This document shows positions 1-64,000 of a DNA stretch of 64,000 nucleotides, piece by piece. The stretch is from contig CANHGK010000003.1 of assembly GCA_947460235.1 (NCBI GenBank), positions 150,377 to 214,376 of the forward strand, written 5' to 3'. A program made the position numbers and the translations under genes. The notes under the pieces are model-generated. The model searched no databases, was not told where the DNA came from, and saw only the letters and a program-made list of their open reading frames with translations. This stretch comes from Paenibacillaceae bacterium. GTDB lineage: Bacteria > Bacillota > Bacilli > Paenibacillales > CANHGK01. Position 1 is the stretch's first letter. Each line of letters begins with the position of its first letter.

Positions 1-93
1 TTCTTTCATTGCAATATTCATACTTGCCGCATTAATATTGCCTCTTACCGTTCGACCGGATTCGCTTACCGCACGATACCGAAACGTTGGCAT
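1..93 (-). CDS. pilC: Type IV pilus platform protein PilC (GspF family), first 31 codons only; the gene runs off the left edge
   Basis: The reverse-strand ATG at 93 gives MPTFRYRAVSESGRTVRGNINAASMNIAMKE, a typical PilC/GspF N-terminus. It starts 7 nt after the pilT stop. It is absent from the ORF track because it is truncated. Confidence 0.6.
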   Translation of the reverse strand, partial: MPTFRYRAVSESGRTVRGNINAASMNIAMKE

Positions 94-99
94 TACGGA

Positions 100-1146
100 T
101 CACTCCCGTCCGACCGGATCAAGACTAATTTGGGCTTGTTTTGCTGTTTCCGAAGAAATCATTCCATTGCGCAATAATTCCCGTATGGAATTCTCCATCG
201 TGATCATTCCTTGTTGAACACCCGTCTGCATCATGGAACGAATTTGATGTGTTTTTTCGCTGCGTATCAAGTTAGCAATCGCAGAATTATTTAGCATGAC
301 TTCAACAGATACAACCCGACCGTTTCCATAGGCACTTGGCAACAATCGCTGAGAGCATACACCAAGTAAAACACTCGCCAATTGAACCCGTACTTGTTGT
401 TGTTGATCCGGGGAAAAAACATCTATAATTCGGTCAATGGTTTGCGGTGCATCCATCGTATGTAAGGTTCCAAATACGAGATGTCCTGTTTCTGCAGCAG
501 TAATTGCGGTTGAAATCGTCTCAAGATCACGCATCTCGCCCACGAGAATGACATCCGGATCTTGACGCAATGCCGCCCTTAGTCCCGTTGCGAATGTTTT
601 CGTGTCGCGGCCGATTTGGCGCTGATTAACAATACATTTACGGTGGTTATGCACAAATTCAATTGGATCTTCCAACGTAATGATATGCCGAGAATGATTC
701 ATATTAATATGATTGATCATCGCCGCGAGTGTCGAAGATTTCCCACTTCCAGTAGGCCCCGTTACAAGAAATAGCCCTTGGTTTCTGCGCGTTAATTCTT
801 CTAAGACCGGTGGCAAATTCAAATCGTATAAATTTGGAACACTATTCGCAATTAAACGTAACGCCAGAGAGACATTATCTTTCTGACGAAATGCACTACA
901 ACGGTATCTACCGAGTCCAGGATGTTCATATGCAAAATCAACATCCCCATCTCTCAAAAACGATTCCCACATGACGTCATCCATTAATTCTCTTGCCAAT
1001 GCATTCGTATCTTCTTTACGAAGCACCTCATCTGTCAAAGGCTCCAATTTCCCAAACCGTCTACCCATAGGTTTGGAGTTAACTGTAAAATGCAAGTCCG
1101 AAGCACTTCGTTCTACGCCAATGGTCAGCCATTTGCTAGCCGTCAT
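100..1146 (-). CDS. pilT: Twitching-motility (retraction) ATPase PilT
   Basis: Walker A GPTGSGKSST, Asp box ILVGEMRD and His box TGHLVFGTLHT are present, and the size is typical of PilT (about 348 aa). The ATG at 1146 lies 10 nt from AAGGAGGG (1157-1164), so I prefer it to the TTG at 1155 used by the ORF track. Confidence 0.9.
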   Translation of the reverse strand: MTASKWLTIGVERSASDLHFTVNSKPMGRRFGKLEPLTDEVLRKEDTNALARELMDDVMWESFLRDGDVDFAYEHPGLGRYRCSAFRQKDNVSLALRLIANSVPNLYDLNLPPVLEELTRRNQGLFLVTGPTGSGKSSTLAAMINHINMNHSRHIITLEDPIEFVHNHRKCIVNQRQIGRDTKTFATGLRAALRQDPDVILVGEMRDLETISTAITAAETGHLVFGTLHTMDAPQTIDRIIDVFSPDQQQQVRVQLASVLLGVCSQRLLPSAYGNGRVVSVEVMLNNSAIANLIRSEKTHQIRSMMQTGVQQGMITMENSIRELLRNGMISSETAKQAQISLDPVGRE

Positions 1147-1261
1147 ACAGGCCAAACCCTCCTTTTGTGCGTAGCGTCAATCAAACAATATGGTGGTCTA
1201 CTTCGACAAAGCAAGGCTAATCCCTTTTTTTGTTGAGAATTTATAAATTAAATCACGAAGA

Positions 1262-2923
1262 TCAACCTCCATTTGTCGTCACCCGAAACACTTCAGTAAG
1301 CGTCGTCTGACCCTTAACTGCTTTGATCAAAGCGTCAACAACGATCGGAATCAATCCATGTTCTTCGGCATATACGCGGTACTCACTATCAGGTCTACGT
1401 TGCATAATCATCGTTCGCAACTGATCGTCAAAAACAAGTACTTCATGAATTGGCAATCGTCCTTTATAGCCTGTCCGATTGCATTCGTTGCAACCTCTGG
1501 CTTTGCGTAAAAACTGTGCTTCCAACCCGTATTGCGCCAAAATTGTTTTTTCTTCTACGGTCGGTTCATATTTAACAGCGCAGTTCGGACAAATTTTTCG
1601 AATCAATCGTTGCGCAACGATACAGTTAAGTGAAGAAGATACTAAGAAAGGTTCTACGCCCATATCAATTAATCGTGTAATTGAGTTTACGGCACTATTC
1701 GTGTGAAGGGTACTCATGACAAGATGACCAGTCAGAGCGGCACGCACTGCAATTTCCGCGGTTTCTGTATCACGAATTTCACCGACCATGACGATGTTCG
1801 GATCTTGGCGCAAAATCGAACGCAACCCTTTCGCAAAGGTTAATCCGATTTGTGCGTTAACCTGCATCTGGTTGATTCCTTCGATTTGATACTCAACAGG
1901 GTCCTCAACCGTGATAATGTTCACTTCATCACGATTCAGTCTTGCAAGTGCTGAATACAAGGTGGTGGATTTCCCGCTTCCCGTCGGTCCGGTGATTAAC
2001 GCCATCCCGTACGGTTGCACAATTGCCTTTTGGAATAATGACAAATTGTGATCTGAAAAGCCGATTTGATCCAGTTCTTTAATGGAGTTTGAAACATCCA
2101 AAATACGCATAACGATCTTTTCGCCGCCTACCATCGGTAAGGTAGATACACGAAGATCAATTTTGCGAAAATCGATGTCCAATTCGATGCGGCCGTCTTG
2201 TGGGAGACGACGCTCTGCGAGGTTTAACTTCGCCATAACTTTGACGCGCGCACTGACAACCGAGTTCATATATCCAGGTAATGTCCGTTCCGTACGAAGC
2301 ACGCCATCCACGCGATAGCGAATCTTTACATTTTGTTCTTGCGGGTCAATATGAATATCGGACGCGCCGAGGTGCACCGCTTGGGTAATGATTTGATTCA
2401 CCATTTGTACGATCGGTGAATCATCATCCGCCAATTGCGACTCGTCCACATCTTTAACTTGCATTTTGTCCATCAACTTCTCAACAGACTCTTGCATCAC
2501 GTAATACCTTTTTACGGCACGTACGATATCGTCCTTCGAAGCGATGGTTGGCTCAATCCGAAACCCCGTACTCATCCGCAATTCGTCAATTGCGAAATAA
2601 TCGAGCGGATCAGCCATAGCAACAACCAGTTTATTACCTTCTGTACGAATTGGCAAGACTAAGTATTTTTCCGCAATTTTTTGTGGGACAAGATTAATAA
2701 TCTTTTGATCGATCCGCTGTTTGGACAATTGAACATGCGGAATCCCCAGTTGAAATTCAAGCACTTCAACCAGTTGTTGTTCCGTTATATAATGACGCGC
2801 AATGAGTAAATCACCGAGACGCATATTTGCTTCTTTTTGCTCTTTCAATGCCGCCTGTAGTTGTTCTTGTGTTAACAACCCCGCTTCAATCATCAAATCT
2901 CCGATCCGTTTGCGAACAGCCAC
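1262..2923 (-). CDS. pilB: Type IV pilus assembly ATPase PilB (GspE family) with an N-terminal MshEN-type domain
   Basis: The 553-aa product has Walker A GPTGSGKSTT, VMVGEIRD, TGHLVMSTLHT and a tetracysteine motif (CPNC...CNEC). The GTG start lies 5 nt after GAGGAGGGG. Confidence 0.9.
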   Translation of the reverse strand: MAVRKRIGDLMIEAGLLTQEQLQAALKEQKEANMRLGDLLIARHYITEQQLVEVLEFQLGIPHVQLSKQRIDQKIINLVPQKIAEKYLVLPIRTEGNKLVVAMADPLDYFAIDELRMSTGFRIEPTIASKDDIVRAVKRYYVMQESVEKLMDKMQVKDVDESQLADDDSPIVQMVNQIITQAVHLGASDIHIDPQEQNVKIRYRVDGVLRTERTLPGYMNSVVSARVKVMAKLNLAERRLPQDGRIELDIDFRKIDLRVSTLPMVGGEKIVMRILDVSNSIKELDQIGFSDHNLSLFQKAIVQPYGMALITGPTGSGKSTTLYSALARLNRDEVNIITVEDPVEYQIEGINQMQVNAQIGLTFAKGLRSILRQDPNIVMVGEIRDTETAEIAVRAALTGHLVMSTLHTNSAVNSITRLIDMGVEPFLVSSSLNCIVAQRLIRKICPNCAVKYEPTVEEKTILAQYGLEAQFLRKARGCNECNRTGYKGRLPIHEVLVFDDQLRTMIMQRRPDSEYRVYAEEHGLIPIVVDALIKAVKGQTTLTEVFRVTTNGG

Positions 2924-2939
2924 CTGGACCCCTCCTCAA

Positions 2940-2955
2940 TTGTGAGCGCTATCAT
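2940..2955. promoter_or_regulatory. Candidate catabolite-responsive element (cre, CcpA/LacI-family operator)
   Basis: TTGTGAGCGCTATCAT matches all fixed positions of the cre consensus WTGNNARCGNWWWCAW. It lies in the 34-nt gap between the sigK stop (2958) and the pilB RBS. Confidence 0.5.
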
Positions 2956-2957
2956 TT

Positions 2958-3671
2958 CTAATTGTACCTGTGCCACTCTTTTTTTGAAATAGCCTGATAC
3001 AGTTTTAAAAGCGCTCGTTTCTCAATTCTCGATACGTATGATCTTGAAATTCCCATTGTTCGGGCAATGTCTTTTTGAGTACGTTCTACCCCATCATCTC
3101 CGAGGCCGTATCGATGTCCAATCACAAACTTTTCCCGGTCCGTCAAGATCGGCAAATGTGCTCGGATATGTTTTTGTTCCATCTTCAAATGAATTTCATC
3201 AATAATTTCTTCCCCATCAGTTCCTAGCACATCCAATAATGTGATATCATTACCTTCAGTGTCTGTACCAAAAGGTTCGTGCAAAGAAACGTTTTTCCTT
3301 TGTTTTTTTGAAGATCTTAGATGCATTAATATTTCGTTCTCAATGCATCGTGCTGCAAAAGTCGCGAGCTTCGTACCCATTTGTGGTTGAAAGCGTGAGA
3401 TTGCCTTCATTAATCCGATCGTTCCGATCGAAATAAAGTCCTCAGCATCCGATCGATTCGACTCAAATTTTTTCACTACATGTGCCACAAGCCGCAAATT
3501 ATGTTCAATCAATTTATTTCTCGCCATTTCATCTCCTTCGTGCATTCGACGTAAACAGTCCGCTTCCTCTAGTTCATTTAGCGGTTGTGGAAAAACGGCC
3601 GGTTTCACCAATCCAACGAATGCAAACCATGGTTTCAGAAAAATTGCGGACAACAATGCCAATCCAATCAT
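2958..3671 (-). CDS. sigK: Pro-sigma-K, late mother-cell sporulation sigma factor, uninterrupted
   Basis: AFPQPL...GDEMARNKLIEHNLRLVAHVVKKFE and ISIGTIGLMKAI...ARCIENEILMHLR...GISRSYVSRIEKRAL closely parallel B. subtilis SigK. A hydrophobic N-terminal pro-sequence is present. It is a single 237-aa ORF with no skin-like insertion. Confidence 0.85.
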   Translation of the reverse strand: MIGLALLSAIFLKPWFAFVGLVKPAVFPQPLNELEEADCLRRMHEGDEMARNKLIEHNLRLVAHVVKKFESNRSDAEDFISIGTIGLMKAISRFQPQMGTKLATFAARCIENEILMHLRSSKKQRKNVSLHEPFGTDTEGNDITLLDVLGTDGEEIIDEIHLKMEQKHIRAHLPILTDREKFVIGHRYGLGDDGVERTQKDIARTMGISRSYVSRIEKRALLKLYQAISKKEWHRYN

Positions 3672-3809
3672 GTTCCAGCCCCCCGATTTTTCGTTTTTCC
3701 ATCGTATGTGGGCTAGCGCCTAAACGTGTATGTCCGCTATAATTTTCATAAATGGCTATGGCATCAGCTTGACCTACAATTAACTTACAGAGGAGATTTA
3801 AATCACATT

Positions 3810-4982
3810 ATGAAATTACAACGTTACAAACAGCCCGTCGTCATCCTTGCATCACTAACAATTGCGATGTCCGCTTTTATTTCACCTGTTTTTGCAGCGT
3901 CCAAAAGCACTGCCGTCAACCCTACGCCAACATGGAATTGGTATATCGACGACCAACTAAAAACGAGCAAAACCCCATTACAAACTTCAAAAAACGGTAG
4001 CTATTCCGTTTCGATTATTGAACTTGCAAAAATCCTAGGGATTCCAGTTAAAATCGATCCAAAAACAAAAACCGTTTACTTTGGTAAGCTTCCAGCCGCT
4101 CAAAACATTATTGCTAAATATAAAGTGGGTAAAACAATCAAAACGTTAACTGAAAAAGAATTAAATCAATATGTCGACTATATTTGCTTTTACAACCAAT
4201 CTTATAATCAATACCGCAAAGATCCTGAGTTTTTGAAGGATATGGCACAAAAATATGTACTTCTTGATTGGAACGCTTCTCAAGCAAACAATTCAGACAA
4301 GTTGATATCGATCAACAAATCTCTTACCGTTTTAAGAGATTTGAAAGCACAATTTTCAACAAACCAATCCCTTGCCGCTGCGTGGTCATCATTAACGATT
4401 GACGAAGCTTCATTTCGACGATTCATTAAATTAGAAGTTCAGGCAATCGCACACGAAAAATCACTAGTTACCGATGCGCAAGTGAAACAAGACTATGATG
4501 ATGCCATCGCATCGGATGCAATGACCATTGCAGATGTTCGTCATATTCTCGTAGCAACAGCCGATACTTCTGGTCAAGCGCTACGCACCGAGGAAGATGC
4601 ATTAAAGAAAGCTCAAGATTTGCACGATCAAATTGTAAAAGGTGCTTCACTTGCCAATTTGGCAAAAACAGATTCTGATGATCCAGGTTCTGCTACCAAC
4701 GGCGGTCTATATGCCAATGCGAAAATTTCTGATTGGGTTACTGGATTCAAGGATGCTGCAAAAACATTACCGCTTAACACGTTAAGTGATCCAGTTAAAA
4801 CGGAATATGGTTATCATCTAATCATCGTTGAGAAACGTTCCACCAAAACATTTGATGAAGCAAAAACGGAACTGAAAGAAGCTCATGCAAGAACTGCCTT
4901 AACAGATCGTTTAAGTGCGGGAATGAATGATATTATCATCAGCATCCAATCACCTACAAACTTTTTTAATTCGATAAAATAA
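3810..4982 (+). CDS. Secreted parvulin-type peptidyl-prolyl isomerase (PrsA/SurA-like) with a short N-terminal stalk-like segment
   Basis: The ATG at 3810 follows AGGAGA (3791-3796). The signal peptide is MKLQRYKQPVVILASLTIAMSAFISPVFA. The C-terminal rotamase motifs are RHILV...SDDPGSATNGGL...GYHLIIVEKR. Confidence 0.75.
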   Translation: MKLQRYKQPVVILASLTIAMSAFISPVFAASKSTAVNPTPTWNWYIDDQLKTSKTPLQTSKNGSYSVSIIELAKILGIPVKIDPKTKTVYFGKLPAAQNIIAKYKVGKTIKTLTEKELNQYVDYICFYNQSYNQYRKDPEFLKDMAQKYVLLDWNASQANNSDKLISINKSLTVLRDLKAQFSTNQSLAAAWSSLTIDEASFRRFIKLEVQAIAHEKSLVTDAQVKQDYDDAIASDAMTIADVRHILVATADTSGQALRTEEDALKKAQDLHDQIVKGASLANLAKTDSDDPGSATNGGLYANAKISDWVTGFKDAAKTLPLNTLSDPVKTEYGYHLIIVEKRSTKTFDEAKTELKEAHARTALTDRLSAGMNDIIISIQSPTNFFNSIK

Positions 4983-5030
4983 TAGAACTTGATGAAACTC
5001 AATCGACTTGCATCCATCAAATAAACAAAT

Positions 5031-5077
5031 AAACCTCTGGCGAATTGGTATGAAACCGAATTCGTCAGAGGTTTTTG
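5031..5077. terminator. Bidirectional rho-independent terminator between convergent genes
   Basis: The stem AAACCTCTGGCGAATT / GAATTCGTCAGAGGTTT is flanked by T/A runs on both strands. Confidence 0.7.
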
Positions 5078-5082
5078 TATCA

Positions 5083-5646
5083 TTATTTACCTGTAATTTG
5101 CTTGAATAAAATAAATTGCCTTAACACATCCATTCCATCAGCAGGCATATACACAATTTCTGCACCATATCTTACACCGCGTTCAGAAATAATTTGGTTT
5201 AGTAAATATACTTTTGCAACAACCGGTGGGTCGAGCGTATGCAAAATCAAATGATAATACTCTTTTAATGCCAATGTTTTTTTGGGAGAATAAAATCCAA
5301 TCCCATTATGACTAACATCGACAACTTCAACTTGTTTCGTATCATAATCAAGCGACTTAAACATGTTATACATGAGCACGGCTTTCATATCGACAGGAAT
5401 CCGCGGAAACTTGCGACGATTATGCGAAAAATCTTTTAAATTTAATTTAACAAATAAATATAATTTACCGTTGTTTGCAGCGATGACTTTCCCTTTTAAT
5501 TCGGCATTTTGATAGTTAAAAATTGCCTGTTCTCCGATCGCAAAGCGTTCAGGACCTTGCATTCCAATGATCATTAATTCGCCTTCAAAGTAAATAAACG
5601 TACCTTCAACGATTTGATCTCTGCAAAAAATACGAATTTTTTCCAC
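5083..5646 (-). CDS. PilZ-domain protein (YcgR-like two-domain c-di-GMP receptor)
   Basis: The PilZ signature RRKFPR (RxxxR) is followed by DVSHNG (D/NxSxxG) about 30 residues later. The product is 187 aa. Confidence 0.75.
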   Translation of the reverse strand: MEKIRIFCRDQIVEGTFIYFEGELMIIGMQGPERFAIGEQAIFNYQNAELKGKVIAANNGKLYLFVKLNLKDFSHNRRKFPRIPVDMKAVLMYNMFKSLDYDTKQVEVVDVSHNGIGFYSPKKTLALKEYYHLILHTLDPPVVAKVYLLNQIISERGVRYGAEIVYMPADGMDVLRQFILFKQITGK

Positions 5647-5665
5647 GATGAAACCCCTCCATTCC

Positions 5666-6766
5666 CTACGACTCTATTTCTTCTATCGTTTCCGGTTCAG
5701 GCCAATGAATCCATTTTTTCCATATCCCTTGTTCGTACATTGCTTTCAAAAATAAAATAAGCACTGGTGTTGCTACCATCCCTGCGACACCGAAAATCGA
5801 AAATGAAATCATCAACGAAGCAAGCATCGTAAATGCTGAAACACCAAGCGACTCACCTGAAAGTTTTGGTTCAGCAATCTGTCTAAAGAGGACCACGACG
5901 CCATACAAAATGAGCAATCCAACTGCGAATGTCACATTCCCAGTCGCCCACGAATATAACATCCAAGGTATAAATAGTGTTGCAACGCCGATGAGTGGGA
6001 ACAAGTCCAAAATCGCACAAAACAATGCAAGCGATAATGCTTTATCTGATCCTAAGATCAATAATCCAACCAGTAAGATCGAAAAGGTGCAACTAACTAA
6101 AATCAGTTGTGCGCGAATGTATCTTCTCAGCCCAGACCATACGTGTTTATATAAAAATGATCCCGCATCTTTTAATCCTTGCGGCGCTTTATGATGAATC
6201 CATTTCGACCATTGATTGCGTTCTAAACTAAGAAAATATGCCAAAATCAATCCGATAATCGAATTAATCAGCAAAATCGGAACCTTTTTCACCGTCTGTA
6301 CCATCGATAAGAAAATCGTAGTTACCCAATTTGATATATTATTCAATAAACTCACAACATATCCCTGCAATTTTAACGTCCAGTCTGGACCAAAGGATGT
6401 CAATTGTTCTTGCAGATAAAAATTCATATCGCTGAACTTATCAATAAATTGATTTTCCATTGCCGGAAATTGTTCAATGATTTGCTGCGTCTGATTGACA
6501 ATTAAATAGGCAAAAAAACTAAACACACCAAGCATCAGTAATAACCAAACCCATACCGAAAGTAACGCGGCAAACCCTTTATGTAATCCACCTTTATGAA
6601 TTTGAAAAGCGAGCGGTTCAATGATCGCAAACCAAACAGCGGCAAAAAAAAGCGGTGCCGCAAGTTGATACATCCAACTTATCAACGTCAATAACGAAAT
6701 AATCGATACTGCCAACAACGCCAAATCTAATCCAGTTCTTGCATACTTTTTATAAAACGAAAACAC
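5666..6766 (-). CDS. AI-2E family (PerM/YtvI-like) integral membrane transporter
   Basis: The 366-aa polytopic membrane protein has the layout and conserved C-terminal half typical of AI-2E/YtvI sporulation membrane proteins. It lies 19 nt upstream of the PilZ gene. Confidence 0.7.
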   Translation of the reverse strand: MFSFYKKYARTGLDLALLAVSIISLLTLISWMYQLAAPLFFAAVWFAIIEPLAFQIHKGGLHKGFAALLSVWVWLLLMLGVFSFFAYLIVNQTQQIIEQFPAMENQFIDKFSDMNFYLQEQLTSFGPDWTLKLQGYVVSLLNNISNWVTTIFLSMVQTVKKVPILLINSIIGLILAYFLSLERNQWSKWIHHKAPQGLKDAGSFLYKHVWSGLRRYIRAQLILVSCTFSILLVGLLILGSDKALSLALFCAILDLFPLIGVATLFIPWMLYSWATGNVTFAVGLLILYGVVVLFRQIAEPKLSGESLGVSAFTMLASLMISFSIFGVAGMVATPVLILFLKAMYEQGIWKKWIHWPEPETIEEIES

Positions 6767-6789
6767 GTTTGACCTCCTCCGTCAATTCC

Positions 6790-8259
6790 TCACATCTTAT
6801 TTTTTGACATTCGGGTCACAATTTCCTTCGTTAATGGCAATACTTGTGATGAAAGATTTGGCGACAAATCTTCAATAACAACCGCAAAGGCATATTTAGG
6901 TGCATCCGCAGGCGTATAACCTATAAACCATTGGTGCTCTGTATTAGTATTTTGCGCTGTTCCCGTCTTTCCTGCAACCCCTAATACAGAATTATGCAAT
7001 ATTTTTCCCGTTCCACGTTCTACCGTGTTTCGAAGTGCCACTTTCAGAGCTGCATATTCCACTGGTAGTCCCACGCGAATACCGCTTAACCACTTCACTG
7101 GAAATTGCTTACGCACCATCCCTCGCGCATCTGTAATCGCAGTAACAACCCGCGGTGTTGCAACCTTACCTTCGTTCCAGATCGTGACCATCAAATTCGC
7201 AGCTTGTAATGGTGTCATCCTTACATTCCGCTGTCCAATCATTGACTGCGCTCGCTCATACATATCATCTGCACCAATTGCAAAATCCCCTGATTGCTCT
7301 CCCGACCATTGTCCTTCTGATCCAATACGTTGAAAAAGTCCTAAACGCCTTGCAATTGTTTTTAATTGAATCATCGAAACATCCTTAGCATTACCAGCAA
7401 ACCATGCGTTACATGACTGAACTAATGCTTCTAATCCATTCATTTGTCCATGTCCCGCCTCAGACCAACAGCGAACACCATTTATCCGATCACCATGACC
7501 AGTACATTTCACTTCCTGTTTCGGAATCCTGTCAACCTGTTGCGCCATGGCCAGCCAAGTCACGAGCTTAAAAATTGATCCTGGTGCTACCGCTTCAAGT
7601 GCGGTATTACGCCAAGATTGTGGACTAATACGCCATACTGGTCGACTCGCCATCACGATTACATCTGCTGTACGCATGTCCAAAATAACGACTGCGCCTT
7701 TTTTTACACGAAAATTATTAAGTATTTGTTCAATATCTTCTTGAATTGAACGATCAATTGTCGTCTGCACATGTAGTGGGTAGTATGGTGCACCTGCATT
7801 AATGTATGACGTCTCGCATGTGTTTCCCGTCGCATTCATCGTCCAACGAATTTTCGGCACGTATGCGAAGGGCGTACGAATATCACGATCCAACGACTTT
7901 TCGAGTCCAACTACACCACCAGCATCTTTCGTCGCAACACCAATTACCGGACGTGCAACAGTAATCGCTGTTTCCTTTACAACTCGATTTGTCCAACTTG
8001 GCATCGCGCATTGTGCCGGCAAAACTTCAAATACACGCGAAATATGATTCATTGCGTATCCATTTCGATCAAGAAATACTGGTCCATTTGTCGTTACATT
8101 GACTTCGTTCCATTGCTGTCGCTCGGCGAGTTCATTGAAGTTACCGCTGACCATAGACCACGGCTTCCAACCCGTAAGCATTAACAATGCCATCCAAACC
8201 GTTCCCCCAAACAGGCAAAACGACCATATCAACATTACAACTAACATCCGTCGTCGCAT
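6790..8259 (-). CDS. Class B penicillin-binding protein (transpeptidase), short form, possibly PbpI-like
   Basis: It has SxxK (SIFK), KTG (KTGTA) and an N-terminal membrane anchor. The ATG at 8259 (MRRRMLVV) has a GGGG RBS 8 nt upstream. In B. subtilis pbpI lies near yrrMNO. Confidence 0.75.
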   Translation of the reverse strand: MRRRMLVVMLIWSFCLFGGTVWMALLMLTGWKPWSMVSGNFNELAERQQWNEVNVTTNGPVFLDRNGYAMNHISRVFEVLPAQCAMPSWTNRVVKETAITVARPVIGVATKDAGGVVGLEKSLDRDIRTPFAYVPKIRWTMNATGNTCETSYINAGAPYYPLHVQTTIDRSIQEDIEQILNNFRVKKGAVVILDMRTADVIVMASRPVWRISPQSWRNTALEAVAPGSIFKLVTWLAMAQQVDRIPKQEVKCTGHGDRINGVRCWSEAGHGQMNGLEALVQSCNAWFAGNAKDVSMIQLKTIARRLGLFQRIGSEGQWSGEQSGDFAIGADDMYERAQSMIGQRNVRMTPLQAANLMVTIWNEGKVATPRVVTAITDARGMVRKQFPVKWLSGIRVGLPVEYAALKVALRNTVERGTGKILHNSVLGVAGKTGTAQNTNTEHQWFIGYTPADAPKYAFAVVIEDLSPNLSSQVLPLTKEIVTRMSKNKM

Positions 8260-8390
8260 GAATTCAGCCCCTACGCTTTTCACGTAGTTTCTCCATTTGT
8301 ACAACAAAAAAAACACCAGCACGCAACTTCCCCCCTATTATCAAATGCAGGAAGGAGTCATGTATGCGTAGCTAGCGTTTTTCAAAATAA

Positions 8391-9665
8391 TTATAGCGTT
8401 TTTAATACTTGTTTAATTTGACGGCGTACCAAATCGTATTCAGAAACTGGTTGGTCCACCTTAAACCAAACGGATTGCATCGGATGACGTGCTGCCGTTA
8501 ACTTCGTGCCTTCATCATCAAAAATTTCTTCCACAATCTGTCTGAATTTTACCCCAGTAGGTCCGAAAAATTCGATCATTTGACCTGGCTTGAAATGATT
8601 GCGTTGCTGGATATTAACCATGCCCCGCGCAACATCATAACGTTTAACGACACCACAGAAATCAAAAGGCGTTCGTTTATCTTCTGGTCCAAAAATATGA
8701 TCTTCCTCATCAGGCGCCTCAAAGAAGAACCCCGTGTTGAGCGGACGATTCGCTGCTTTTTCGATTTCAACGAGCCACTGTGAGTCAAATGTATATTCTG
8801 CTGGATTTTCAAAATAACGATCAACCGCCTGGCGATACGCATGAACGACGGTCGCAACATAGTGAATACTCCGCATACGACCTTCAATTTTCAAACTATC
8901 GATACCCGCTTCGATGATGTCAGGAATATGTTCAATCATGCACAAATCTTTTGAACTCATCATAAACGGCTCATCCTTGGTTGGCGTAATCGACTCTTCT
9001 TCAAGGAACAAGTCATATTGCCAGCGGCATGATTGGCAACATCCACCACGGTTCGAATCACGATCCGTAAAATGATTGGACAGCACACATCGACCCGAAT
9101 ATGACGAACACATTGCACCATGCACGAATTGCTCGATCTCGATATCCACCTGATCTTTAATTTTGCGGATTTCTTCAAATCCAACTTCACGCGCGAGCAC
9201 GACACGATGCACACCTTGTTCTTTCCAAAACTGAACACTGCGCCAATTCGTCGTCGATTGTTGCGTACTAAGATGTACTTCAAGCTCAGGGGCAACATGT
9301 TGACACGTTTCGATAATCGCCGGATCAGCAACGATAATACCAGTTACCCCAGCATCAGCAATAGAACGCAAATACGCAGCAATGCCGTCAATATCCTCGT
9401 TATGCGCATAAATATTTGTTGCAACGTAGACTTTCGCACCGCGTGCAGCCGCAAATTCAGAACCTTCACGCATTTCTTCAAATGAAAAATTATCCGCATT
9501 TGAACGAAGTCCATATGCCTGGCCACCAATATAGACCGCGTCCGCTCCGTAAGTAACCGCAAATTTTAATTTTTCCAGACTGCCCGCCGGCGCCAAAATT
9601 TCAGGTTTATCCCGCCGCACGTAGCGCTGTTTCGATGTCATTTTTTTCACCACTTCCTGATTCAT
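8391..9665 (-). CDS. yrrO: Peptidase U32 family protein, YrrO/TrhP-type (tRNA ho5U34 formation)
   Basis: It is a 424-aa U32 collagenase-family protein. Its ATG overlaps the upstream stop (TGATG). It is the third gene of the conserved yrrM-yrrN-yrrO arrangement. Confidence 0.8.
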   Translation of the reverse strand: MNQEVVKKMTSKQRYVRRDKPEILAPAGSLEKLKFAVTYGADAVYIGGQAYGLRSNADNFSFEEMREGSEFAAARGAKVYVATNIYAHNEDIDGIAAYLRSIADAGVTGIIVADPAIIETCQHVAPELEVHLSTQQSTTNWRSVQFWKEQGVHRVVLAREVGFEEIRKIKDQVDIEIEQFVHGAMCSSYSGRCVLSNHFTDRDSNRGGCCQSCRWQYDLFLEEESITPTKDEPFMMSSKDLCMIEHIPDIIEAGIDSLKIEGRMRSIHYVATVVHAYRQAVDRYFENPAEYTFDSQWLVEIEKAANRPLNTGFFFEAPDEEDHIFGPEDKRTPFDFCGVVKRYDVARGMVNIQQRNHFKPGQMIEFFGPTGVKFRQIVEEIFDDEGTKLTAARHPMQSVWFKVDQPVSEYDLVRRQIKQVLKTL

Positions 9666-10624
9666 CAATACACTTGCTCTTTAAATAAGAAACCGTAACC
9701 GAATGGACGCCCTTCCGGTTGAAGTGCCAGAAGTTCATCTTTCATTCGCTCTAATTCCTTCATATTTCCGTCTAATGTACCTTCCGTCCACCAATCAATC
9801 GCCTTGCGGTACGCACGTACACTTGCCTCCAATCGCATCCGCTCCATTAATAACCCTTCGATTTTTAATGAATCAATACCTAAAGGAAGAACTTCATTCA
9901 GAACGTCCAGATAACAAAAATCTTCCGAACTGAACATATGTGTTCCATGCTTGTCCTCAAAAAGCGGAAACGTTTCATCCAATCGTTCGCGCTCAATGAC
10001 GTGAAACACCTTCGCGTCCAAGCCGATTTGACCGAGCTCATCACGATTGAGATGTGATTTATAATTACTTAAAAGTGATCGCTTGGAGTGATAAATACAA
10101 GTTGCCCCATGAATGTGAACTTGCAATTCCATAGGCGTATGTTCGCGCATCGATTGTAATTGCTCTAAATTCAATTCACGCGCTAACACGGAACGTGAAA
10201 CTCCGCGTTTGCCCCAATAATTAATCGCCTGATAATTCGTCGTCGTCATCTCGCCACTCCAGTGAAGTGGGACCAGAGAGCCGATTTCCTTAGCAACCAT
10301 ATATACAGCTGGATCCCCAAACATTATCCCGTCTGCACCCGCTTCGGTCCATACGCGCATATGCTCTGGCAATCGTTCCAAATCGGTATCGTGAATTAGC
10401 AAATTCATGCTAATGTATACTTTTTTAGCGAGTTTATGCGCAATGAGAATCGCTTCTGTGACCGTCTCAAGCGTCCAATCTCCCGGCGTACGTACGCCAA
10501 AATACGGATCTCCAATTGAGAAGGCATCCGCACCAGCCCCTGCAAGCGACCGTAATTCTTCCAAATCCCGGACCGTCACAAGTAACTCCGGTTTCATTTG
10601 CCGATCATTCACTTGTTTCGTCAT
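9665..10624 (-). CDS. yrrN: Peptidase U32 family protein, YrrN/TrhP-type
   Basis: It is a 319-aa U32-family protein. Its start overlaps the trmR stop (ATGA). The size and position match B. subtilis yrrN. Confidence 0.8.
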   Translation of the reverse strand: MTKQVNDRQMKPELLVTVRDLEELRSLAGAGADAFSIGDPYFGVRTPGDWTLETVTEAILIAHKLAKKVYISMNLLIHDTDLERLPEHMRVWTEAGADGIMFGDPAVYMVAKEIGSLVPLHWSGEMTTTNYQAINYWGKRGVSRSVLARELNLEQLQSMREHTPMELQVHIHGATCIYHSKRSLLSNYKSHLNRDELGQIGLDAKVFHVIERERLDETFPLFEDKHGTHMFSSEDFCYLDVLNEVLPLGIDSLKIEGLLMERMRLEASVRAYRKAIDWWTEGTLDGNMKELERMKDELLALQPEGRPFGYGFLFKEQVY

Positions 10625-11265
10625 CCTTTCTTCACACTAATGGCAAGGCCGTCACCAACCGGAATAATGGATGTTATGAGCTCCGGATGTGCGATCAAAT
10701 ACTGATTAAATAATTTCATTTTTTGCACAAGATTTTGCGTTGCCACTTTTTCAGGCTTATGTTCTCCGGTAACAAATCCGCGAAACAAAACATTATCCGT
10801 CAAAATCATTCCGCCTGGTCGACACAAAGAAACCGCCTGGTCGAGAAAAAACGTATATTTCCCTTTTGCCGCATCAATAAAAATGACATCGTATGAGGAT
10901 TTAATCGTAGGTATCATTTCCATTGCATCACCGGTCCAAACATGAACACGATCACTTAAGCCTGCTTCTTCAATATTACGTTTGGCACGTTCGGCGCGAT
11001 CTTGCTGTTTCTCCATCGTAAAAATCACTGCATCTGGAGCTGCTTGTGCCATATGAATCGTTGAGTAGGCAATTGCCGTACCAATTTCAAGAATTTTCTT
11101 CGGCTTTGCTAACGCGAGTAAACTACGAATCACCATTGCCGTTGAATGCTTCACATTTGGTATTCCTTCGGCCACTCCTTCACGATCCAAACGTTTTAAT
11201 ACCGGGCATTCGAGTGGAGACAATCCTTCCAAATACGCCTCGATTCCCTCATTTACAATACTCAT
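10621..11265 (-). CDS. trmR: SAM-dependent O-methyltransferase TrmR (YrrM), tRNA mo5U34 methyltransferase
   Basis: KKILEIGTAIAYS, YDVIFIDAAKGKY, LTDNVLFRG and IIPVGDGLAISVKK closely parallel B. subtilis YrrM. Confidence 0.85.
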   Translation of the reverse strand: MSIVNEGIEAYLEGLSPLECPVLKRLDREGVAEGIPNVKHSTAMVIRSLLALAKPKKILEIGTAIAYSTIHMAQAAPDAVIFTMEKQQDRAERAKRNIEEAGLSDRVHVWTGDAMEMIPTIKSSYDVIFIDAAKGKYTFFLDQAVSLCRPGGMILTDNVLFRGFVTGEHKPEKVATQNLVQKMKLFNQYLIAHPELITSIIPVGDGLAISVKKG

Positions 11266-11316
11266 CCTTGAGAAACCTCCAATATCAGAGAAAAAGCACC
11301 TTCCGATGGAAGATGC

Positions 11317-11916
11317 TTAGAAATGTTTGTTAAACACACGAACTGCATCGGCAGTGACAAACTTCCCGTACTCCTCGACCATTGCCTGCGTCACCGTATA
11401 TGCCTCTCCAAATTCGGAAAGAATGGCGATTAACGGCTGGAAATGGGTTTCTTCCATCTCCGACGGTTCCAATTGATACACATATTTCCCTCTGTAAAAG
11501 TAAAGATTACCCGATTGTTCAGGGACATAAGGTGTCAATTTTTTCGCGGCATTGATAAAATCTTCAACAATGCGGAATGCATAACTAATTTGATCGCATG
11601 TTTCGAGTGTGACTTCCACTTCGATCATATCGTCATTATCTTCATCTTGATCTTCTTGAATTCGTTGGCTACTGAACTTACTGCGAGTCACAATCACTAC
11701 CATCCCTTGCGCAGGAAGTGCAAACACTTCCACTGCAACTGGTCCCGCAACTTCAAAACCAAGTTCAGAATATGCCTGATCCATCATCTCATTAAACAAC
11801 TCATGAACTTTGGGAATATCCTGCCACATATCTTCTTTCTGGATCCCGCGTTCCGTCAGGTCGTCAAATGTAAGGAAAATCCGGATCTTGTCTTGCCCTA
11901 ACCGCTCCAATTTCAT
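11317..11916 (-). CDS. mecA: Adaptor protein MecA (ClpC adaptor; MecA or MecB/YpbH paralogue)
   Basis: The N-terminus MKLERLGQDKIRIFLTFDDLTERGI, an acidic linker and a C-terminal domain ending EEYGKFV...FNKHF match the MecA family layout. Confidence 0.8.
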   Translation of the reverse strand: MKLERLGQDKIRIFLTFDDLTERGIQKEDMWQDIPKVHELFNEMMDQAYSELGFEVAGPVAVEVFALPAQGMVVIVTRSKFSSQRIQEDQDEDNDDMIEVEVTLETCDQISYAFRIVEDFINAAKKLTPYVPEQSGNLYFYRGKYVYQLEPSEMEETHFQPLIAILSEFGEAYTVTQAMVEEYGKFVTADAVRVFNKHF

Positions 11917-12056
11917 GACCGGATCCCCCTTCCAGAAACAGCGACTTCTGGCTCAATAAGTGTGAGATATTTAATTAATTTAATTTTATCATGCCGAATA
12001 AAAAAAAGCGACCCCGCACCAATGAAAAACAGCGCGGAGGCGCTGGAATTGATTAG

Positions 12057-12239
12057 TTATTTCATCACATCAGGTAGCATGGACATGGTATCTGTATTTT
12101 TTAATTTGTTCATCCAACCGAACCAGTTTCCAGAACGGATACGTCCAAATCCTTGTGTAATACTAGACTGATTTCGACTAAAAATCCACATGGCTGTAGC
12201 ACCTGCAATCGATCCAACAATCATGGAACGCCATTTCAT
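12057..12239 (-). CDS. Small membrane protein (60 aa), unknown function
   Basis: It has one TM segment (MIVGSIAGATAMWIF) and an aromatic/basic tail. The RBS AAAGGGGG lies 9 nt upstream. A short hairpin AGCGCctccGCGCT plus a T-run lies just downstream (about 12030-12050). Confidence 0.45.
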   Translation of the reverse strand: MKWRSMIVGSIAGATAMWIFSRNQSSITQGFGRIRSGNWFGWMNKLKNTDTMSMLPDVMK

Positions 12240-12303
12240 TCATCAACACCCCCTTTGTAGATAGGTTGTCAATTTGATACGGAAATCATACATCGTGATT
12301 TCG

Positions 12304-12332
12304 TTTTCAGAACACCATTCACATGTTATAAT
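12304..12332 (+). promoter_or_regulatory. Putative sigma-A promoter with extended -10
   Basis: TGTTATAAT (12324-12332) is an extended -10, with a weak -35 TTTTCA 17 nt upstream. It lies directly upstream of the 12359 CDS. Confidence 0.45.
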
Positions 12333-12358
12333 GTTTTCGAGTGAAAGGGGGCATCCTT

Positions 12359-13264
12359 GTGGCCAAACGGCTAACTGCTTCAGAATATATGATCATGTTG
12401 TACACAATGTTTATGTTCGTACTTGTAGCGGGTGCATTTTTATATGGATTTAAGATGGGAACCGAAACGACAACTGCAAAATACTTGGAAAAATCGAAAG
12501 TTACCGAGAAGTTGGAGAATGATTTAATTTCATACGACCAAGACCATCTTATCACTTTATATTTTACGGTCTATACTCCATTTCGAACTGTACAAAAAGC
12601 TTGGTTTGATACATATCAAGGAATTTTACTTAAAACAAATACATTTGACGATATTAATAACATTTCCGACATTGCCAAATCGGCGAAAGAAAAATTATCC
12701 TTATTAAAGGTGCCTTCTTCTTCACCTCTTCTAGTCAGCGCACAACAAAATTACTTAAAAAGTTTAACGATATTCGAAAAAGTGTTTAAGGAATTCAAAC
12801 CAACAAAAGGCGAAAATAATGCAGATGTATTAAAAAAATTAGAATCATCCGCTTCCTTTGTTGTTGCAGCTAATTTCTCACTACAAGCGCAACAAGATTA
12901 TTTCGACGCTGTGATTAAATGGAATGAGAAGGTTTCCAACAAACCACTTAATGGCGTTAATGAAATCGACGGACCTAAGACAGGTATTGCGCTATGGAAT
13001 GTAATGAATTTGAATGTCAAAAATGCAGTGACTGCTCATTATTTACATCAAAATAAAGTCTTCTCAATTTATATGCCACAAGACTTGACAATTAACGTAG
13101 AATCATTACTTCAAGAACACCCTAAAACAAATATTATTCAAGATATTATGGACTCCTTAATCAAAACGAATGCTGTTCGCAATGGTGATTTCATTAAAGA
13201 TCGCACAATATATTATTCATCAGAAGTTTTGCCGCAAATTCCGTTTTTTAGCAAAATTCAATAA
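12359..13264 (+). CDS. Membrane-anchored hypothetical protein (about 301 aa)
   Basis: The GTG at 12359 lies 7 nt after AAAGGGGG. It has one N-terminal TM (MIMLYTMFMFVLVAGAFLYGF) and then a soluble Lys/Asn-rich domain. I recognise no family. It is followed by a strong terminator. Confidence 0.6.
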   Translation: MAKRLTASEYMIMLYTMFMFVLVAGAFLYGFKMGTETTTAKYLEKSKVTEKLENDLISYDQDHLITLYFTVYTPFRTVQKAWFDTYQGILLKTNTFDDINNISDIAKSAKEKLSLLKVPSSSPLLVSAQQNYLKSLTIFEKVFKEFKPTKGENNADVLKKLESSASFVVAANFSLQAQQDYFDAVIKWNEKVSNKPLNGVNEIDGPKTGIALWNVMNLNVKNAVTAHYLHQNKVFSIYMPQDLTINVESLLQEHPKTNIIQDIMDSLIKTNAVRNGDFIKDRTIYYSSEVLPQIPFFSKIQ

Positions 13265-13297
13265 AAAAAAGGACAACCCTTGGGTTGTCCTTTTTTT
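13264..13297. terminator. Bidirectional rho-independent terminator
   Basis: AAAAAAAGGACAACCC-ttg-GGTTGTCCTTTTTTT forms a perfect stem with A/T runs on both sides. Confidence 0.9.
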
Positions 13298-13304
13298 AAA
13301 ACCA

Positions 13305-13580
13305 TTATATGTTCTGTGTTATTTTCAGTTGTTCCGTTGCCAATAAACCTTGAATTCGAAGTGATTCAGTAAACCAATGGTAAAAATAATCACAAGCGGA
13401 TGTTTCTGTTAAAAAGAATTTACGATTTGTTTTACCATTCGGTTGTGAATAATAAACTTCCCACCACAAAATTGAACGTCCAATACAAAATGTTGCATGA
13501 TCGCGCCCGCCATCAAGACTATACCATTGATTCGGTATTTGGGATTGTTTTAATTTGCGTTTTAAATCAGACTTTTTCAT
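13305..13580 (-). CDS. Small cytosolic hypothetical protein (91 aa)
   Basis: The ATG at 13580 follows GGTGGAG. The sequence MKKSDLKRKL...YSLDGG...WWEVYYSQPNG...ACDYFY resembles a small-protein pattern I recall from Firmicutes but cannot name. Confidence 0.5.
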   Translation of the reverse strand: MKKSDLKRKLKQSQIPNQWYSLDGGRDHATFCIGRSILWWEVYYSQPNGKTNRKFFLTETSACDYFYHWFTESLRIQGLLATEQLKITQNI

Positions 13581-13648
13581 ACAAATGCTCCACCTTCGCA
13601 AAAAAATGGTTATCTTCGCATCAAAAGGTAAAAAAAGGATGTAAGTGG

Positions 13649-13677
13649 ATTATAAACGTTAATTACCCTTTTGTGAA
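13649..13677 (-). promoter_or_regulatory. Putative sigma-A promoter for the 91-aa gene
   Basis: On the minus strand the sequence reads TTCACA-N17-TATAAT. The predicted leader is about 60 nt and contains a TGCGAAG direct repeat, whose second copy abuts the RBS. Confidence 0.45.
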
Positions 13678-13706
13678 GTGATTGTTTGAAAAATTAGATT
13701 TTTGAA

Positions 13707-14558
13707 TTAATGAATACTTCGTTTGTTTCGATCGCCGCCCAACAATTCGTTTACATGTTCAACTGCAATCATCGCGTTCGGATCTTTCTCTTCTACGATC
13801 AGCTTCAGTTTCGCCACTTCCAATCTCGAAATGATACAATACAAAATTTCTCGATCTTGCAGTGTGTAACCACCTTTACCATAAAGATGTGTTACCCCTC
13901 GCCCTAACCTTGCAATGATCGCTTCCGAGATCTCCGCCGGAAAATCAGAAATAATCATCACCGATTTCGATTCTTCCAATCCTTCGATCATGATATCTAT
14001 CATTTTGAATGCAATATAATAGGCAATGAGAGAATACATCGCTGAACGCCAATCAAAAACAAATCCAGCACTACCCAATATGAAAATATTGAAAAACATA
14101 ACGATTTCACCGACTGAAAATCCGAGCCTCTTCGTTGAAATAATTGCAATAATTTCCGTGCCATCGAGCGCTCCGCCAAACCTAATGATTAATCCGACAC
14201 CCATCCCCAAGATCATTCCACCAAAAATCGCTGCAAGGATTGGCTCGACGTTTTGCATTTCTTCAATAGAATGTAATGTTGGCAATGCAGAAAATAATGC
14301 AAGCATAACAACTGCAAACGCCGACCTCCAAGCAAATGTCTTCCCAATTTGTTTATATCCGATCCAAAAAAAAGGTGCGTTCAATCCTAAAATAATAAAA
14401 CCAAACGGAATATGGCTCATATAACTCGCCATAATTGCCACACCGACGACACCACCGTCAATAATCCGATTTGGAATCATTAAACTTTCCAAAGCAAATG
14501 CGACGAACAATGTACCAATTGTAATAAATAACATCGAGTAAAAATGATTCGCCTTCAT
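13707..14558 (-). CDS. YitT family membrane protein (DUF2179 C-terminal domain)
   Basis: The 283-aa product has about five TM segments plus the C-terminal soluble DUF2179-like domain typical of YitT/YqfU proteins. Confidence 0.75.
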   Translation of the reverse strand: MKANHFYSMLFITIGTLFVAFALESLMIPNRIIDGGVVGVAIMASYMSHIPFGFIILGLNAPFFWIGYKQIGKTFAWRSAFAVVMLALFSALPTLHSIEEMQNVEPILAAIFGGMILGMGVGLIIRFGGALDGTEIIAIISTKRLGFSVGEIVMFFNIFILGSAGFVFDWRSAMYSLIAYYIAFKMIDIMIEGLEESKSVMIISDFPAEISEAIIARLGRGVTHLYGKGGYTLQDREILYCIISRLEVAKLKLIVEEKDPNAMIAVEHVNELLGGDRNKRSIH

Positions 14559-14627
14559 TTTCGTATACCGCCATTCATTAAGAATTCATATTTTAAAAGA
14601 TAACGAATAAATCCTCCAGCCGCAACC

Positions 14628-14655
14628 TTGCAAACGTTCGCCAAACTGATATAAT
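14628..14655 (+). promoter_or_regulatory. Putative sigma-A promoter of ppa
   Basis: TTGCAA-N16-TATAAT lies about 35 nt upstream of the ppa RBS. Confidence 0.55.
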
Positions 14656-14690
14656 TGAGTTCGTGTAAAAAGCTAGAGGAGGATGAACTC

Positions 14691-15182
14691 ATGTCTAATT
14701 TGATCGTGGATGCAATTATCGAGATCCCGACAGGAAGTCAAAACAAGTATGAATTCGACAAAGAAAAAGGTAAATACGTTTTGGATCGCGTTCTTTTCTC
14801 ACCGATGCACTATCCAACGGAGTATGGTTACTTAGATGGTACATTGGCATTAGATGGCGACCCATTGGATATTTTAGTCATTGCTTCATTTCCTACGTTC
14901 CCAGGTTGTGTCATTGAATCCCGCGTAATCGGTGTTCTTGTAATGTCCGACGATAAAGGTCAAGATGAGAAATTGCTTGCAGTTCCAACAAAAGATCCTC
15001 GTTTCAAACATGTGAATGACTTGAACGATATTTCACAACATGTTTTGAAAGAAATTGCACACTTCTTCCAAGTGTACAAAGATCTTGAGAACAAGAAAAC
15101 TGTCATCGAAGGCTGGAAAGATGCAGCTTTCGCTACAAATCTTTACCACGAATGCGTAGATCGCGCGAAACAAGAAGCGTAA
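14691..15182 (+). CDS. ppa: Family I inorganic pyrophosphatase
   Basis: EIPTGSQNKYEFDKE...YPTEYGY...DGDPLDILV is the classic family I PPase active-site pattern. The ATG at 14691 follows GAGGAGG. Confidence 0.9.
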   Translation: MSNLIVDAIIEIPTGSQNKYEFDKEKGKYVLDRVLFSPMHYPTEYGYLDGTLALDGDPLDILVIASFPTFPGCVIESRVIGVLVMSDDKGQDEKLLAVPTKDPRFKHVNDLNDISQHVLKEIAHFFQVYKDLENKKTVIEGWKDAAFATNLYHECVDRAKQEA

Positions 15183-15263
15183 TCTTTTTATAACTTACTA
15201 ATCATACCCACTCCCCTGATGCAATGGGCATCGGGGGTTTGGCACTTTCTAAGGAGGTTCAAC

Positions 15264-16853
15264 ATGTTCCGAGTTCTTGTATCTGATCCGATTAGCGATC
15301 AAGGAATCCAGAAGCTTCATGACGCAGCAGACGTAGAAGTCGTTAAAAAAACTGGTTTGTCTGAAGATGAATTGGTACACATTATCGGCCAATATGATGC
15401 TTTACTTGTTCGCAGTCAAACGAAAGTGACACCTCGCATCATTGAAGCAGGTTCACGTTTGAAAGTCATCGGCCGCGCAGGTGTAGGTGTCGATAATATC
15501 GATCTTCCTGCTGCGACAAAAATGGGGATTGTTGTCATCAATGCTCCTGACGGTAACACAATCTCAACCTGTGAGCATACATTTGCGATGATGATGGCGT
15601 GCGCTCGTCAAATTCCACAAGCATACAAGAAAACAGTAAGTGGCGTTTGGGATCGCAAAACATTCCTTGGCGTTGAACTGAACGGTAAAACACTTGGTGT
15701 TGTCGGTATGGGCCGTATCGGATCTGAAGTGGCACGCCGTGCAAAAGCATTTGGCATGGAAATTATGGGTTACGATCCTTTCTTAACCGAAGAGCGCGCT
15801 GAGAAACAAGGCGTTACACTTGCTACCGTTAATGAGATTTGCCAGAATGCTGATTTTATTACCGTACACACACCATTAACCCCAGAAACAAAACACATGA
15901 TTGGACCTGCTCAATTCCAAATCATGAAAAAAGGTATGCGCATTGTTAACTGTGCGCGTGGCGGTATCGTTGACGAGCAAGCGCTAATGGTTGCAGTCAA
16001 TGATGGAATCGTAGCTGGAGCTGCATTCGACGTGTTCGAAGTTGAGCCACCGGCACCAGATCACCCATTCTTGAATCATCCTGCGATCGTGGTTGCTCCT
16101 CATCTTGGCGCTTCCACATTTGAAGCTCAAGAAAATGTTGCGATCGACGTTTCCGAGGAAGTTATTCATATCTTGCGTAACGAACCGTTTAAGAACGCAG
16201 TGAACATGCCACCGGTTCCGGCAAATGTATTAAAAAAATTACAACCTTACTTCTCCCTTGGTGAACGTTTAGGTCATTTCGCAGCGCAAATTTCATCCGG
16301 TAGCGTAACAGAAATCGTTGCGAGCTACTCTGGTGAATTGGCGGATGTGGACACTGCTCCACTGACACGCTACGTTGTAAAAGGCGTATTGCAACATCAC
16401 CTTGGCAATGAAGTAAATGTCGTTAACGCACTTCACCAAGCAAAATCCCGTGACTTAGCAATTACCGTTCAAAAATCCACGACTACACAAGGATTTACGA
16501 ACTTAATTTCGATCACCATTAAAACGAAAAATGAATCCCGTTCGATAAGTGGTACGTTACTTCCAGGATTGGGTGAGCGCGTTGTGAAAGTGGACGAGTT
16601 TCCGATCGACATTACTCCGGAAGGCAACTTGCTCTTGATCTCCCATACAGACAAACCAGGAATCATCGGTAAAGTTGGTACATTACTTGGTAACTTAGAC
16701 GTGAACATCGCTGAGATGCAAGTTGGCCGTAAAAACATCGGCGGAACTGCAGTCATGGTTCTCACGATCGATAAAGCTGCTACGAATGATGTATTGAAAC
16801 AAATGGTTGAACTTGCAGAACTCAATAGTGTGAAACAAGTTGTTTTCAGCTAA
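15264..16853 (+). CDS. serA: D-3-phosphoglycerate dehydrogenase (long form with ASB and ACT domains)
   Basis: It has the NAD-binding motif GVVGMGRIGSEVA, a 2-hydroxyacid dehydrogenase core and a C-terminal ACT domain (LLISHTDKPGIIGKVGTLLG). The ATG at 15264 follows AAGGAGG. Confidence 0.9.
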   Translation: MFRVLVSDPISDQGIQKLHDAADVEVVKKTGLSEDELVHIIGQYDALLVRSQTKVTPRIIEAGSRLKVIGRAGVGVDNIDLPAATKMGIVVINAPDGNTISTCEHTFAMMMACARQIPQAYKKTVSGVWDRKTFLGVELNGKTLGVVGMGRIGSEVARRAKAFGMEIMGYDPFLTEERAEKQGVTLATVNEICQNADFITVHTPLTPETKHMIGPAQFQIMKKGMRIVNCARGGIVDEQALMVAVNDGIVAGAAFDVFEVEPPAPDHPFLNHPAIVVAPHLGASTFEAQENVAIDVSEEVIHILRNEPFKNAVNMPPVPANVLKKLQPYFSLGERLGHFAAQISSGSVTEIVASYSGELADVDTAPLTRYVVKGVLQHHLGNEVNVVNALHQAKSRDLAITVQKSTTTQGFTNLISITIKTKNESRSISGTLLPGLGERVVKVDEFPIDITPEGNLLLISHTDKPGIIGKVGTLLGNLDVNIAEMQVGRKNIGGTAVMVLTIDKAATNDVLKQMVELAELNSVKQVVFS

Positions 16854-16864
16854 TATAACCGAAT

Positions 16865-16919
16865 AACAAGAAACCCCCTTTCGACTTGGAATTTCCAAAG
16901 TCAAAGGGGGTTTCTTGTT
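16865..16919. terminator. Bidirectional rho-independent terminator (long perfect hairpin)
   Basis: AACAAGAAACCCCCTTT ... AAAGGGGGTTTCTTGTT forms the stem, with an inner GACTTGGAA/TTCCAAAGTC stem. It overlaps the stop codon of the minus-strand gene. Confidence 0.85.
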
Positions 16920-17943
16920 ATGCTGCATAGGATTGTTCGGAATCTTCATCGTATGGTCGATTCATAATCCATGCGAGCGCAAACGAAATGATCAATACTA
17001 GTAACGTAATGCCAACAACCATTGCAACAAATACCGTTTGTAAATATTCCATATATTCTGCTTTGGAATATTCAATATTCGTATACCATTTCATCCCTTC
17101 AATTGGAAGCCGCATAACCATTTTTGAATCGTCTTCAAACACAATTTCAGAAGTGCCGGACGGCGCCGCATATTCTGATGCCGTAGCAATTTTTGTTAGA
17201 TCAGGTGAATAAATGATTTTATTTTGGTCATCCGTAATATACATTTTACTTTCTTTTCCGATTTTAACATTTTTCAAGGTATCTTGAATGATTTTAGAAT
17301 TCACTTCCACAACTACGGTCATGTCAGCGTCTGGATGTTGTACATCCTTAAGCACACGACCTAACGTCAATGTATAACCCGGAAAATCTTTTATACTATC
17401 AATCGATGGATCATTGAAAAACCCTTTTGCTAGCGTCGGAATCCATACGACTTTCCCATCCGCATCTGAGAAATCTTGCATCCCCTGCTTGTTTATCGCG
17501 GTCGAAATGTATGGCATCAATGGATTCGACATCAAATATTTGGTTAATTTCACCGCTTCTAACTGAAAATTATTTCTAGAATACAATCTGATCCCTACAA
17601 TATTAGGATCAAGATATTTCATCCCTGTTAATTGATCTCGGACATTTTTAACTTTAATTTTTTCGCTTATGCCATCCAATGTTCCTAATTGAATTTCGCT
17701 AATGTTCGCACGAAAACTTGCATCTAAAAACAATTGCTGCGTGACACCTTCGATTTTTGTTAATTGTTGTTTCACGGAATCATTTGCTTGAACTAAAATT
17801 TGTTTCGAGAAATCCATTACTTTCGAGCGAAGTGTATCATTCATAATCCCACGATAAAAAAATGCCATTCCCAGAACGACTAATTCAATCACTAATGCTA
17901 ATACGAAAAATGTTTTCAATCTTGCTTTGGTCAAATCGCTCAT
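16918..17943 (-). CDS. Cache-like extracytoplasmic sensor domain protein (TM-sensor-TM) lacking any output domain
   Basis: The topology is TM1 (FFVLALVIELVVLGMAFF), about 270 aa of periplasmic-type domain, then TM2 (VAMVVGITLLVLIISFALAWI). This matches the N-terminus of YesM-type kinases or MCPs. The protein ends 15 aa after TM2. The ATG at 17943 is downstream of the predicted -10. Confidence 0.55.
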   Translation of the reverse strand: MSDLTKARLKTFFVLALVIELVVLGMAFFYRGIMNDTLRSKVMDFSKQILVQANDSVKQQLTKIEGVTQQLFLDASFRANISEIQLGTLDGISEKIKVKNVRDQLTGMKYLDPNIVGIRLYSRNNFQLEAVKLTKYLMSNPLMPYISTAINKQGMQDFSDADGKVVWIPTLAKGFFNDPSIDSIKDFPGYTLTLGRVLKDVQHPDADMTVVVEVNSKIIQDTLKNVKIGKESKMYITDDQNKIIYSPDLTKIATASEYAAPSGTSEIVFEDDSKMVMRLPIEGMKWYTNIEYSKAEYMEYLQTVFVAMVVGITLLVLIISFALAWIMNRPYDEDSEQSYAA

Positions 17944-18032
17944 TATGAATTGAACTCCCATCGAGTTGATAAATCGTTTTAACAATATAACAGTATCATG
18001 ATTAATTCCATTTCACACTCGGGATTGCATTC

Positions 18033-18047
18033 AATTTTCTGATAATT
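18033..18047. promoter_or_regulatory. CodY-box-like motif
   Basis: AATTTTCTGATAATT matches the CodY consensus AATTTTCWGAAAATT at 14 of 15 positions. It lies about 45 nt upstream of the extended -10 TGTTATATT (17984-17992, minus strand) of the sensor-like gene. Confidence 0.35.
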
Positions 18048-18069
18048 TACTGTACGTTGATAAGAATAT

Positions 18070-18110
18070 AAAAAAAACGCCAAGTCCAAGTGGTTCGAAC
18101 AAAGCGTTTT
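18070..18110 (-). terminator. Probable glgA terminator
   Basis: On the minus strand, AAAACGC...GCGTTTTTTTT forms a stem with a large structured loop (GTTCGAAC palindrome), followed by a T8 run. Confidence 0.5.
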
Positions 18111-18121
18111 CAATAAAAATG

Positions 18122-19546
18122 CTATAAGGTTTGATATAACTCTATATATGTGTTAGCAGACGCTTCCCAGCTAAAATCCAGTTTCGAAGCATTTTTCACA
18201 ATTTTTGTCCATTGGTCCTGATCAGCATAAGCCTTTACCGCCGCATGAATCGCTTTAAGCATATCATGTGCGTTATAAGCAATAAATGTAAAGCCATGCC
18301 CACTGCCTTCATCAGCTTTCCATGGCAACACCGTATCTTTAAGACCACCCGTTTCACGGACGATTGGGATCGACAAATAACGTAGTGCGATTAACTGTCC
18401 AATCCCGCATGGCTCAAATGCAGATGGCATAAGAAACATATCACATGATGCGTATATACGATGTGCGAGCCCTTCGTCATACTTGATTTGAATGGAAACC
18501 GAAGCAGGATATTTGGATGCTGCATGTCTGAAAAATTCTTCATAATGATAATCACCTGCACCAAGTAAAACAATTTGTGCGCCGGTATGTGCAATTTCAT
18601 CGAACACACAAGAAATCAAGTCGATCCCTTTTTGCTCGACGAGCCTTGTGACGATTGCGATCATTGGAATTGAATCATCCACTGGCAATCCAAGTTCAGC
18701 TTGCAATGCTGTTTTATTTTTACGCTTCTTGGGTAGCGATGTTTTATATGGCTCCACCAAATATCGATCGGTATTGGAATCCCAATATTCATCATCGATT
18801 CCGTTAAGAATTCCTTTTAATGATTCGCGCTTGGATGTTAATAATCCGTGCAATCCTTCCCCAAAATGCATGGACTGAATTTCTTCTGCATACGTCGGAC
18901 TAACTGTCGTAACGACGTCAGAAAAAACAATCGCTCCTTTCATCCAATTCACATCATCATAATATTCCAGTCGATCTGGTTGCATATAATAATTCACATC
19001 TAAGTTCAAATAATCTTGAACCGTATGTTTCCCAAATCTACCTTGGTATCGGAGATTATGAATCGTAAATACAGTGCGAATGACGCGATAAAACGCTCGT
19101 TCCGCATAATGTGCATGTTTGAATACCGGAATCATCGCCGTCTGCCAATCGTGGCAATGAATAACATTAGGATGAAAACCTAAAAGAGGTACAAGTTCAA
19201 GGACAGCCTGGCAAAAAAATGCGAATCGCTCTGGATCATCAATGTATCCATAAAATCCGGCACGACGGTAATAAAATTCATTATCAACGAAATAATATGT
19301 TACCCCTTCATGTTCCAATTCGAACAATCCACAATGCTGATATCGCCAGCCGATTTGGACGGTGTGTAACATACGAAATACCATTGCATCTTTGAATTTT
19401 TGCGGGATATCGCCGTATTTCGGCATAATCACCCGTACATCCGCGCCTTGTTTTTTGAGCGCCTTAGGTAAGGACCCCATCACATCTCCAAGTCCACCCG
19501 TCTTACAAAATGGAGCACACTCAGCTGCTGCCATCAAAATGTTCAT
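18122..19546 (-). CDS. glgA: Glycogen synthase (ADP-glucose type)
   Basis: The N-terminal KTGGLGDV motif is present, and the length is 474 aa. It is the last gene of glgC-glgD-glgA. Confidence 0.92.
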   Translation of the reverse strand: MNILMAAAECAPFCKTGGLGDVMGSLPKALKKQGADVRVIMPKYGDIPQKFKDAMVFRMLHTVQIGWRYQHCGLFELEHEGVTYYFVDNEFYYRRAGFYGYIDDPERFAFFCQAVLELVPLLGFHPNVIHCHDWQTAMIPVFKHAHYAERAFYRVIRTVFTIHNLRYQGRFGKHTVQDYLNLDVNYYMQPDRLEYYDDVNWMKGAIVFSDVVTTVSPTYAEEIQSMHFGEGLHGLLTSKRESLKGILNGIDDEYWDSNTDRYLVEPYKTSLPKKRKNKTALQAELGLPVDDSIPMIAIVTRLVEQKGIDLISCVFDEIAHTGAQIVLLGAGDYHYEEFFRHAASKYPASVSIQIKYDEGLAHRIYASCDMFLMPSAFEPCGIGQLIALRYLSIPIVRETGGLKDTVLPWKADEGSGHGFTFIAYNAHDMLKAIHAAVKAYADQDQWTKIVKNASKLDFSWEASANTYIELYQTL

Positions 19547-19566
19547 CGTCCGGGTTCCCCCTCAAA

Positions 19567-20679
19567 TTAAATCACTTTGCGTTTATCGGCAACGAATTGT
19601 GCCGTTTGATCCCCAATCAATACTTTACCTGGTCGGATGATGACATCTTTATCGAGGATCGCATTTTCGATAATTGCATGCTCACCGATTTCGCACCCTT
19701 GCAAAATAATACTGTTGATCACCGTTGCACCTTTATGGATTTTCACCCCACGGAACAAAACACTGTTCTGAACTTTGCCTTCAATGACACAACCATTTGC
19801 AATCAAAGAATTCGTTGCCAGTGCTTCACTGTTATACTTCGCAGGTGGTTCATCTTTTACTTTTGTAAAAATTGGATTGCGTGAAAGGAATAATTCTTTC
19901 CAAACTTCAGGTTGAAGCAATTGCATGGTGTTGTAATAATAGCTTGGAATCGTATTGACGATCCCTAAATGTCCATTAAATTCATACCCATGAACTTTCA
20001 GTTTTTGCAAGTTTTTCATAATACCGTCACGAACGAAATAATCATACCCTTGAGCCAAGCTACGCTCAACGATTTCGAGTAATAATTCTTTACGCAATAA
20101 AAACATATCCATACTTACTTTTTTACTTTGTTTCAAACTGCGGTTGTACTCTTCAATCATCGTCACACGACCATCCGGATTGACATCGATGCGACGTGCA
20201 CGTGCAAACGTATCCGAATCCACTTCTTGATAGATCATCGTAATGTCTGCACCCGTTGAAATGTGTTGCTCGAGTACCGGACGAAAATCGATTTGGCACA
20301 CTTGATGACTTCTTGTCACCAATACATATTGTTCGCTTCCGCGTTCAAAGTAATCACGATTACGATTAAAATTGTACAAATCACCTTTCATCAACTCACG
20401 GGTTTCATCGACTGCCGGTGGAAGAATGAATAATCCCCCGCGCTTGCGATCTAAGTCCCATTCTTTCCCAGAACCTAGATGATCCATCAGTGAGCGATAT
20501 TTCGTATGTGCAAACACGGCTACTTTTTCGATCCCAGAGTTAACCATATTTGACATCACAAAATCAATTAAACGGTACCTTCCGCCAAACGGAACAGAGG
20601 ATACACAGCGATAATTCGTTAATTGCTCTAATTGATCTGGTTCATTCACCAAATTAATAACACCCATAATTTGCGACAT
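19567..20679 (-). CDS. glgD: Glucose-1-phosphate adenylyltransferase regulatory subunit GlgD
   Basis: It is a paralogue of GlgC that lacks the GGxGxRL motif and has a left-handed beta-helix C-terminus. It is positioned between glgC and glgA, as in Bacillus. Confidence 0.85.
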   Translation of the reverse strand: MSQIMGVINLVNEPDQLEQLTNYRCVSSVPFGGRYRLIDFVMSNMVNSGIEKVAVFAHTKYRSLMDHLGSGKEWDLDRKRGGLFILPPAVDETRELMKGDLYNFNRNRDYFERGSEQYVLVTRSHQVCQIDFRPVLEQHISTGADITMIYQEVDSDTFARARRIDVNPDGRVTMIEEYNRSLKQSKKVSMDMFLLRKELLLEIVERSLAQGYDYFVRDGIMKNLQKLKVHGYEFNGHLGIVNTIPSYYYNTMQLLQPEVWKELFLSRNPIFTKVKDEPPAKYNSEALATNSLIANGCVIEGKVQNSVLFRGVKIHKGATVINSIILQGCEIGEHAIIENAILDKDVIIRPGKVLIGDQTAQFVADKRKVI

Positions 20680-20685
20680 CGCTAC

Positions 20686-21828
20686 TCACCCTTCCGCCAG
20701 TTTAATGTGATCAAATCCGCCAATCAGCGTAATATCACCATCCGTATTGCCAACTTCAGCACCAGCATCGATTATCGTACCTTCACCAATAATAGAACGA
20801 TGAATTTTCGCACCTTTACCAATTTTTACGTTTGGCATAATGACTGAATCCGTAATACGTGCATCTTCAGCAACTTCAACCCCATAAAACAAAACCGAGT
20901 GATCAACTTGTCCAAATACCGAACAGCCCTCATTAATCATCGAGCGTTTTACATCGGCGCCAGGTGCAATATACATTGAAGGTTGATATGGATTTTGGGA
21001 ATAAATCCGCCAAGATTTATCATTTAAGTTTAAAGACGGTTCATTTTCGAGCAAATCCATATTCGCTTCCCACAAGCTATCGATCGTACCCACGTCTTTC
21101 CAATAGCCTTGAAACGGATATGCGACCAAATTCTTTTGATCGCGTAACATCGCAGGGATGACGTCTTTGCCAAAGTCTTTGCTAGAATGTTGGTCTTCCT
21201 CGTCTTTGATCAAATATTCTTTCAGTACTTTCCATGAGAAAATATAGATACCCATCGATGCCAGATTGCTTTTGGGTTTCTTTGGTTTTTCAGCAAATTC
21301 AGTAATTTGCCACTGCGAATCAGTAGCCATAATCCCGAAACGACTTGCTTCTTCCCATTTCACTTCAATCACTGCAATCGTTGCATCGGCATTTTTTTGC
21401 TTGTGATAATCGAGCATTAAACTATAATCCATTTTATAAATGTGATCACCTGAAATAACCAATACATATTCTGGATCATATTGCTCGATAAAACTCATAT
21501 TTTGATAGATGGCATTGGCAGTTCCGCGGTACCAGTCGGCACCTTTTTGACGCTGATAAGGAGGCAAGACGGCTACGCCGCCATATTTTCGGTCCAAATC
21601 CCATGGTGAACCGATCCCCAAATAGGAATTCAAGACAAGCGGTTGATATTGTGTCAATACACCAACCGTATCGACGCCTGAGTTCGTGCAATTGCTAAGG
21701 GTAAAATCGATAATGCGGTATTTACCTCCGAAATGAACGGCAGGCTTAGCGAGTTGATTCGTTAACAACCCCAACCGGCGTCCTTCGCCGCCAGCTAAAA
21801 GCATCGCTACACACTCTTTTGTTCTCAT
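20686..21828 (-). CDS. glgC: Glucose-1-phosphate adenylyltransferase
   Basis: [28 protein letters not shown] and the EKP motif are present. The product is 380 aa. Confidence 0.92.
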
Positions 21829-21880
21829 GTCTCTGCTCCCTTCCTATTTCCCATCTTTTTTTCTACAATTCTATTTTCCT

Positions 21881-23350
21881 TTAGGATGGATACAGTGTAA
21901 AGAGTTTTTGAACAATTTTCTTTGCAGCGCGAACACAATCCGGAATTCCAACACCGTCATAATCAGCACCGATGAATTCCACATTTGGAAGATCCACTTC
22001 AAGATTTGTCCGAAGACGTGCGACGTCATCTAAATGACCAACCGGGTACTGCGGAAGTGCGCACGAATAACGATTAACGATCGCTTCAAGTGGTTCAGTC
22101 CACCCGGAACCGAGTACACATTTCAAACCATCCACCGCTCGACTGACGAGTTGTTCATCCGTTTCGTTCATCCATGATGCATCTTCAAAACGGCCAATAT
22201 ATGTACGTATCATGGTTCGATTGGTTGGAGCAGAATGAGGCCATTTTTGACTTGTAAATGTACAAGCGGTAATCGAAAGATGTTCCGTACGCGGCACGAC
22301 AAAACCACTCCCACGGGGCAAAGCAGGTACGATTGACTTATCAAAGATCAACACCACATTGGCAACGCTGGCCCGATCACCGCGCTTTAATAGTGGTTTT
22401 TTTCCGAATGGAAGATCAAACATTGCGTTTGCTTTTTCATTAGGCATCGCAACAATCACGTGATCCGCAACATATTGATGGCCTGTCGTAGTCGACACGC
22501 AATAGCCATGATCTGCCTTGCGAACACTCGTTACTCGTTGCCCCATTTGAATCGACATACCCATCTTTTGAATGTGTGTAACTAGCGTTTCAATCATATG
22601 CCCCAATCCTTTACGAAGCGTAAAAAACGAACTTCCTTTCAGTTGTGGCCATCGCTCAAACACCCCACTTGACTGCATGACTTCACGACGTTGTTGCTGC
22701 CATTTTTTCATTCCACGAATCAGACTTCCGTGGAAACGCAGTGCATCTGCCAACTGAGGAAATGTAGCTTTTGCGCTTAATTTTGCAGGATCACCGGCGT
22801 ACACTCCGCCAATTAACGGCTCAACTGCTTCATAAAACCAATTTGCACCTAGACGTTTTTTCACAACGGTTTCGAGACTTGCATCTTCCCCCCGAGCGAT
22901 CCGTCCATCTCCGGGTAACATCAAATCAAGCCATACACGCCATCTGCCCCATCCATTCACCAAATCACTTTCTCGCCACGCCCGAAAATCAGTAGGGACC
23001 CCTAGCGGGAATTGCGGCGAGATCCTTCGTAATTTCCCATCTCTCCAAATGGATGCACCGCGACTTGTAGCCGGTATACCGACAACCTCAGACGAAAGAC
23101 CCAGATCGTCAACCAATTGCAATCCTTCCGATTTCGTCGTCAAAATCGAGTCGGGACCATATTCGATGACATAGTCATCCTGCCTTTGCGTTTGAATAAT
23201 TCCACCCAATGTCTCCGTAGCTTCAATCAGAGTCACTTCGGGCCTCAGCCCATTCTGACTAACCGGCCAATCATGATGAATATAAAAAGCGGCGGAAAGA
23301 CCTGTTATGCCTCCGCCGATAATTACTATTTTTTTAGGTGTATCTGCCAT
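21881..23350 (-). CDS. hemY: Protoporphyrinogen/coproporphyrinogen III oxidase (HemY/CgoX)
   Basis: The FAD-binding N-terminus is IVIIGGGITGLSAAFY. The product is 489 aa. It is the last gene of hemE-hemH-hemY. Confidence 0.88.
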   Translation of the reverse strand: MADTPKKIVIIGGGITGLSAAFYIHHDWPVSQNGLRPEVTLIEATETLGGIIQTQRQDDYVIEYGPDSILTTKSEGLQLVDDLGLSSEVVGIPATSRGASIWRDGKLRRISPQFPLGVPTDFRAWRESDLVNGWGRWRVWLDLMLPGDGRIARGEDASLETVVKKRLGANWFYEAVEPLIGGVYAGDPAKLSAKATFPQLADALRFHGSLIRGMKKWQQQRREVMQSSGVFERWPQLKGSSFFTLRKGLGHMIETLVTHIQKMGMSIQMGQRVTSVRKADHGYCVSTTTGHQYVADHVIVAMPNEKANAMFDLPFGKKPLLKRGDRASVANVVLIFDKSIVPALPRGSGFVVPRTEHLSITACTFTSQKWPHSAPTNRTMIRTYIGRFEDASWMNETDEQLVSRAVDGLKCVLGSGWTEPLEAIVNRYSCALPQYPVGHLDDVARLRTNLEVDLPNVEFIGADYDGVGIPDCVRAAKKIVQKLFTLYPS

Positions 23351-24333
23351 TATGTAATCGTCTCTTCACGAACGGCTACATGTGGTAACTTTTGCAACAC
23401 CACATCTGCCAACGTCGCGATATACATCGGATCTGTATTTAATGAATCCGTTCGCTTCAGCAAAATTCCTTCTTCCGTTGCTACCGTTTGACATTCGATA
23501 TCAATATCATAAAGCACTTCCAAATGATCGCATACGAATCCAATCGGACAAATTAGTGCATATTTCACATGTTGTTCGCGTGCAATGGTGCGAAGCACAT
23601 CTTGAATATCCGGTCCTAACCAAGGCATGCCGTTTTGACCGGCGCTTTGCCAAGCAAACTGCCAATTCGTCACATTCGTTAATGCAGCGATACGCGTTGC
23701 CGTCTCATTCAATTGATCCGGATACGGATCTCCATTTTCCAGGATTTTTTCTGGAAGACTGTGCGCACTAAAAATAACGCGAATGTCGTCTTTATCAACG
23801 CCTTCTGCCTTAAATGCATCCAACTGTTTTTTGACGCGTTGTGCTAACGCGGTCAACAACCACGGGTGGACATGGTAACTTGTAATCCCAACAAGGAAAA
23901 TCCCATGTTTTTCAGCTTCTGCTTCAGCACGTTTGATATAAGTAGCAACACTATACGTCGAAAAATGTGGGGCAAGCACAATTGCAATGGCAGAATCAAA
24001 ACCGTCGGCAGCAATTTGTGATATCCCATCTTCAACAAATGGTGTCACATGCTTCAACCCTTGATAACATTTGAATTGTAAGCCAACGTCCAATTGATTC
24101 AAGTGCTCTTCCAATTTGATGACTTGATCATCCGTATTTTTACGAAGCGGGAACGTTCCACCAATGCGAGCGTATCGATCCGTTAAATCTTTTAATTGCT
24201 CCGCTGATGGCGGTCTGCCATGACGAATATGTGTATAATATGCTTCGATTTGATCCATATCTACTGGTGTTCCATAGGATAAAACAAGTACTGGGATGAC
24301 TCCATTTTTTGGTTGAACTAGTTGTGATGTCAT
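23350..24333 (-). CDS. hemH: Ferrochelatase (coproporphyrin ferrochelatase HemH/CpfC)
   Basis: It is a ferrochelatase-family protein of 327 aa. Its start overlaps the hemE stop (ATGA) and its stop overlaps the hemY start. Confidence 0.88.
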   Translation of the reverse strand: MTSQLVQPKNGVIPVLVLSYGTPVDMDQIEAYYTHIRHGRPPSAEQLKDLTDRYARIGGTFPLRKNTDDQVIKLEEHLNQLDVGLQFKCYQGLKHVTPFVEDGISQIAADGFDSAIAIVLAPHFSTYSVATYIKRAEAEAEKHGIFLVGITSYHVHPWLLTALAQRVKKQLDAFKAEGVDKDDIRVIFSAHSLPEKILENGDPYPDQLNETATRIAALTNVTNWQFAWQSAGQNGMPWLGPDIQDVLRTIAREQHVKYALICPIGFVCDHLEVLYDIDIECQTVATEEGILLKRTDSLNTDPMYIATLADVVLQKLPHVAVREETIT

Positions 24334-25427
24334 GTTCTCAATCCCTTCATCATTTCCATCGCGTTGCTGCGGGAGTATTGTTGTACAAACTGCGTCAATT
24401 CTTTCAACGTTTCCATCGGCGCTTCAGGAAAAAGACCATGTCCCAAATTGAAAATATAACCGGGTTGTTCTGTACCTGCTCGAATGATTTCTGCCGCCAT
24501 TTGTTCCAATTGATCTTTTGGTGCAAATAAGGCATATGGATCTAAATTGCCTTGAATTGCCCGATGCTTCACCCCTCCAGCCAATCGAGTTCGCGCTTGT
24601 GAAATGGGCGTTCTCCAATCAATCCCGATCACATCTGCCTGGACTTGATCTAGAGAACGAAGTAATTCCCCGCTGTTTATACCAGGAAAATAAATTAGCG
24701 GCGCTCGGGTGGCGCTCGGTTTCATTGCTTGTAAAGCTTGTAATTTACTGAAAATACGTTCAATCGTTGGTAAGACGTATTTTTCAAAATCAGGGACACT
24801 TAAAGCGCCTACCCAACTATCAAATACTTGCACCGCTTGTGCGCCAGCTCGAATTTGGGCGTCTAAATAGGAGACAACCATATCACCTAGTTTTTCCATA
24901 AGCAGCGCCCAAGTTGCCGGTTCACGGTACATCATTTGTTTCGTCTTGGCATACGTCCTCGATGGACGACCTTCCACCAAATAACTAGCAATTGTAAATG
25001 GTGCACCAGCAAATCCAATCAACGGTACGTTTAATTTTTTTCGCAACAGTTTAATTGTTTGTAAAATATGCGGTAACCCTTCTTCTGCAACAAGCGGACG
25101 AAGTGCCAGTACATCAGCATAAGAGCGGATCGGATTATCGATGACCGGTCCGATATTCGAAACAATATCAAATTGGATGCCCATCGGAGCAACCGGATTC
25201 ATAATATCAGAATATAAAATCGCTGCATCTACACCGAGTTTTTGTATTGGCATCATCGTAATTTCGGCAGCCAATTCCGGTTGACGGCAAATTTCTAGCA
25301 ATGAATATTTTTCTTTAATTTTTCTATAATCAGGATCGTACCTGCCAGCTTGTCTCATATACCAAACTGGTGTAGAAGCTGTCCGTTCACCTCGGCATGC
25401 CCGCAAGAAAATAGATGTATCTTCCAC
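24330..25427 (-). CDS. hemE: Uroporphyrinogen decarboxylase
   Basis: PVWYMRQAGRY is present near the N-terminus. The GTG at 25427 lies 7 nt after GAAGGAGG and aligns with the B. subtilis HemE start. The 25484 start in the ORF track is probably too long. Confidence 0.88.
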   Translation of the reverse strand: MEDTSIFLRACRGERTASTPVWYMRQAGRYDPDYRKIKEKYSLLEICRQPELAAEITMMPIQKLGVDAAILYSDIMNPVAPMGIQFDIVSNIGPVIDNPIRSYADVLALRPLVAEEGLPHILQTIKLLRKKLNVPLIGFAGAPFTIASYLVEGRPSRTYAKTKQMMYREPATWALLMEKLGDMVVSYLDAQIRAGAQAVQVFDSWVGALSVPDFEKYVLPTIERIFSKLQALQAMKPSATRAPLIYFPGINSGELLRSLDQVQADVIGIDWRTPISQARTRLAGGVKHRAIQGNLDPYALFAPKDQLEQMAAEIIRAGTEQPGYIFNLGHGLFPEAPMETLKELTQFVQQYSRSNAMEMMKGLRT

Positions 25428-25521
25428 AAAAATGCCTCCTTCGACATCAAAAAATCTTAATTCACTACTTAACATTATGGTCAATATTCTTAACTACTGC
25501 GAGTCAATGCAATGATTTTCT

Positions 25522-25549
25522 TTGAACATTTCGTGATGATTGTTATAAT
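25522..25549 (+). promoter_or_regulatory. Putative strong sigma-A promoter (extended -10)
   Basis: TTGAAC-N16-TATAAT is preceded by TGT (TGTTATAAT). It is divergent from hemE. Confidence 0.55.
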
Positions 25550-25576
25550 CAAATGGAAAACATGGAGGCGGTTACA

Positions 25577-25858
25577 ATGGACAAAAAAAATCCCTATTCA
25601 CGGGCACGAACAGTCACCGGAAAAATCAATCGACAACCTGGCCATTACTTTGATATTCGTGATGAAGGCGACTCAAAAAACAATGATCGTGATCTCGTGG
25701 ATTGTCTAAAATGTAAATTTTTCTACGTAACATGGGAACCTGCATTTCCCCGTGGTTGCAAATTATTTCAGTTCAAAACCGCCAAATTGCCGAGTGATTT
25801 AGTGCTCGAATCAACCGGCCAATCTTGTCAGCAATTTCAACCCAAACAAAAAAGGTGA
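25577..25858 (+). CDS. Small Cys-rich protein (93 aa), probable zinc-binding, unknown function
   Basis: The ATG at 25577 lies 8 nt after GGAGG. The cysteine pattern is CLKC-x16-C-x26-C (DCLKCKFFYVTWEPAFPRGC...QSCQQF). It has its own promoter and terminator. Confidence 0.6.
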   Translation: MDKKNPYSRARTVTGKINRQPGHYFDIRDEGDSKNNDRDLVDCLKCKFFYVTWEPAFPRGCKLFQFKTAKLPSDLVLESTGQSCQQFQPKQKR

Positions 25859-25901
25859 TACCCGAATGGTTTAATGAAACCATCAGGAGATCACCTTTTT
25901 T
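25849..25901. terminator. Bidirectional terminator with nested hairpins
   Basis: The outer stem is AAAAAGGTGAT / ATCACCTTTTTT and the inner stem is ATGGTTT / AAACCAT. It lies between convergent genes. Confidence 0.85.
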
Positions 25902-25909
25902 GTACTCAT

Positions 25910-27946
25910 TTATTTAACCGTTGCATTCACTTGCGATTCAAACAATTTCACACGATCCGTAAAACCTTCGAAAATATTGTAAACAGGATTCACAATCAAT
26001 AAGGTTACCATTTTTCCGTTTTGAGCGGACATCGTATCGATCCAACCATTGGTGACATCTAATTTAATCATCGTTACAATATCATTTTTTCGAAGCGATG
26101 CATTGGATGCCTTAAAATCTTCTGCGGTCGCAAATTGTGGTATTTTCTTCGCCTCTTCTAATCCCAGGCGTAAATATGCATAATTTTTGGTGGTCGCATC
26201 CAAACATTGTTTCGCATTCGGATCATCCGGATGATACTTCAAAAACACATCGTTTACATGGCAATCCGTCGTGATGACCAACTCACCGGTTAGCGGTTGT
26301 ATTCCTTTAAATTCAGTCGTGACCAACATTTCTTTTTCGTCTTCGGTCATCGGTGCAACTGTACTCATACCAAGCGTAAATGTACTCGAACTACTTCCAA
26401 ACGGAAAATGAAAAATAGAGGATGATTGATCTTCCAATGTTCTAGATACACGAAGCATGTTTGTATCGGTCAAAACAATATCTCCAATCAAGCCTTTCTT
26501 CAATTCAAACAACGGTACCGCTCCCGGTTGTAGCTTTCCATTCAATTGATTTTCCAAGCTTGTTGAGACATTTAATGTCATCACTTGCTGTTCTGTACGG
26601 AGCAACAACTGATCTGCTGTTACATATCGTGCACCTTGAATAGAGGCTTGATCTGAATGATACAAGATGACCGGAGCAGGTGTGATAGGATTATTTGCAT
26701 TTGCAATGCTCGTTCCAACGATCGTGTCGTTAATTGCATTTGAGAATGCACTCTTCGAAACAATCGCGATTTGATTCGAGGAACCATTTCCAATTGAATA
26801 ATTGATGTTTCGATTCAAATAACGCTTTTCTTCCATTACTGCAAGCAAATCACGATTGACGAAAAGATCCTCTGGGTGCTGATCGATCCACGATGACACT
26901 GCCAATAAATCTTTTGAAGCGGATATACTGTTATTAAAAAATGTAAATGCTATTTTTTGCGTGTTATCTTGTACTGGTGTTTTGCATCTCGATCCGCTAA
27001 GTCCTGAAAATGGTAAGAGCAATTTGAAGAAACATTTGCGTTCCGAATTTAATCCCGTAAGCTCAATGGACGAACCGTTTATTTGGATGCGGTTAGACAA
27101 TGCCGTCCAATTATAAATTCCATTCAAAATTGCCGATGTTTGATTCTCTACTTCAATGGATGCTTGTGTTGCATACCCTGTCGACTTGCGTTCGATAATC
27201 GAGATTTCACTCGGTATCGTGTCTGTTATTGATGAATACCAAAAGGTCACAAGTAAATCAGGTAATAAATAATGATTTGCTACCGCACCACCAGTAATCT
27301 TAGAAACTTCACTTGGCTGTCCCCATTTTTGAATAATTGATTGTTTTGATGTGTATGGCGCAATCCCTCTGAATAATTCACCACTAACATTCGCATTCGA
27401 CGGGATGATCAATTGTCCCGGATGTCTATTTTTAAATTCTTTTAATGTACTGACTGATTGCCCTAACGTACGCGGGACATATTGTACGTTTGTATCATAA
27501 TCAATCACCGATTCATTCAACCACTCTGCTTGGTTTACATGATCGATTGGTGGGCGCCAACCGTTCGACATTGCGTTCACTACCATTTTCCCATACTGTG
27601 TACGCGGAATCGGGATGATACGTAGTGCTCGATATTTTTTCACATTCGAATATTGCCTATCGCTCAGCGTTACTCCGTTTTTGGAATCCATATGCATTAA
27701 GCCTGAGCGGAAAGGTATTTTCGTCTCATTCCAACCGATCACTTGGAATGAAAGTTCATCTAATCCCTTACACAAATAATTAACGTTGCTGATCCCATTT
27801 TTTTGATTCAGTAACGCAGCCATACTTTTAGCGCTCTCACATAGGTTTTTAACCAGAGGTTTATTTTTAGCCGTTGCTGCAAAAGACACGTCAAACGCGA
27901 TCAAAAACAACGTTAAACTTGCGATCAATACGATGATCTTTTTCAA
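25910..27946 (-). CDS. Secreted 678-aa protein of unknown function
   Basis: The TTG start lies 7 nt after AGGAGGA, which sits inside the last codons of the upstream MFS gene. The Sec signal peptide is MKKIIVLIASLTLFLIAFDVSFA|A. There are six Cys in three closely spaced pairs. I recognise no domain. Confidence 0.7.
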   Translation of the reverse strand: MKKIIVLIASLTLFLIAFDVSFAATAKNKPLVKNLCESAKSMAALLNQKNGISNVNYLCKGLDELSFQVIGWNETKIPFRSGLMHMDSKNGVTLSDRQYSNVKKYRALRIIPIPRTQYGKMVVNAMSNGWRPPIDHVNQAEWLNESVIDYDTNVQYVPRTLGQSVSTLKEFKNRHPGQLIIPSNANVSGELFRGIAPYTSKQSIIQKWGQPSEVSKITGGAVANHYLLPDLLVTFWYSSITDTIPSEISIIERKSTGYATQASIEVENQTSAILNGIYNWTALSNRIQINGSSIELTGLNSERKCFFKLLLPFSGLSGSRCKTPVQDNTQKIAFTFFNNSISASKDLLAVSSWIDQHPEDLFVNRDLLAVMEEKRYLNRNINYSIGNGSSNQIAIVSKSAFSNAINDTIVGTSIANANNPITPAPVILYHSDQASIQGARYVTADQLLLRTEQQVMTLNVSTSLENQLNGKLQPGAVPLFELKKGLIGDIVLTDTNMLRVSRTLEDQSSSIFHFPFGSSSSTFTLGMSTVAPMTEDEKEMLVTTEFKGIQPLTGELVITTDCHVNDVFLKYHPDDPNAKQCLDATTKNYAYLRLGLEEAKKIPQFATAEDFKASNASLRKNDIVTMIKLDVTNGWIDTMSAQNGKMVTLLIVNPVYNIFEGFTDRVKLFESQVNATVK

Positions 27947-27950
27947 TGGA

Positions 27951-29141
27951 TTATCCTCCTAGCACGTCAACCTTAAATGTTTTTTTACGTCTAACCAATA
28001 TTCCAATCGTAAAGACGATTATCGCCATTGCTGCCCCGCCAAACATCATTCGTACATTCAGTGAAACACCTACCCATGCAAGAAACTGAAACACAGCGAG
28101 TCCACTAAGCATAAACACATTTTCCATCATATTCTGAATTGCTACCGTCCGTCCGACACCGATATGCTTCTTTCCTTCAGACTGAAGTAATGTATTCATA
28201 GGAACAACGAACAAACCTCCAAGTAAACCAATCATAAATAACACGCCAACAACTGGTATCGTTCCGTTCACCCAAGGTGAAAGCATAATCAATAGTGCGC
28301 TTATATATGCGAACGGTATGGCCTTCTCAACATTTCCAATTTTGATGATGACCGGGGCCAACATTGCTCCTCCAATGACACCAACCGCAGATGCTGCAAG
28401 TAATGTTGCCTGTCCCGCTTTATCCGTAATCCCAAGCACAACCGGTAACCAGGTTAGATACGCGATACGCATGAGTGTTGCACTCATCCAAAATGATGAA
28501 TTCCCAAGTAACGCGAACCGCGTGAGCGGATTCGAAAACAAAGTCTTTATATCCGCAAAAAAATTCGAAATACCAATTGCATATGTAATTGTTTTCTTTC
28601 CTTCAATTTTTGGAAGTCCAAAACTAAACAACAATGACAAGATTAATACCATCGCTGTTCCAAATAGGCCCCATGTGGAAGAATGATCTGCTAGTATCCC
28701 GCCTGTGATACTTCCGACCATAATCGCCAAAATACTTAAACCTTCCAAGATTCCGTTACCGCGTAACAACGTTTGACCATCTTGGATCAAATCATTTAGC
28801 ATTCCGTATTTTGCTGGTGAATAAACGACCGCACCTGCACCGAATATCGCATAACATAGTGGAACCGGAATACCGCTAAACAGTAACAACACCCCAGCCA
28901 TTTTAAGAAGTACACCGAGTTGAATGATTCGCTTGCGACTCGAACGATCCGATAATGTTCCAACTACCGGTGCAAGTAAAATATACGCTGCCAAAAATGC
29001 AGTTTGCACACCGGACATATACTGATCCGGTTCAAGTACCCCGCGTTCACCGGCTAGCCCGACGAGTGCGAAAAACACTGCATTATCAGCAAACGCATTA
29101 AACCATTGCGCAAATACCAAAAACCAATAAGATCGATTCAT
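27951..29141 (-). CDS. MFS transporter of the LplT (lysophospholipid transporter)-like family
   Basis: Shared landmarks with E. coli LplT, recalled from memory: FADNA near TM1, VYSPAKYG, LTRFALLGNSSFW, LPVVLGITD, FVVPMNTLLQSEGKK and VAIQNMMEN. The ATG at 29141 (MNRSYWFLV) fits the family N-terminus better than the 29186 start. Confidence 0.75.
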   Translation of the reverse strand: MNRSYWFLVFAQWFNAFADNAVFFALVGLAGERGVLEPDQYMSGVQTAFLAAYILLAPVVGTLSDRSSRKRIIQLGVLLKMAGVLLLFSGIPVPLCYAIFGAGAVVYSPAKYGMLNDLIQDGQTLLRGNGILEGLSILAIMVGSITGGILADHSSTWGLFGTAMVLILSLLFSFGLPKIEGKKTITYAIGISNFFADIKTLFSNPLTRFALLGNSSFWMSATLMRIAYLTWLPVVLGITDKAGQATLLAASAVGVIGGAMLAPVIIKIGNVEKAIPFAYISALLIMLSPWVNGTIPVVGVLFMIGLLGGLFVVPMNTLLQSEGKKHIGVGRTVAIQNMMENVFMLSGLAVFQFLAWVGVSLNVRMMFGGAAMAIIVFTIGILVRRKKTFKVDVLGG

Positions 29142-29157
29142 AAACGTTTCCTGCCCC

Positions 29158-29952
29158 TTATCCGCGTTCCATAAACAAACGTCCATCTATGCAATCCAAC
29201 CAGATTCGTTGCGTTTGGATTGATTCTAGCCAATCGTAGCGTTCTGTACCGATAATTACCGGACCCGGATAATCTCCTATCCAGGAAGCTAATCGTTCCA
29301 GTGCATCTATCGTTAATACACGCTCTGGTTCCATCAGCATAAAAAATGTGTCTCGCGACATGTCTGTTCTCGTCGCATCAACTTCCGCCCAACCAAGTAA
29401 ACGCGATAAACCTGTCCGACCGCGATCTTCTGCGCCAAGCAGTTCCATCCACTGTGCAGTTAACTCCTCGTCAACTCCGGTAAACGAGAGCAAGGCGCGC
29501 AGTCTTTTTTCCGTATCCCATCCGTTTCGTTCAATCAAAAGCGCCTCCAACTCTGCAACGCGAAGTTGGTCGGAATCGTGCATGACAAGTTTGGAAACCA
29601 ATTGTTCATATTCTTTGATCGCTTCACCAATATCTGGTTCGATCGCCCATATTGCTTCCATTACCGTTTCTGAAGAATCCGGCGAAACATTGTTAACGAT
29701 TAACTTTTCACCGACTCCGCGATTCCCAAGTTCACGCGTCATCTTCCAACACGCCTCTGGCGCTTCAAAAATAAATCCACCAACTGGCCAATCAACCGTA
29801 CCTTTATTAAGCGTTTGAATACCTAATAACACACCTACCCAATATCTTCTCCAGCGTCGCGAAAAATTTCGAAGAACATAAACATTCCCCGGTTTAAACC
29901 AAAAATCAAATGTTCCCGATTTTTCATCAACAGACACATTTCGCAGGCGCAT
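29158..29952 (-). CDS. Degenerate single ABC-F-like nucleotide-binding-domain homologue (predicted pseudo-ATPase)
   Basis: The product is collinear with ABC-F NBD1, but Walker A is replaced by NFSRRWRRY, the signature LSGGE by LGAED, Walker B LLLDEP by FMLMEP and H-loop SHDR by GTER. The ABC-F-type helical insert EYEQL...NGWDTEKR is retained. The RBS is GAGGTGA. Confidence 0.6.
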   Translation of the reverse strand: MRLRNVSVDEKSGTFDFWFKPGNVYVLRNFSRRWRRYWVGVLLGIQTLNKGTVDWPVGGFIFEAPEACWKMTRELGNRGVGEKLIVNNVSPDSSETVMEAIWAIEPDIGEAIKEYEQLVSKLVMHDSDQLRVAELEALLIERNGWDTEKRLRALLSFTGVDEELTAQWMELLGAEDRGRTGLSRLLGWAEVDATRTDMSRDTFFMLMEPERVLTIDALERLASWIGDYPGPVIIGTERYDWLESIQTQRIWLDCIDGRLFMERG

Positions 29953-29964
29953 AACTTCACCTCA

Positions 29965-30468
29965 TTATTGGTTACGTTCTACTATTCTCGCTTCCAACGT
30001 CTTGAGCAAATCCGTACATGCTTGCTCAACCAATTGAAAAACATATTCAAATCGACCATCATAATATGGATCTGGTACATTCGCATCCGGTTGTTTCAAC
30101 TTAGCCTTCGTCGACCACTCTAACAACCGATTCACCGTCGATTGATAATTGCCTTTGGCAAACCCTTTAACATTCGTAACATTGCTATCATCCATACAAA
30201 TGATATATTCAAATTCGTCAAAATCAGATGCTTTCACTTGTCTTGCGAACATTCCAGCGCTAGAAACGCCATGACTTTGCAATACTTCCTGTGTCCCGCG
30301 ATGCGGACGATGTCCGACATGCCAGTCACCGGTTCCCGCAGAATCAATCCTAAATTTATCTTGTATTCCTTTTTTCTCGACCAAATGACGAAACACCGCT
30401 TCTGCCATCGGCGATCGGCAAATATTACCCAGACATACGAATAATACGCCTGTTTTTTGTGAGTTCAT
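29965..30468 (-). CDS. Low-molecular-weight protein tyrosine phosphatase
   Basis: The P-loop is VCLGNICRSPMAE (CX5R-S), and the catalytic Asp lies in the VPDPYY motif. The product is 167 aa. GGAGG lies 7 nt upstream. Confidence 0.88.
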   Translation of the reverse strand: MNSQKTGVLFVCLGNICRSPMAEAVFRHLVEKKGIQDKFRIDSAGTGDWHVGHRPHRGTQEVLQSHGVSSAGMFARQVKASDFDEFEYIICMDDSNVTNVKGFAKGNYQSTVNRLLEWSTKAKLKQPDANVPDPYYDGRFEYVFQLVEQACTDLLKTLEARIVERNQ

Positions 30469-30499
30469 GATACGGCCTCCTTACCTCAATCACTTTGCT

Positions 30500-30508
30500 A
30501 TTATAGCA
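30500..30508 (-). promoter_or_regulatory. Putative extended -10 promoter element of the phosphatase operon
   Basis: The minus strand reads TGCTATAAT about 30 nt upstream of the start codon. There is no convincing -35 at 16-18 nt. Confidence 0.35.
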
Positions 30509-30583
30509 CAGGCCCTGTCCAAAAATGACCGTTTAAAAAACAAAAGGACGTTGTGCGTAAACACAAAATCCATCAATATCAAC

Positions 30584-31783
30584 TTATAAATTCGATTGTT
30601 GATATAACCACACGAACGCATGAAACCGATCAACAACCCCTAATTTATTCAAAATATTTGTCACGTGATGCTTCACGGTATGTTCACTAATACCCAATTC
30701 CGTTGAAATGTCCTTGTTCGATTTCCCGCAGATGATGTGCATGAGTACTTCTTTTTCGCGTTTCGACAATTGCACTAACGAGTGAATTACTGATTCGAGA
30801 TTTTTACCGACAAAAGAAACTTGAGGGATTACGTCTTTGTTCACCATGTCGATTTTTTCTTCGTTCGCCCAAATTTCATCATTCAAATATTTACTCAGAT
30901 TCCATGAATATGAGAAATTCAAAAATTGTTCACTCCATTTTTCAAGCGGCCCAAACCAACTGATCAAGTTTGCTTGCCAATCGCTTTTTGTCATCCGATT
31001 TTTCATATTCTGCAAATGATCAAACCAAATCTGAATCGCGGATAACAGTTGTCCTTCTTGTTGATACATTCGTTCAGGCGTTCCATTCATTGATCGCAAA
31101 TGAATCACATGTTGCACGTGCGATTTTTGCATACACCAATTGTACCAATACTGATAGGACTCAACGATCGAATAAACGCTCCCGGGCAAATAAATTTGAC
31201 GTATTTCTGATGGCAAATGTTTAAATAACAAAGAAAGTAGCATGGGAAAAATCGTGTTTTCACGCCAATTCGATTGAATTAAAAATGCATGTAAAAAGAA
31301 TAAACGATTTGTCAGATGACGTTTTGATTCCTCACTCATTGAACGAAAGGAATCATTTATAAAGCCGGTGATTTGAAAAACCATTTGTTCCTTAGAACTT
31401 TCTAAATTCGCGTGACGTTGGCTGTAAAATGTATTTAATAATTTCGTGAATTGCTGTATTTCAATGAGGATATCCTGTTCCTTCTCGATGGGATCAGCAC
31501 TCAACGGTCCAGCAATGAGGAATGTTAGTCGGTTGTTCATTGGGATTGGTTCGACCATCCATGACGTGCGATTCGTAGGTTCAAAAATAAAACTGGCTTT
31601 GTGCTTTAAAGCCTGTTTCATAATCCCTTCCCAATTTCGATCGTCAGTTTGCGATGGTAAGCGATCGTTCTCAATTAATAAGCCGCCATCATCACTTACC
31701 CATCGCAGTTGTAATCCCCATTTTGATGCAACCGCATTTAAAACCCCACGCCATTCAATGACATTTAACCCCATGTTGATCAT
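30584..31783 (-). CDS. LuxR/GerE-family transcriptional regulator with an unrecognised 330-aa N-terminal region
   Basis: The C-terminal HTH is LSKREKEVLMHIICGKSNKDISTELGISEHTVKHHVTNILNKLGV. There is no receiver domain or autoinducer-binding signature that I can see. An alternative start at 31774 has a better RBS (AAGGA, 8 nt). Confidence 0.75.
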   Translation of the reverse strand: MINMGLNVIEWRGVLNAVASKWGLQLRWVSDDGGLLIENDRLPSQTDDRNWEGIMKQALKHKASFIFEPTNRTSWMVEPIPMNNRLTFLIAGPLSADPIEKEQDILIEIQQFTKLLNTFYSQRHANLESSKEQMVFQITGFINDSFRSMSEESKRHLTNRLFFLHAFLIQSNWRENTIFPMLLSLLFKHLPSEIRQIYLPGSVYSIVESYQYWYNWCMQKSHVQHVIHLRSMNGTPERMYQQEGQLLSAIQIWFDHLQNMKNRMTKSDWQANLISWFGPLEKWSEQFLNFSYSWNLSKYLNDEIWANEEKIDMVNKDVIPQVSFVGKNLESVIHSLVQLSKREKEVLMHIICGKSNKDISTELGISEHTVKHHVTNILNKLGVVDRFHAFVWLYQQSNL

Positions 31784-31802
31784 CCTTGTCTGTACGGGTC
31801 TT

Positions 31803-31840
31803 GTATATTAATTATACTTTTGTATAGATATTGTATATAC
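31803..31840. promoter_or_regulatory. GTATA repeat cluster (possible operator) overlapping a TATAAT box upstream of the LuxR-type gene
   Basis: The cluster comprises GTATAttaatTATAC (inverted repeat, 31803-31817), GTATA (31822-31826) and the palindrome GTATATAC (31833-31840). TATAAT on the minus strand lies at 31811-31816. Confidence 0.35.
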
Positions 31841-31928
31841 CTTGTTAAATAGGAATGAACTCTTATGTAGATTACCATGTTCAACTGTATAAAAATAGCT
31901 ATTCTAGCGAATTTTTCGTTTTTTAAAA

Positions 31929-31968
31929 TAAAAAAACAGCTTTTTTCATACGAAAAAAGCTGTTTTTC
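31929..31968 (-). terminator. Rho-independent terminator after ricA
   Basis: AAAAAACAGCTTTTTT-cata-CGAAAAAAGCTGTTTTT lies immediately after the ricA stop. Confidence 0.85.
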
Positions 31969-32484
31969 TTACGTTTCGTCGCTACAATTTGTCGGCGGCA
32001 AATTCGAATCTGCACCAACCAAAACTTGAAGTTGATTGGACAATCGGTCCGCAACAACATTTATTATTAATTGTAACAAATAGTTAATGTCTTGTTGTGT
32101 TTGTTGAAATTGTTGCACAAGCGGAAACGAATCTAACTCTTGTTGGAGTTCCTCTATTTCAGCTTCGATTTGTTGAACTTTCGACGGATTTTTGAAATGC
32201 TCAAACGCAACCGCTTCTTTTTGCTTGCGTTTAATCGTTTTAATCAGGGTTTGAATTCGCTCATGAGATTGAATTTTCACTTCTGCTTGTTTGTAAATTT
32301 CAACTTCACTAGATTTAGAAATGAGATCCGCAATTTCTTTAGCTTTGCTCAAAATTTCTTCGTCCAATACCAATTCACGATTGTGAAACGATTCCATCGG
32401 TTTTGAATCCGAGGTGGAATCGCAATATTTAACGCCGCTTTCCGATTCAAGATCGGCATGTGTATGAGAATGATCGTGTCCCAT
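31969..32484 (-). CDS. ricA: RicA (YmcA), YlbF/YmcA family regulator, with a His-rich N-terminal extension
   Basis: It has a coiled-coil YmcA-family core and lies directly downstream of miaB, as in B. subtilis (ymcB-ymcA). The start is supported by GGAG 7 nt upstream. Confidence 0.75.
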   Translation of the reverse strand: MGHDHSHTHADLESESGVKYCDSTSDSKPMESFHNRELVLDEEILSKAKEIADLISKSSEVEIYKQAEVKIQSHERIQTLIKTIKRKQKEAVAFEHFKNPSKVQQIEAEIEELQQELDSFPLVQQFQQTQQDINYLLQLIINVVADRLSNQLQVLVGADSNLPPTNCSDET

Positions 32485-32495
32485 TGTAACGCTCC

Positions 32496-33974
32496 TTAAA
32501 TTGCTGATCCGACTGGCGCTTCCACCATCGTCCCTCGCAAGTAAAATGTCATTGCTTCCTCGATATTGACATGCACCAATTTCCCAATTAATGATGCATC
32601 TCCTTCAAAATGGACCAATTTATTCGTACGTGTACGTCCACTTAACATTGAACTATTGTTTTTGCTTTCACTCTCTACAAGCACTTCATGCACTTGTCCA
32701 ATCATTCGGCGATTATGTGCAATCCCGCTTTCTTTTAGCACTTCGTTTAAGTCCGCCAAACGACGTTGCTTGACCTCATAAGGAACATCGTCTTTCATCT
32801 CGAAAGCAGGGGTCCCTTCACGCGGCGAATAAATAAACGTAAACGCCATATCATATTGCACTTTGCGGGCAAGCTCGAGCGTTTCTTGGAATTGTTCTTC
32901 CGTCTCGCCCGGGAATCCAAGAATAAAATCCGTTGTCAATACAGCATCTGGAATTGCGGCACGAATTTTCTCGACCAATTCGAGATATTGCGCAACATTG
33001 TATTTGCGCGTCATCCGCTTCAAAATTTCATTACTACCCGATTGTACAGGCAAATGAATATGCTCCACCAAATTCCCGCGTTTTGCCAACACTTCGATTA
33101 AATGGTCATCAAAATCACGTGGATGTGATGTCGTAAAACGAATTCGCGGAACACCAATTAATCGGATTTCATTTAGCAAATCGCCAAAGCCATATTTCAT
33201 TTCTTCAAAATCTTTACCATATGCATTAACATTTTGTCCGAGCAATGTCACTTCTTGATAGCCTTGTTGAGCAAGTTCACGCACTTCATTCAAGACATCT
33301 TGAGGTAATCTGCTGCGTTCTTTACCGCGTGTATATGGTACGATGCAATACGTACAAAACTTATCACATCCGTACATAATATTAACCCACGCACGCATAC
33401 CCGCACGTTTCTTCGGCAAATTCTCAATGATATCGCCTTCTTTGGACCATACTTCAACAACCAATTCTTTATTAAACATCGATTCTTTTAATAAGAAAGG
33501 CAAGCGATGAATGTTATGTGTTCCAAAAATCAAATCAACAAAATTATGTTTTGCCAAAATGCGCTTGACGACCGCTTCTTCTTGCGACATACAACCACAA
33601 ACACCAAGAATCAGATCCGGTTTCTCACGCTTTAATCCTTTTAAATGACCGAGTTCACCGAACACCTTATCTTCCGCATTTTCACGAACAGCACAAGTGT
33701 TTAACAAAATAAGGTCTGCTTCATTCTTATCATCAGTTGTTTCATATCCCATCGCCTCAAGCAATCCAGCGATCATTTCACTATCGTGCTCATTCATTTG
33801 GCAACCAAACGTACGTAGTAAATATTTCTTACCCAATCCTAATCCTTTAAACTCCTCAGGGAGTCCGTCCGTATATTGTACGTTAATTTCCGATTTACCA
33901 CGCGTTTTTGCATCGCGCATAGATGGCGGTTGAAAATAAACGGAAAAATCTTTACTCTTGCTCGGGGCGCTCAT
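32496..33974 (-). CDS. miaB: tRNA-2-methylthio-N6-dimethylallyladenosine synthase MiaB
   Basis: It has the MTTase N-domain [10 protein letters not shown], the radical-SAM motif CDKFCTYC and a TRAM C-terminus. The ATG at 33974 lies 8 nt after GAAGG. A TATAAT at 34020-34025 (minus strand) argues against the 34010 start. Confidence 0.9.
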
Positions 33975-34113
33975 CCCGTGTACCTTCTTTCTCATTTCAA
34001 AATAACTCACAACTTACCTATTATACACAAAAATGATTTCACAAAAAAGCCGCCTTTCAAATTGTTAGTTCCTTTTGAGGAACATTTACAAGATGAATTG
34101 CGGCATCTGATGA

Positions 34114-34980
34114 TTAGTTAAATTCTGCAACAAGTTTATCGAATTGGTCTTTCGTAAGCGTTATGTTTTGTTTTGCTAGACCAATTTCTTGGAAACCAGG
34201 AAGTTGCTGTTCATAGCTTGGTTTTTCTTTATTTTGATAAACAATGCCTGTGATCATTCCATCGGTTTCAAGTACTTTTTGCATGGCCATCATTTTATTT
34301 GATGCATCATATCCATCAAATGAATCCGTACTTACCACACGCTCTTTGAACCACTCGTACGTGTTTACTTTATTAAAAGTGACACACGGCGAGAATACAT
34401 TGATCAATGAAAACCCTTTATGGTTCATGCCGGCTTCAATAACTGCCGTCAATTGTTTCAAGTCGGTTGAGAACGATTGAGCAACAAATGTTGCACCAGC
34501 AGCTAATGCCATTTCAAGCGGTGACAAGGTCGTCTCGATCGAACCTGTTGGCGTTGATTTCGTTTTGAAACCGGACGCAGAACGAGGGGATGTTTGCCCT
34601 TTTGTTAACCCATAAATTTGGTTGTCCATGACAATGTAAGTCACGTCGATGTTTCGGCGAATCGCGTGTACGGTATGACCCATACCAATCGCAAAACCGT
34701 CTCCATCTCCGCCGGAGGCAATGACAGCCAATTCACGGTTTGCCAATTTCAAACCTTGTGCAACCGGCAAGGAACGTCCGTGGATACTATGGAAACCATA
34801 TGCATTGATGTAACCAGAAATACGACCAGAACAACCAATACCGGATACAACTGCTACCTGTTCTGGTTCATACCCTACATTTGCGCAAGCGCGCTGGATG
34901 GCAGCTTGAACACTGAAATCGCCACAACCTGGGCACCAGTTCGGCTTAATGTTGTTACGAAAATCTTTAAATGTTGCCAT
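34114..34980 (-). CDS. korB: 2-oxoacid:ferredoxin oxidoreductase beta subunit (TPP-binding)
   Basis: The WCPGCGDF N-terminus and the TPP motif GGDGDGFAIG are present. The product is 288 aa. Confidence 0.88.
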   Translation of the reverse strand: MATFKDFRNNIKPNWCPGCGDFSVQAAIQRACANVGYEPEQVAVVSGIGCSGRISGYINAYGFHSIHGRSLPVAQGLKLANRELAVIASGGDGDGFAIGMGHTVHAIRRNIDVTYIVMDNQIYGLTKGQTSPRSASGFKTKSTPTGSIETTLSPLEMALAAGATFVAQSFSTDLKQLTAVIEAGMNHKGFSLINVFSPCVTFNKVNTYEWFKERVVSTDSFDGYDASNKMMAMQKVLETDGMITGIVYQNKEKPSYEQQLPGFQEIGLAKQNITLTKDQFDKLVAEFN

Positions 34981-34981
34981 C

Positions 34982-36715
34982 TCAGATCAACTCCTTGCAA
35001 TCATTGTAGAGTTCGTTTGGTAAAAATGGATTTCCGTCATATTTCAGCATCCGTTTAATTTTCTCGCGTCCGCCTGCATGCAATGTAATCAAGTCTGCCA
35101 ATTGACCAGTCGCATTATTTTCTACAACAATGACTTTTTTCGCTTTATCCAATTGAGCTGCAACTTCCGCACCAGGGAATGGATGTATGAGGCGAACCAT
35201 CACTTGATTCGTCTTCAAACCGTCCGCTTCAAATTGTTTACGCGCCTCTTCGATCGTTCCACCTGTCGAACCCATTCCGACAAACAAAATATCGGCATCA
35301 TCGTATTTCGAAATTGCAACAATCGGATTTGTAACTTTTACACTTTCCATTTTGCGCATGCGTTTATCCATCATTTTCTTACGGTTCGTAGTCGCTTCGG
35401 AAGGACGACCTTGCTCATCGTGTTCAACGCCCGTGGAATGGAAAATACCATTCTTCGTTCCTGGAAACACGCGAGTGGATACACCGCTCTCAGAGAATGC
35501 ATAACGTTTAAATAATTGATTTTCTGGTTGTGGTTCAACTTCAAGAGCAAGCGCCCCGCGATCAATTGTTACCCGACTGAAATCTAACGGTTCGGAAGTT
35601 TGTTTACCAAGTGATAATTGTAAATCTGTTAACAAGATGACCGGACATTGATACTGATCTGCTAAATTGAATGCTTCAACGGAATCATAGAAGCATTCTT
35701 CGATTGTACTTGGGAAAAGAACGATTTTTGGGATTTCACCATGTGTTCCATAAATCGCTGCATTTACGTCGGATTGCTCTTGTTTTGTTGGCAAACCAGT
35801 ACTTGGGCCACCGCGCATTGTATCAACAATTACAACCGGAGTTTCTGTCATTCCAGACAAACCAATTGCTTCCATCATTAATGAAAGCCCTGGACCCGCA
35901 GATGCTGTCAGTGTACGTACACCGCCATAGTTAGCGCCGATTGCCATTGTAACTGCTGCAATTTCGTCTTCTGTTTGAACGACAGTTCCGCCCAATTTCG
36001 GTAATTTCTTAATTAAATATTCCATGATTTCCGATGCAGGAGTTATCGGATATGCCGACATCAAACGGCAACCTGCCGCCACTGCACCTAAACCAATTGC
36101 TTCGTTTCCAATAATAAATAAACGTGTTGTCCCATCGCCTGGTTCAAGTTTGAACTCTTCCGACGGACCTCCAGAAATATCCAACAAATATTCAAACCCT
36201 TTTTGGATTGCAGCGTTGTTTTTATCAACGACCGCTTGTCCTTTACGGCCAAATTCTTCTTCAACGACCTTCTTGATGATGTCAACTGGAAGATCCAAAA
36301 GTGCTGTCGAAGCACCAACAGCTACCATGTTTTTCATCAGGGAAGTCCCAAGTTCTTCCGCAATTGCAGTAAATGGAACCGCATAAAGTTTCGCAGGGAA
36401 GCCTTCTGGTAATTTCGGATCGAATTTTGCGTCTGCAATCACGACGCCGCCATTACGTAATTCTTTATGATTCAAATCAATCGTTTCTTGGTCAAAAGCT
36501 ACCAATATATCTAAATTATCCGAAATCGCACGTATCGGTTGTGTGCTAATTCGGATCTTATTATTCGTGTGTCCACCCTTAATCCGCGATGAAAAGTGGC
36601 GATATCCGTATAAATGATATCCCAAACGATTCAATGCTGTTGAAAAGATCCGGTCTGTACTCTCCAAACCTTCCCCTTGTTGTCCGCCGATCTTCCAGGA
36701 TAACTGGCTAATCAC
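34982..36715 (-). CDS. korA: 2-oxoacid:ferredoxin oxidoreductase alpha subunit
   Basis: It is a 577-aa fused gamma/alpha-type subunit. Its stop lies 1 nt before the korB start. Confidence 0.88.
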   Translation of the reverse strand: MISQLSWKIGGQQGEGLESTDRIFSTALNRLGYHLYGYRHFSSRIKGGHTNNKIRISTQPIRAISDNLDILVAFDQETIDLNHKELRNGGVVIADAKFDPKLPEGFPAKLYAVPFTAIAEELGTSLMKNMVAVGASTALLDLPVDIIKKVVEEEFGRKGQAVVDKNNAAIQKGFEYLLDISGGPSEEFKLEPGDGTTRLFIIGNEAIGLGAVAAGCRLMSAYPITPASEIMEYLIKKLPKLGGTVVQTEDEIAAVTMAIGANYGGVRTLTASAGPGLSLMMEAIGLSGMTETPVVIVDTMRGGPSTGLPTKQEQSDVNAAIYGTHGEIPKIVLFPSTIEECFYDSVEAFNLADQYQCPVILLTDLQLSLGKQTSEPLDFSRVTIDRGALALEVEPQPENQLFKRYAFSESGVSTRVFPGTKNGIFHSTGVEHDEQGRPSEATTNRKKMMDKRMRKMESVKVTNPIVAISKYDDADILFVGMGSTGGTIEEARKQFEADGLKTNQVMVRLIHPFPGAEVAAQLDKAKKVIVVENNATGQLADLITLHAGGREKIKRMLKYDGNPFLPNELYNDCKELI

Positions 36716-36823
36716 GTGTGATTCACTCCTTTATTGTGTGCAAAAAATGATTTTTAATATAGATATTCGATGGTTTATCGATAATCATTGTAATTTTACG
36801 CTCTTAAAATGCAATTTGCAATA

Positions 36824-36896
36824 GTGGAAACCCCGATCTTCAGATGATGCTTTTCGATTGAATCAATCTAAATAATAGAACGATCGGTTTTTCCAC
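36824..36896. repeat. Nested inverted repeat in the dipeptidase-korA intergenic region
   Basis: GTGGAAACCCCGATC (36824-36838) pairs with GATCGGTTTTTCCAC (36882-36896) at 13 of 15 positions. The inner perfect palindrome GATTGAaTCAATC lies at about 36856-36868. Confidence 0.5.
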
Positions 36897-36907
36897 ATGC
36901 AGAAGGC

Positions 36908-37867
36908 CTACTTCATCATTTTACGAAAAAATGTCAACCAATTTTCTGAACCTATGCGAATCCAATCATTTTCACTTAACAATTGTTCGGATTTTGCCAT
37001 TTCTAAAAATCTTGACCAATCGTTCGGACCATTGATGCCTTCGATCATTCGATCAGCACCCCAAAAATCACTTCCGAATCCAATATGTAATCGCGCATTC
37101 TGATCCAACATCGTCATCAAGTGGTTCATCCAACATTGTATTTCCGATTGTAACTCCTCTGAATTCGTATCAAACAATAAAAACGGTACGAAATTGAGGC
37201 CAATGCAACCTCCGCGCTCAACAACAGAGTGAATTTGTTCATTTGTTAAATTTCTTGGATGCGCATAAACATGGGCACTATTTGAATGCGTGATCGCAAT
37301 TGGTAATGCCGAATGTTTTAATAAATCCCAAAATGCCTTTTCGCTTAAATGTGCACCATCAATGATGATTCCCAGTTGCTCACATACAACGACCGCTTCG
37401 ATTCCATGCGCACTTAATCCACCATGTAATGTCCCGAATGCTCCGTCACCAAACCAATTGCTATGATTCCATGTAAAGCCGATCATTCGTATACCAAACG
37501 AATGCAGTACTTGTAGTCTTTGTTCTGTATGTATGTTTAATGCATCGGCACCTTCAACAGCTAGCATAATAGCAACCATTTTAAGTTCAATTTTTCGCTC
37601 AACACTTGGCAAATCTTCTGCTTTTAGGACACGAATAACTTCTGGCCTACTGAATATCATTTGTTCAGCAATGCCAATCATTTCTAACATAACTTCCCAC
37701 TTTCGCTCTTCAGCTACTTCCTCGGGAACAAAAATTGGCAATACTTGAAGTAATACGTTTTGATTTATCATTGCAGCGATAGCCTCATCAACCAACAGCT
37801 CACGTTTTTCTTCAGAAGCCTCTTTCCAAATTTCCCACAGTAGGTCAGCATGCGCATCGACAATCAA
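36908..37867 (-). CDS. Membrane dipeptidase family (peptidase M19) protein
   Basis: It has the DAHADLL N-terminus and M19-type His/Asp metal ligands (HSNSAH, DFWG). The product is 319 aa. Confidence 0.75.
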   Translation of the reverse strand: MIVDAHADLLWEIWKEASEEKRELLVDEAIAAMINQNVLLQVLPIFVPEEVAEERKWEVMLEMIGIAEQMIFSRPEVIRVLKAEDLPSVERKIELKMVAIMLAVEGADALNIHTEQRLQVLHSFGIRMIGFTWNHSNWFGDGAFGTLHGGLSAHGIEAVVVCEQLGIIIDGAHLSEKAFWDLLKHSALPIAITHSNSAHVYAHPRNLTNEQIHSVVERGGCIGLNFVPFLLFDTNSEELQSEIQCWMNHLMTMLDQNARLHIGFGSDFWGADRMIEGINGPNDWSRFLEMAKSEQLLSENDWIRIGSENWLTFFRKMMK

Positions 37868-37901
37868 AAAAATTCCCCTTTCATAGTAAACCTTAAGGCA
37901 A

Positions 37902-37938
37902 CAAAAAAGCCCGTCTCACATTTGTGCGAAACAGGCTT
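37902..37938 (-). terminator. Rho-independent terminator after spoVS
   Basis: On the minus strand, AAGCCTGTTTCGCACA / TGTGAGACGGGCTT forms the stem, followed by a T6 run. Confidence 0.7.
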
Positions 37939-37948
37939 ATTGAATACA

Positions 37949-38215
37949 TTATTTATTTCTTGGTTCAACGATCAATTTGATCGCAGTGCGGTCTTCACCA
38001 TCGATGACTATATCAGTGAATGCCGGAATACAAATTAAATCAACGCCCGTAGGTGCTACAAAACCTCGTGCAATGGCAACGGCTTTTATCGCTTGATTCA
38101 AAGCGCCCGCTCCAATTGCTTGTAACTCTGCAGTACCTCGTTCACGTAAAACTCCGGCCAGCGCACCAGCTACCGAGTTTGGATTAGATTTTGCTGAAAC
38201 TTTTAATACGTCCAT
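37949..38215 (-). CDS. spoVS: Stage V sporulation protein S
   Basis: MDVLKVSAKSNPNSVAGALAGVLRERG...AIGAGALNQAIKAVAIARGF is near-identical to the SpoVS family. The ATG at 38215 follows GGGGAGG. Confidence 0.92.
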   Translation of the reverse strand: MDVLKVSAKSNPNSVAGALAGVLRERGTAELQAIGAGALNQAIKAVAIARGFVAPTGVDLICIPAFTDIVIDGEDRTAIKLIVEPRNK

Positions 38216-38335
38216 GCGGTTAACCTCCCCGGAAAGTGGAATCTTGTCACAACTTGAATACACCATACTATGTATTCGTGACAATAAATATAATTCCTTC
38301 CAAGGACATTGTGAAATAAATCATTTTTCAGAATT

Positions 38336-39130
38336 TTAAGTCATCCACAAATCAGTTTCGTGATATCGTATTTTTTTGATCGATTTCGCCAAACCTGTTT
38401 TTGGATCAATATCAATGACCGTTGCGTGGAATTGCCATATCCCTTCGTCAACTGTAAATCTTGTTGGCATTTGCGTCAAAAACTTTTGAATGATTGGTGA
38501 CCGCTCAACACCCAAAATCCCATTAAGTGGCCCCGTCATACCAACATCCGTTAACACTGCTGTACCATTTGGCAATACACGTTCATCATTGGTCTGTACA
38601 TGAGTATGAGTTCCAATTACAGCGCTCACACGTCCATCCAAATACCAAGCCATCGCTAACTTTTCTGCTGTTGCTTCGGCATGGAAATCCAACAATATTG
38701 GCATTGTTTTTTTCTTATATGGTTCTAAGATTTGATCAATTTTATGAAACGGGCAATCAATTGGCGGCAAAAAAGAGCGGCCCTGCATGTTCACGACGAG
38801 TAATTCATATTGTCCGTTTTTTATTACTACCGAACCATTCCCCGGACAACCCTCTGGAAAATTGGCTGGACGGATTACCTTTGACTCACTTCCGATCCAA
38901 TCAACGGTATCTTTTTGATCCCAAGTATGGTTACCAAGTGTGATTGCATGTGCACCATATTCCAATATTTCTGTTGCAATCGCACGTGTAATTCCACGTC
39001 CTGCTGCAGCATTTTCAGCGTTCACTACGATAAACGTCGGTTGTAAATTCCGTTTTAATACCGGCAGCACTTCTTTCAGTGCTTTTCGACCAACCGAACC
39101 AACGATATCTCCTACCATGATAACGCGCAT
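38336..39130 (-). CDS. ymdB: YmdB family metallophosphoesterase (2',3'-cyclic-nucleotide phosphodiesterase)
   Basis: The motifs MRVIMVGDIVG, NAENAAAGRG and GNHTWD are present. It is positioned between rny and spoVS, as in B. subtilis. Confidence 0.9.
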   Translation of the reverse strand: MRVIMVGDIVGSVGRKALKEVLPVLKRNLQPTFIVVNAENAAAGRGITRAIATEILEYGAHAITLGNHTWDQKDTVDWIGSESKVIRPANFPEGCPGNGSVVIKNGQYELLVVNMQGRSFLPPIDCPFHKIDQILEPYKKKTMPILLDFHAEATAEKLAMAWYLDGRVSAVIGTHTHVQTNDERVLPNGTAVLTDVGMTGPLNGILGVERSPIIQKFLTQMPTRFTVDEGIWQFHATVIDIDPKTGLAKSIKKIRYHETDLWMT

Positions 39131-39147
39131 GTTTGTCTTCCTTTCAT

Positions 39148-39186
39148 CAAAAAAGGTCCTGGGACGCTTTCCGCCTCAGGACCTCT
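39148..39186 (-). terminator. Hairpin/terminator between rny and ymdB
   Basis: On the minus strand, AGGTCCTG...CAGGACCT forms the stem, followed by a T6 run. Confidence 0.65.
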
Positions 39187-39195
39187 CGTGTTTAA

Positions 39196-40740
39196 TTATT
39201 TTGCGTATTCGACGGCACGTGTTTCACGGATTACCGTTACTTTAATGTGCCCAGGGTAGTCAAGTTCACCTTCGATTTTCTTGGTGATATCACGTGCCAA
39301 ACGGAACGCTTCAATATCATCAATTTTGTCTGGGAATACCATGACACGAAGTTCGCGACCAGCTTGAATTGCATATGATTTCTCAACGCCTTCAAACCCG
39401 TTAGGAATTGCTTCCAAACGCTCTAGACGTTTTATATACGTCTCAAGCGTTTCGCGGCGCGCTCCTGGACGCGCTGCTGATAATGCGTCAGCTGCACCAA
39501 CAAGGATGGCGATTACTGATGTTGCTTCGCAATCACCATGATGAGATGCGATACTGTTGATGACAACTGGATGCTCTTTGTACTTTTTCGCAAGATCAAC
39601 ACCAATTTCAACATGTGATCCTTCGACTTCGTGATCAAGTGCTTTCCCGATATCATGCAGTAAACCAGCACGTTTTGCCAACGTGATGTCTTCACCAAGT
39701 TCAGCTGCCATTAATCCAGTTAGGTAAGCAACCTCTAGGGAATGTTTCAATACGTTCTGACCATAGCTCGTTCTGAATTTCAGTCGACCCATGATTTTGA
39801 TCAAATCTGGATGTAATCCGATAATTCCTGCTTCAAATACAGCCTGTTCGCCATATTCGCGGATGCGCTCGTCCACTTCTTTGCGAGACTTGTCAACCAT
39901 TTCTTCAATTCGGGCTGGATGAATTCGACCGTCAGATACTAATTTCTCCAACGTCGTGCGAGCAATCTCACGACGAATTGGATCAAAACCGGACAAAATA
40001 ACCGCTTCCGGTGTGTCATCAATAATCAAATCAATACCGGTTAACGTTTCTAACGCACGAATATTACGTCCTTCACGTCCGATAATCCGGCCTTTCATTT
40101 CATCGCTCGGTAAAGCGACAACAGATACGGTTGTTTCCGCTACATGGTCTGCAGCACAACGCTGAATTGCCAATGAAATGATATCCCGAGCTTTCTTATC
40201 CGCTTCTACTTTCGCTTGTTGTTCAATATCCTTAATCAACAATGCGGTTTCATGACGAACTTCTTGTGCAACAGAATTCAAAATCATCTGTTTGGCCTCT
40301 TCTTGAGTCAAGTTCGAGATCCGTTCCAGCTCTGCTACTTGTTGCTGTTGCAAGCGAATTACTTGTGCTTGCGTGTCTTCGATTTGCTTCTCTTTGTTGG
40401 AAACGTGCTCTTCTTTGCGCTCTAAAGATTCTAATTTTTTATCCAGAGTCTCTTCTTTCTGCACTAACCGGCGTTCTTGACGCTGAATTTCATTCCGGCG
40501 TTCACGAACATCTTTATCGGCTTCATTACGCAGTTTATGTGCCTCGTCCTTGGCTTCCAACACGATTTCTTTCTTCATCGCATCAACATCCTTGCGTGCT
40601 TGCTCAAGGATATGTTCAGCAGAAATTCTCGCGCCATCAAGCTGTTTCTCAGCATAAGACTTGCGGACAAAATACCCAATCCCGTAGCCCAGTATTCCAA
40701 CTAAGAGAGCGATGATCAAAGTTACGATCAACTTCTTCAC
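39196..40740 (-). CDS. rny: Ribonuclease Y
   Basis: It has an N-terminal TM, a coiled coil, a KH domain ([15 protein letters not shown]) and an HD domain (LLHDIGK). The TTG at 40731 has better RBS spacing than the GTG at 40740. Confidence 0.92.
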
Positions 40741-40865
40741 CTCCCCGTTGTTTTTCCAAGTGGTACCTTGGGGTAATTCAGTTAAAAATCTTCAATTCGT
40801 TGTAATTACGTTGGAATTTGAACCAAAGTTATCTTCCACAGATAACCTATCGTTCATTGTATCGA

Positions 40866-41540
40866 TTAACCTTCATCATTGTCAAGATTAGAAGTGAAAT
40901 GTCCAAGCACCTTTCGGATAATAGTTGAAGAAAAACCTCGTTGTGCCAACTTTCGTGCAAACCGAACGGCCTTATCTCGCCCCTCACCTTTTATGCCATT
41001 CCATTTACTTCGGGCCCAGCGAAGTGCGTTTACATATTCATCTTCTTCGGTAAAATGTGCAATAGCTGCATTCGCATCTTTCGCAGAAATACCTTTCTGT
41101 TGTAATTCCATCTTTATCCTAGCGCGCCCTTTGTTCTGATTACGAAATTTCTGCTGTGAAATCCGCTCCGCTAATTTCCCATCATCGAGTAATTCCAAAG
41201 CCATTGCCCGTTCAACCGCTCGCTCCACGAACTCCATCGCATGTTTTCCTCGAAGTAAAGATCGTTTCAATTCCAAGCGCGAACATTGACTTCTCTCAAT
41301 TCTACGCAAGGCGCCCTGCCACGCGGATAACTCCGCATGCAGGGCGACGTATTGATGAAACTTTTCTTCTTCTACCACTCTTCCATTTGGAAAATGATTC
41401 GGATTCACTTGATCGATCGGTAGTAAGTGTGCGGTGCCATTCGTCCATTCAACGCGAACCGCTTCATAGGGAATTCTCACCCATTTGGCTTTCGCGACTT
41501 CATAGGTTATTTGCTCCGTCACTGACTTTGACCTCCTCAA
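40866..41540 (-). CDS. recX: RecA regulator RecX
   Basis: It has a three-repeat helical RecX pattern (e.g. [20 protein letters not shown]). Its start overlaps the recA stop by 4 nt. Confidence 0.75.
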
Positions 41541-42586
41541 TCTTCGTCAGGATTAAAATCATCATCCACTTCATCAGTTATATTCGAAGGCACAATTGGA
41601 ACTTGTGAAATACAAACTTCTCTAATTTTGCGTTCAATCGCATCTGCAATGGATTTATTATCTTTCAAATATTGCTTCGCATTCTCACGGCCCTGACCTA
41701 ATCTTTCACCGGAATAAGAATACCACGCACCGCTCTTTTGAACGACATCGATCTCTGCACCGATATCGATAATACTACCTTCTCGAGAAATTCCTTCGCC
41801 ATACATGATATCTACATCTGCTTGTTTAAATGGCGGAGCAACTTTATTCTTAACCACTTTAATCTTTGTGCGATTACCAACCACATCATTACCTTGTTTA
41901 ATAGATTCAACGCGGCGAACTTCAAGGCGCACGGAAGAGTAGAACTTGAGTGCACGACCACCTGGTGTAACTTCAGGATTACCGAACATCACGCCGACTT
42001 TCTCACGTAATTGGTTAATAAAAATCGCGATCGTCTTCGATTTATTAATCGCTCCGGACAACTTACGAAGTGCTTGCGACATTAATCGAGCTTGTAGACC
42101 GACGAATGAATCACCCATCTCGCCTTCAATTTCCGCCTTAGGAACTAATGCAGCAACCGAGTCAATGACGACAATTTCAACTGCGCCGCTTCGAACCAAT
42201 GCTTCCGCAATCTCCAACGCTTGCTCTCCAGTGTCTGGTTGAGAAAGCAATAACTCGTTTATATTAACGCCAAGTTTACCTGCATATAACGGATCTAACG
42301 CATGCTCCGCATCAATAAAAGCAGCCATACCGCCACGCTTCTGAACTTCTGCAATCGCATGAAGTGCTACCGTCGTCTTACCTGACGATTCAGGCCCGAA
42401 CACTTCAATAATCCGTCCACGAGGAAAACCACCGATTCCTAATGCAATATCTAATCCTAATGCTCCAGTTGGGATTGTCTCCACTTTCATATGTGTAGAC
42501 TCACCCAAACGCATAATTGATCCTTTACCGAATTGCTTCTCAATTTGTTTCAACGCACTCTCAAGTGCCGCTTTACGATCAGCCAC
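41537..42586 (-). CDS. recA: Recombinase RecA
   Basis: Walker [10 protein letters not shown] is present, and the sequence is that of the RecA family. The GTG at 42586 ([25 protein letters not shown]) lies 9 nt after AAAGGA. The longer ORF-track start would include the promoter. Confidence 0.93.
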
Positions 42587-42632
42587 AATTCCACGTCCTT
42601 TGCTTTTGTTCGTTTCCAGACCGTCTGAAGTA

Positions 42633-42661
42633 ATCATATCTGTCCTTATCTCAAATTGCAA
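42633..42661 (-). promoter_or_regulatory. Putative sigma-A promoter of recA
   Basis: The minus strand reads TTGCAA-N17-TATGAT. Confidence 0.55.
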
Positions 42662-42670
42662 GCAAAAAGT

Positions 42671-42684
42671 AGAATATATGTTCG
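42671..42684. promoter_or_regulatory. LexA (DinR) Cheo box
   Basis: AGAATATATGTTCG matches CGAAC-N4-GTTCG at 8 of the 10 specified half-site positions. It lies just upstream of the recA -35. Confidence 0.6.
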
Positions 42685-42691
42685 TATTTTT

Positions 42692-43981
42692 TTACTGCTC
42701 GATCCAGCCACCCTTTTTTAACTCACGCCAGGCAATAAATAATGCCCGTTTTGCCGCACGACGTTTGATTGTTGGTCGATTTCCTGGTGATTGATACGCT
42801 TCAGCAATAACTTTTCCATCAGGCAACGCAACTGCCACATAGACCATTCCTGGGGTTTTTCCTTCAATCGATTCGGGACCAGCTACCCCGGTAATTGACA
42901 AGCCTATTTCAGTACCCATGGTTTGACGGGCACCTTCGGCCATCGCGATTGCCGTTTCTTTACTGATCGCTCCGGGTGCATCATTTCCCTCTAATAGTTC
43001 AGCCGGCACACCAAGTTGAAGCATTTTCGCTTCATTCGAATACGTTACGAATCCACCCTTGTACACGACAGAAACACCAGACACATTCGTCAGCAAATCA
43101 CCTAATAACCCTCCACTACAGCTTTCCGCAGTTGAAAGGTTTAATCCAGATATAATCAATTGTCTAACCAATGCTTGCTCAAGCGAGACATCTTCATAGG
43201 CATAAAGATAATGTTTCAAACGTGATTCAATATTTTCGATGATTGGCACAAACTTCATTTCTGCACTAATTAAATCTTTCGCTTTTGTAGATAATCGAAT
43301 GGCCACTTCCCCGTCATGCGCGTAAGGCGCAATGGTTGGGTCGGTTTGATTTTGAATTAAATCCTGAAGCGAAAAAGCAACCTGAGATTCTCCAATTCCA
43401 GCAAACCGCATCGTTCTTGAATATAATTGATTCGCATCACCTAACTGCTTTTTCAACCACGGATTTAAATGATTTACGACCATTGGTTTCAACTCTGACG
43501 GCGGTCCAGGTAACACAACGATCCGTATCTCTTCGTGCTGAATGGCGCACCCAATTGCGAAACCGACTTCATTCTCTAGAATGGTGCCGCCGCTAAAATA
43601 ATCCGCTTGCTTTTCATTCCCTGGAGGAACAGGTAAATCACGTTTTGTGAATAGATCATTTATTTTTTTTAATGCCGGTTCATGACGATCTAACGACCAT
43701 CCAAACGCTTCAGCAATTGATTCTTTTGTTAGATCATCTTGTGTAGGTCCTAGCCCACCAGTAAAAATAAGTACATTCGAACGCGATAACGCTGTGTTAA
43801 TTACAGATTTCAAGCGGTCCATATTATCACCAACAACCGTTTGATAATATAAATCCACACCGACTTCTGCCATTTGTTGCGAAATAAACTGAGCATTCGT
43901 ATTTAATATTTGCCCAAGCAACAACTCAGTTCCTACGCAAATCAATTCCGCCTTCAGTTTTGTTTGCACCATGTTAGTCAT
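42692..43981 (-). CDS. cinA: Competence/damage-inducible protein CinA (MoCF-type domain plus PncC NMN amidohydrolase domain)
   Basis: KAELICVGTELLLGQILNTNAQ is the CinA N-terminus. The C-terminal PncC-like domain is present. It lies upstream of recA, as in Bacillus. Confidence 0.9.
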   Translation of the reverse strand: MTNMVQTKLKAELICVGTELLLGQILNTNAQFISQQMAEVGVDLYYQTVVGDNMDRLKSVINTALSRSNVLIFTGGLGPTQDDLTKESIAEAFGWSLDRHEPALKKINDLFTKRDLPVPPGNEKQADYFSGGTILENEVGFAIGCAIQHEEIRIVVLPGPPSELKPMVVNHLNPWLKKQLGDANQLYSRTMRFAGIGESQVAFSLQDLIQNQTDPTIAPYAHDGEVAIRLSTKAKDLISAEMKFVPIIENIESRLKHYLYAYEDVSLEQALVRQLIISGLNLSTAESCSGGLLGDLLTNVSGVSVVYKGGFVTYSNEAKMLQLGVPAELLEGNDAPGAISKETAIAMAEGARQTMGTEIGLSITGVAGPESIEGKTPGMVYVAVALPDGKVIAEAYQSPGNRPTIKRRAAKRALFIAWRELKKGGWIEQ

Positions 43982-43997
43982 CTAATCCCCTCCGATA

Positions 43998-44044
43998 TAA
44001 AAAAAAGCTTGCACCCGAACTAATTCAAGTTCCAAGTACAAGCT
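43998..44044 (-). terminator. Rho-independent terminator after pgsA
   Basis: On the minus strand, AGCTTGTAC...GTGCAAGCT forms the stem with an inner GAACT/AGTTC stem, followed by a T8 run. Confidence 0.7.
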
Positions 44045-44051
44045 CCTTCTG

Positions 44052-44630
44052 TTAAAACGTAACTAAATTTTTGTTTTTTACAAAATAATCATAACCTGAG
44101 TAAATCGTAATTAGCGCAGCAATCCAAGATAAAATCAAGTCAAACGGGATGTGTAGAAATGCGAACGGAAAATTGTTCAACATAAGCAAGATGACTGCCG
44201 CAATTTGCATTCCTGTTTTCCATTTTCCCCATTTGCTAGCCGCCATGACATGCCCTTCAAGCAATGCAATCATACGTAAACCGCTTACTGCAAATTCACG
44301 GCTAATAATCACAATTGCAATCCACGCATCTAGTTTGTCTAATTCAACGAGGGAAATCAGTACAGCTGTAATTAAAATTTTATCAGCAAGTGGATCAAGC
44401 AATTTCCCTAAATTCGTAACCATCTTATGTTTCCGAGCCAAATATCCGTCAATCCCATCCGTAACCGCTGAAACAATAAAAATTAACGTAGCAATCACTT
44501 GACTATACGTAATTTGAAATTCAGCAATTTGCAGTTGAAATGAAAACGGTTCGAATTTGACCAATAAGAAGAACACAATGAGCGGGACCAAAAAGATCCG
44601 AATCATCGTGATACGGTTGGCCATGTTCAC
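44052..44630 (-). CDS. pgsA: CDP-diacylglycerol--glycerol-3-phosphate 3-phosphatidyltransferase
   Basis: The CDP-alcohol phosphatidyltransferase motif is DGIDGYLARKHKMVTNLGKLLDPLADK. The product is 192 aa. Confidence 0.92.
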   Translation of the reverse strand: MNMANRITMIRIFLVPLIVFFLLVKFEPFSFQLQIAEFQITYSQVIATLIFIVSAVTDGIDGYLARKHKMVTNLGKLLDPLADKILITAVLISLVELDKLDAWIAIVIISREFAVSGLRMIALLEGHVMAASKWGKWKTGMQIAAVILLMLNNFPFAFLHIPFDLILSWIAALITIYSGYDYFVKNKNLVTF

Positions 44631-45955
44631 GCAATCGCCTCCCCGGCGAGGTCGTAGTCAAAGGAATGGGTAATACGTACGTCAGTCATTTCACCAACGT
44701 TAACTTTGCATTTTGAAATAAATACTTCTCCGTCAATTTCTGGTGCATCATATTGAGAACGGCCAATATACACGTCATTGCGACCATCGTAACGTTCCAC
44801 GAGCACGGTCATAACTTGTCCGATACGTTTCCCAATCACTTCTTTTGCAACTTCACGTTGCACTTCCATTAATGTGTTCGCGCGCCATTCTTTTAATTCA
44901 TCATCCACTTGATTCGGCAAACGCGCTGCAGGCGTATCTTCTTCCAAAGAATACGTGAACACACCGAGCCGGTCAAACTTCATTTCGCGGACAAATTCGC
45001 AGAGGCGATCAAAATCTTCTTCTGTTTCACCAGGGAAACCGACGATCATTGATGTGCGAATCGAAATATCCGGAATCGCCGTACGCATTTTTGCTACCAA
45101 TTCACGGATATCACGCTGACGGCCTGGACGACGCATCCGTTTCAAAATCGAATCTTCACTGTGTTGAAGTGGCATATCAATGTACTTACAAATTTTCGGA
45201 TTCGTGCGAAACGTTTCAATCAACTCATCCGTAAAAAATCCTGGATAAGCATAATGTAATCGGACCCATTCCAACCCAGAAACTTCCGTCACACGGTTCA
45301 ACAAGTCCGGAAGCATAAACTTATCGTACAAGTCGGTTCCATAGTTGGTAGAATCTTGTGCAATTAAACTAATTTCCTTCACGCCTTGCGCAACTAACCC
45401 TTCCACTTCCGTCACGACGGATTCAATGGAACGGCTACGGAACGCACCACGCATGATCGGAATACTACAGAATGTACATGCATTATCGCAACCTTCTGCA
45501 ATTTTCACATAGGCGGTCGGGCGTTTCTCCGTCAGCTTACGCGGCAAAATCGTTTCATATGAAAACACTGGATTTCCAACCCGAATGGGTTGACGGTTCG
45601 CAAGCGCTTCTTCAACAATCTCTTTAATTTGTACGAAATCATTCGTTCCGACAATCCCGTCGATTTCCGGCATTTCGCCGAGCAACTCTTCTTTGTAACG
45701 TTGCGTCAAACAGCCCGCAACGATTAATTTCTTTAATTTACCAGTTTCCTTGTAGTCGGCCATGTTTAATATCGTGTTCACCGATTGTTCTTTCGCCGCT
45801 TCAATAAACCCGCATGTATTGACAATGATAACCGTCGCTTCTTCCTCAGAATCGGTAAGCTCATACCCACCCTGATCGAGTAATCCGGCCATAATCTCCG
45901 AATCCACGGTGTTTTTCTCGCAACCCAATGTAACAATCTTCACTTTCTCAGCCAT
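44627..45955 (-). CDS. rimO: Ribosomal protein S12 methylthiotransferase RimO
   Basis: It has the MTTase N-domain (VTLGCEKN), the radical-SAM motif CDNACTFC and a TRAM domain. The ATG at 45955 gives MAEKVKIVTLGC. Confidence 0.9.
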   Translation of the reverse strand: MAEKVKIVTLGCEKNTVDSEIMAGLLDQGGYELTDSEEEATVIIVNTCGFIEAAKEQSVNTILNMADYKETGKLKKLIVAGCLTQRYKEELLGEMPEIDGIVGTNDFVQIKEIVEEALANRQPIRVGNPVFSYETILPRKLTEKRPTAYVKIAEGCDNACTFCSIPIMRGAFRSRSIESVVTEVEGLVAQGVKEISLIAQDSTNYGTDLYDKFMLPDLLNRVTEVSGLEWVRLHYAYPGFFTDELIETFRTNPKICKYIDMPLQHSEDSILKRMRRPGRQRDIRELVAKMRTAIPDISIRTSMIVGFPGETEEDFDRLCEFVREMKFDRLGVFTYSLEEDTPAARLPNQVDDELKEWRANTLMEVQREVAKEVIGKRIGQVMTVLVERYDGRNDVYIGRSQYDAPEIDGEVFISKCKVNVGEMTDVRITHSFDYDLAGEAIA

Positions 45956-46012
45956 GACCTTGGTCCCCCAACTAATTAAAAAAAACTCTTCAAACTTCAC
46001 AAGTATAACGCA

Positions 46013-46046
46013 GAAAAGCAGGTGAATTCAACGTCACCCGCTTTTC
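46013..46046 (-). terminator. Probable terminator after yajQ
   Basis: GAAAAGCAGGTGA / TCACCCGCTTTTC is an imperfect hairpin between yajQ and rimO. Confidence 0.45.
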
Positions 46047-46053
46047 AAACTTT

Positions 46054-46542
46054 TTATCTGTAATTTGTAAATTGCAAATCAATATCCAAGTCTGCACCGC
46101 GAAGCAATTGCATGATTTGTTGTAAATCATCTTTACTTTTACTTGATACGCGAAGTTGATCGCCTTGAATTAGACTTTTCACTTTTAACTTGGAATCACG
46201 AATCAAAATATTAATTTTCTTGGAATGCTCTTGTTCGATGCCCTGCTTAATTTTGATCGCCTGGCGAACGGTACCGCCAGTAGCGCCTTCAAGTTTGCCG
46301 TAATCTAACGATTTGATAGAGACGCCGCGTTTCATCATTTTGGTTTGCAAAATATCGATGACCGCCTTTAATTTGTACTCGTCATCCGACGTAACCGTCA
46401 ACACATCTTTGCTTAACTCAAACTTTGTTTTTGTGCCTTTAAAATCAAAGCGTGTTTCAATTTCTTTTTCCGCTTGTGTAATTGCATTGTTTAATTCTTG
46501 CATTTCTACTTTTGATACGATATCAAATGAATATTCTGACAT
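46054..46542 (-). CDS. yajQ: YajQ family (UPF0234) nucleotide / c-di-GMP-binding protein
   Basis: The 162-aa product starts with SFDIVSKVEMQELNNAITQAEKEIETRFDFKG, the family N-terminus. Confidence 0.88.
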   Translation of the reverse strand: MSEYSFDIVSKVEMQELNNAITQAEKEIETRFDFKGTKTKFELSKDVLTVTSDDEYKLKAVIDILQTKMMKRGVSIKSLDYGKLEGATGGTVRQAIKIKQGIEQEHSKKINILIRDSKLKVKSLIQGDQLRVSSKSKDDLQQIMQLLRGADLDIDLQFTNYR

Positions 46543-46569
46543 GTAACGGTGTCGCCCCTTATAAAAAAA

Positions 46570-47514
46570 TTATTGATTCATTCCACTTAAATTAAAAGCA
46601 AACGTTCGTGGTTTTTGTTCTGTGCCCGTATCCAACATGGAACCGTTCACCGACATATCGACCGCACTCGGATTTCCTAGTTTGATATAAAGAACTTTCA
46701 CTGATTTTAAATCAATGACTTCCCCGCGTTCAAATACATCTTTTCCAAGTTTGATTTTGGATCCGCGTTTTGAATCTTCGCGAACTTCAATCCAGGATGC
46801 ATCGCCGCGAATCGACAACTTCAAATTCAATTGCGGTACACCACTTAAGACATATCCTTCAACACCCTTAACACTTTCAAAAGATTCCATCGTTCCACTC
46901 GAAGTATCTGAATCTGATGCTAAATCACCAACATACGTATATGTTCCAGATGATTCAGTCGTCACGGTTGAATTCGGTTCGGGAGATTGTTCGGAAAGCA
47001 TTTGTAGTAGAGTATTCGTAGGTACCGCTTCAGGTGTACTTGTCGCCATGTCCCACGACTCCGCCAATTGTTTTTCGCCCATATTACTAATCCGATCAGG
47101 CGATACGGTTGGATTTTCTGCTGGGTTCGCCTCTTTACCTGATAACCATGAATAAATCGATAATAATAAAATAAACGCCAAACTCCACCCCAAAATCGCA
47201 GGCGCAAAACGTTGTAATCTGATTTGCCATGACGATTGTTCCGGCGTTCGAGTAATCGGATTAGGCAGATTGGACTCATGAGATACTAAATATGGTTTTG
47301 CTTGATTTAACAATTCCGTCGCAGGTAACCCCAATGCTTCCGCATATGTTTTCACGAACATTTTCGCGTAAAATCCACCGGGCAATACAGACCAGTCACC
47401 GGCTTCAATTGCTTCTAAGTAAGACAAACGAATCTTAGTAACTTCGTGCATTTGTGATAATGTCTTACCTTGCTCCATACGAGCCTGTTGTATTCTTGCT
47501 CCCAGTTCCCGCAT
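46570..47514 (-). CDS. rodZ: RodZ-like cytoskeleton protein (YmfM): Xre-type HTH, TM, C-terminal DUF4115-like domain
   Basis: It has an N-terminal HTH (LGARIQQARMEQGKTLSQMHEVTKIRLSYLEAIE), a single TM and a low-complexity linker. Its ymf-operon position is conserved. Confidence 0.8.
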   Translation of the reverse strand: MRELGARIQQARMEQGKTLSQMHEVTKIRLSYLEAIEAGDWSVLPGGFYAKMFVKTYAEALGLPATELLNQAKPYLVSHESNLPNPITRTPEQSSWQIRLQRFAPAILGWSLAFILLLSIYSWLSGKEANPAENPTVSPDRISNMGEKQLAESWDMATSTPEAVPTNTLLQMLSEQSPEPNSTVTTESSGTYTYVGDLASDSDTSSGTMESFESVKGVEGYVLSGVPQLNLKLSIRGDASWIEVREDSKRGSKIKLGKDVFERGEVIDLKSVKVLYIKLGNPSAVDMSVNGSMLDTGTEQKPRTFAFNLSGMNQ

Positions 47515-47529
47515 TCGATTTCCTCCTGC

Positions 47530-48297
47530 TTAAAAATCTTCCATTCCAGTAGTAAATGTATCGTAATTGATTTCTTCATCAGGGTGGTTTCTTAATTCAA
47601 TAATATAATCGAACGCTTGATAATCATATCTTGTTTCGCGCATAAACACGTCTGGATGTTCGATAATTTTCGTAGAAGGCATATTCATAATTTCATGTAC
47701 AAGGTTGTGGTGCATTTCATTGGCGCGTCTTGTCGTAATGATCGCATCAATAATATATATGTTATTCGAATTTCGTTCATCATCTGCTAAATGCGTCCTT
47801 ACGGTCTGACGCAACATGGTGGAACTCAAAAACGTCCAACGTTTCATCGCACAAACTGAACCAGCAATGATCGATTCCGTTTTGCCGACACGAGGCATCC
47901 CACGTACACCAATCACCTGATGACCTTCTTTTTTGCAAATTTCGCCAAGAAAATCAACGAGCACACCAAGTTCCTCCCGGGTAAACCGGAATGTTTTGCG
48001 ATCATCGGAATCGCGTGAAATATAGCGTCCATGACGAACCGCTAATCGATCCGTCAATTTGGGTTGACGAAGTTTGGTCACGGTAATATTGTCTACTTTC
48101 GCAAGTATTTTACCGAGCAATTCAATTTTTTCATCATCATCTGATTGTAAAAGGAGCCCGCGGAATGAGCGGTCTTCCACACCATTAATCGTTAAAATAT
48201 TGATCTCCAACATCCCTAGCATGGAAGCAATATCACCAAGCAAACCAGGTCGGTTTTTATGGATTTTGTACTCCATATACCACTGCTTTTTTTCCAA
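47530..48297 (-). CDS. ymfK: YmfK-like protein (DUF3388): ACT-like domain plus a P-loop-containing domain
   Basis: The TTG at 48297 lies 7 nt after GGGAGG. The ACT-like N-terminus is KNRPGLLGDIASMLGMLEINILTING. A Walker-A-like GMPRVGKT is present. Confidence 0.7.
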   Translation of the reverse strand: MEKKQWYMEYKIHKNRPGLLGDIASMLGMLEINILTINGVEDRSFRGLLLQSDDDEKIELLGKILAKVDNITVTKLRQPKLTDRLAVRHGRYISRDSDDRKTFRFTREELGVLVDFLGEICKKEGHQVIGVRGMPRVGKTESIIAGSVCAMKRWTFLSSTMLRQTVRTHLADDERNSNNIYIIDAIITTRRANEMHHNLVHEIMNMPSTKIIEHPDVFMRETRYDYQAFDYIIELRNHPDEEINYDTFTTGMEDF

Positions 48298-48466
48298 GTC
48301 GAGACCTCCCTGACACTCAGCACATACGTTTTCATTGATAGCATTTTCATTATACACGAAATTTTTAAAAAAGAAGAATCCATTCATAAGTTTTCAGAAA
48401 AATAGCCTGAAAATTGGACATTTCCTCCAATCTTCAAGCCATAAAACATCATGTATGCAGTTTTTA

Positions 48467-48715
48467 TTATTTCTCGTCCACCAATTTTACCATTAAACGT
48501 GCCAATGTTTGACGCTCAGGATCGGAACCAACGTCCCAAAGCATTTTGAGCAATCGCTCTTCTTGATTTTTCGGATCGATTTTGTCACTTAAAAATTGTC
48601 CAATTTCATAAGCAAGCGTTCCGATAATTTGTTCAGATACGCCAGTTGCTTGTGCACGGTTCACTTTATCCGCCAAAAATGCTTTCCACGTTTCGAATGT
48701 ACGTGTCGTACTCAT
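48467..48715 (-). CDS. ymfJ: YmfJ-like small protein (DUF3243)
   Basis: The product is 82 aa. The ATG at 48715 follows AAAGGGG. Its position in the ymf operon is conserved. Confidence 0.7.
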   Translation of the reverse strand: MSTTRTFETWKAFLADKVNRAQATGVSEQIIGTLAYEIGQFLSDKIDPKNQEERLLKMLWDVGSDPERQTLARLMVKLVDEK

Positions 48716-48798
48716 GAGTAACACCCCTTTTCTGCAGTTCACGGACTCCGTCCGCTCACTAGAAGTGTATCCATTTTCCGTAGGATTCATTCATTATT

Positions 48799-49554
48799 CT
48801 ACGTAACCCAGCCACCGTTTGGACTTATAATTTGACCGGTGATATAGCCAGATTCAGGTAATGCCAAAAAATAAACCGTCGATGCAATTTCTTGCGGAGA
48901 AGCAAATCGCCCCATTGGAATATCGGATGCAAGTGCCTCACGTTCACTTGAGTTAAAGTGTCTCATCATATCTGTTTCGACAACTCCAGGTGCTACGGCA
49001 TTGACGGTGATGCCAGAAGGCGCGAGTTCTTTTGCCAGCGATTTCGTTAGCGAATTCAATCCACCCTTGCTTGCAGCGTATACCGCTTCGCAAGAAGCAC
49101 CCGCTTCCCCCCATACAGAAGAAATGTTAATAATCCGGCCAAATTTTTGCCGAATCATATGCGGAACGACTGCCTTCGCAAGCAAAAATGGCGCCCGCAA
49201 GTTCAGCGAAATAATTTCGTCAAAATCGTTCTGTGTGATCTCTTGAACCATCCCATACTTGGCAATTCCAGCATTATTCACGAGCACATCCGGCTCAAAT
49301 CCATTGGCCTTACACCGTTCAAAAATGCGCTGAATGCTTTCAACATCCCTCAAATCAGCTTGTACGGTGATCACCTTTGCGCCTTTTTCCTTACATTTTC
49401 GGGCGACTTCATTGACCTGCTCATGCGCCTGATGGTAGTGCAAAATCAAACGAACTTTGAGTTCCGACAATCTGATTGCAACAGCAGCACCGATTCCGCG
49501 GCTTGCACCAGTAATCAGTACGGTTAGTTCCTCGAAAGGGCGATCCCAATTCAT
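48799..49554 (-). CDS. ymfI: Short-chain dehydrogenase/reductase, FabG-like (YmfI)
   Basis: TGASRGIG and the YxxxK motif (YAASKGG) are present. Its start overlaps the ymfH stop. Confidence 0.85.
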   Translation of the reverse strand: MNWDRPFEELTVLITGASRGIGAAVAIRLSELKVRLILHYHQAHEQVNEVARKCKEKGAKVITVQADLRDVESIQRIFERCKANGFEPDVLVNNAGIAKYGMVQEITQNDFDEIISLNLRAPFLLAKAVVPHMIRQKFGRIINISSVWGEAGASCEAVYAASKGGLNSLTKSLAKELAPSGITVNAVAPGVVETDMMRHFNSSEREALASDIPMGRFASPQEIASTVYFLALPESGYITGQIISPNGGWVT

Positions 49555-50852
49555 GCACTCACCTGCTTTTTCCCAACAACAGTAAGTGCTGCATCTTCCC
49601 AGTTCATAAGCTCGTAAAAACGAGCTTCCACTTCTTCCATCCGAATCGACTGGAATAATTGACCGGTCTTAAACACATCTTGATCTCGATGCAGACTTCG
49701 AATATATGCTTGTGCAAGTCCTTCAGGTGATTGACGCAGACGCACCCACGATGCCACCGATTTACGGCGCAATCGTTCAAACTCTTCCCGTTCTTTATCC
49801 GCAACAGGTTGAATGGATAGTTGATACAATTCCTCAAACACTCGCGCAGGGTCAGGTGTGTCCCCGCCAAGCACTGTCATTGCCGCCCCTGGAACATTCA
49901 ACCAACCTGGCGAAAATTGATCGGTAATCAGTCCCTTTGCATAAAGCGGTTGGATATTCGCTGCACTGCTTCCAAAGCGCCAATCTAGTGCAAGGTTCGT
50001 GATCATTTGGCGACGCATATTAACGTCGGGAGAAATGGAAGGCGGCGAATCTAAAAATGATATCCTAAATTTATCAAGCGGTAATTTCCATTCGTGGTAT
50101 AACGTTTTTGATGGTGTCACGCTATTAATACCATTCGCTGAAAAAGAAATCTTTCCCGTATTGTATTCATCTGCCGCTCGCGGAATGAGACGCTCCATAT
50201 AAGGGCGCGAAGGTAGATCCGCCTGATGCGCCGCTGTAAGCTCGAACACGGCTTCTGGTTCCACATCTCCACACACCACCAAAATCAACTGGCGCGGATG
50301 ATAATTTTGAGCGTGACATGCGTATAACCAATCCGAATCAATGTCTTCGATGGACTGGACCGTTCCGGAAATCGGAATGCGCCACGGATGCTTTTCAAAT
50401 CGCGATTGTAGCATCAATTGATATGCCTGCCAATCTGGACGATCTTGAATCATGCGAATTTCCTGAGCGATAATCCCACGTTCTTTATCCACGTTTTTCG
50501 GTTCGAAATATGGCGTTTGCACAAAGTTCAGCAATGTCTTTAAGTGGTATTTCCAATCATCGGTGCATGTGAACAAATATGATGTTTGTTCCGCACTCGT
50601 AAATGCATTGCTCGACGCGCCTTTGCGCGAAAACATCGAAAACACATCGCCTTCTGGCATCGCAAACATTTGGTGTTCAAGAAAATGGGCAATCCCGTCG
50701 GGCAATTTACGCCCATCGGGCATATGGGTATCGATCGAACCGAATGCTGTCGTTAACGTCGCATACGTTTTTTGAAAACCGGGCATTGGAATTACGGCCA
50801 CGCGAAGACCATCATCCATCACACGTTCTACTGCAGACTCAGTCATGCGCAT
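49551..50852 (-). CDS. ymfH: M16 (insulinase) family zinc peptidase, active subunit (YmfH)
   Basis: The inverted zinc motif HFLEH is present. The ATG at 50852 lies 5 nt after GGAGGTGA. Confidence 0.82.
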   Translation of the reverse strand: MRMTESAVERVMDDGLRVAVIPMPGFQKTYATLTTAFGSIDTHMPDGRKLPDGIAHFLEHQMFAMPEGDVFSMFSRKGASSNAFTSAEQTSYLFTCTDDWKYHLKTLLNFVQTPYFEPKNVDKERGIIAQEIRMIQDRPDWQAYQLMLQSRFEKHPWRIPISGTVQSIEDIDSDWLYACHAQNYHPRQLILVVCGDVEPEAVFELTAAHQADLPSRPYMERLIPRAADEYNTGKISFSANGINSVTPSKTLYHEWKLPLDKFRISFLDSPPSISPDVNMRRQMITNLALDWRFGSSAANIQPLYAKGLITDQFSPGWLNVPGAAMTVLGGDTPDPARVFEELYQLSIQPVADKEREEFERLRRKSVASWVRLRQSPEGLAQAYIRSLHRDQDVFKTGQLFQSIRMEEVEARFYELMNWEDAALTVVGKKQVSA

Positions 50853-52131
50853 GTTCGTCACCTCCGTGCTTTGGTCCATATCGGTAAACAACATCGAGTA
50901 TTAATGATTTTGCTAGGTTTGTCACTTGTTCTGGCGTCACACGATGTAACGCTTCCATCAACGATTGTAGCGTCCAATTCGCTCCGCTCAATCGATTTGC
51001 ATGTACCATTTCCGACCAAGCGGAGGGATCATCTTCACGTTCACGGAGTGCATTCGACAACATGGCCTTCGTTTGCATCCATTCATCTTCTGTGATCTCC
51101 CCGTTTTGCAGGGATTCGATTTGTGCAAAGATGACGCTACGCGCTTCTTCTTCGCGTTCCGGTGCAACTCCGGTTTGGATCATCACGCGTTCGGTCATCG
51201 CATCAAAACGTGACGACGCATAATAGGCAAGGCTCGCTTTTTCGCGTACATGTTGAAACAATTTTGAGTGTGCATATCCGCCAAGTACACCGTTTAACAT
51301 CATCGCAATTGGAAATTGATCTGAAGATCGAGAGACGGGCAAATGATATGCCAAATTCAATTTCACTTGTTCCCCATCCCCTGTTTCCCATTCCTCAATG
51401 ACTTGTTCCGGCAAAAATGCAGACACTGACGCCCACTCATGCAATTGACTCGTAGCCGTTTCATCAACCAATTCAACAACAGAGAATTTGGCAAACCAAG
51501 ATTTACACGTCTCCGCGTCTACTGACCCTTGAATATACACATCGATGACAGCATGTGTTTTCCAATCTTCAAATACATTTAATAAGGATTCCCCGTTCCA
51601 TGGTTCAAGTTCTTCGGATTCTCCCCAAATGGAAAAACGATGCGCGTCGTGACGCATCGTCAGTTTTACCGTTTGGTCGTACGCATACGAAACTGCATCA
51701 TTTTTTTGCGAGGCAATGCGGCGCTGAATGTTCTGCTTTTCCTGTGAGAGGTAATCCGTTCGGAACGCACGTACTTCTGAACCCATTTCGAGCGCTGGAA
51801 ACAATAAATTCCCCCACCAAAACGTAATCGCTTCTTCAAGTGTATATTCGGCATCTCCGGTCAAAGCAGGCAAAACCGCATTACATTGCGCTTGCCAACT
51901 ATGTACGTTTCCGCGTTTTTGCAATTCAAAACTACTGCGAAGACCATAACGCCATTCATACTGTTGACGAAGTTCCGCTGTATCAGGACATGACGCAGAA
52001 CCGCGTCGGATCACAAACGGGATTAGTGCATACGGCGCAAGCAATTCCGCCGTTAACGGTGTAGACCAAGATGCACTGACCGCAACCGTCGCAAATTGCT
52101 CGCTCGGTCTTACGCATAGACGAACTCGCAT
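50839..52131 (-). CDS. ymfF: M16 family peptidase-like protein lacking the HxxEH motif (YmfF)
   Basis: It has insulinase-family architecture without the zinc motif. It pairs with ymfH, as in B. subtilis. Confidence 0.78.
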   Translation of the reverse strand: MRVRLCVRPSEQFATVAVSASWSTPLTAELLAPYALIPFVIRRGSASCPDTAELRQQYEWRYGLRSSFELQKRGNVHSWQAQCNAVLPALTGDAEYTLEEAITFWWGNLLFPALEMGSEVRAFRTDYLSQEKQNIQRRIASQKNDAVSYAYDQTVKLTMRHDAHRFSIWGESEELEPWNGESLLNVFEDWKTHAVIDVYIQGSVDAETCKSWFAKFSVVELVDETATSQLHEWASVSAFLPEQVIEEWETGDGEQVKLNLAYHLPVSRSSDQFPIAMMLNGVLGGYAHSKLFQHVREKASLAYYASSRFDAMTERVMIQTGVAPEREEEARSVIFAQIESLQNGEITEDEWMQTKAMLSNALREREDDPSAWSEMVHANRLSGANWTLQSLMEALHRVTPEQVTNLAKSLILDVVYRYGPKHGGDEHAHD

Positions 52132-54576
52132 TTAATTTCCACCTTTCCATCGTGCCGTACCAAGTACTTCGCGCGGTTTACTGCCCTCATACGGTCCGAC
52201 AATCCCTTTCGCTTCCATTTGATCGACAAGCCTTGCTGCACGAGCATAACCAACGCGCATGCGGCGTTGTAATAATGAAACCGATGCTTGCTTTGCTTCC
52301 ACAACGATTTGAACTGCCTGATCGAATAATTCATCCAAATCATCATCTTGCGCTTCGCCTTCTTCTGGCAATTCGGGAACAAATTCAATCGCCGCTTCCG
52401 CTGCAACCGCTGGGCGACCTTGATCTTTGACGAAATTCACAACCGCTTCAACTTCAACATCGGAAATAAATGCACCTTGTACACGAACTGGTTTCGATGC
52501 GCCCATCGGCAAAAACAACATATCCCCTCGGCCCAGTAACTTTTCTGCGCCTGCGCCGTCCAAAATCGTCCGAGAATCAATTTGCGATGAAACTCCAAAG
52601 GCAATTCGCGATGGAATGTTTGCTTTAATCACACCTGTAATGACATCCACAGACGGTCGCTGCGTAGCAATGATCAGATGGATTCCTGCCGCCCGAGCCA
52701 TTTGGGCCAAGCGACAAATCGCATCTTCCACATCTCCAGCCGCTACCATCATCAAATCCGCCAACTCATCTACGATCACAACGATGTATGGCATGAGCGG
52801 AGCATCCGGATTTGCCGCCGTCAACTGTGCGTTATATCCATCAATGTTCCGAGCACCATTTTTTGAAAACAATTCGTAACGCTTCTCCATCTCGGATACG
52901 ACCTTTTTCAGGGCCAGTGATGCGCGCCTTGGATCTGTGACAACGGGAGCAAGCAAATGCGGAATGCCGTTATACATGTTGAGCTCAACCATTTTGGGGT
53001 CAATCATGAGAAAACGTACTTGATCAGGTTTTGCTTTATATAGGATGCTTGTAATAATCCCATTAATACATACCGATTTTCCTGAACCCGTCGCACCAGC
53101 AACGAGCATATGCGGCATTTTCACCAAATTGGCAACGATCGGTTGACCCGAAATATCCCGGCCAAATGCAATCGTTAGGGGCGATGCGCCATCGATAAAC
53201 GTTTTCGTTTCCATCATTTCACGCATGCCGACAATTGCCACTTCCGAGTTTGGCACTTCAATCCCAATTGCTGCTTTGCCTGGAATGGGTGCTTCAATAC
53301 GAATATCTTTTGCTGCCAATGCGAGTGCGATATCATCGTTCAAACTAACAATTCGGCTCACCTTGACCCCAACATCCGGTTGCAATTCAAAACGAGTAAC
53401 TGCAGGTCCGCGGTGAACTTCAAGCACTTTTGCACGAACTCCAAAACTTTCAAGCGTTGTTTCAAGCTTGCGTGCCATCGTGCGAATTTCTTCTGCATCC
53501 CCTGTACTTGCTGGAGGTGGTATTTTTAGTAAATTGACCGAAGGCATTTCATACGGTTTCTCGGGCGCTTTGATTGGTTTCAGTGCGCCATCTAGAGATG
53601 CATTTAATTCTGCAGCTTCTTGCGGATCAAGTGGTTCTAGTGCATCCACTGGTTCCGATTTCTTGCCTTGAACTGGGACTAGAATCGGCATTGTAATTTG
53701 CTCGATTGGCCCCTCCGGACGAATCGATTGGAAATCAATAATTTTCGGTTCTGAAAATTCTCGGGAAGTACGCCCTGAAGTTGGTCCCGAAGACAAATTT
53801 GATTCCATTTCATCATCCATTGCAACAGAAGATTTGGAACCATTTTTATCTTTTTTAACCGTCGTGTTTGCCGCCTCAGCGCCTAATTTCTTATTTGCTT
53901 TGGATTCTTCCATAATAGCTTTCACTTCTTCTCCGCGATTGCGCAGCGCCGTAGCAACTTGATCAAACCAATTTTTTATGGCACTCAAAATTGTTACATA
54001 AGACATCCCTGTTAACATAATCAATCCGACCGCAAAACACGTAAATGCAACAAGTTCCGCACCGAGCGGATCAACGAGCGCATACATTAGCGCATAAATG
54101 ATCGCGCCGATCATGCCGCCCCCGTCCGCCTGTGTTACGTTCAACGATTTTTCACCTTCAAGTAGCATCCCATTCCAAATGGTTTGCCACGTTTGGGTAA
54201 TCACTTCCATCCCTCGATACCCACCAACCGGATACATCCGTTCATACATAAAAGTATGGGTAATCATAAGCAGACCGACAATAAACAATGCCGCACCTGC
54301 CTGTCTAACCGTCCAAGCAAATGGCCAGTGTCTTTTAAACATCATGGCAATCCCGACATAGATTCCGTACAATCCAAGTAAACTATGCCATTCCCCCAGC
54401 AAAAAATGTCCGAATCCATCAATTATTTTCCCGATTGCTCCTAGTTTTGCGAGAGAGATGACCGAAAGTAATACGATTAATATTCCGTATAATTCAAAAC
54501 GGATCCAATCTGCCCATGGCGATGCCTCCGGTGCCGACTCGGTTTTGGCCGATCGGGTACGTCCCTTTTTACTCAA
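52132..54576 (-). CDS. spoIIIE: DNA translocase SpoIIIE/FtsK
   Basis: It has N-terminal TM segments, a linker, a motor domain with Walker A GATGSGKS and a C-terminal gamma winged helix. It lies upstream of the ymf genes. Confidence 0.9.
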
Positions 54577-54599
54577 TTTGACCGCCTCCCGATCATCAC

Positions 54600-55001
54600 T
54601 TAGCTGTTACGAAATCCATAATCAATATGTAATTGCGACAATTCTTCCTCTGCGCGCATTGCCCATGCACGGCTACGCTCATCATTCATAAGCACGGCCA
54701 TACGCTGGCGTTCTTGCAATAATGTGTTTTCAAGAGATATCCGATAATCGGGCACGTCCCCAACAAATTCGTGTAAATCCATCACCGGCATTAATGCTTT
54801 TTCGCGATACGCCAATGCGCGTCGTTGGTGAAAAAAAATCCCTTCTGATTGACCGGGATGATGTAAATTCCCTTGCTCAGGATGGATAGCGACGCCGTGC
54901 ACTTCAACGACTGCTTTTGCGCCGCGGTTTTCGATTAATTTGCCTATATAGGTGCCTGTCTTATAGGATGCAAGCACGAAGCTTCCGATCTCAAATTCCA
55001 T
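54600..55001 (-). CDS. kapB: Kinase-associated protein B (KapB)-like protein
   Basis: [10 protein letters not shown]...[12 protein letters not shown]...[13 protein letters not shown]...GDVPDY parallels B. subtilis KapB as I recall it. There is no adjacent kinB. Confidence 0.7.
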
Positions 55002-55068
55002 GATGTCAAAGCCTCCCTTTGCATATCATTTCGCCAACGCTGTGGAATTCCCTTTGAATCCATTGATA

Positions 55069-56835
55069 CTATGACTCTTCCGGTAATGGAACGATAATTA
55101 AATCGACCGGGAAAGCTGATCCCGCAGGGGGTGAATAACGAATCGTCACCTCTTGATCCGTGCTTCGAACACGACCAAGCAATACCAATCCGTCATATGG
55201 TGTGATCACTCCGGACCCTGGAACAGCGACATAGTTTTCGTTCAACTTGAACAACCCTTTGAATGCGCCACCACGAGGTTGTACCAAAATCGCATATTTC
55301 CCATGATTTTTCCATGAAATCGTATAATTCACACCATAATTCCCTTTATTCGTTACGCCAGCAGCTTTCGTTCGATCGATCCCATTTAACGAAACGTCAT
55401 AAAGACCATCTCCTAATGTTAACCGAAATGCTGTGTGTCCCTCAGGGGGGGTGATGGTCCATTTTACATTTGCACCATTAAACGTACCTCGCAAATGCTT
55501 GTCCGAAGCCAACTGCGTCCAATCATCCATCCGAAACATATCTGAATTGAGTGATGGCATCGCCATCACCGAAAACACTAACGCATGATCCACTTGCAAA
55601 TCCGCAAGCATATTCAAACCCATTCCCGGCTGAAGCGTCGGCCATGTAATCAAGATTACCGATTGTCCAGGATTGATCATCACTTCGGGAGGTGCTTCAC
55701 TCGTTGGAGCAATAAAATCATCAAGTAATGCTGTGTAACCAAGTAGATGTGCGAATGGCGTCGGCGTTTTGCCTACTTGTTTTTTGATCGTCACGTTTGC
55801 GTTTTCCTCGCCAATATTTTTGGCGACGAGCACCACATTCATCGGCTGTCCGCCACCGTTCAAGTGACTAGCATACACGCGCACATTTCCTTGCACTTGA
55901 TCGCGATACAAAATACCCGGTTCCATGATTTTTTCGGGACTATTTGATACAAATAAAAAATCAGTTGGATCACTTGAAACGGCTTTTTCTGCCGCAGGAA
56001 GTAATCGAAAGCGTTGTTGCGATATACGATCCATCATATTTACTGTGCCCGCTGGTTTATACATTGCGTCATACAAAAAAGCATCGGCGAGAAAAACATC
56101 ATTCGAGACAGTGATCGTTTTTTCAAATGGATCACTTAATAGTCCTGAAGCATCAACAACCGTAAGTGAAATTGTATACGTACCCGGCTTAAAAAATGCT
56201 TCCTGCTTTCCGGACCATTTCCATTTCACAATTCCAATTCCATCGGGATCCAAACTTAAATCATTATATACGACCCGTTCACCAATCCGGTATTGATCGT
56301 GATTCGTCGCAAATCGCGCAACAGGTTTCCCCGGTTGTACATTTGGATCGTACAAGAGCGCATCCATTGTCGGATTCCACTCCACTTCATAACGTTTCCA
56401 AAATGCATCATATCGCGAGGTGAAGCCTAGCCATTTGGCAATCGAGTTCAGTTTGACCCAAAGCTGATCATTAATTTTTTTTACATCTGGTTCATATTTC
56501 AAAATCGTCTTCGGCGTAAATACGACATTCATCTTTTGATTAAATCCAAGTTTCTTGTCTGCCAATTTAACAATCACACTTTTTAATGTAGCATCATATT
56601 CCGCCGTTCCTCCAAGTGAACGCACAAAATTTGTGATCGGAACATACAACGCCCCATTGATGATACGCGGCGCTACTGGCCACGTTACACTTTGTTGATT
56701 TACGAATACATCCGTACGATCTTTGTACAAATACATCCTCGATATAATTTCATTTTCCGCAATTGATGGTACGGTCGGATAAATCGTCATCAAAATCATC
56801 ACCAACAGGAGCGCACGTGCGAACCATCGTTTCAT
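55069..56835 (-). CDS. Secreted protein with a copper-amine-oxidase N-terminal (stalk) domain, a PKD-like domain and an unassigned C-terminal region of about 330 aa
   Basis: It has a signal/anchor sequence (ALLLVMILMTIYPTVPSIA). The stalk motif is INGALYVPITNFVRSLGGTAEYD. The PKD-like segment is DPDGIGIVKWKWSG...PGTYTISLTVVDASG. Its ATG shares one base with the addA stop (TAATG). Confidence 0.65.
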   Translation of the reverse strand: MKRWFARALLLVMILMTIYPTVPSIAENEIISRMYLYKDRTDVFVNQQSVTWPVAPRIINGALYVPITNFVRSLGGTAEYDATLKSVIVKLADKKLGFNQKMNVVFTPKTILKYEPDVKKINDQLWVKLNSIAKWLGFTSRYDAFWKRYEVEWNPTMDALLYDPNVQPGKPVARFATNHDQYRIGERVVYNDLSLDPDGIGIVKWKWSGKQEAFFKPGTYTISLTVVDASGLLSDPFEKTITVSNDVFLADAFLYDAMYKPAGTVNMMDRISQQRFRLLPAAEKAVSSDPTDFLFVSNSPEKIMEPGILYRDQVQGNVRVYASHLNGGGQPMNVVLVAKNIGEENANVTIKKQVGKTPTPFAHLLGYTALLDDFIAPTSEAPPEVMINPGQSVILITWPTLQPGMGLNMLADLQVDHALVFSVMAMPSLNSDMFRMDDWTQLASDKHLRGTFNGANVKWTITPPEGHTAFRLTLGDGLYDVSLNGIDRTKAAGVTNKGNYGVNYTISWKNHGKYAILVQPRGGAFKGLFKLNENYVAVPGSGVITPYDGLVLLGRVRSTDQEVTIRYSPPAGSAFPVDLIIVPLPEES

Positions 56836-59800
56836 TAACCGCTCACGACCTCTCCCGTTTGCAAAAAGAATAAATACGTTTGTTGAACCTTCATCCCGGT
56901 CGACTCTTCAACGGCGCGGCGATACCACGAAATTTGCTCTAAATATGCTTCTTTGCGCGCTTGTTCATCCGCTTTGCTTACCTTTTCGAATCGATCGGTT
57001 TTGTAATCCAAAATAAAAATACCTTGTTCATCCTGCCACATCAAATCAATGATCCCTTGTACAAGTACCCGTTCTTGCAGAGCGACGTCAGCACCGCTCA
57101 ACTCGGGGTACACTTCAACTGCATCAAGTGACAAACTAAACGGTTGTTCCCGCCAAACTCGCGTTGCGGCGCGGAATTGTTTGCCTAGATCATGGCGCAA
57201 AAAACCGAGCAATTGCGACGCATCGACCATATCGACCGCCAATGCATCCAACCCTTGCTGGCGCGTCTGCTCACCAATCCAATCGTTCAACATCTGAAGC
57301 GCATTCGGGGCGTCCCAATCTAACTTTCGGTTTACGCGCTGCATAAATTGATGTACAAGCGTCCCGATCATTTTGCCGTCGATTCCATTGTTTGGTCGAA
57401 ACACATCTTCATCTGGCAACTCCCAACGAAACGCTCCGCGTGCAACTTGCTTCGATACGATTTCATTCGTATCAATCGCATCTTCCGCAATGTCTTGTGC
57501 CGTAAGTTCTTTCAACTTCGAAACCGTCACTTTAGAAAATCGCGTCGTCCATTCTTCGAACGGATATTTCCATGTCAAATGTTTCGATAATGTTTCTAAT
57601 TTACCGTCCGGAGTAACTGCGACCGAATTCGTCGGCTGCACGTTTTCTGCATCCACTTTACTGTTTCTTTGTATGTCCGAGGTAGTTGTAAATGCACCCG
57701 GCGGAACCATCGTCACCAACCATTTTCCCTCGTCATCCGGACGTATTGATTGAGATGAAGGTTCTGTTGTTCCCATCCATTCACGAAGGGGAGTCGCACT
57801 CCGATGCCGCACCAGCGCAGGTGCAAGCCAATCCCAGTAACATTTTGCGTCAAGCCAATAATCAAATGGAATGACAGAATCCGCATACTCAGCAAGCGAA
57901 TCCCATCTCAAATGTTTAGCATTGCTTCGTTTGGGACTCACCACCAAAATCAAATGTTCTCGTGCCCGTGTAAGTGCAACGTATAAAATCCGTAGTTCTT
58001 CGGCCAACTGTTCGCGCCACGATTGTGTTCGGATCGAATAAAGTGGTAATGTCGTCCGACGCACGTGATTTTTCGGGTCCAAATATTGAACACCGACACC
58101 CAAATCTCTGTGCATCATAAACGGAGCTCGGTGATCTGACGCGTTAAAATTTGACGCCATAAGCGCAACGAAAACTACTGGAAATTCTAATCCTTTGGAT
58201 TTATGAATTGACATCACTCGCACTTGATTTGCGCCATCTTCCTGCAACCGTGCAGCACCAACCGGTTCGGTATCTCGTCGAATTCTTCGCATCCGCAGTA
58301 AAAAACGGTACAGACCACCTTCCCCAGACGTATCTGCTTGTGCCGCCATCTCCGTCATTGCCCGCAAATTCGCTTGCCGCTGTGGTCCTCCCGAAAGTCC
58401 TGCCTGAAGGGCGTAGAAACCGGTATCTTCCCAAATTTGCCACAACAACTGTACGACATTTACACGATGACGCAATTCCGACCAACGAGCCCATGACCGT
58501 TCATTTTCTAATAATTTTTCTTGCCAAAACGCGATTGACTGGCCTTGTTTGAATAACTTCGCAGCCTGCTCTATCGCTTGCTCATGCGCTAAATGAAAAT
58601 CACCATTTGGCAATACTAAGCGGATTTGCGTAAGTCCATCTTCATCCCACGAAAAATACGCCGATCGCAGCGTTGCCGCAAGTGGGATATCTTGTTTGCG
58701 ATTGTCCAATACTTCAAGCAATGACAATGTTGATAGCACTTCTGGCGCCTCAAACCAATTCTCCCGTATATCCGCATCCGCAGGAATTCCCGCCTTTCGG
58801 AATGCCTCGATCATCGGCATGCTATTCGAAGAGGTTGAACGTAGCAAAACAGTAATATCCGAGAATCGTAATGGTCGTTCATCTTTTAAATGTGGATCAA
58901 AAATTCGAATCGGCTCAGCATTCGGGCGATCCATACCCATTACGTGCAAAATACGTCTTGCAATCCATGCCGCTTCCCGCTGCACGCGGCTCCACGCTTG
59001 CCAAGACGCATCTTCGCCTTCTATTGCATCACTGCCCGTATCCCCTTCGCCGTCCTCTTCCGATTCAAATCCGCCTTCAGAATCCTCTACTTCTTCATCA
59101 AATTCCGCATCACTGGCTGGTTGAATCAATACAATTTCTGTTCGCGCCTGCACGCAACCTTCAATCGCCGATCCTTCAGGAACATCATTCCCCGGCCTTA
59201 GTTCAGCTTCTGCATCATAACTAATTTCTGCAGCTCCGCCGCCCATTAACTGACGAAAAAGTCCATTAACTGCATATAAAATATCCGTACGACTTCGGAA
59301 ATTATTCGACAACACAATGCGTGCTCCGCCATCGTTGTTCACGTAATTACGTTCATGTTCAAGAAACAATCCGGGCTCCGCCAAACGAAAACGATAAATA
59401 CTTTGTTTCACATCGCCAACCATGAATCGTGCCGAACCGCCCGTACCATCGGCAGCCGATGCTTCGCATAATAACGTAATAATGGTTTCCTGCACGCGGT
59501 TCGTATCCTGATATTCATCAACCATTACTTCCGCCAATTGTTTTCGTATTTCAATTGCAGCGTCCGTCGGCGTAATCGTATCCGGCAATTCGGTTACATC
59601 GCCTGTAGCTTCTTTACACAAGATTTTTAAACATAAATGTTCCAAATCCGAAAAATCAATCCAACTTTTTTCTGCTTTTGCCGCTTGAAATGCCTCATCA
59701 AACTGAATCGTTATTTCAACCCATGCACCGAGTAACGGTCCGAGTTTTGCGATATCATGTTCGATCGCACCACCGCCAAGCACGATTACTTTTTTGATCC

Positions 59801-60788
59801 ACTGACCGATGCGCTTTTTCCAATCGTCGCGTGCTCCTTTAATTCGGATACGCATTTGAGGTTCTGACCCATCGCGCGGAAACGATAGTGTTGGCCACTT
59901 GAATGCTGAATTTACATGCATTTGTAGCGCCTGTAGTCCTTCCTTCCAGCCAGTTTCCCATGCGGAGTGAAATGACTCGACGAGCAAACGATCTTTCTTG
60001 ATCGTTTTATCTGCAAATTCCTGCCCGAATGCTCGAATGCTCATCATGTAAACCTGTTCGATCCGCTCAAGCCAAGCTCCAGTCAAATCCAACGCTTGCT
60101 GACGAAACGGCTCAATCCACACACGTAAATCATTCGTTTCGTACGGTTTGAGCATACTAAATAACCAAGCTTTGGGCCACGGTTGACTGCGCGCCTGATC
60201 ATACAAAGCTAGAATACGTTCACCAATGACACGATCGTCGCTTCGACCGCCCCACGTTTCTGTTAATTGCCAAAACGGATGTTCTTTGGGCATGTCTTCA
60301 TATGCCTTGTCCAATATCGATTCAAGTACATCTTGGCGCATCATTTGAAGATCTGTTTCATTTGCGATTCTGAACGACGGATCCAACCCGATCCGGTAAA
60401 AATAACGCTGCAACACGTTTTTGCAAAACGCATGCAGCGTAGAAATCATCGCGCGCGGTAACAAATTAAGTTGACGCCGTAAGTTGCGCGCTTTTTCCGC
60501 AGTTTCGTCTGTATCATCTCGTTCTAATTGTTCGATTCGCAGTTCAAGGGAAGAGCGCAGCCTATGACGCATTTCGGCAGCTGCCGCTTCCGTAAACGTT
60601 GTTACCAACAATTGGTCAATCGTAACCGGATGGGTAGTATCGATTAACCGCGACATAATTCGTTCAATCAAAACCGCTGTTTTGCCAGAACCTGCCGCGG
60701 CAGCTAATAATAAACCTTTCGGCCTTGCATAAATTGCCTGCCATTGTTTGTCCGTCCACGACGCGCTCGCAGGTTTTGGTGGAATCAT
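56835..60788 (-). CDS. addA: ATP-dependent helicase/nuclease AddA
   Basis: It has the UvrD-type helicase motif AAAGSGKT and the C-terminal RecB-family nuclease motif LDYKTD. The ATG at 60788 overlaps the stop of the upstream HAD gene (ATGA). Confidence 0.92.
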   Translation of the reverse strand: MIPPKPASASWTDKQWQAIYARPKGLLLAAAAGSGKTAVLIERIMSRLIDTTHPVTIDQLLVTTFTEAAAAEMRHRLRSSLELRIEQLERDDTDETAEKARNLRRQLNLLPRAMISTLHAFCKNVLQRYFYRIGLDPSFRIANETDLQMMRQDVLESILDKAYEDMPKEHPFWQLTETWGGRSDDRVIGERILALYDQARSQPWPKAWLFSMLKPYETNDLRVWIEPFRQQALDLTGAWLERIEQVYMMSIRAFGQEFADKTIKKDRLLVESFHSAWETGWKEGLQALQMHVNSAFKWPTLSFPRDGSEPQMRIRIKGARDDWKKRIGQWIKKVIVLGGGAIEHDIAKLGPLLGAWVEITIQFDEAFQAAKAEKSWIDFSDLEHLCLKILCKEATGDVTELPDTITPTDAAIEIRKQLAEVMVDEYQDTNRVQETIITLLCEASAADGTGGSARFMVGDVKQSIYRFRLAEPGLFLEHERNYVNNDGGARIVLSNNFRSRTDILYAVNGLFRQLMGGGAAEISYDAEAELRPGNDVPEGSAIEGCVQARTEIVLIQPASDAEFDEEVEDSEGGFESEEDGEGDTGSDAIEGEDASWQAWSRVQREAAWIARRILHVMGMDRPNAEPIRIFDPHLKDERPLRFSDITVLLRSTSSNSMPMIEAFRKAGIPADADIRENWFEAPEVLSTLSLLEVLDNRKQDIPLAATLRSAYFSWDEDGLTQIRLVLPNGDFHLAHEQAIEQAAKLFKQGQSIAFWQEKLLENERSWARWSELRHRVNVVQLLWQIWEDTGFYALQAGLSGGPQRQANLRAMTEMAAQADTSGEGGLYRFLLRMRRIRRDTEPVGAARLQEDGANQVRVMSIHKSKGLEFPVVFVALMASNFNASDHRAPFMMHRDLGVGVQYLDPKNHVRRTTLPLYSIRTQSWREQLAEELRILYVALTRAREHLILVVSPKRSNAKHLRWDSLAEYADSVIPFDYWLDAKCYWDWLAPALVRHRSATPLREWMGTTEPSSQSIRPDDEGKWLVTMVPPGAFTTTSDIQRNSKVDAENVQPTNSVAVTPDGKLETLSKHLTWKYPFEEWTTRFSKVTVSKLKELTAQDIAEDAIDTNEIVSKQVARGAFRWELPDEDVFRPNNGIDGKMIGTLVHQFMQRVNRKLDWDAPNALQMLNDWIGEQTRQQGLDALAVDMVDASQLLGFLRHDLGKQFRAATRVWREQPFSLSLDAVEVYPELSGADVALQERVLVQGIIDLMWQDEQGIFILDYKTDRFEKVSKADEQARKEAYLEQISWYRRAVEESTGMKVQQTYLFFLQTGEVVSG

Positions 60789-61423
60789 CGTTTTGTCCAC
60801 GTTCGAATTGCATCCATTAATTGATCGGTCGTATCAATGATGCGATTCGGTTTGCCTTTTGATAATAAAGCCGCTGAATCAAAGCCCCAAGTGACCGAAT
60901 ATACATCACATCCTGCTTTTCGGCATGCCTCAATGTCACGAATTTCGTCGCCAATGTAAAGAACATCGCTTGGTTTCATACTTTGTTTTTTCAAAAAGCC
61001 AGTAATCGATTTATGTTTTCCGAACAATTGATTTGATCCAATCACGTGATCGAACATCGTCCAGCCCTGTTGTTGAAGAAATAATTGAATATTTTCGCTT
61101 TGATTCGATGAAATAATGCTCATCCGAAAGCCTTCTGCTTGCAACATCCGCAACATTTCCGCAATCCCGGCATAAGGTTGTAACAAACTAATCGCATCTT
61201 TGTACCTTTGCATCAAGTCGATGGCAATCTTAGGCAATTGCCAAATCGACACTTTTAACCAGCGCATTTTTTCCATCGCTGACAACGCCTGCAATTCCGG
61301 AATATCCTCTTCTTGAATTTTGCGAAAACGGTATTTATCTGCAATCGAATTAAATAGTTGCATACTTAAGCGTCTTGAATCAGCTAATGTTCCATCAAAA
61401 TCAAAAATCAAATACGCACTCAT
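60785..61423 (-). CDS. HAD-superfamily hydrolase (subfamily IA, phosphoglycolate phosphatase/PpaX-like)
   Basis: Motif I is FDFDGTLADS, motif II is ISSN, and motifs III/IV are K...GDEIRD. The product is 212 aa. Confidence 0.8.
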   Translation of the reverse strand: MSAYLIFDFDGTLADSRRLSMQLFNSIADKYRFRKIQEEDIPELQALSAMEKMRWLKVSIWQLPKIAIDLMQRYKDAISLLQPYAGIAEMLRMLQAEGFRMSIISSNQSENIQLFLQQQGWTMFDHVIGSNQLFGKHKSITGFLKKQSMKPSDVLYIGDEIRDIEACRKAGCDVYSVTWGFDSAALLSKGKPNRIIDTTDQLMDAIRTWTKR

Positions 61424-61427
61424 GACG

Positions 61428-64000
61428 TTACTCCTCTGCGGAAGGTTGCTCGAACGAAGCGAACCATTGTTTTTTCTCGACTTTTTTCACAGGTCGAACA
61501 TGTTGCTCGCCAAAGCGCGCATCAAACTGACAAACTGGCCGATAATCACAAAATGTACAGGCTACTTGTTGTCCATCTTGAATTGGGCTCGCCGGCGCAT
61601 CTCCGGCATATACACGTTTAGCGATATCCGTTACTTTTGTGCGCACATGCTTGCGGACATGTTCAAACTGCTCCGGCGAAATGACCATCGAATGCGAATC
61701 GGGCGTCCCATCCTTCTTAAGGTTGACACGTACGATATCACTTTTTGGCACGCCAATTTGCAATGCCTGATCCATTGCCTTAGACACGTTCATCGTTTTA
61801 GAATCATCGATGATGCATCCATCCATTTTGAATAATTTGTTGTACTCTTGTTTACGGTCTGATTCTGATGCGTTCATGCCGAGTTCTACAAACTTTTGGT
61901 CCATTCCAAAATAGAAAAATCCTGCCGGATGAACATTAAGTCCTTCACGTTCACGCTGCTTCATTAAAATATCTAAATAACTAATCACTTGCAATTCCAG
62001 CCCGGCTTCGATCCTTCCAAATACAATCGGATGTTTGCGGGATTTATAATCAATAATACGCATGTATGTGCCGTCAGTTCCGTCCCATTCATCAATGCGG
62101 TCGATTTTGCCTTTCAAAATAATCGGTATCCCAGCAATGTCGGACAGTTGATGCTCGAATTCATGCTCTAACGCCTTCGGACGGAATTGTCCAGCTTGTA
62201 ATTGACGCATTACTTGAAATGCATTTTCCTGCAAAAAACGTTCGACTTGACCGGCATGATATTGTCTGCGCACCGTTTCCGTAAAAAACGAGTGTTTAAC
62301 TGTTGGAATAACTGACTGCACGATTGCAGACACGACCGGATCGAGCGCCGCACGAGTGATTGGCGGCAAGGTCAGTTTTGATGATTGAGCGATTGGATGC
62401 TCACTTAGTAATTTTTGCATCACAAGATGATATAGCGTCCCAAGATCGCTCGCTTCAACTTGTCGTTCACGCCTTGGATTTAAACGCAAACCATAGTTGG
62501 CATAAAATTGATATGGACAACCCGCATACGATTCCAATTTGGATACGGATGTTCGCAATTCAGAACCATACAATTGTTCTGCCAACGGATGTGTAATTGC
62601 ACCAAATGCAGGCAATCGTAACGACATTGCCGATTGCAATGATTGCCATTGCTGTCGCCAAAATGGATCAACATGTCGCTTCAATTGCTCTAGCACAGCT
62701 GCAGAAGCTTCCTCTGGCTTGACCATATGGATTTCACTAATCATACGCGGATGAACGACATCCCACAGCGAAGGAATCTCAATTGTTTTTGCTTTCAAAT
62801 GTGGCAACGCCTTACGAACGTCAGCCACGAGTGAAGACGGTAAACATGCTTTACCGTCTTCATTCTGTAATGGATAACTGAGCCATAGCTGCTGTCCACT
62901 TCGCGTGAGTGCTTGGTACATCGCGTATGGTTCTTCGCTGAGCATCATTTTGGCAGACGGCGCTAACTCAATGCCATTACTCGCCAATTGCTCACGTTCA
63001 TGTTCACTAAATAATCCATCGCCCGTTTCCGCTTTTGGAAATACACCATCGATTAGTCCAAGTACATAAGAAATTTTCGGTGAAAATGAACGTGTACGGT
63101 CCACATGTCCAATCATCACTTGATCAAATGCAGGTGGTACCATAGCTACTTGTAAACCGGCCATTCCTGCAATAAATAAACGTTCAAACGTCGCCTGATT
63201 GACTTGTTGGTCACCAAGTAATGTCTCCATTTGTCCGAGCCAATCCAATATATGTTGCCAAATTTGCGACTGCATTGCCGCCAATTGTAATTTCCCTGCG
63301 CGTTCTTCTTTTTCCATCTCCGCTTGCAACCACGCTTTTGCAGCAATTGCCTCTAACCACGTTCGAATCGCCTGTACGCGATGACGACCTAATTTTGCGT
63401 TCGCCAAATCGCGTTGCAATTGTCGGAGAGGATCCGTCAATTGTGATTTCCATGAATCTGCAGAAGCTGGCCATTCTCCGCCAACATATGAAGTCGCCCC
63501 GCGCCATCCATAGGCAATTGCTCGATTCTCAAGTTCATCACGAGCAGCTTGAGGCATGTCAGGCAAAATGATTGGTGACTTCCACACGCGAAATAATGAA
63601 TCCACGCGCCAATTCGTACGCATCGTTTCAAGCGCGCCGAACATTGCTTCTAGGAGCGGATGCTGTCGAAGCGGTTTTTTTTCATCCATAAAAAATGGAA
63701 TTCCATAGGCTTCAAATACCAACCGAAACAAATCGGCGTATACCGCATCCCTCGTCAATACGAGGATGTCGCGATATCTCATTGCTCCTCGTTGCATTTG
63801 CTTAATAATGTCCTGCGCGGCCGCCTCTACTTCCGCTCGGCGATGGGCAGCAATGCGCATTCGAACGGCTCCTTCTGTTTCGGCAGCGGACACTTCTATA
63901 AGCGCCAAATTTGCTTGGCCCGAAAGCTTGGAAGTAAATTTAGCAGCGAATGCTTGCTCAAGCCGTTTCAACGCAGGTTGAATGAATCGATGATTGTGGT
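61428..64000 (-). CDS. addB: ATP-dependent helicase/nuclease AddB, C-terminal ~857 codons; the N-terminus lies beyond the right edge
   Basis: The C-terminal nuclease motif is IDYKS. The Fe-S cysteines are GCPYQFY ... CTFCDYRPVC. The reading frame stays open to position 64000. Confidence 0.9.
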   Translation of the reverse strand, partial: HNHRFIQPALKRLEQAFAAKFTSKLSGQANLALIEVSAAETEGAVRMRIAAHRRAEVEAAAQDIIKQMQRGAMRYRDILVLTRDAVYADLFRLVFEAYGIPFFMDEKKPLRQHPLLEAMFGALETMRTNWRVDSLFRVWKSPIILPDMPQAARDELENRAIAYGWRGATSYVGGEWPASADSWKSQLTDPLRQLQRDLANAKLGRHRVQAIRTWLEAIAAKAWLQAEMEKEERAGKLQLAAMQSQIWQHILDWLGQMETLLGDQQVNQATFERLFIAGMAGLQVAMVPPAFDQVMIGHVDRTRSFSPKISYVLGLIDGVFPKAETGDGLFSEHEREQLASNGIELAPSAKMMLSEEPYAMYQALTRSGQQLWLSYPLQNEDGKACLPSSLVADVRKALPHLKAKTIEIPSLWDVVHPRMISEIHMVKPEEASAAVLEQLKRHVDPFWRQQWQSLQSAMSLRLPAFGAITHPLAEQLYGSELRTSVSKLESYAGCPYQFYANYGLRLNPRRERQVEASDLGTLYHLVMQKLLSEHPIAQSSKLTLPPITRAALDPVVSAIVQSVIPTVKHSFFTETVRRQYHAGQVERFLQENAFQVMRQLQAGQFRPKALEHEFEHQLSDIAGIPIILKGKIDRIDEWDGTDGTYMRIIDYKSRKHPIVFGRIEAGLELQVISYLDILMKQREREGLNVHPAGFFYFGMDQKFVELGMNASESDRKQEYNKLFKMDGCIIDDSKTMNVSKAMDQALQIGVPKSDIVRVNLKKDGTPDSHSMVISPEQFEHVRKHVRTKVTDIAKRVYAGDAPASPIQDGQQVACTFCDYRPVCQFDARFGEQHVRPVKKVEKKQWFASFEQPSAEE

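Follow-up and report, generated by a model that had tools for sequence, protein, structure and literature searches.

The analysed window is a 64,000-nt stretch of contig CANHGK010000003.1 (metagenome scaffold MEHR18-2) of an uncultured Paenibacillaceae bacterium. According to the ORF listing, the block between ricA and hemE consists of five genes, all on the minus strand, coding for a LuxR-family regulator, a tyrosine phosphatase (LMW-PTP), a 264-aa protein, an MFS transporter and a 678-aa secreted protein (Table 1). The five genes, the lengths of their junctions, a promoter and a strong terminator, as laid out in a preliminary description of this DNA, were all found in place.

Table 1. Features of the gene block, in positions of the window
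Feature	Position	Strand	Remarks
GerE/LuxR-family HTH regulator, 396 aa	30584..31774	(-)	likely start ATG 31774; longest ORF starts 31783
Weak hairpin and U-tract 3' of the LuxR stop	30535..30571	(-)	10-bp interrupted stem, then UUUUGUUUUUU
Extended -10 TGcTATAAT, putative promoter of the four-gene operon	30500..30508	(-)	read from sequence; poor -35
YfkJ-type LMW-PTP, 167 aa	29965..30468	(-)	LMWPc domain, PDB match
Stand-alone dead derivative of ABC-F NBD1 + Arm, 264 aa	29158..29952	(-)	NCBIfam, HMMER, AF2/Foldseek
LplT-family MFS, predicted flippase, 396 aa	27951..29141	(-)	MFS_1, NF008397; longer ORF to 29186
Predicted Sec-type singleton orphan, 678 aa, TTG start	25910..27946	(-)	RBS, signal peptide
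Strong bidirectional intrinsic terminator	25846..25903	both	fold and arm complementarity

The four genes downstream of the regulator are packed tightly. As read directly at the junctions, 12 nt with the RBS GAGGTGA separate the PTP stop from the 264-aa start, 16 nt separate the 264-aa stop from the MFS ATG, and 4 nt lie between the MFS stop and the TTG of the 678-aa gene, whose AGGAGGA (7 nt 5' of the start) falls within the final MFS codons. Of the earlier notion of a translationally coupled unit, the tight packing stands, but strict coupling applies only to the MFS-678 junction, because at each of the other two an RBS of its own is present in the short spacer. The operon ends, together with a convergent small gene (25577-25858), at the bidirectional terminator, which has 27-nt arms of 85% complementarity and a folding energy of -30.1 kcal/mol (z = -6.2; none of 200 shuffled sequences is as stable). 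The ricA terminator lies at 31932-31967 (-20.7 kcal/mol, z = -6.4), and there is no convincing terminator inside the operon. The hairpin behind the LuxR stop may act as a leaky terminator parting the regulator from the operon; the z-score of its 81-nt segment is not significant. The extended -10 was missed by a two-hexamer promoter scan because its -35 is weak. The regulator would represent a separate transcription unit, and the adjacent four genes would be co-transcribed from this sigma-A-type extended -10 to the strong terminator. Codon usage gives the five block genes in-frame scores of 0.18-0.30, within or close to the range of 39 other genes of the window (mean 0.29, sd 0.05), and their other five reading frames score strongly negative; they are therefore real coding genes of native composition.

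The regulator carries a C-terminal HTH (residues ~335-393; Pfam GerE, 1.4e-18), and an RBS, AAGGA, is spaced for its second ATG. Matches in the PDB are confined to the HTH, and those of the metagenome scan are at HTH level only. For the N-terminal ~330 aa, a separate search with a 334-aa segment returned nothing at E<=10, so that the region has no detectable family, in keeping with its initial description as unrecognised. What the regulator has in common with LuxR solos, the orphan receptors of quorum sensing, is a GerE/LuxR HTH at the C-terminus and the absence of a cognate synthase nearby. It differs from them in its N-terminus and in having no autoinducer-binding domain (PF03472 was absent in the Pfam search), and the term 'LuxR solo', applied to it previously, is therefore inapplicable.

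The phosphatase was correctly recognized as such. It is a YfkJ-type LMW-PTP (Pfam LMWPc PF01451, 1.1e-45; best PDB match B. subtilis YfkJ 4etm, 3.5e-48), and alignment to 4etm shows that the CX5R(S) P-loop (CLGNICRS) and the DPYY acid loop (VPDPYY) are intact, the catalytic motifs being identical to those of YfkJ. The operon partners, however, are different, and the B. subtilis context, presumably yfkH-yfkI-yfkJ, is absent from the block. For YfkJ, a link to the resistance of cells to ethanol stress has been described (PMC4304235). In four related Paenibacillus genomes (Paenibacillus sp. V4I3, Paenibacillus sp. yr247, P. marchantiophytorum and P. oryzisoli), a gene for a PTP homologue (48-49% identity) is found just 3' of ricA. 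At this same chromosomal site, the PTP is likewise tightly coupled to an NBD-fold protein of ~262 aa. However, that NBD is catalytically intact, of the PhnC transporter type and located upstream of the PTP, and the pair is followed by neither an MFS nor a secreted orphan. The PhnC-type NBD was considered as a relative of the 264-aa protein and rejected for lack of specific similarity (E = 0.82).

The 264-aa protein matches ABC-F families of NCBIfam (2.5e-5). An exhaustive HMMER search of 1.84 billion proteins returned a single relative, P0007 (44% identity), encoded on an 840-bp contig (L003) of the same metagenome, as well as fragments of true ABC-F proteins (5e-4 and 9e-4). Motif alignment shows that Walker A is altered from GANGAGKST to RNFSRRWRR (pattern R-x-F-x-x-RWRR), Walker B from LLLDEP to FMLMEP and the H-loop from SHDR to GTER, and that the Q-loop Gln is gone; P0007 shares these losses. 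The AF2 model (pLDDT 78.7, pTM 0.78), biased towards the ABC-F fold by the ABC-F fragments in its alignment, gives MtbEttA (3.1e-10), EttA, ABCF1, PoxtA, YbiT and YheS as top Foldseek matches. In ABC-F proteins, a linker/PtIM connects two NBDs arranged in tandem (PMC6723617). Common to the 264-aa protein and the ABC-F ATPases (EttA, YbiT, YheS, Uup, ARE-ABCFs) are the NBD1 fold, including its Arm and helical insertion, and a sequence similarity that is weak but significant library-wide. Unlike these ATPases, the 264-aa protein is a single domain lacking both the linker/PtIM and NBD2 and has a ~24-aa insertion after its first beta-strands. Given the single domain and the lost catalytic motifs, it is neither an ATPase nor, by architecture, an ABCF, but a protein derived from ABC-F NBD1 + Arm that stands alone and is catalytically dead. 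The original label of a dead ABC-F-like NBD is thus confirmed by loss of Walker A, the Q-loop Gln, the Walker B Asp and the H-loop His and by affinity in both sequence and fold. Its further designation as a cytoplasmic partner of the MFS is not borne out, since in sequence and fold the protein resembles ABC-F translation factors, whose binding partners are ribosomes and not permeases. A role as the NBD subunit of an ABC transporter was rejected, as the block has no ABC permease and the motifs are lost. Within the two-member family, dN is 0.53 with dS saturated, divergence at the three codon positions is 0.47/0.32/0.62, and 60 of the 113 identical residues use different codons, a pattern that points to purifying selection. 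On L003, an upstream stop overlaps the ATG of the 264-like ORF, and 4 nt past its stop a new ATG begins MRYRFK, which is basic like the N-termini of LplT homologues. From this ORF layout, the 264-aa gene and the MFS gene may form a conserved pair.

The MFS protein matches PF07690 MFS_1 (5.6e-23, residues 23-358) and, over its full length, NF008397 LplT (287.5 bits, E = 1.8e-85), 9.5 bits under the 297-bit equivalog cutoff. It is 36% identical to an enterobacterial LplT and 35-43% identical to homologues from Paenibacillus, Cohnella and Brevibacillus that carry the PGAP name LplT. In an alignment of nine sequences, including Enterobacter LplT, the LplT signature blocks are kept and D19 (FADN motif), corresponding to D30 of enterobacterial LplT, is invariant. 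The D30N substitution in LplT abolishes transport (PMC11416262). In agreement with its first annotation as LplT-like, the protein belongs to the LplT family, and we predict that it is a lysophospholipid flippase.

The essential Asp and the signature blocks are also what the MFS shares with the LplT-Aas repair system of E. coli and K. pneumoniae, and for its closest homologues in Firmicutes the gene immediately upstream codes for an Aas-type acyltransferase/acyl-ACP synthetase. Among seven LplT homologue loci, Aas is the neighbour in three (L006, L088, L089), each time directly upstream of lplT, the slot taken in the block by the 264-aa gene. One locus (L004) has an APH-type kinase and three (L005, L007, L090) no obvious partner; a PTP, an NBD-like protein or a large secreted protein stands beside LplT in none of the seven neighbourhoods. 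The block differs from the LplT-Aas system in that the upstream slot holds the PTP and the dead ABC-F-like NBD, the secreted orphan is coupled downstream, and the host is of the Gram-positive type, without an outer membrane. Aas is found neither beside the MFS gene nor anywhere in the window. The MFS would flip lysophospholipids of the outer leaflet to the inner one, and re-acylation would fall to an unlinked acyltransferase, proposed because the Aas gene of the closest homologues is absent here.

The 678-aa protein lives up to its initial description as a secreted orphan. Hydropathy indicates a signal peptide ending VSFA|A, with no further TM segment, lipobox or LPXTG, and Sec export is predicted on this basis. 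Its six Cys form three local pairs. The protein has no match in Pfam, NCBIfam, PADLOC, PHROGs or the PDB, and no homologue among 5.8e9 proteins or, by exhaustive HMMER search, among 1.84e9.

To place the block among relatives, we considered the region downstream of ricA/miaB in 80 related genomes. The host itself belongs to a deep-branching, poorly sampled, Paenibacillaceae-related lineage: its closest MiaB match is 72% identical, and the genome is not among the GTDB representatives. The gene hemE follows ricA in none of the 80 relatives, and hemE/H/Y occur within 10 kb downstream of miaB in none either. The first position after ricA, counted at 75 Paenibacillaceae loci, is occupied by 29 families, and the site 3' of ricA is a hypervariable rearrangement hot spot in Paenibacillaceae. 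The preliminary description's synteny break that resumes with hemE therefore finds no support. Apart from the PTP, no block gene occurs downstream of ricA in the 80 genomes. The co-occurrence by which the preliminary description wanted its claim judged did not emerge: no other genome shows the gene set, the 678-aa gene has no homologue and the 264-aa gene has only the one on the 840-bp contig. However, missing co-occurrence is weak evidence in a lineage of which hardly any members have been sampled. It still holds, as initially stated, that the combination corresponds to no characterised system.

Taken together, the block is probably an operon specific to its lineage, a deep Paenibacillaceae-related one, in which envelope and stress genes are co-expressed from the recurrently rearranged post-ricA site. 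Its very tight packing points to selection for co-expression and is compatible with a functional link. The 264-aa protein, non-catalytic, descends from the first NBD and Arm of an ABC-F translation factor and is kept by purifying selection. The four genes would merely be expressed together, plausibly for envelope or stress maintenance, and would not form one machine. Several observations run against mere co-expression, namely the true MFS-678 coupling, the position of the 264-aa gene, which is exactly that of Aas in homologous loci, and the equally tight flanks of the 264-like ORF on L003.

These observations also favor an integrated module for envelope lipid salvage or sensing. In such a module, lysolipids made or presented by the 678-aa protein would be flipped by LplT, with the dead NBD in the place of Aas as its cytoplasmic partner or scaffold and with the PTP and the LuxR-family protein as regulators. 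LplT needs a cytoplasmic partner bound via its central loop (PMC11416262), and the tight operon, the purifying selection on the 264 family and the basic, MFS-like N-terminus of the ORF 4 nt after the L003 homologue fit as well. However, this salvage or sensing module, already raised as a speculation, finds no second instance in any other genome, and the other LplT homologues lack such partners in all seven neighbourhoods. Furthermore, the 264-aa protein comes nearest in fold to NBD1 of the ribosome-binding ABC-F proteins rather than to acyltransferases or the NBDs of transporters, and it offers no acyltransferase chemistry. The 678-aa protein has no usable model, and signatures of lipases, esterases or lipid binding are missing from it (neither GxSxG nor GDS is present). 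We thus regard the module as unlikely. Its most specific form, in which the ABC-F-derived NBD is the dedicated cytoplasmic partner of a Gram-positive LplT, replaces Aas at the central loop and works with the secreted orphan as a new lysophospholipid handling or sensing system with a pseudoenzyme scaffold, is very unlikely.

Little probability likewise attaches to a recent acquisition of the block as a genomic island or mobile cargo inserted between ricA and hemE. Such an acquisition would account for the absence of the block 3' of ricA in the 80 genomes and for the fact that three of its genes are orphans, and the LuxR-family and 678-aa genes are slightly lower in coding score and GC. Yet no integrase, transposase, tRNA or significant flanking direct repeat was found at the block, nor any phage or defence families beyond generic ones, and its GC and codon usage are within the range of the host (40% genomic GC). 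The ricA-hemE junction is itself unique to the lineage and is therefore a rearrangement point, not a clean insertion; the PTP that some Paenibacillus species carry at this site suggests partial ancestry.

We see a slimmer chance still that the 264-aa protein is a ribosome-associated pseudo-ABC-F, binding ribosomes or an ABC-F partner and tuning translation, with its place in the operon incidental or serving local translation of membrane or secreted products. Conservation with true ABC-F proteins is best at residues of the Arm/helical region (E114, E116, L118, D128, R131, E134-E136, E141, G144, E148), where the model also reaches its highest confidence (pLDDT 88-96), the top structural matches are all ABC-F factors, and the EttA Arm contacts the L1 stalk (PMC6723617). 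Against this, the protein lacks the PtIM/linker and NBD2 that place ABC-F proteins in the E site, the model leans towards that fold through its alignment, and no contextual link to translation genes is seen. Finally, a decaying or over-called 264-aa or 678-aa ORF would suit the loss of every catalytic motif in the former and, in the latter, the lack of homologues and the disordered single-sequence AF2 model (pLDDT 31, although low values are expected for any protein without an alignment), but is highly improbable in view of long intact ORFs at 40% GC, coding scores positive in frame (0.20 for the 678-aa gene) and negative off frame, the canonical RBS and signal peptide of the 678-aa gene and the divergence pattern of the 264 family.

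The most curious part of the block is a documented two-member family of stand-alone dead ABC-F NBD1 proteins that is under purifying selection. LplT, including canonical Aas-LplT pairs, is present in Firmicutes; a recent paper described the system as known only from Gram-negative bacteria. The lineage-specific block is also an example of how 'orphan operons' arise in a deep, unsampled lineage at a recombination-prone site. If the four genes did cooperate, they would represent a novel mode of lysophospholipid handling in a bacterium that lacks an outer membrane, and the first known reuse of a domain from an ABC-F translation factor as the non-catalytic partner of a membrane transporter.

By reading the sequence directly and by folding, we found the five minus-strand ORFs between ricA and hemE, their junctions, the -10 element and the terminator where the preliminary description had placed them (see the table). 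The intergenic gaps within the operon are 12, 16 and 4 nt. The ribosome-binding site (RBS) is GAGGTGA at the first, a weak AGGAA at the second and, at the third, an AGGAGGA situated inside the final MFS codons. ricA has its own terminator, and just a weak hairpin with a U-run separates the LuxR-family gene from the PTP promoter. For all five genes the in-frame codon-usage scores are comparable to those of the rest of the window, the other frames scoring strongly negative. The GC content of the block is ordinary and its composition native. Repeat, tRNA and family scans found no tRNA, flanking repeat, integrase or other sign of a mobile element, PADLOC and PHROGs scans gave no sign of phage or defence families, and Rfam gave no RNA family or riboswitch in the block region. 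A convergent small gene, divergent from hemE, shares a bidirectional terminator with the operon; its 93-aa product belongs to no family in Pfam, NCBIfam or PHROGs. For hemE itself, N-terminal alignment logic and the GAAGGAGG RBS favour the GTG start at 25427 that had been proposed.

Features of the window and of the compared loci
Sequence	Feature	Coordinates	Strand	Remarks
Window	GerE/LuxR-family gene	30584-31783	-	RBS favours ATG at 31774
Window	LMW-PTP gene	29965-30468	-	
Window	264-aa ORF	29158-29952	-	
Window	MFS gene	27951-29141	-	
Window	678-aa ORF	25910-27946	-	TTG start
Window	Operon -10 element	30500-30508		TGcTATAAT; poor -35
Window	Operon terminator	25846-25903		Hairpin with 27-nt arms and U-tract; -30.1 kcal/mol, z = -6.2
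Window	ricA terminator	31932-31967		
Window	93-aa gene	25577-25858	+	Cys-containing product
Window	Promoter of 93-aa gene	25522-25549		Near-consensus extended -10, TTGAAC-16-TGtTATAAT; GGAGG RBS
Window	hemE, longest ORF	24330-25484		Begins with TTG at 25484
Window	307-aa ORF	12341-13264	+	No Pfam match
Window	355-aa ORF	16918-17985	-	Weak sub-threshold dCache match
L089	LplT homologue (43% identity) directly 3' of Aas	1-2014		Aas: acyltransferase + AMP-binding
L088	LplT homologue (43% identity) directly 3' of Aas	2181-5485		
L088	618-aa protein gene	243-2099		Directly 5' of aas-lplT
L006, Brevibacillus	LplT homologue directly 3' of Aas	4842-8191		
L004, P. xanthanilyticus	LplT homologue overlapped by APH-family kinase	4433-9051		3' of PspA cluster
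L005, Cohnella	LplT homologue			No partner neighbour
L007	LplT homologue			No partner neighbour
L090	LplT homologue			No partner neighbour
L015	PhnC-type ABC ATPase and LMW-PTP	12051-13318		

To characterize the site, all block proteins were compared (tblastn) with 80 miaB-ricA loci. The M19-korAB-miaB-ricA arrangement is conserved, and no homologue of the LuxR-family, 264-aa, MFS or 678-aa protein or of HemE occurs downstream of ricA in these 80 loci, so that synteny cannot be said to 'resume' with hemE. In B. subtilis, hundreds of genes separate hemEHY from ymcA. Four related Paenibacillus species have a PTP homologue 0.9 kb 3' of ricA. Clustering of the first gene after ricA yielded 29 families in 75 loci. 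Bacillaceae, Brevibacillus and Thermoactinomyces retain a run of three genes 3' of ricA whose sizes match CotE, MutS and MutL, and we identify them as such from the B. subtilis gene order. Among Paenibacillaceae the gene content after ricA differs almost genome by genome. This variability, together with the number of first-gene families, indicates that the block fills a rearrangement hot spot downstream of ricA. In the four Paenibacillus species with the PTP homologue (L015, L018, L019 and L054), this YfkJ-like LMW-PTP is overlapped at its start by a PhnC-type solo ABC ATPase encoded upstream of it, and the pair lies immediately 3' of ricA. The ATPase is a catalytically intact NBD of 262 aa with no permease nearby. 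Descent of the 264-aa protein from this PTP-linked Paenibacillus NBD was ruled out (E = 0.82).

The locus comes from a metagenome-assembled genome (ENA ERZ28612991, scaffold MEHR18-2_SAMN08331102; also in Logan SRR6787519 and NCBI), which is absent from the GTDB r232 species representatives searched. When one genome per GTDB species was scanned with RicA, nothing matched, the source genome included, and the best MiaB matches in the species scan (Marinicrinis and Paenibacillus) reach 70-72% identity. Judged by these two proteins, the organism is a deep, essentially unsampled Paenibacillaceae relative, and its genome may belong to an as yet undescribed lineage of family level close to Paenibacillaceae. 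Because of this depth and sparse sampling, more orphan genes are to be expected. Two ORFs elsewhere in the window, of 307 and 355 aa, show that orphan or divergent genes extend beyond the block, which fits a deep lineage. Among the compared loci, L035 (DASQNU010000114.1) is assigned to a MAG labelled 'Candidatus Bathyarchaeia archaeon'. Its miaB-ricA pair is of Firmicute type, with products 69% and 39% identical to those of the window, and the contig is probably bacterial and mis-binned.

The match of the MFS protein to the NCBIfam LplT equivalog model spans the full length and narrowly misses the cutoff (287.5 versus 297 bits). The closest relatives of the protein (35-43% identity) are PGAP-named LplT proteins of Paenibacillus, Cohnella and Brevibacillus. 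The D30N substitution abolishes transport by enterobacterial LplT (PMC11416262); the equivalent Asp (D19 in the MFS) is invariant in our alignment. We read the neighbourhoods of the closest LplT homologues at seven loci. Brevibacillus and two uncultured relatives have canonical Aas-LplT pairs, in which Aas is directly upstream of or overlaps the MFS. In Paenibacillus xanthanilyticus, a PspA-DUF350-DUF4178-DUF4247 membrane-stress cluster precedes the LplT homologue, a different envelope-stress context for LplT. A PTP, NBD-like or large secreted-protein gene is present in none (0/7) of these neighbourhoods, and we found neither Aas nor APH in the 64-kb window. Co-occurrence of the block genes in relatives, which the preliminary description had proposed as its own test, was thus seen neither here nor in the 80 miaB-ricA loci.

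The best PDB match of the PTP is B. subtilis YfkJ (4etm, 3.5e-48), both the CLGNICRS and the DPYY motif are preserved, and the protein is a YfkJ orthologue. Resistance to ethanol stress has been associated with YfkJ, whose substrates are unknown (PMC4304235). The sole match of the regulator is the C-terminal GerE HTH (approximately residues 335-393). Its N-terminal ~330 aa have no Pfam relative at E<=10, and a metagenome scan gave HTH-level matches only, with none to this region. 'LuxR solo' is a misnomer, since no autoinducer-binding domain was found in the regulator. The other family assignments made at the outset (LMW-PTP, dead ABC-F-like NBD, LplT-like MFS and secreted orphan) proved accurate.

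The 678-aa protein starts, right after its strong RBS, with a predicted canonical Sec signal peptide, past which there is no hydrophobic segment, lipobox or LPXTG. Three local pairs (36/59, 305/321 and 562/581) account for its six cysteines, as expected of an extracellular protein. It has no match in Pfam, NCBIfam, PADLOC, PHROGs or PDB sequences; three segments gave nothing against Pfam at E<=10, and the GxSxG, GDS, HExxH and LPxTG motifs are all absent. An AF2 model computed without an alignment was unusable (pLDDT 31). We also ruled out kinship (E = 1.8) with the 618-aa protein encoded upstream of aas-lplT in the uncultured relative L088. That protein is membrane-anchored and di-haem cytochrome c-like, with two CxxCH haem motifs and weak cytochrome c and RoxA-like matches. 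Compared over 14 kb with the ENA assembly (L001), the window shows three differences in all (25961, 26011 and 26046), which lie in a stretch of 86 nt at the 3' end of the 678-aa gene. Two alter the protein (D634G and L646M). The pattern hints at strain-level microdiversity or a recombination tract, focused on this gene.

Word-indexed homology searches with the 264-aa and 678-aa proteins each returned the query alone. In an exhaustive HMMER search of 1.84 billion representatives, with the two proteins concatenated as a single query, the 678-aa protein again had no homologue. The 264-aa protein had one real relative, P0007 (44% identity), and matched two frameshifted yet genuine ABC-F fragments (library-wide E of 5e-4 and 9e-4). 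P0007 is encoded on an 840-bp contig (L003) of the same metagenome and, read from an upstream ATG, is a full-length homologue of 260 aa. Both proteins have R-x-F-x-x-RWRR in place of the Walker A GANGAGKST, share an insertion of ~24 aa and have lost the Q-loop glutamine, Walker B aspartate and H-loop histidine. With every catalytic element lost from both proteins in the alignment, the NBD-like protein is indeed non-catalytic, as first supposed. Conservation with ABC-F is best in the Arm and helical region. Database matches are weak, namely ABC-F alone in NCBIfam (2.5e-5) and Uup and YheS among PDB sequences. The AF2 model, built from a four-sequence alignment (rows P0007-P0009 included), has a pLDDT of 78.7 and a pTM of 0.78, although the ABC-F rows may bias the fold. 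ABC-F factors make up all of its top PDB matches (MtbEttA, 3.1e-10; EttA, ABCF1, PoxtA, YbiT and YheS), and transporter NBDs rank lower. ABCF proteins are defined as ABC1(+Arm)-Linker-ABC2 (PMC6723617), an architecture that the 264-aa protein does not have. On the sequence and model evidence, it is a stand-alone pseudo-ATPase descended from an ABC-F NBD1. Comparison with P0007 (dN 0.53, saturated dS; divergence by codon position 0.47/0.32/0.62; different codons at 60 of 113 identical residues) marks it as a maintained protein rather than a relic. The 64-kb window contains no intact ABC-F and no paralogue of the 264-aa or 678-aa protein.

Overall, we consider the block to be, with fair probability, a lineage-specific operon co-expressing four products. 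These would be an LMW-PTP with a housekeeping or stress role, an LplT flippase not coupled to Aas, a pseudo-ATPase descended from ABC-F and a fast-evolving exported protein, alongside a LuxR-family regulator of unknown input. That the four genes form an integrated module, as originally proposed, seems unlikely to us. The 264-aa gene does occupy the exact aas slot of homologous loci, LplT needs a cytoplasmic partner bound at its central loop (PMC11416262), and the family member on L003 is also tightly flanked and is followed 4 nt downstream by an ORF starting MRYRFK; however, the fold affinity of the 264-aa protein to ribosome-binding ABC-F proteins speaks against a role as transporter partner. 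The same affinity would suit a pseudo-translation-factor, a role that we regard as very improbable. There is no support for designating the lineage-specific operon a 'new system', given its two orphan components and the lack of any conserved neighbourhood. The new elements here, an LplT operon lacking Aas and a dead ABC-F half that stands alone, are both of kinds that are themselves known.
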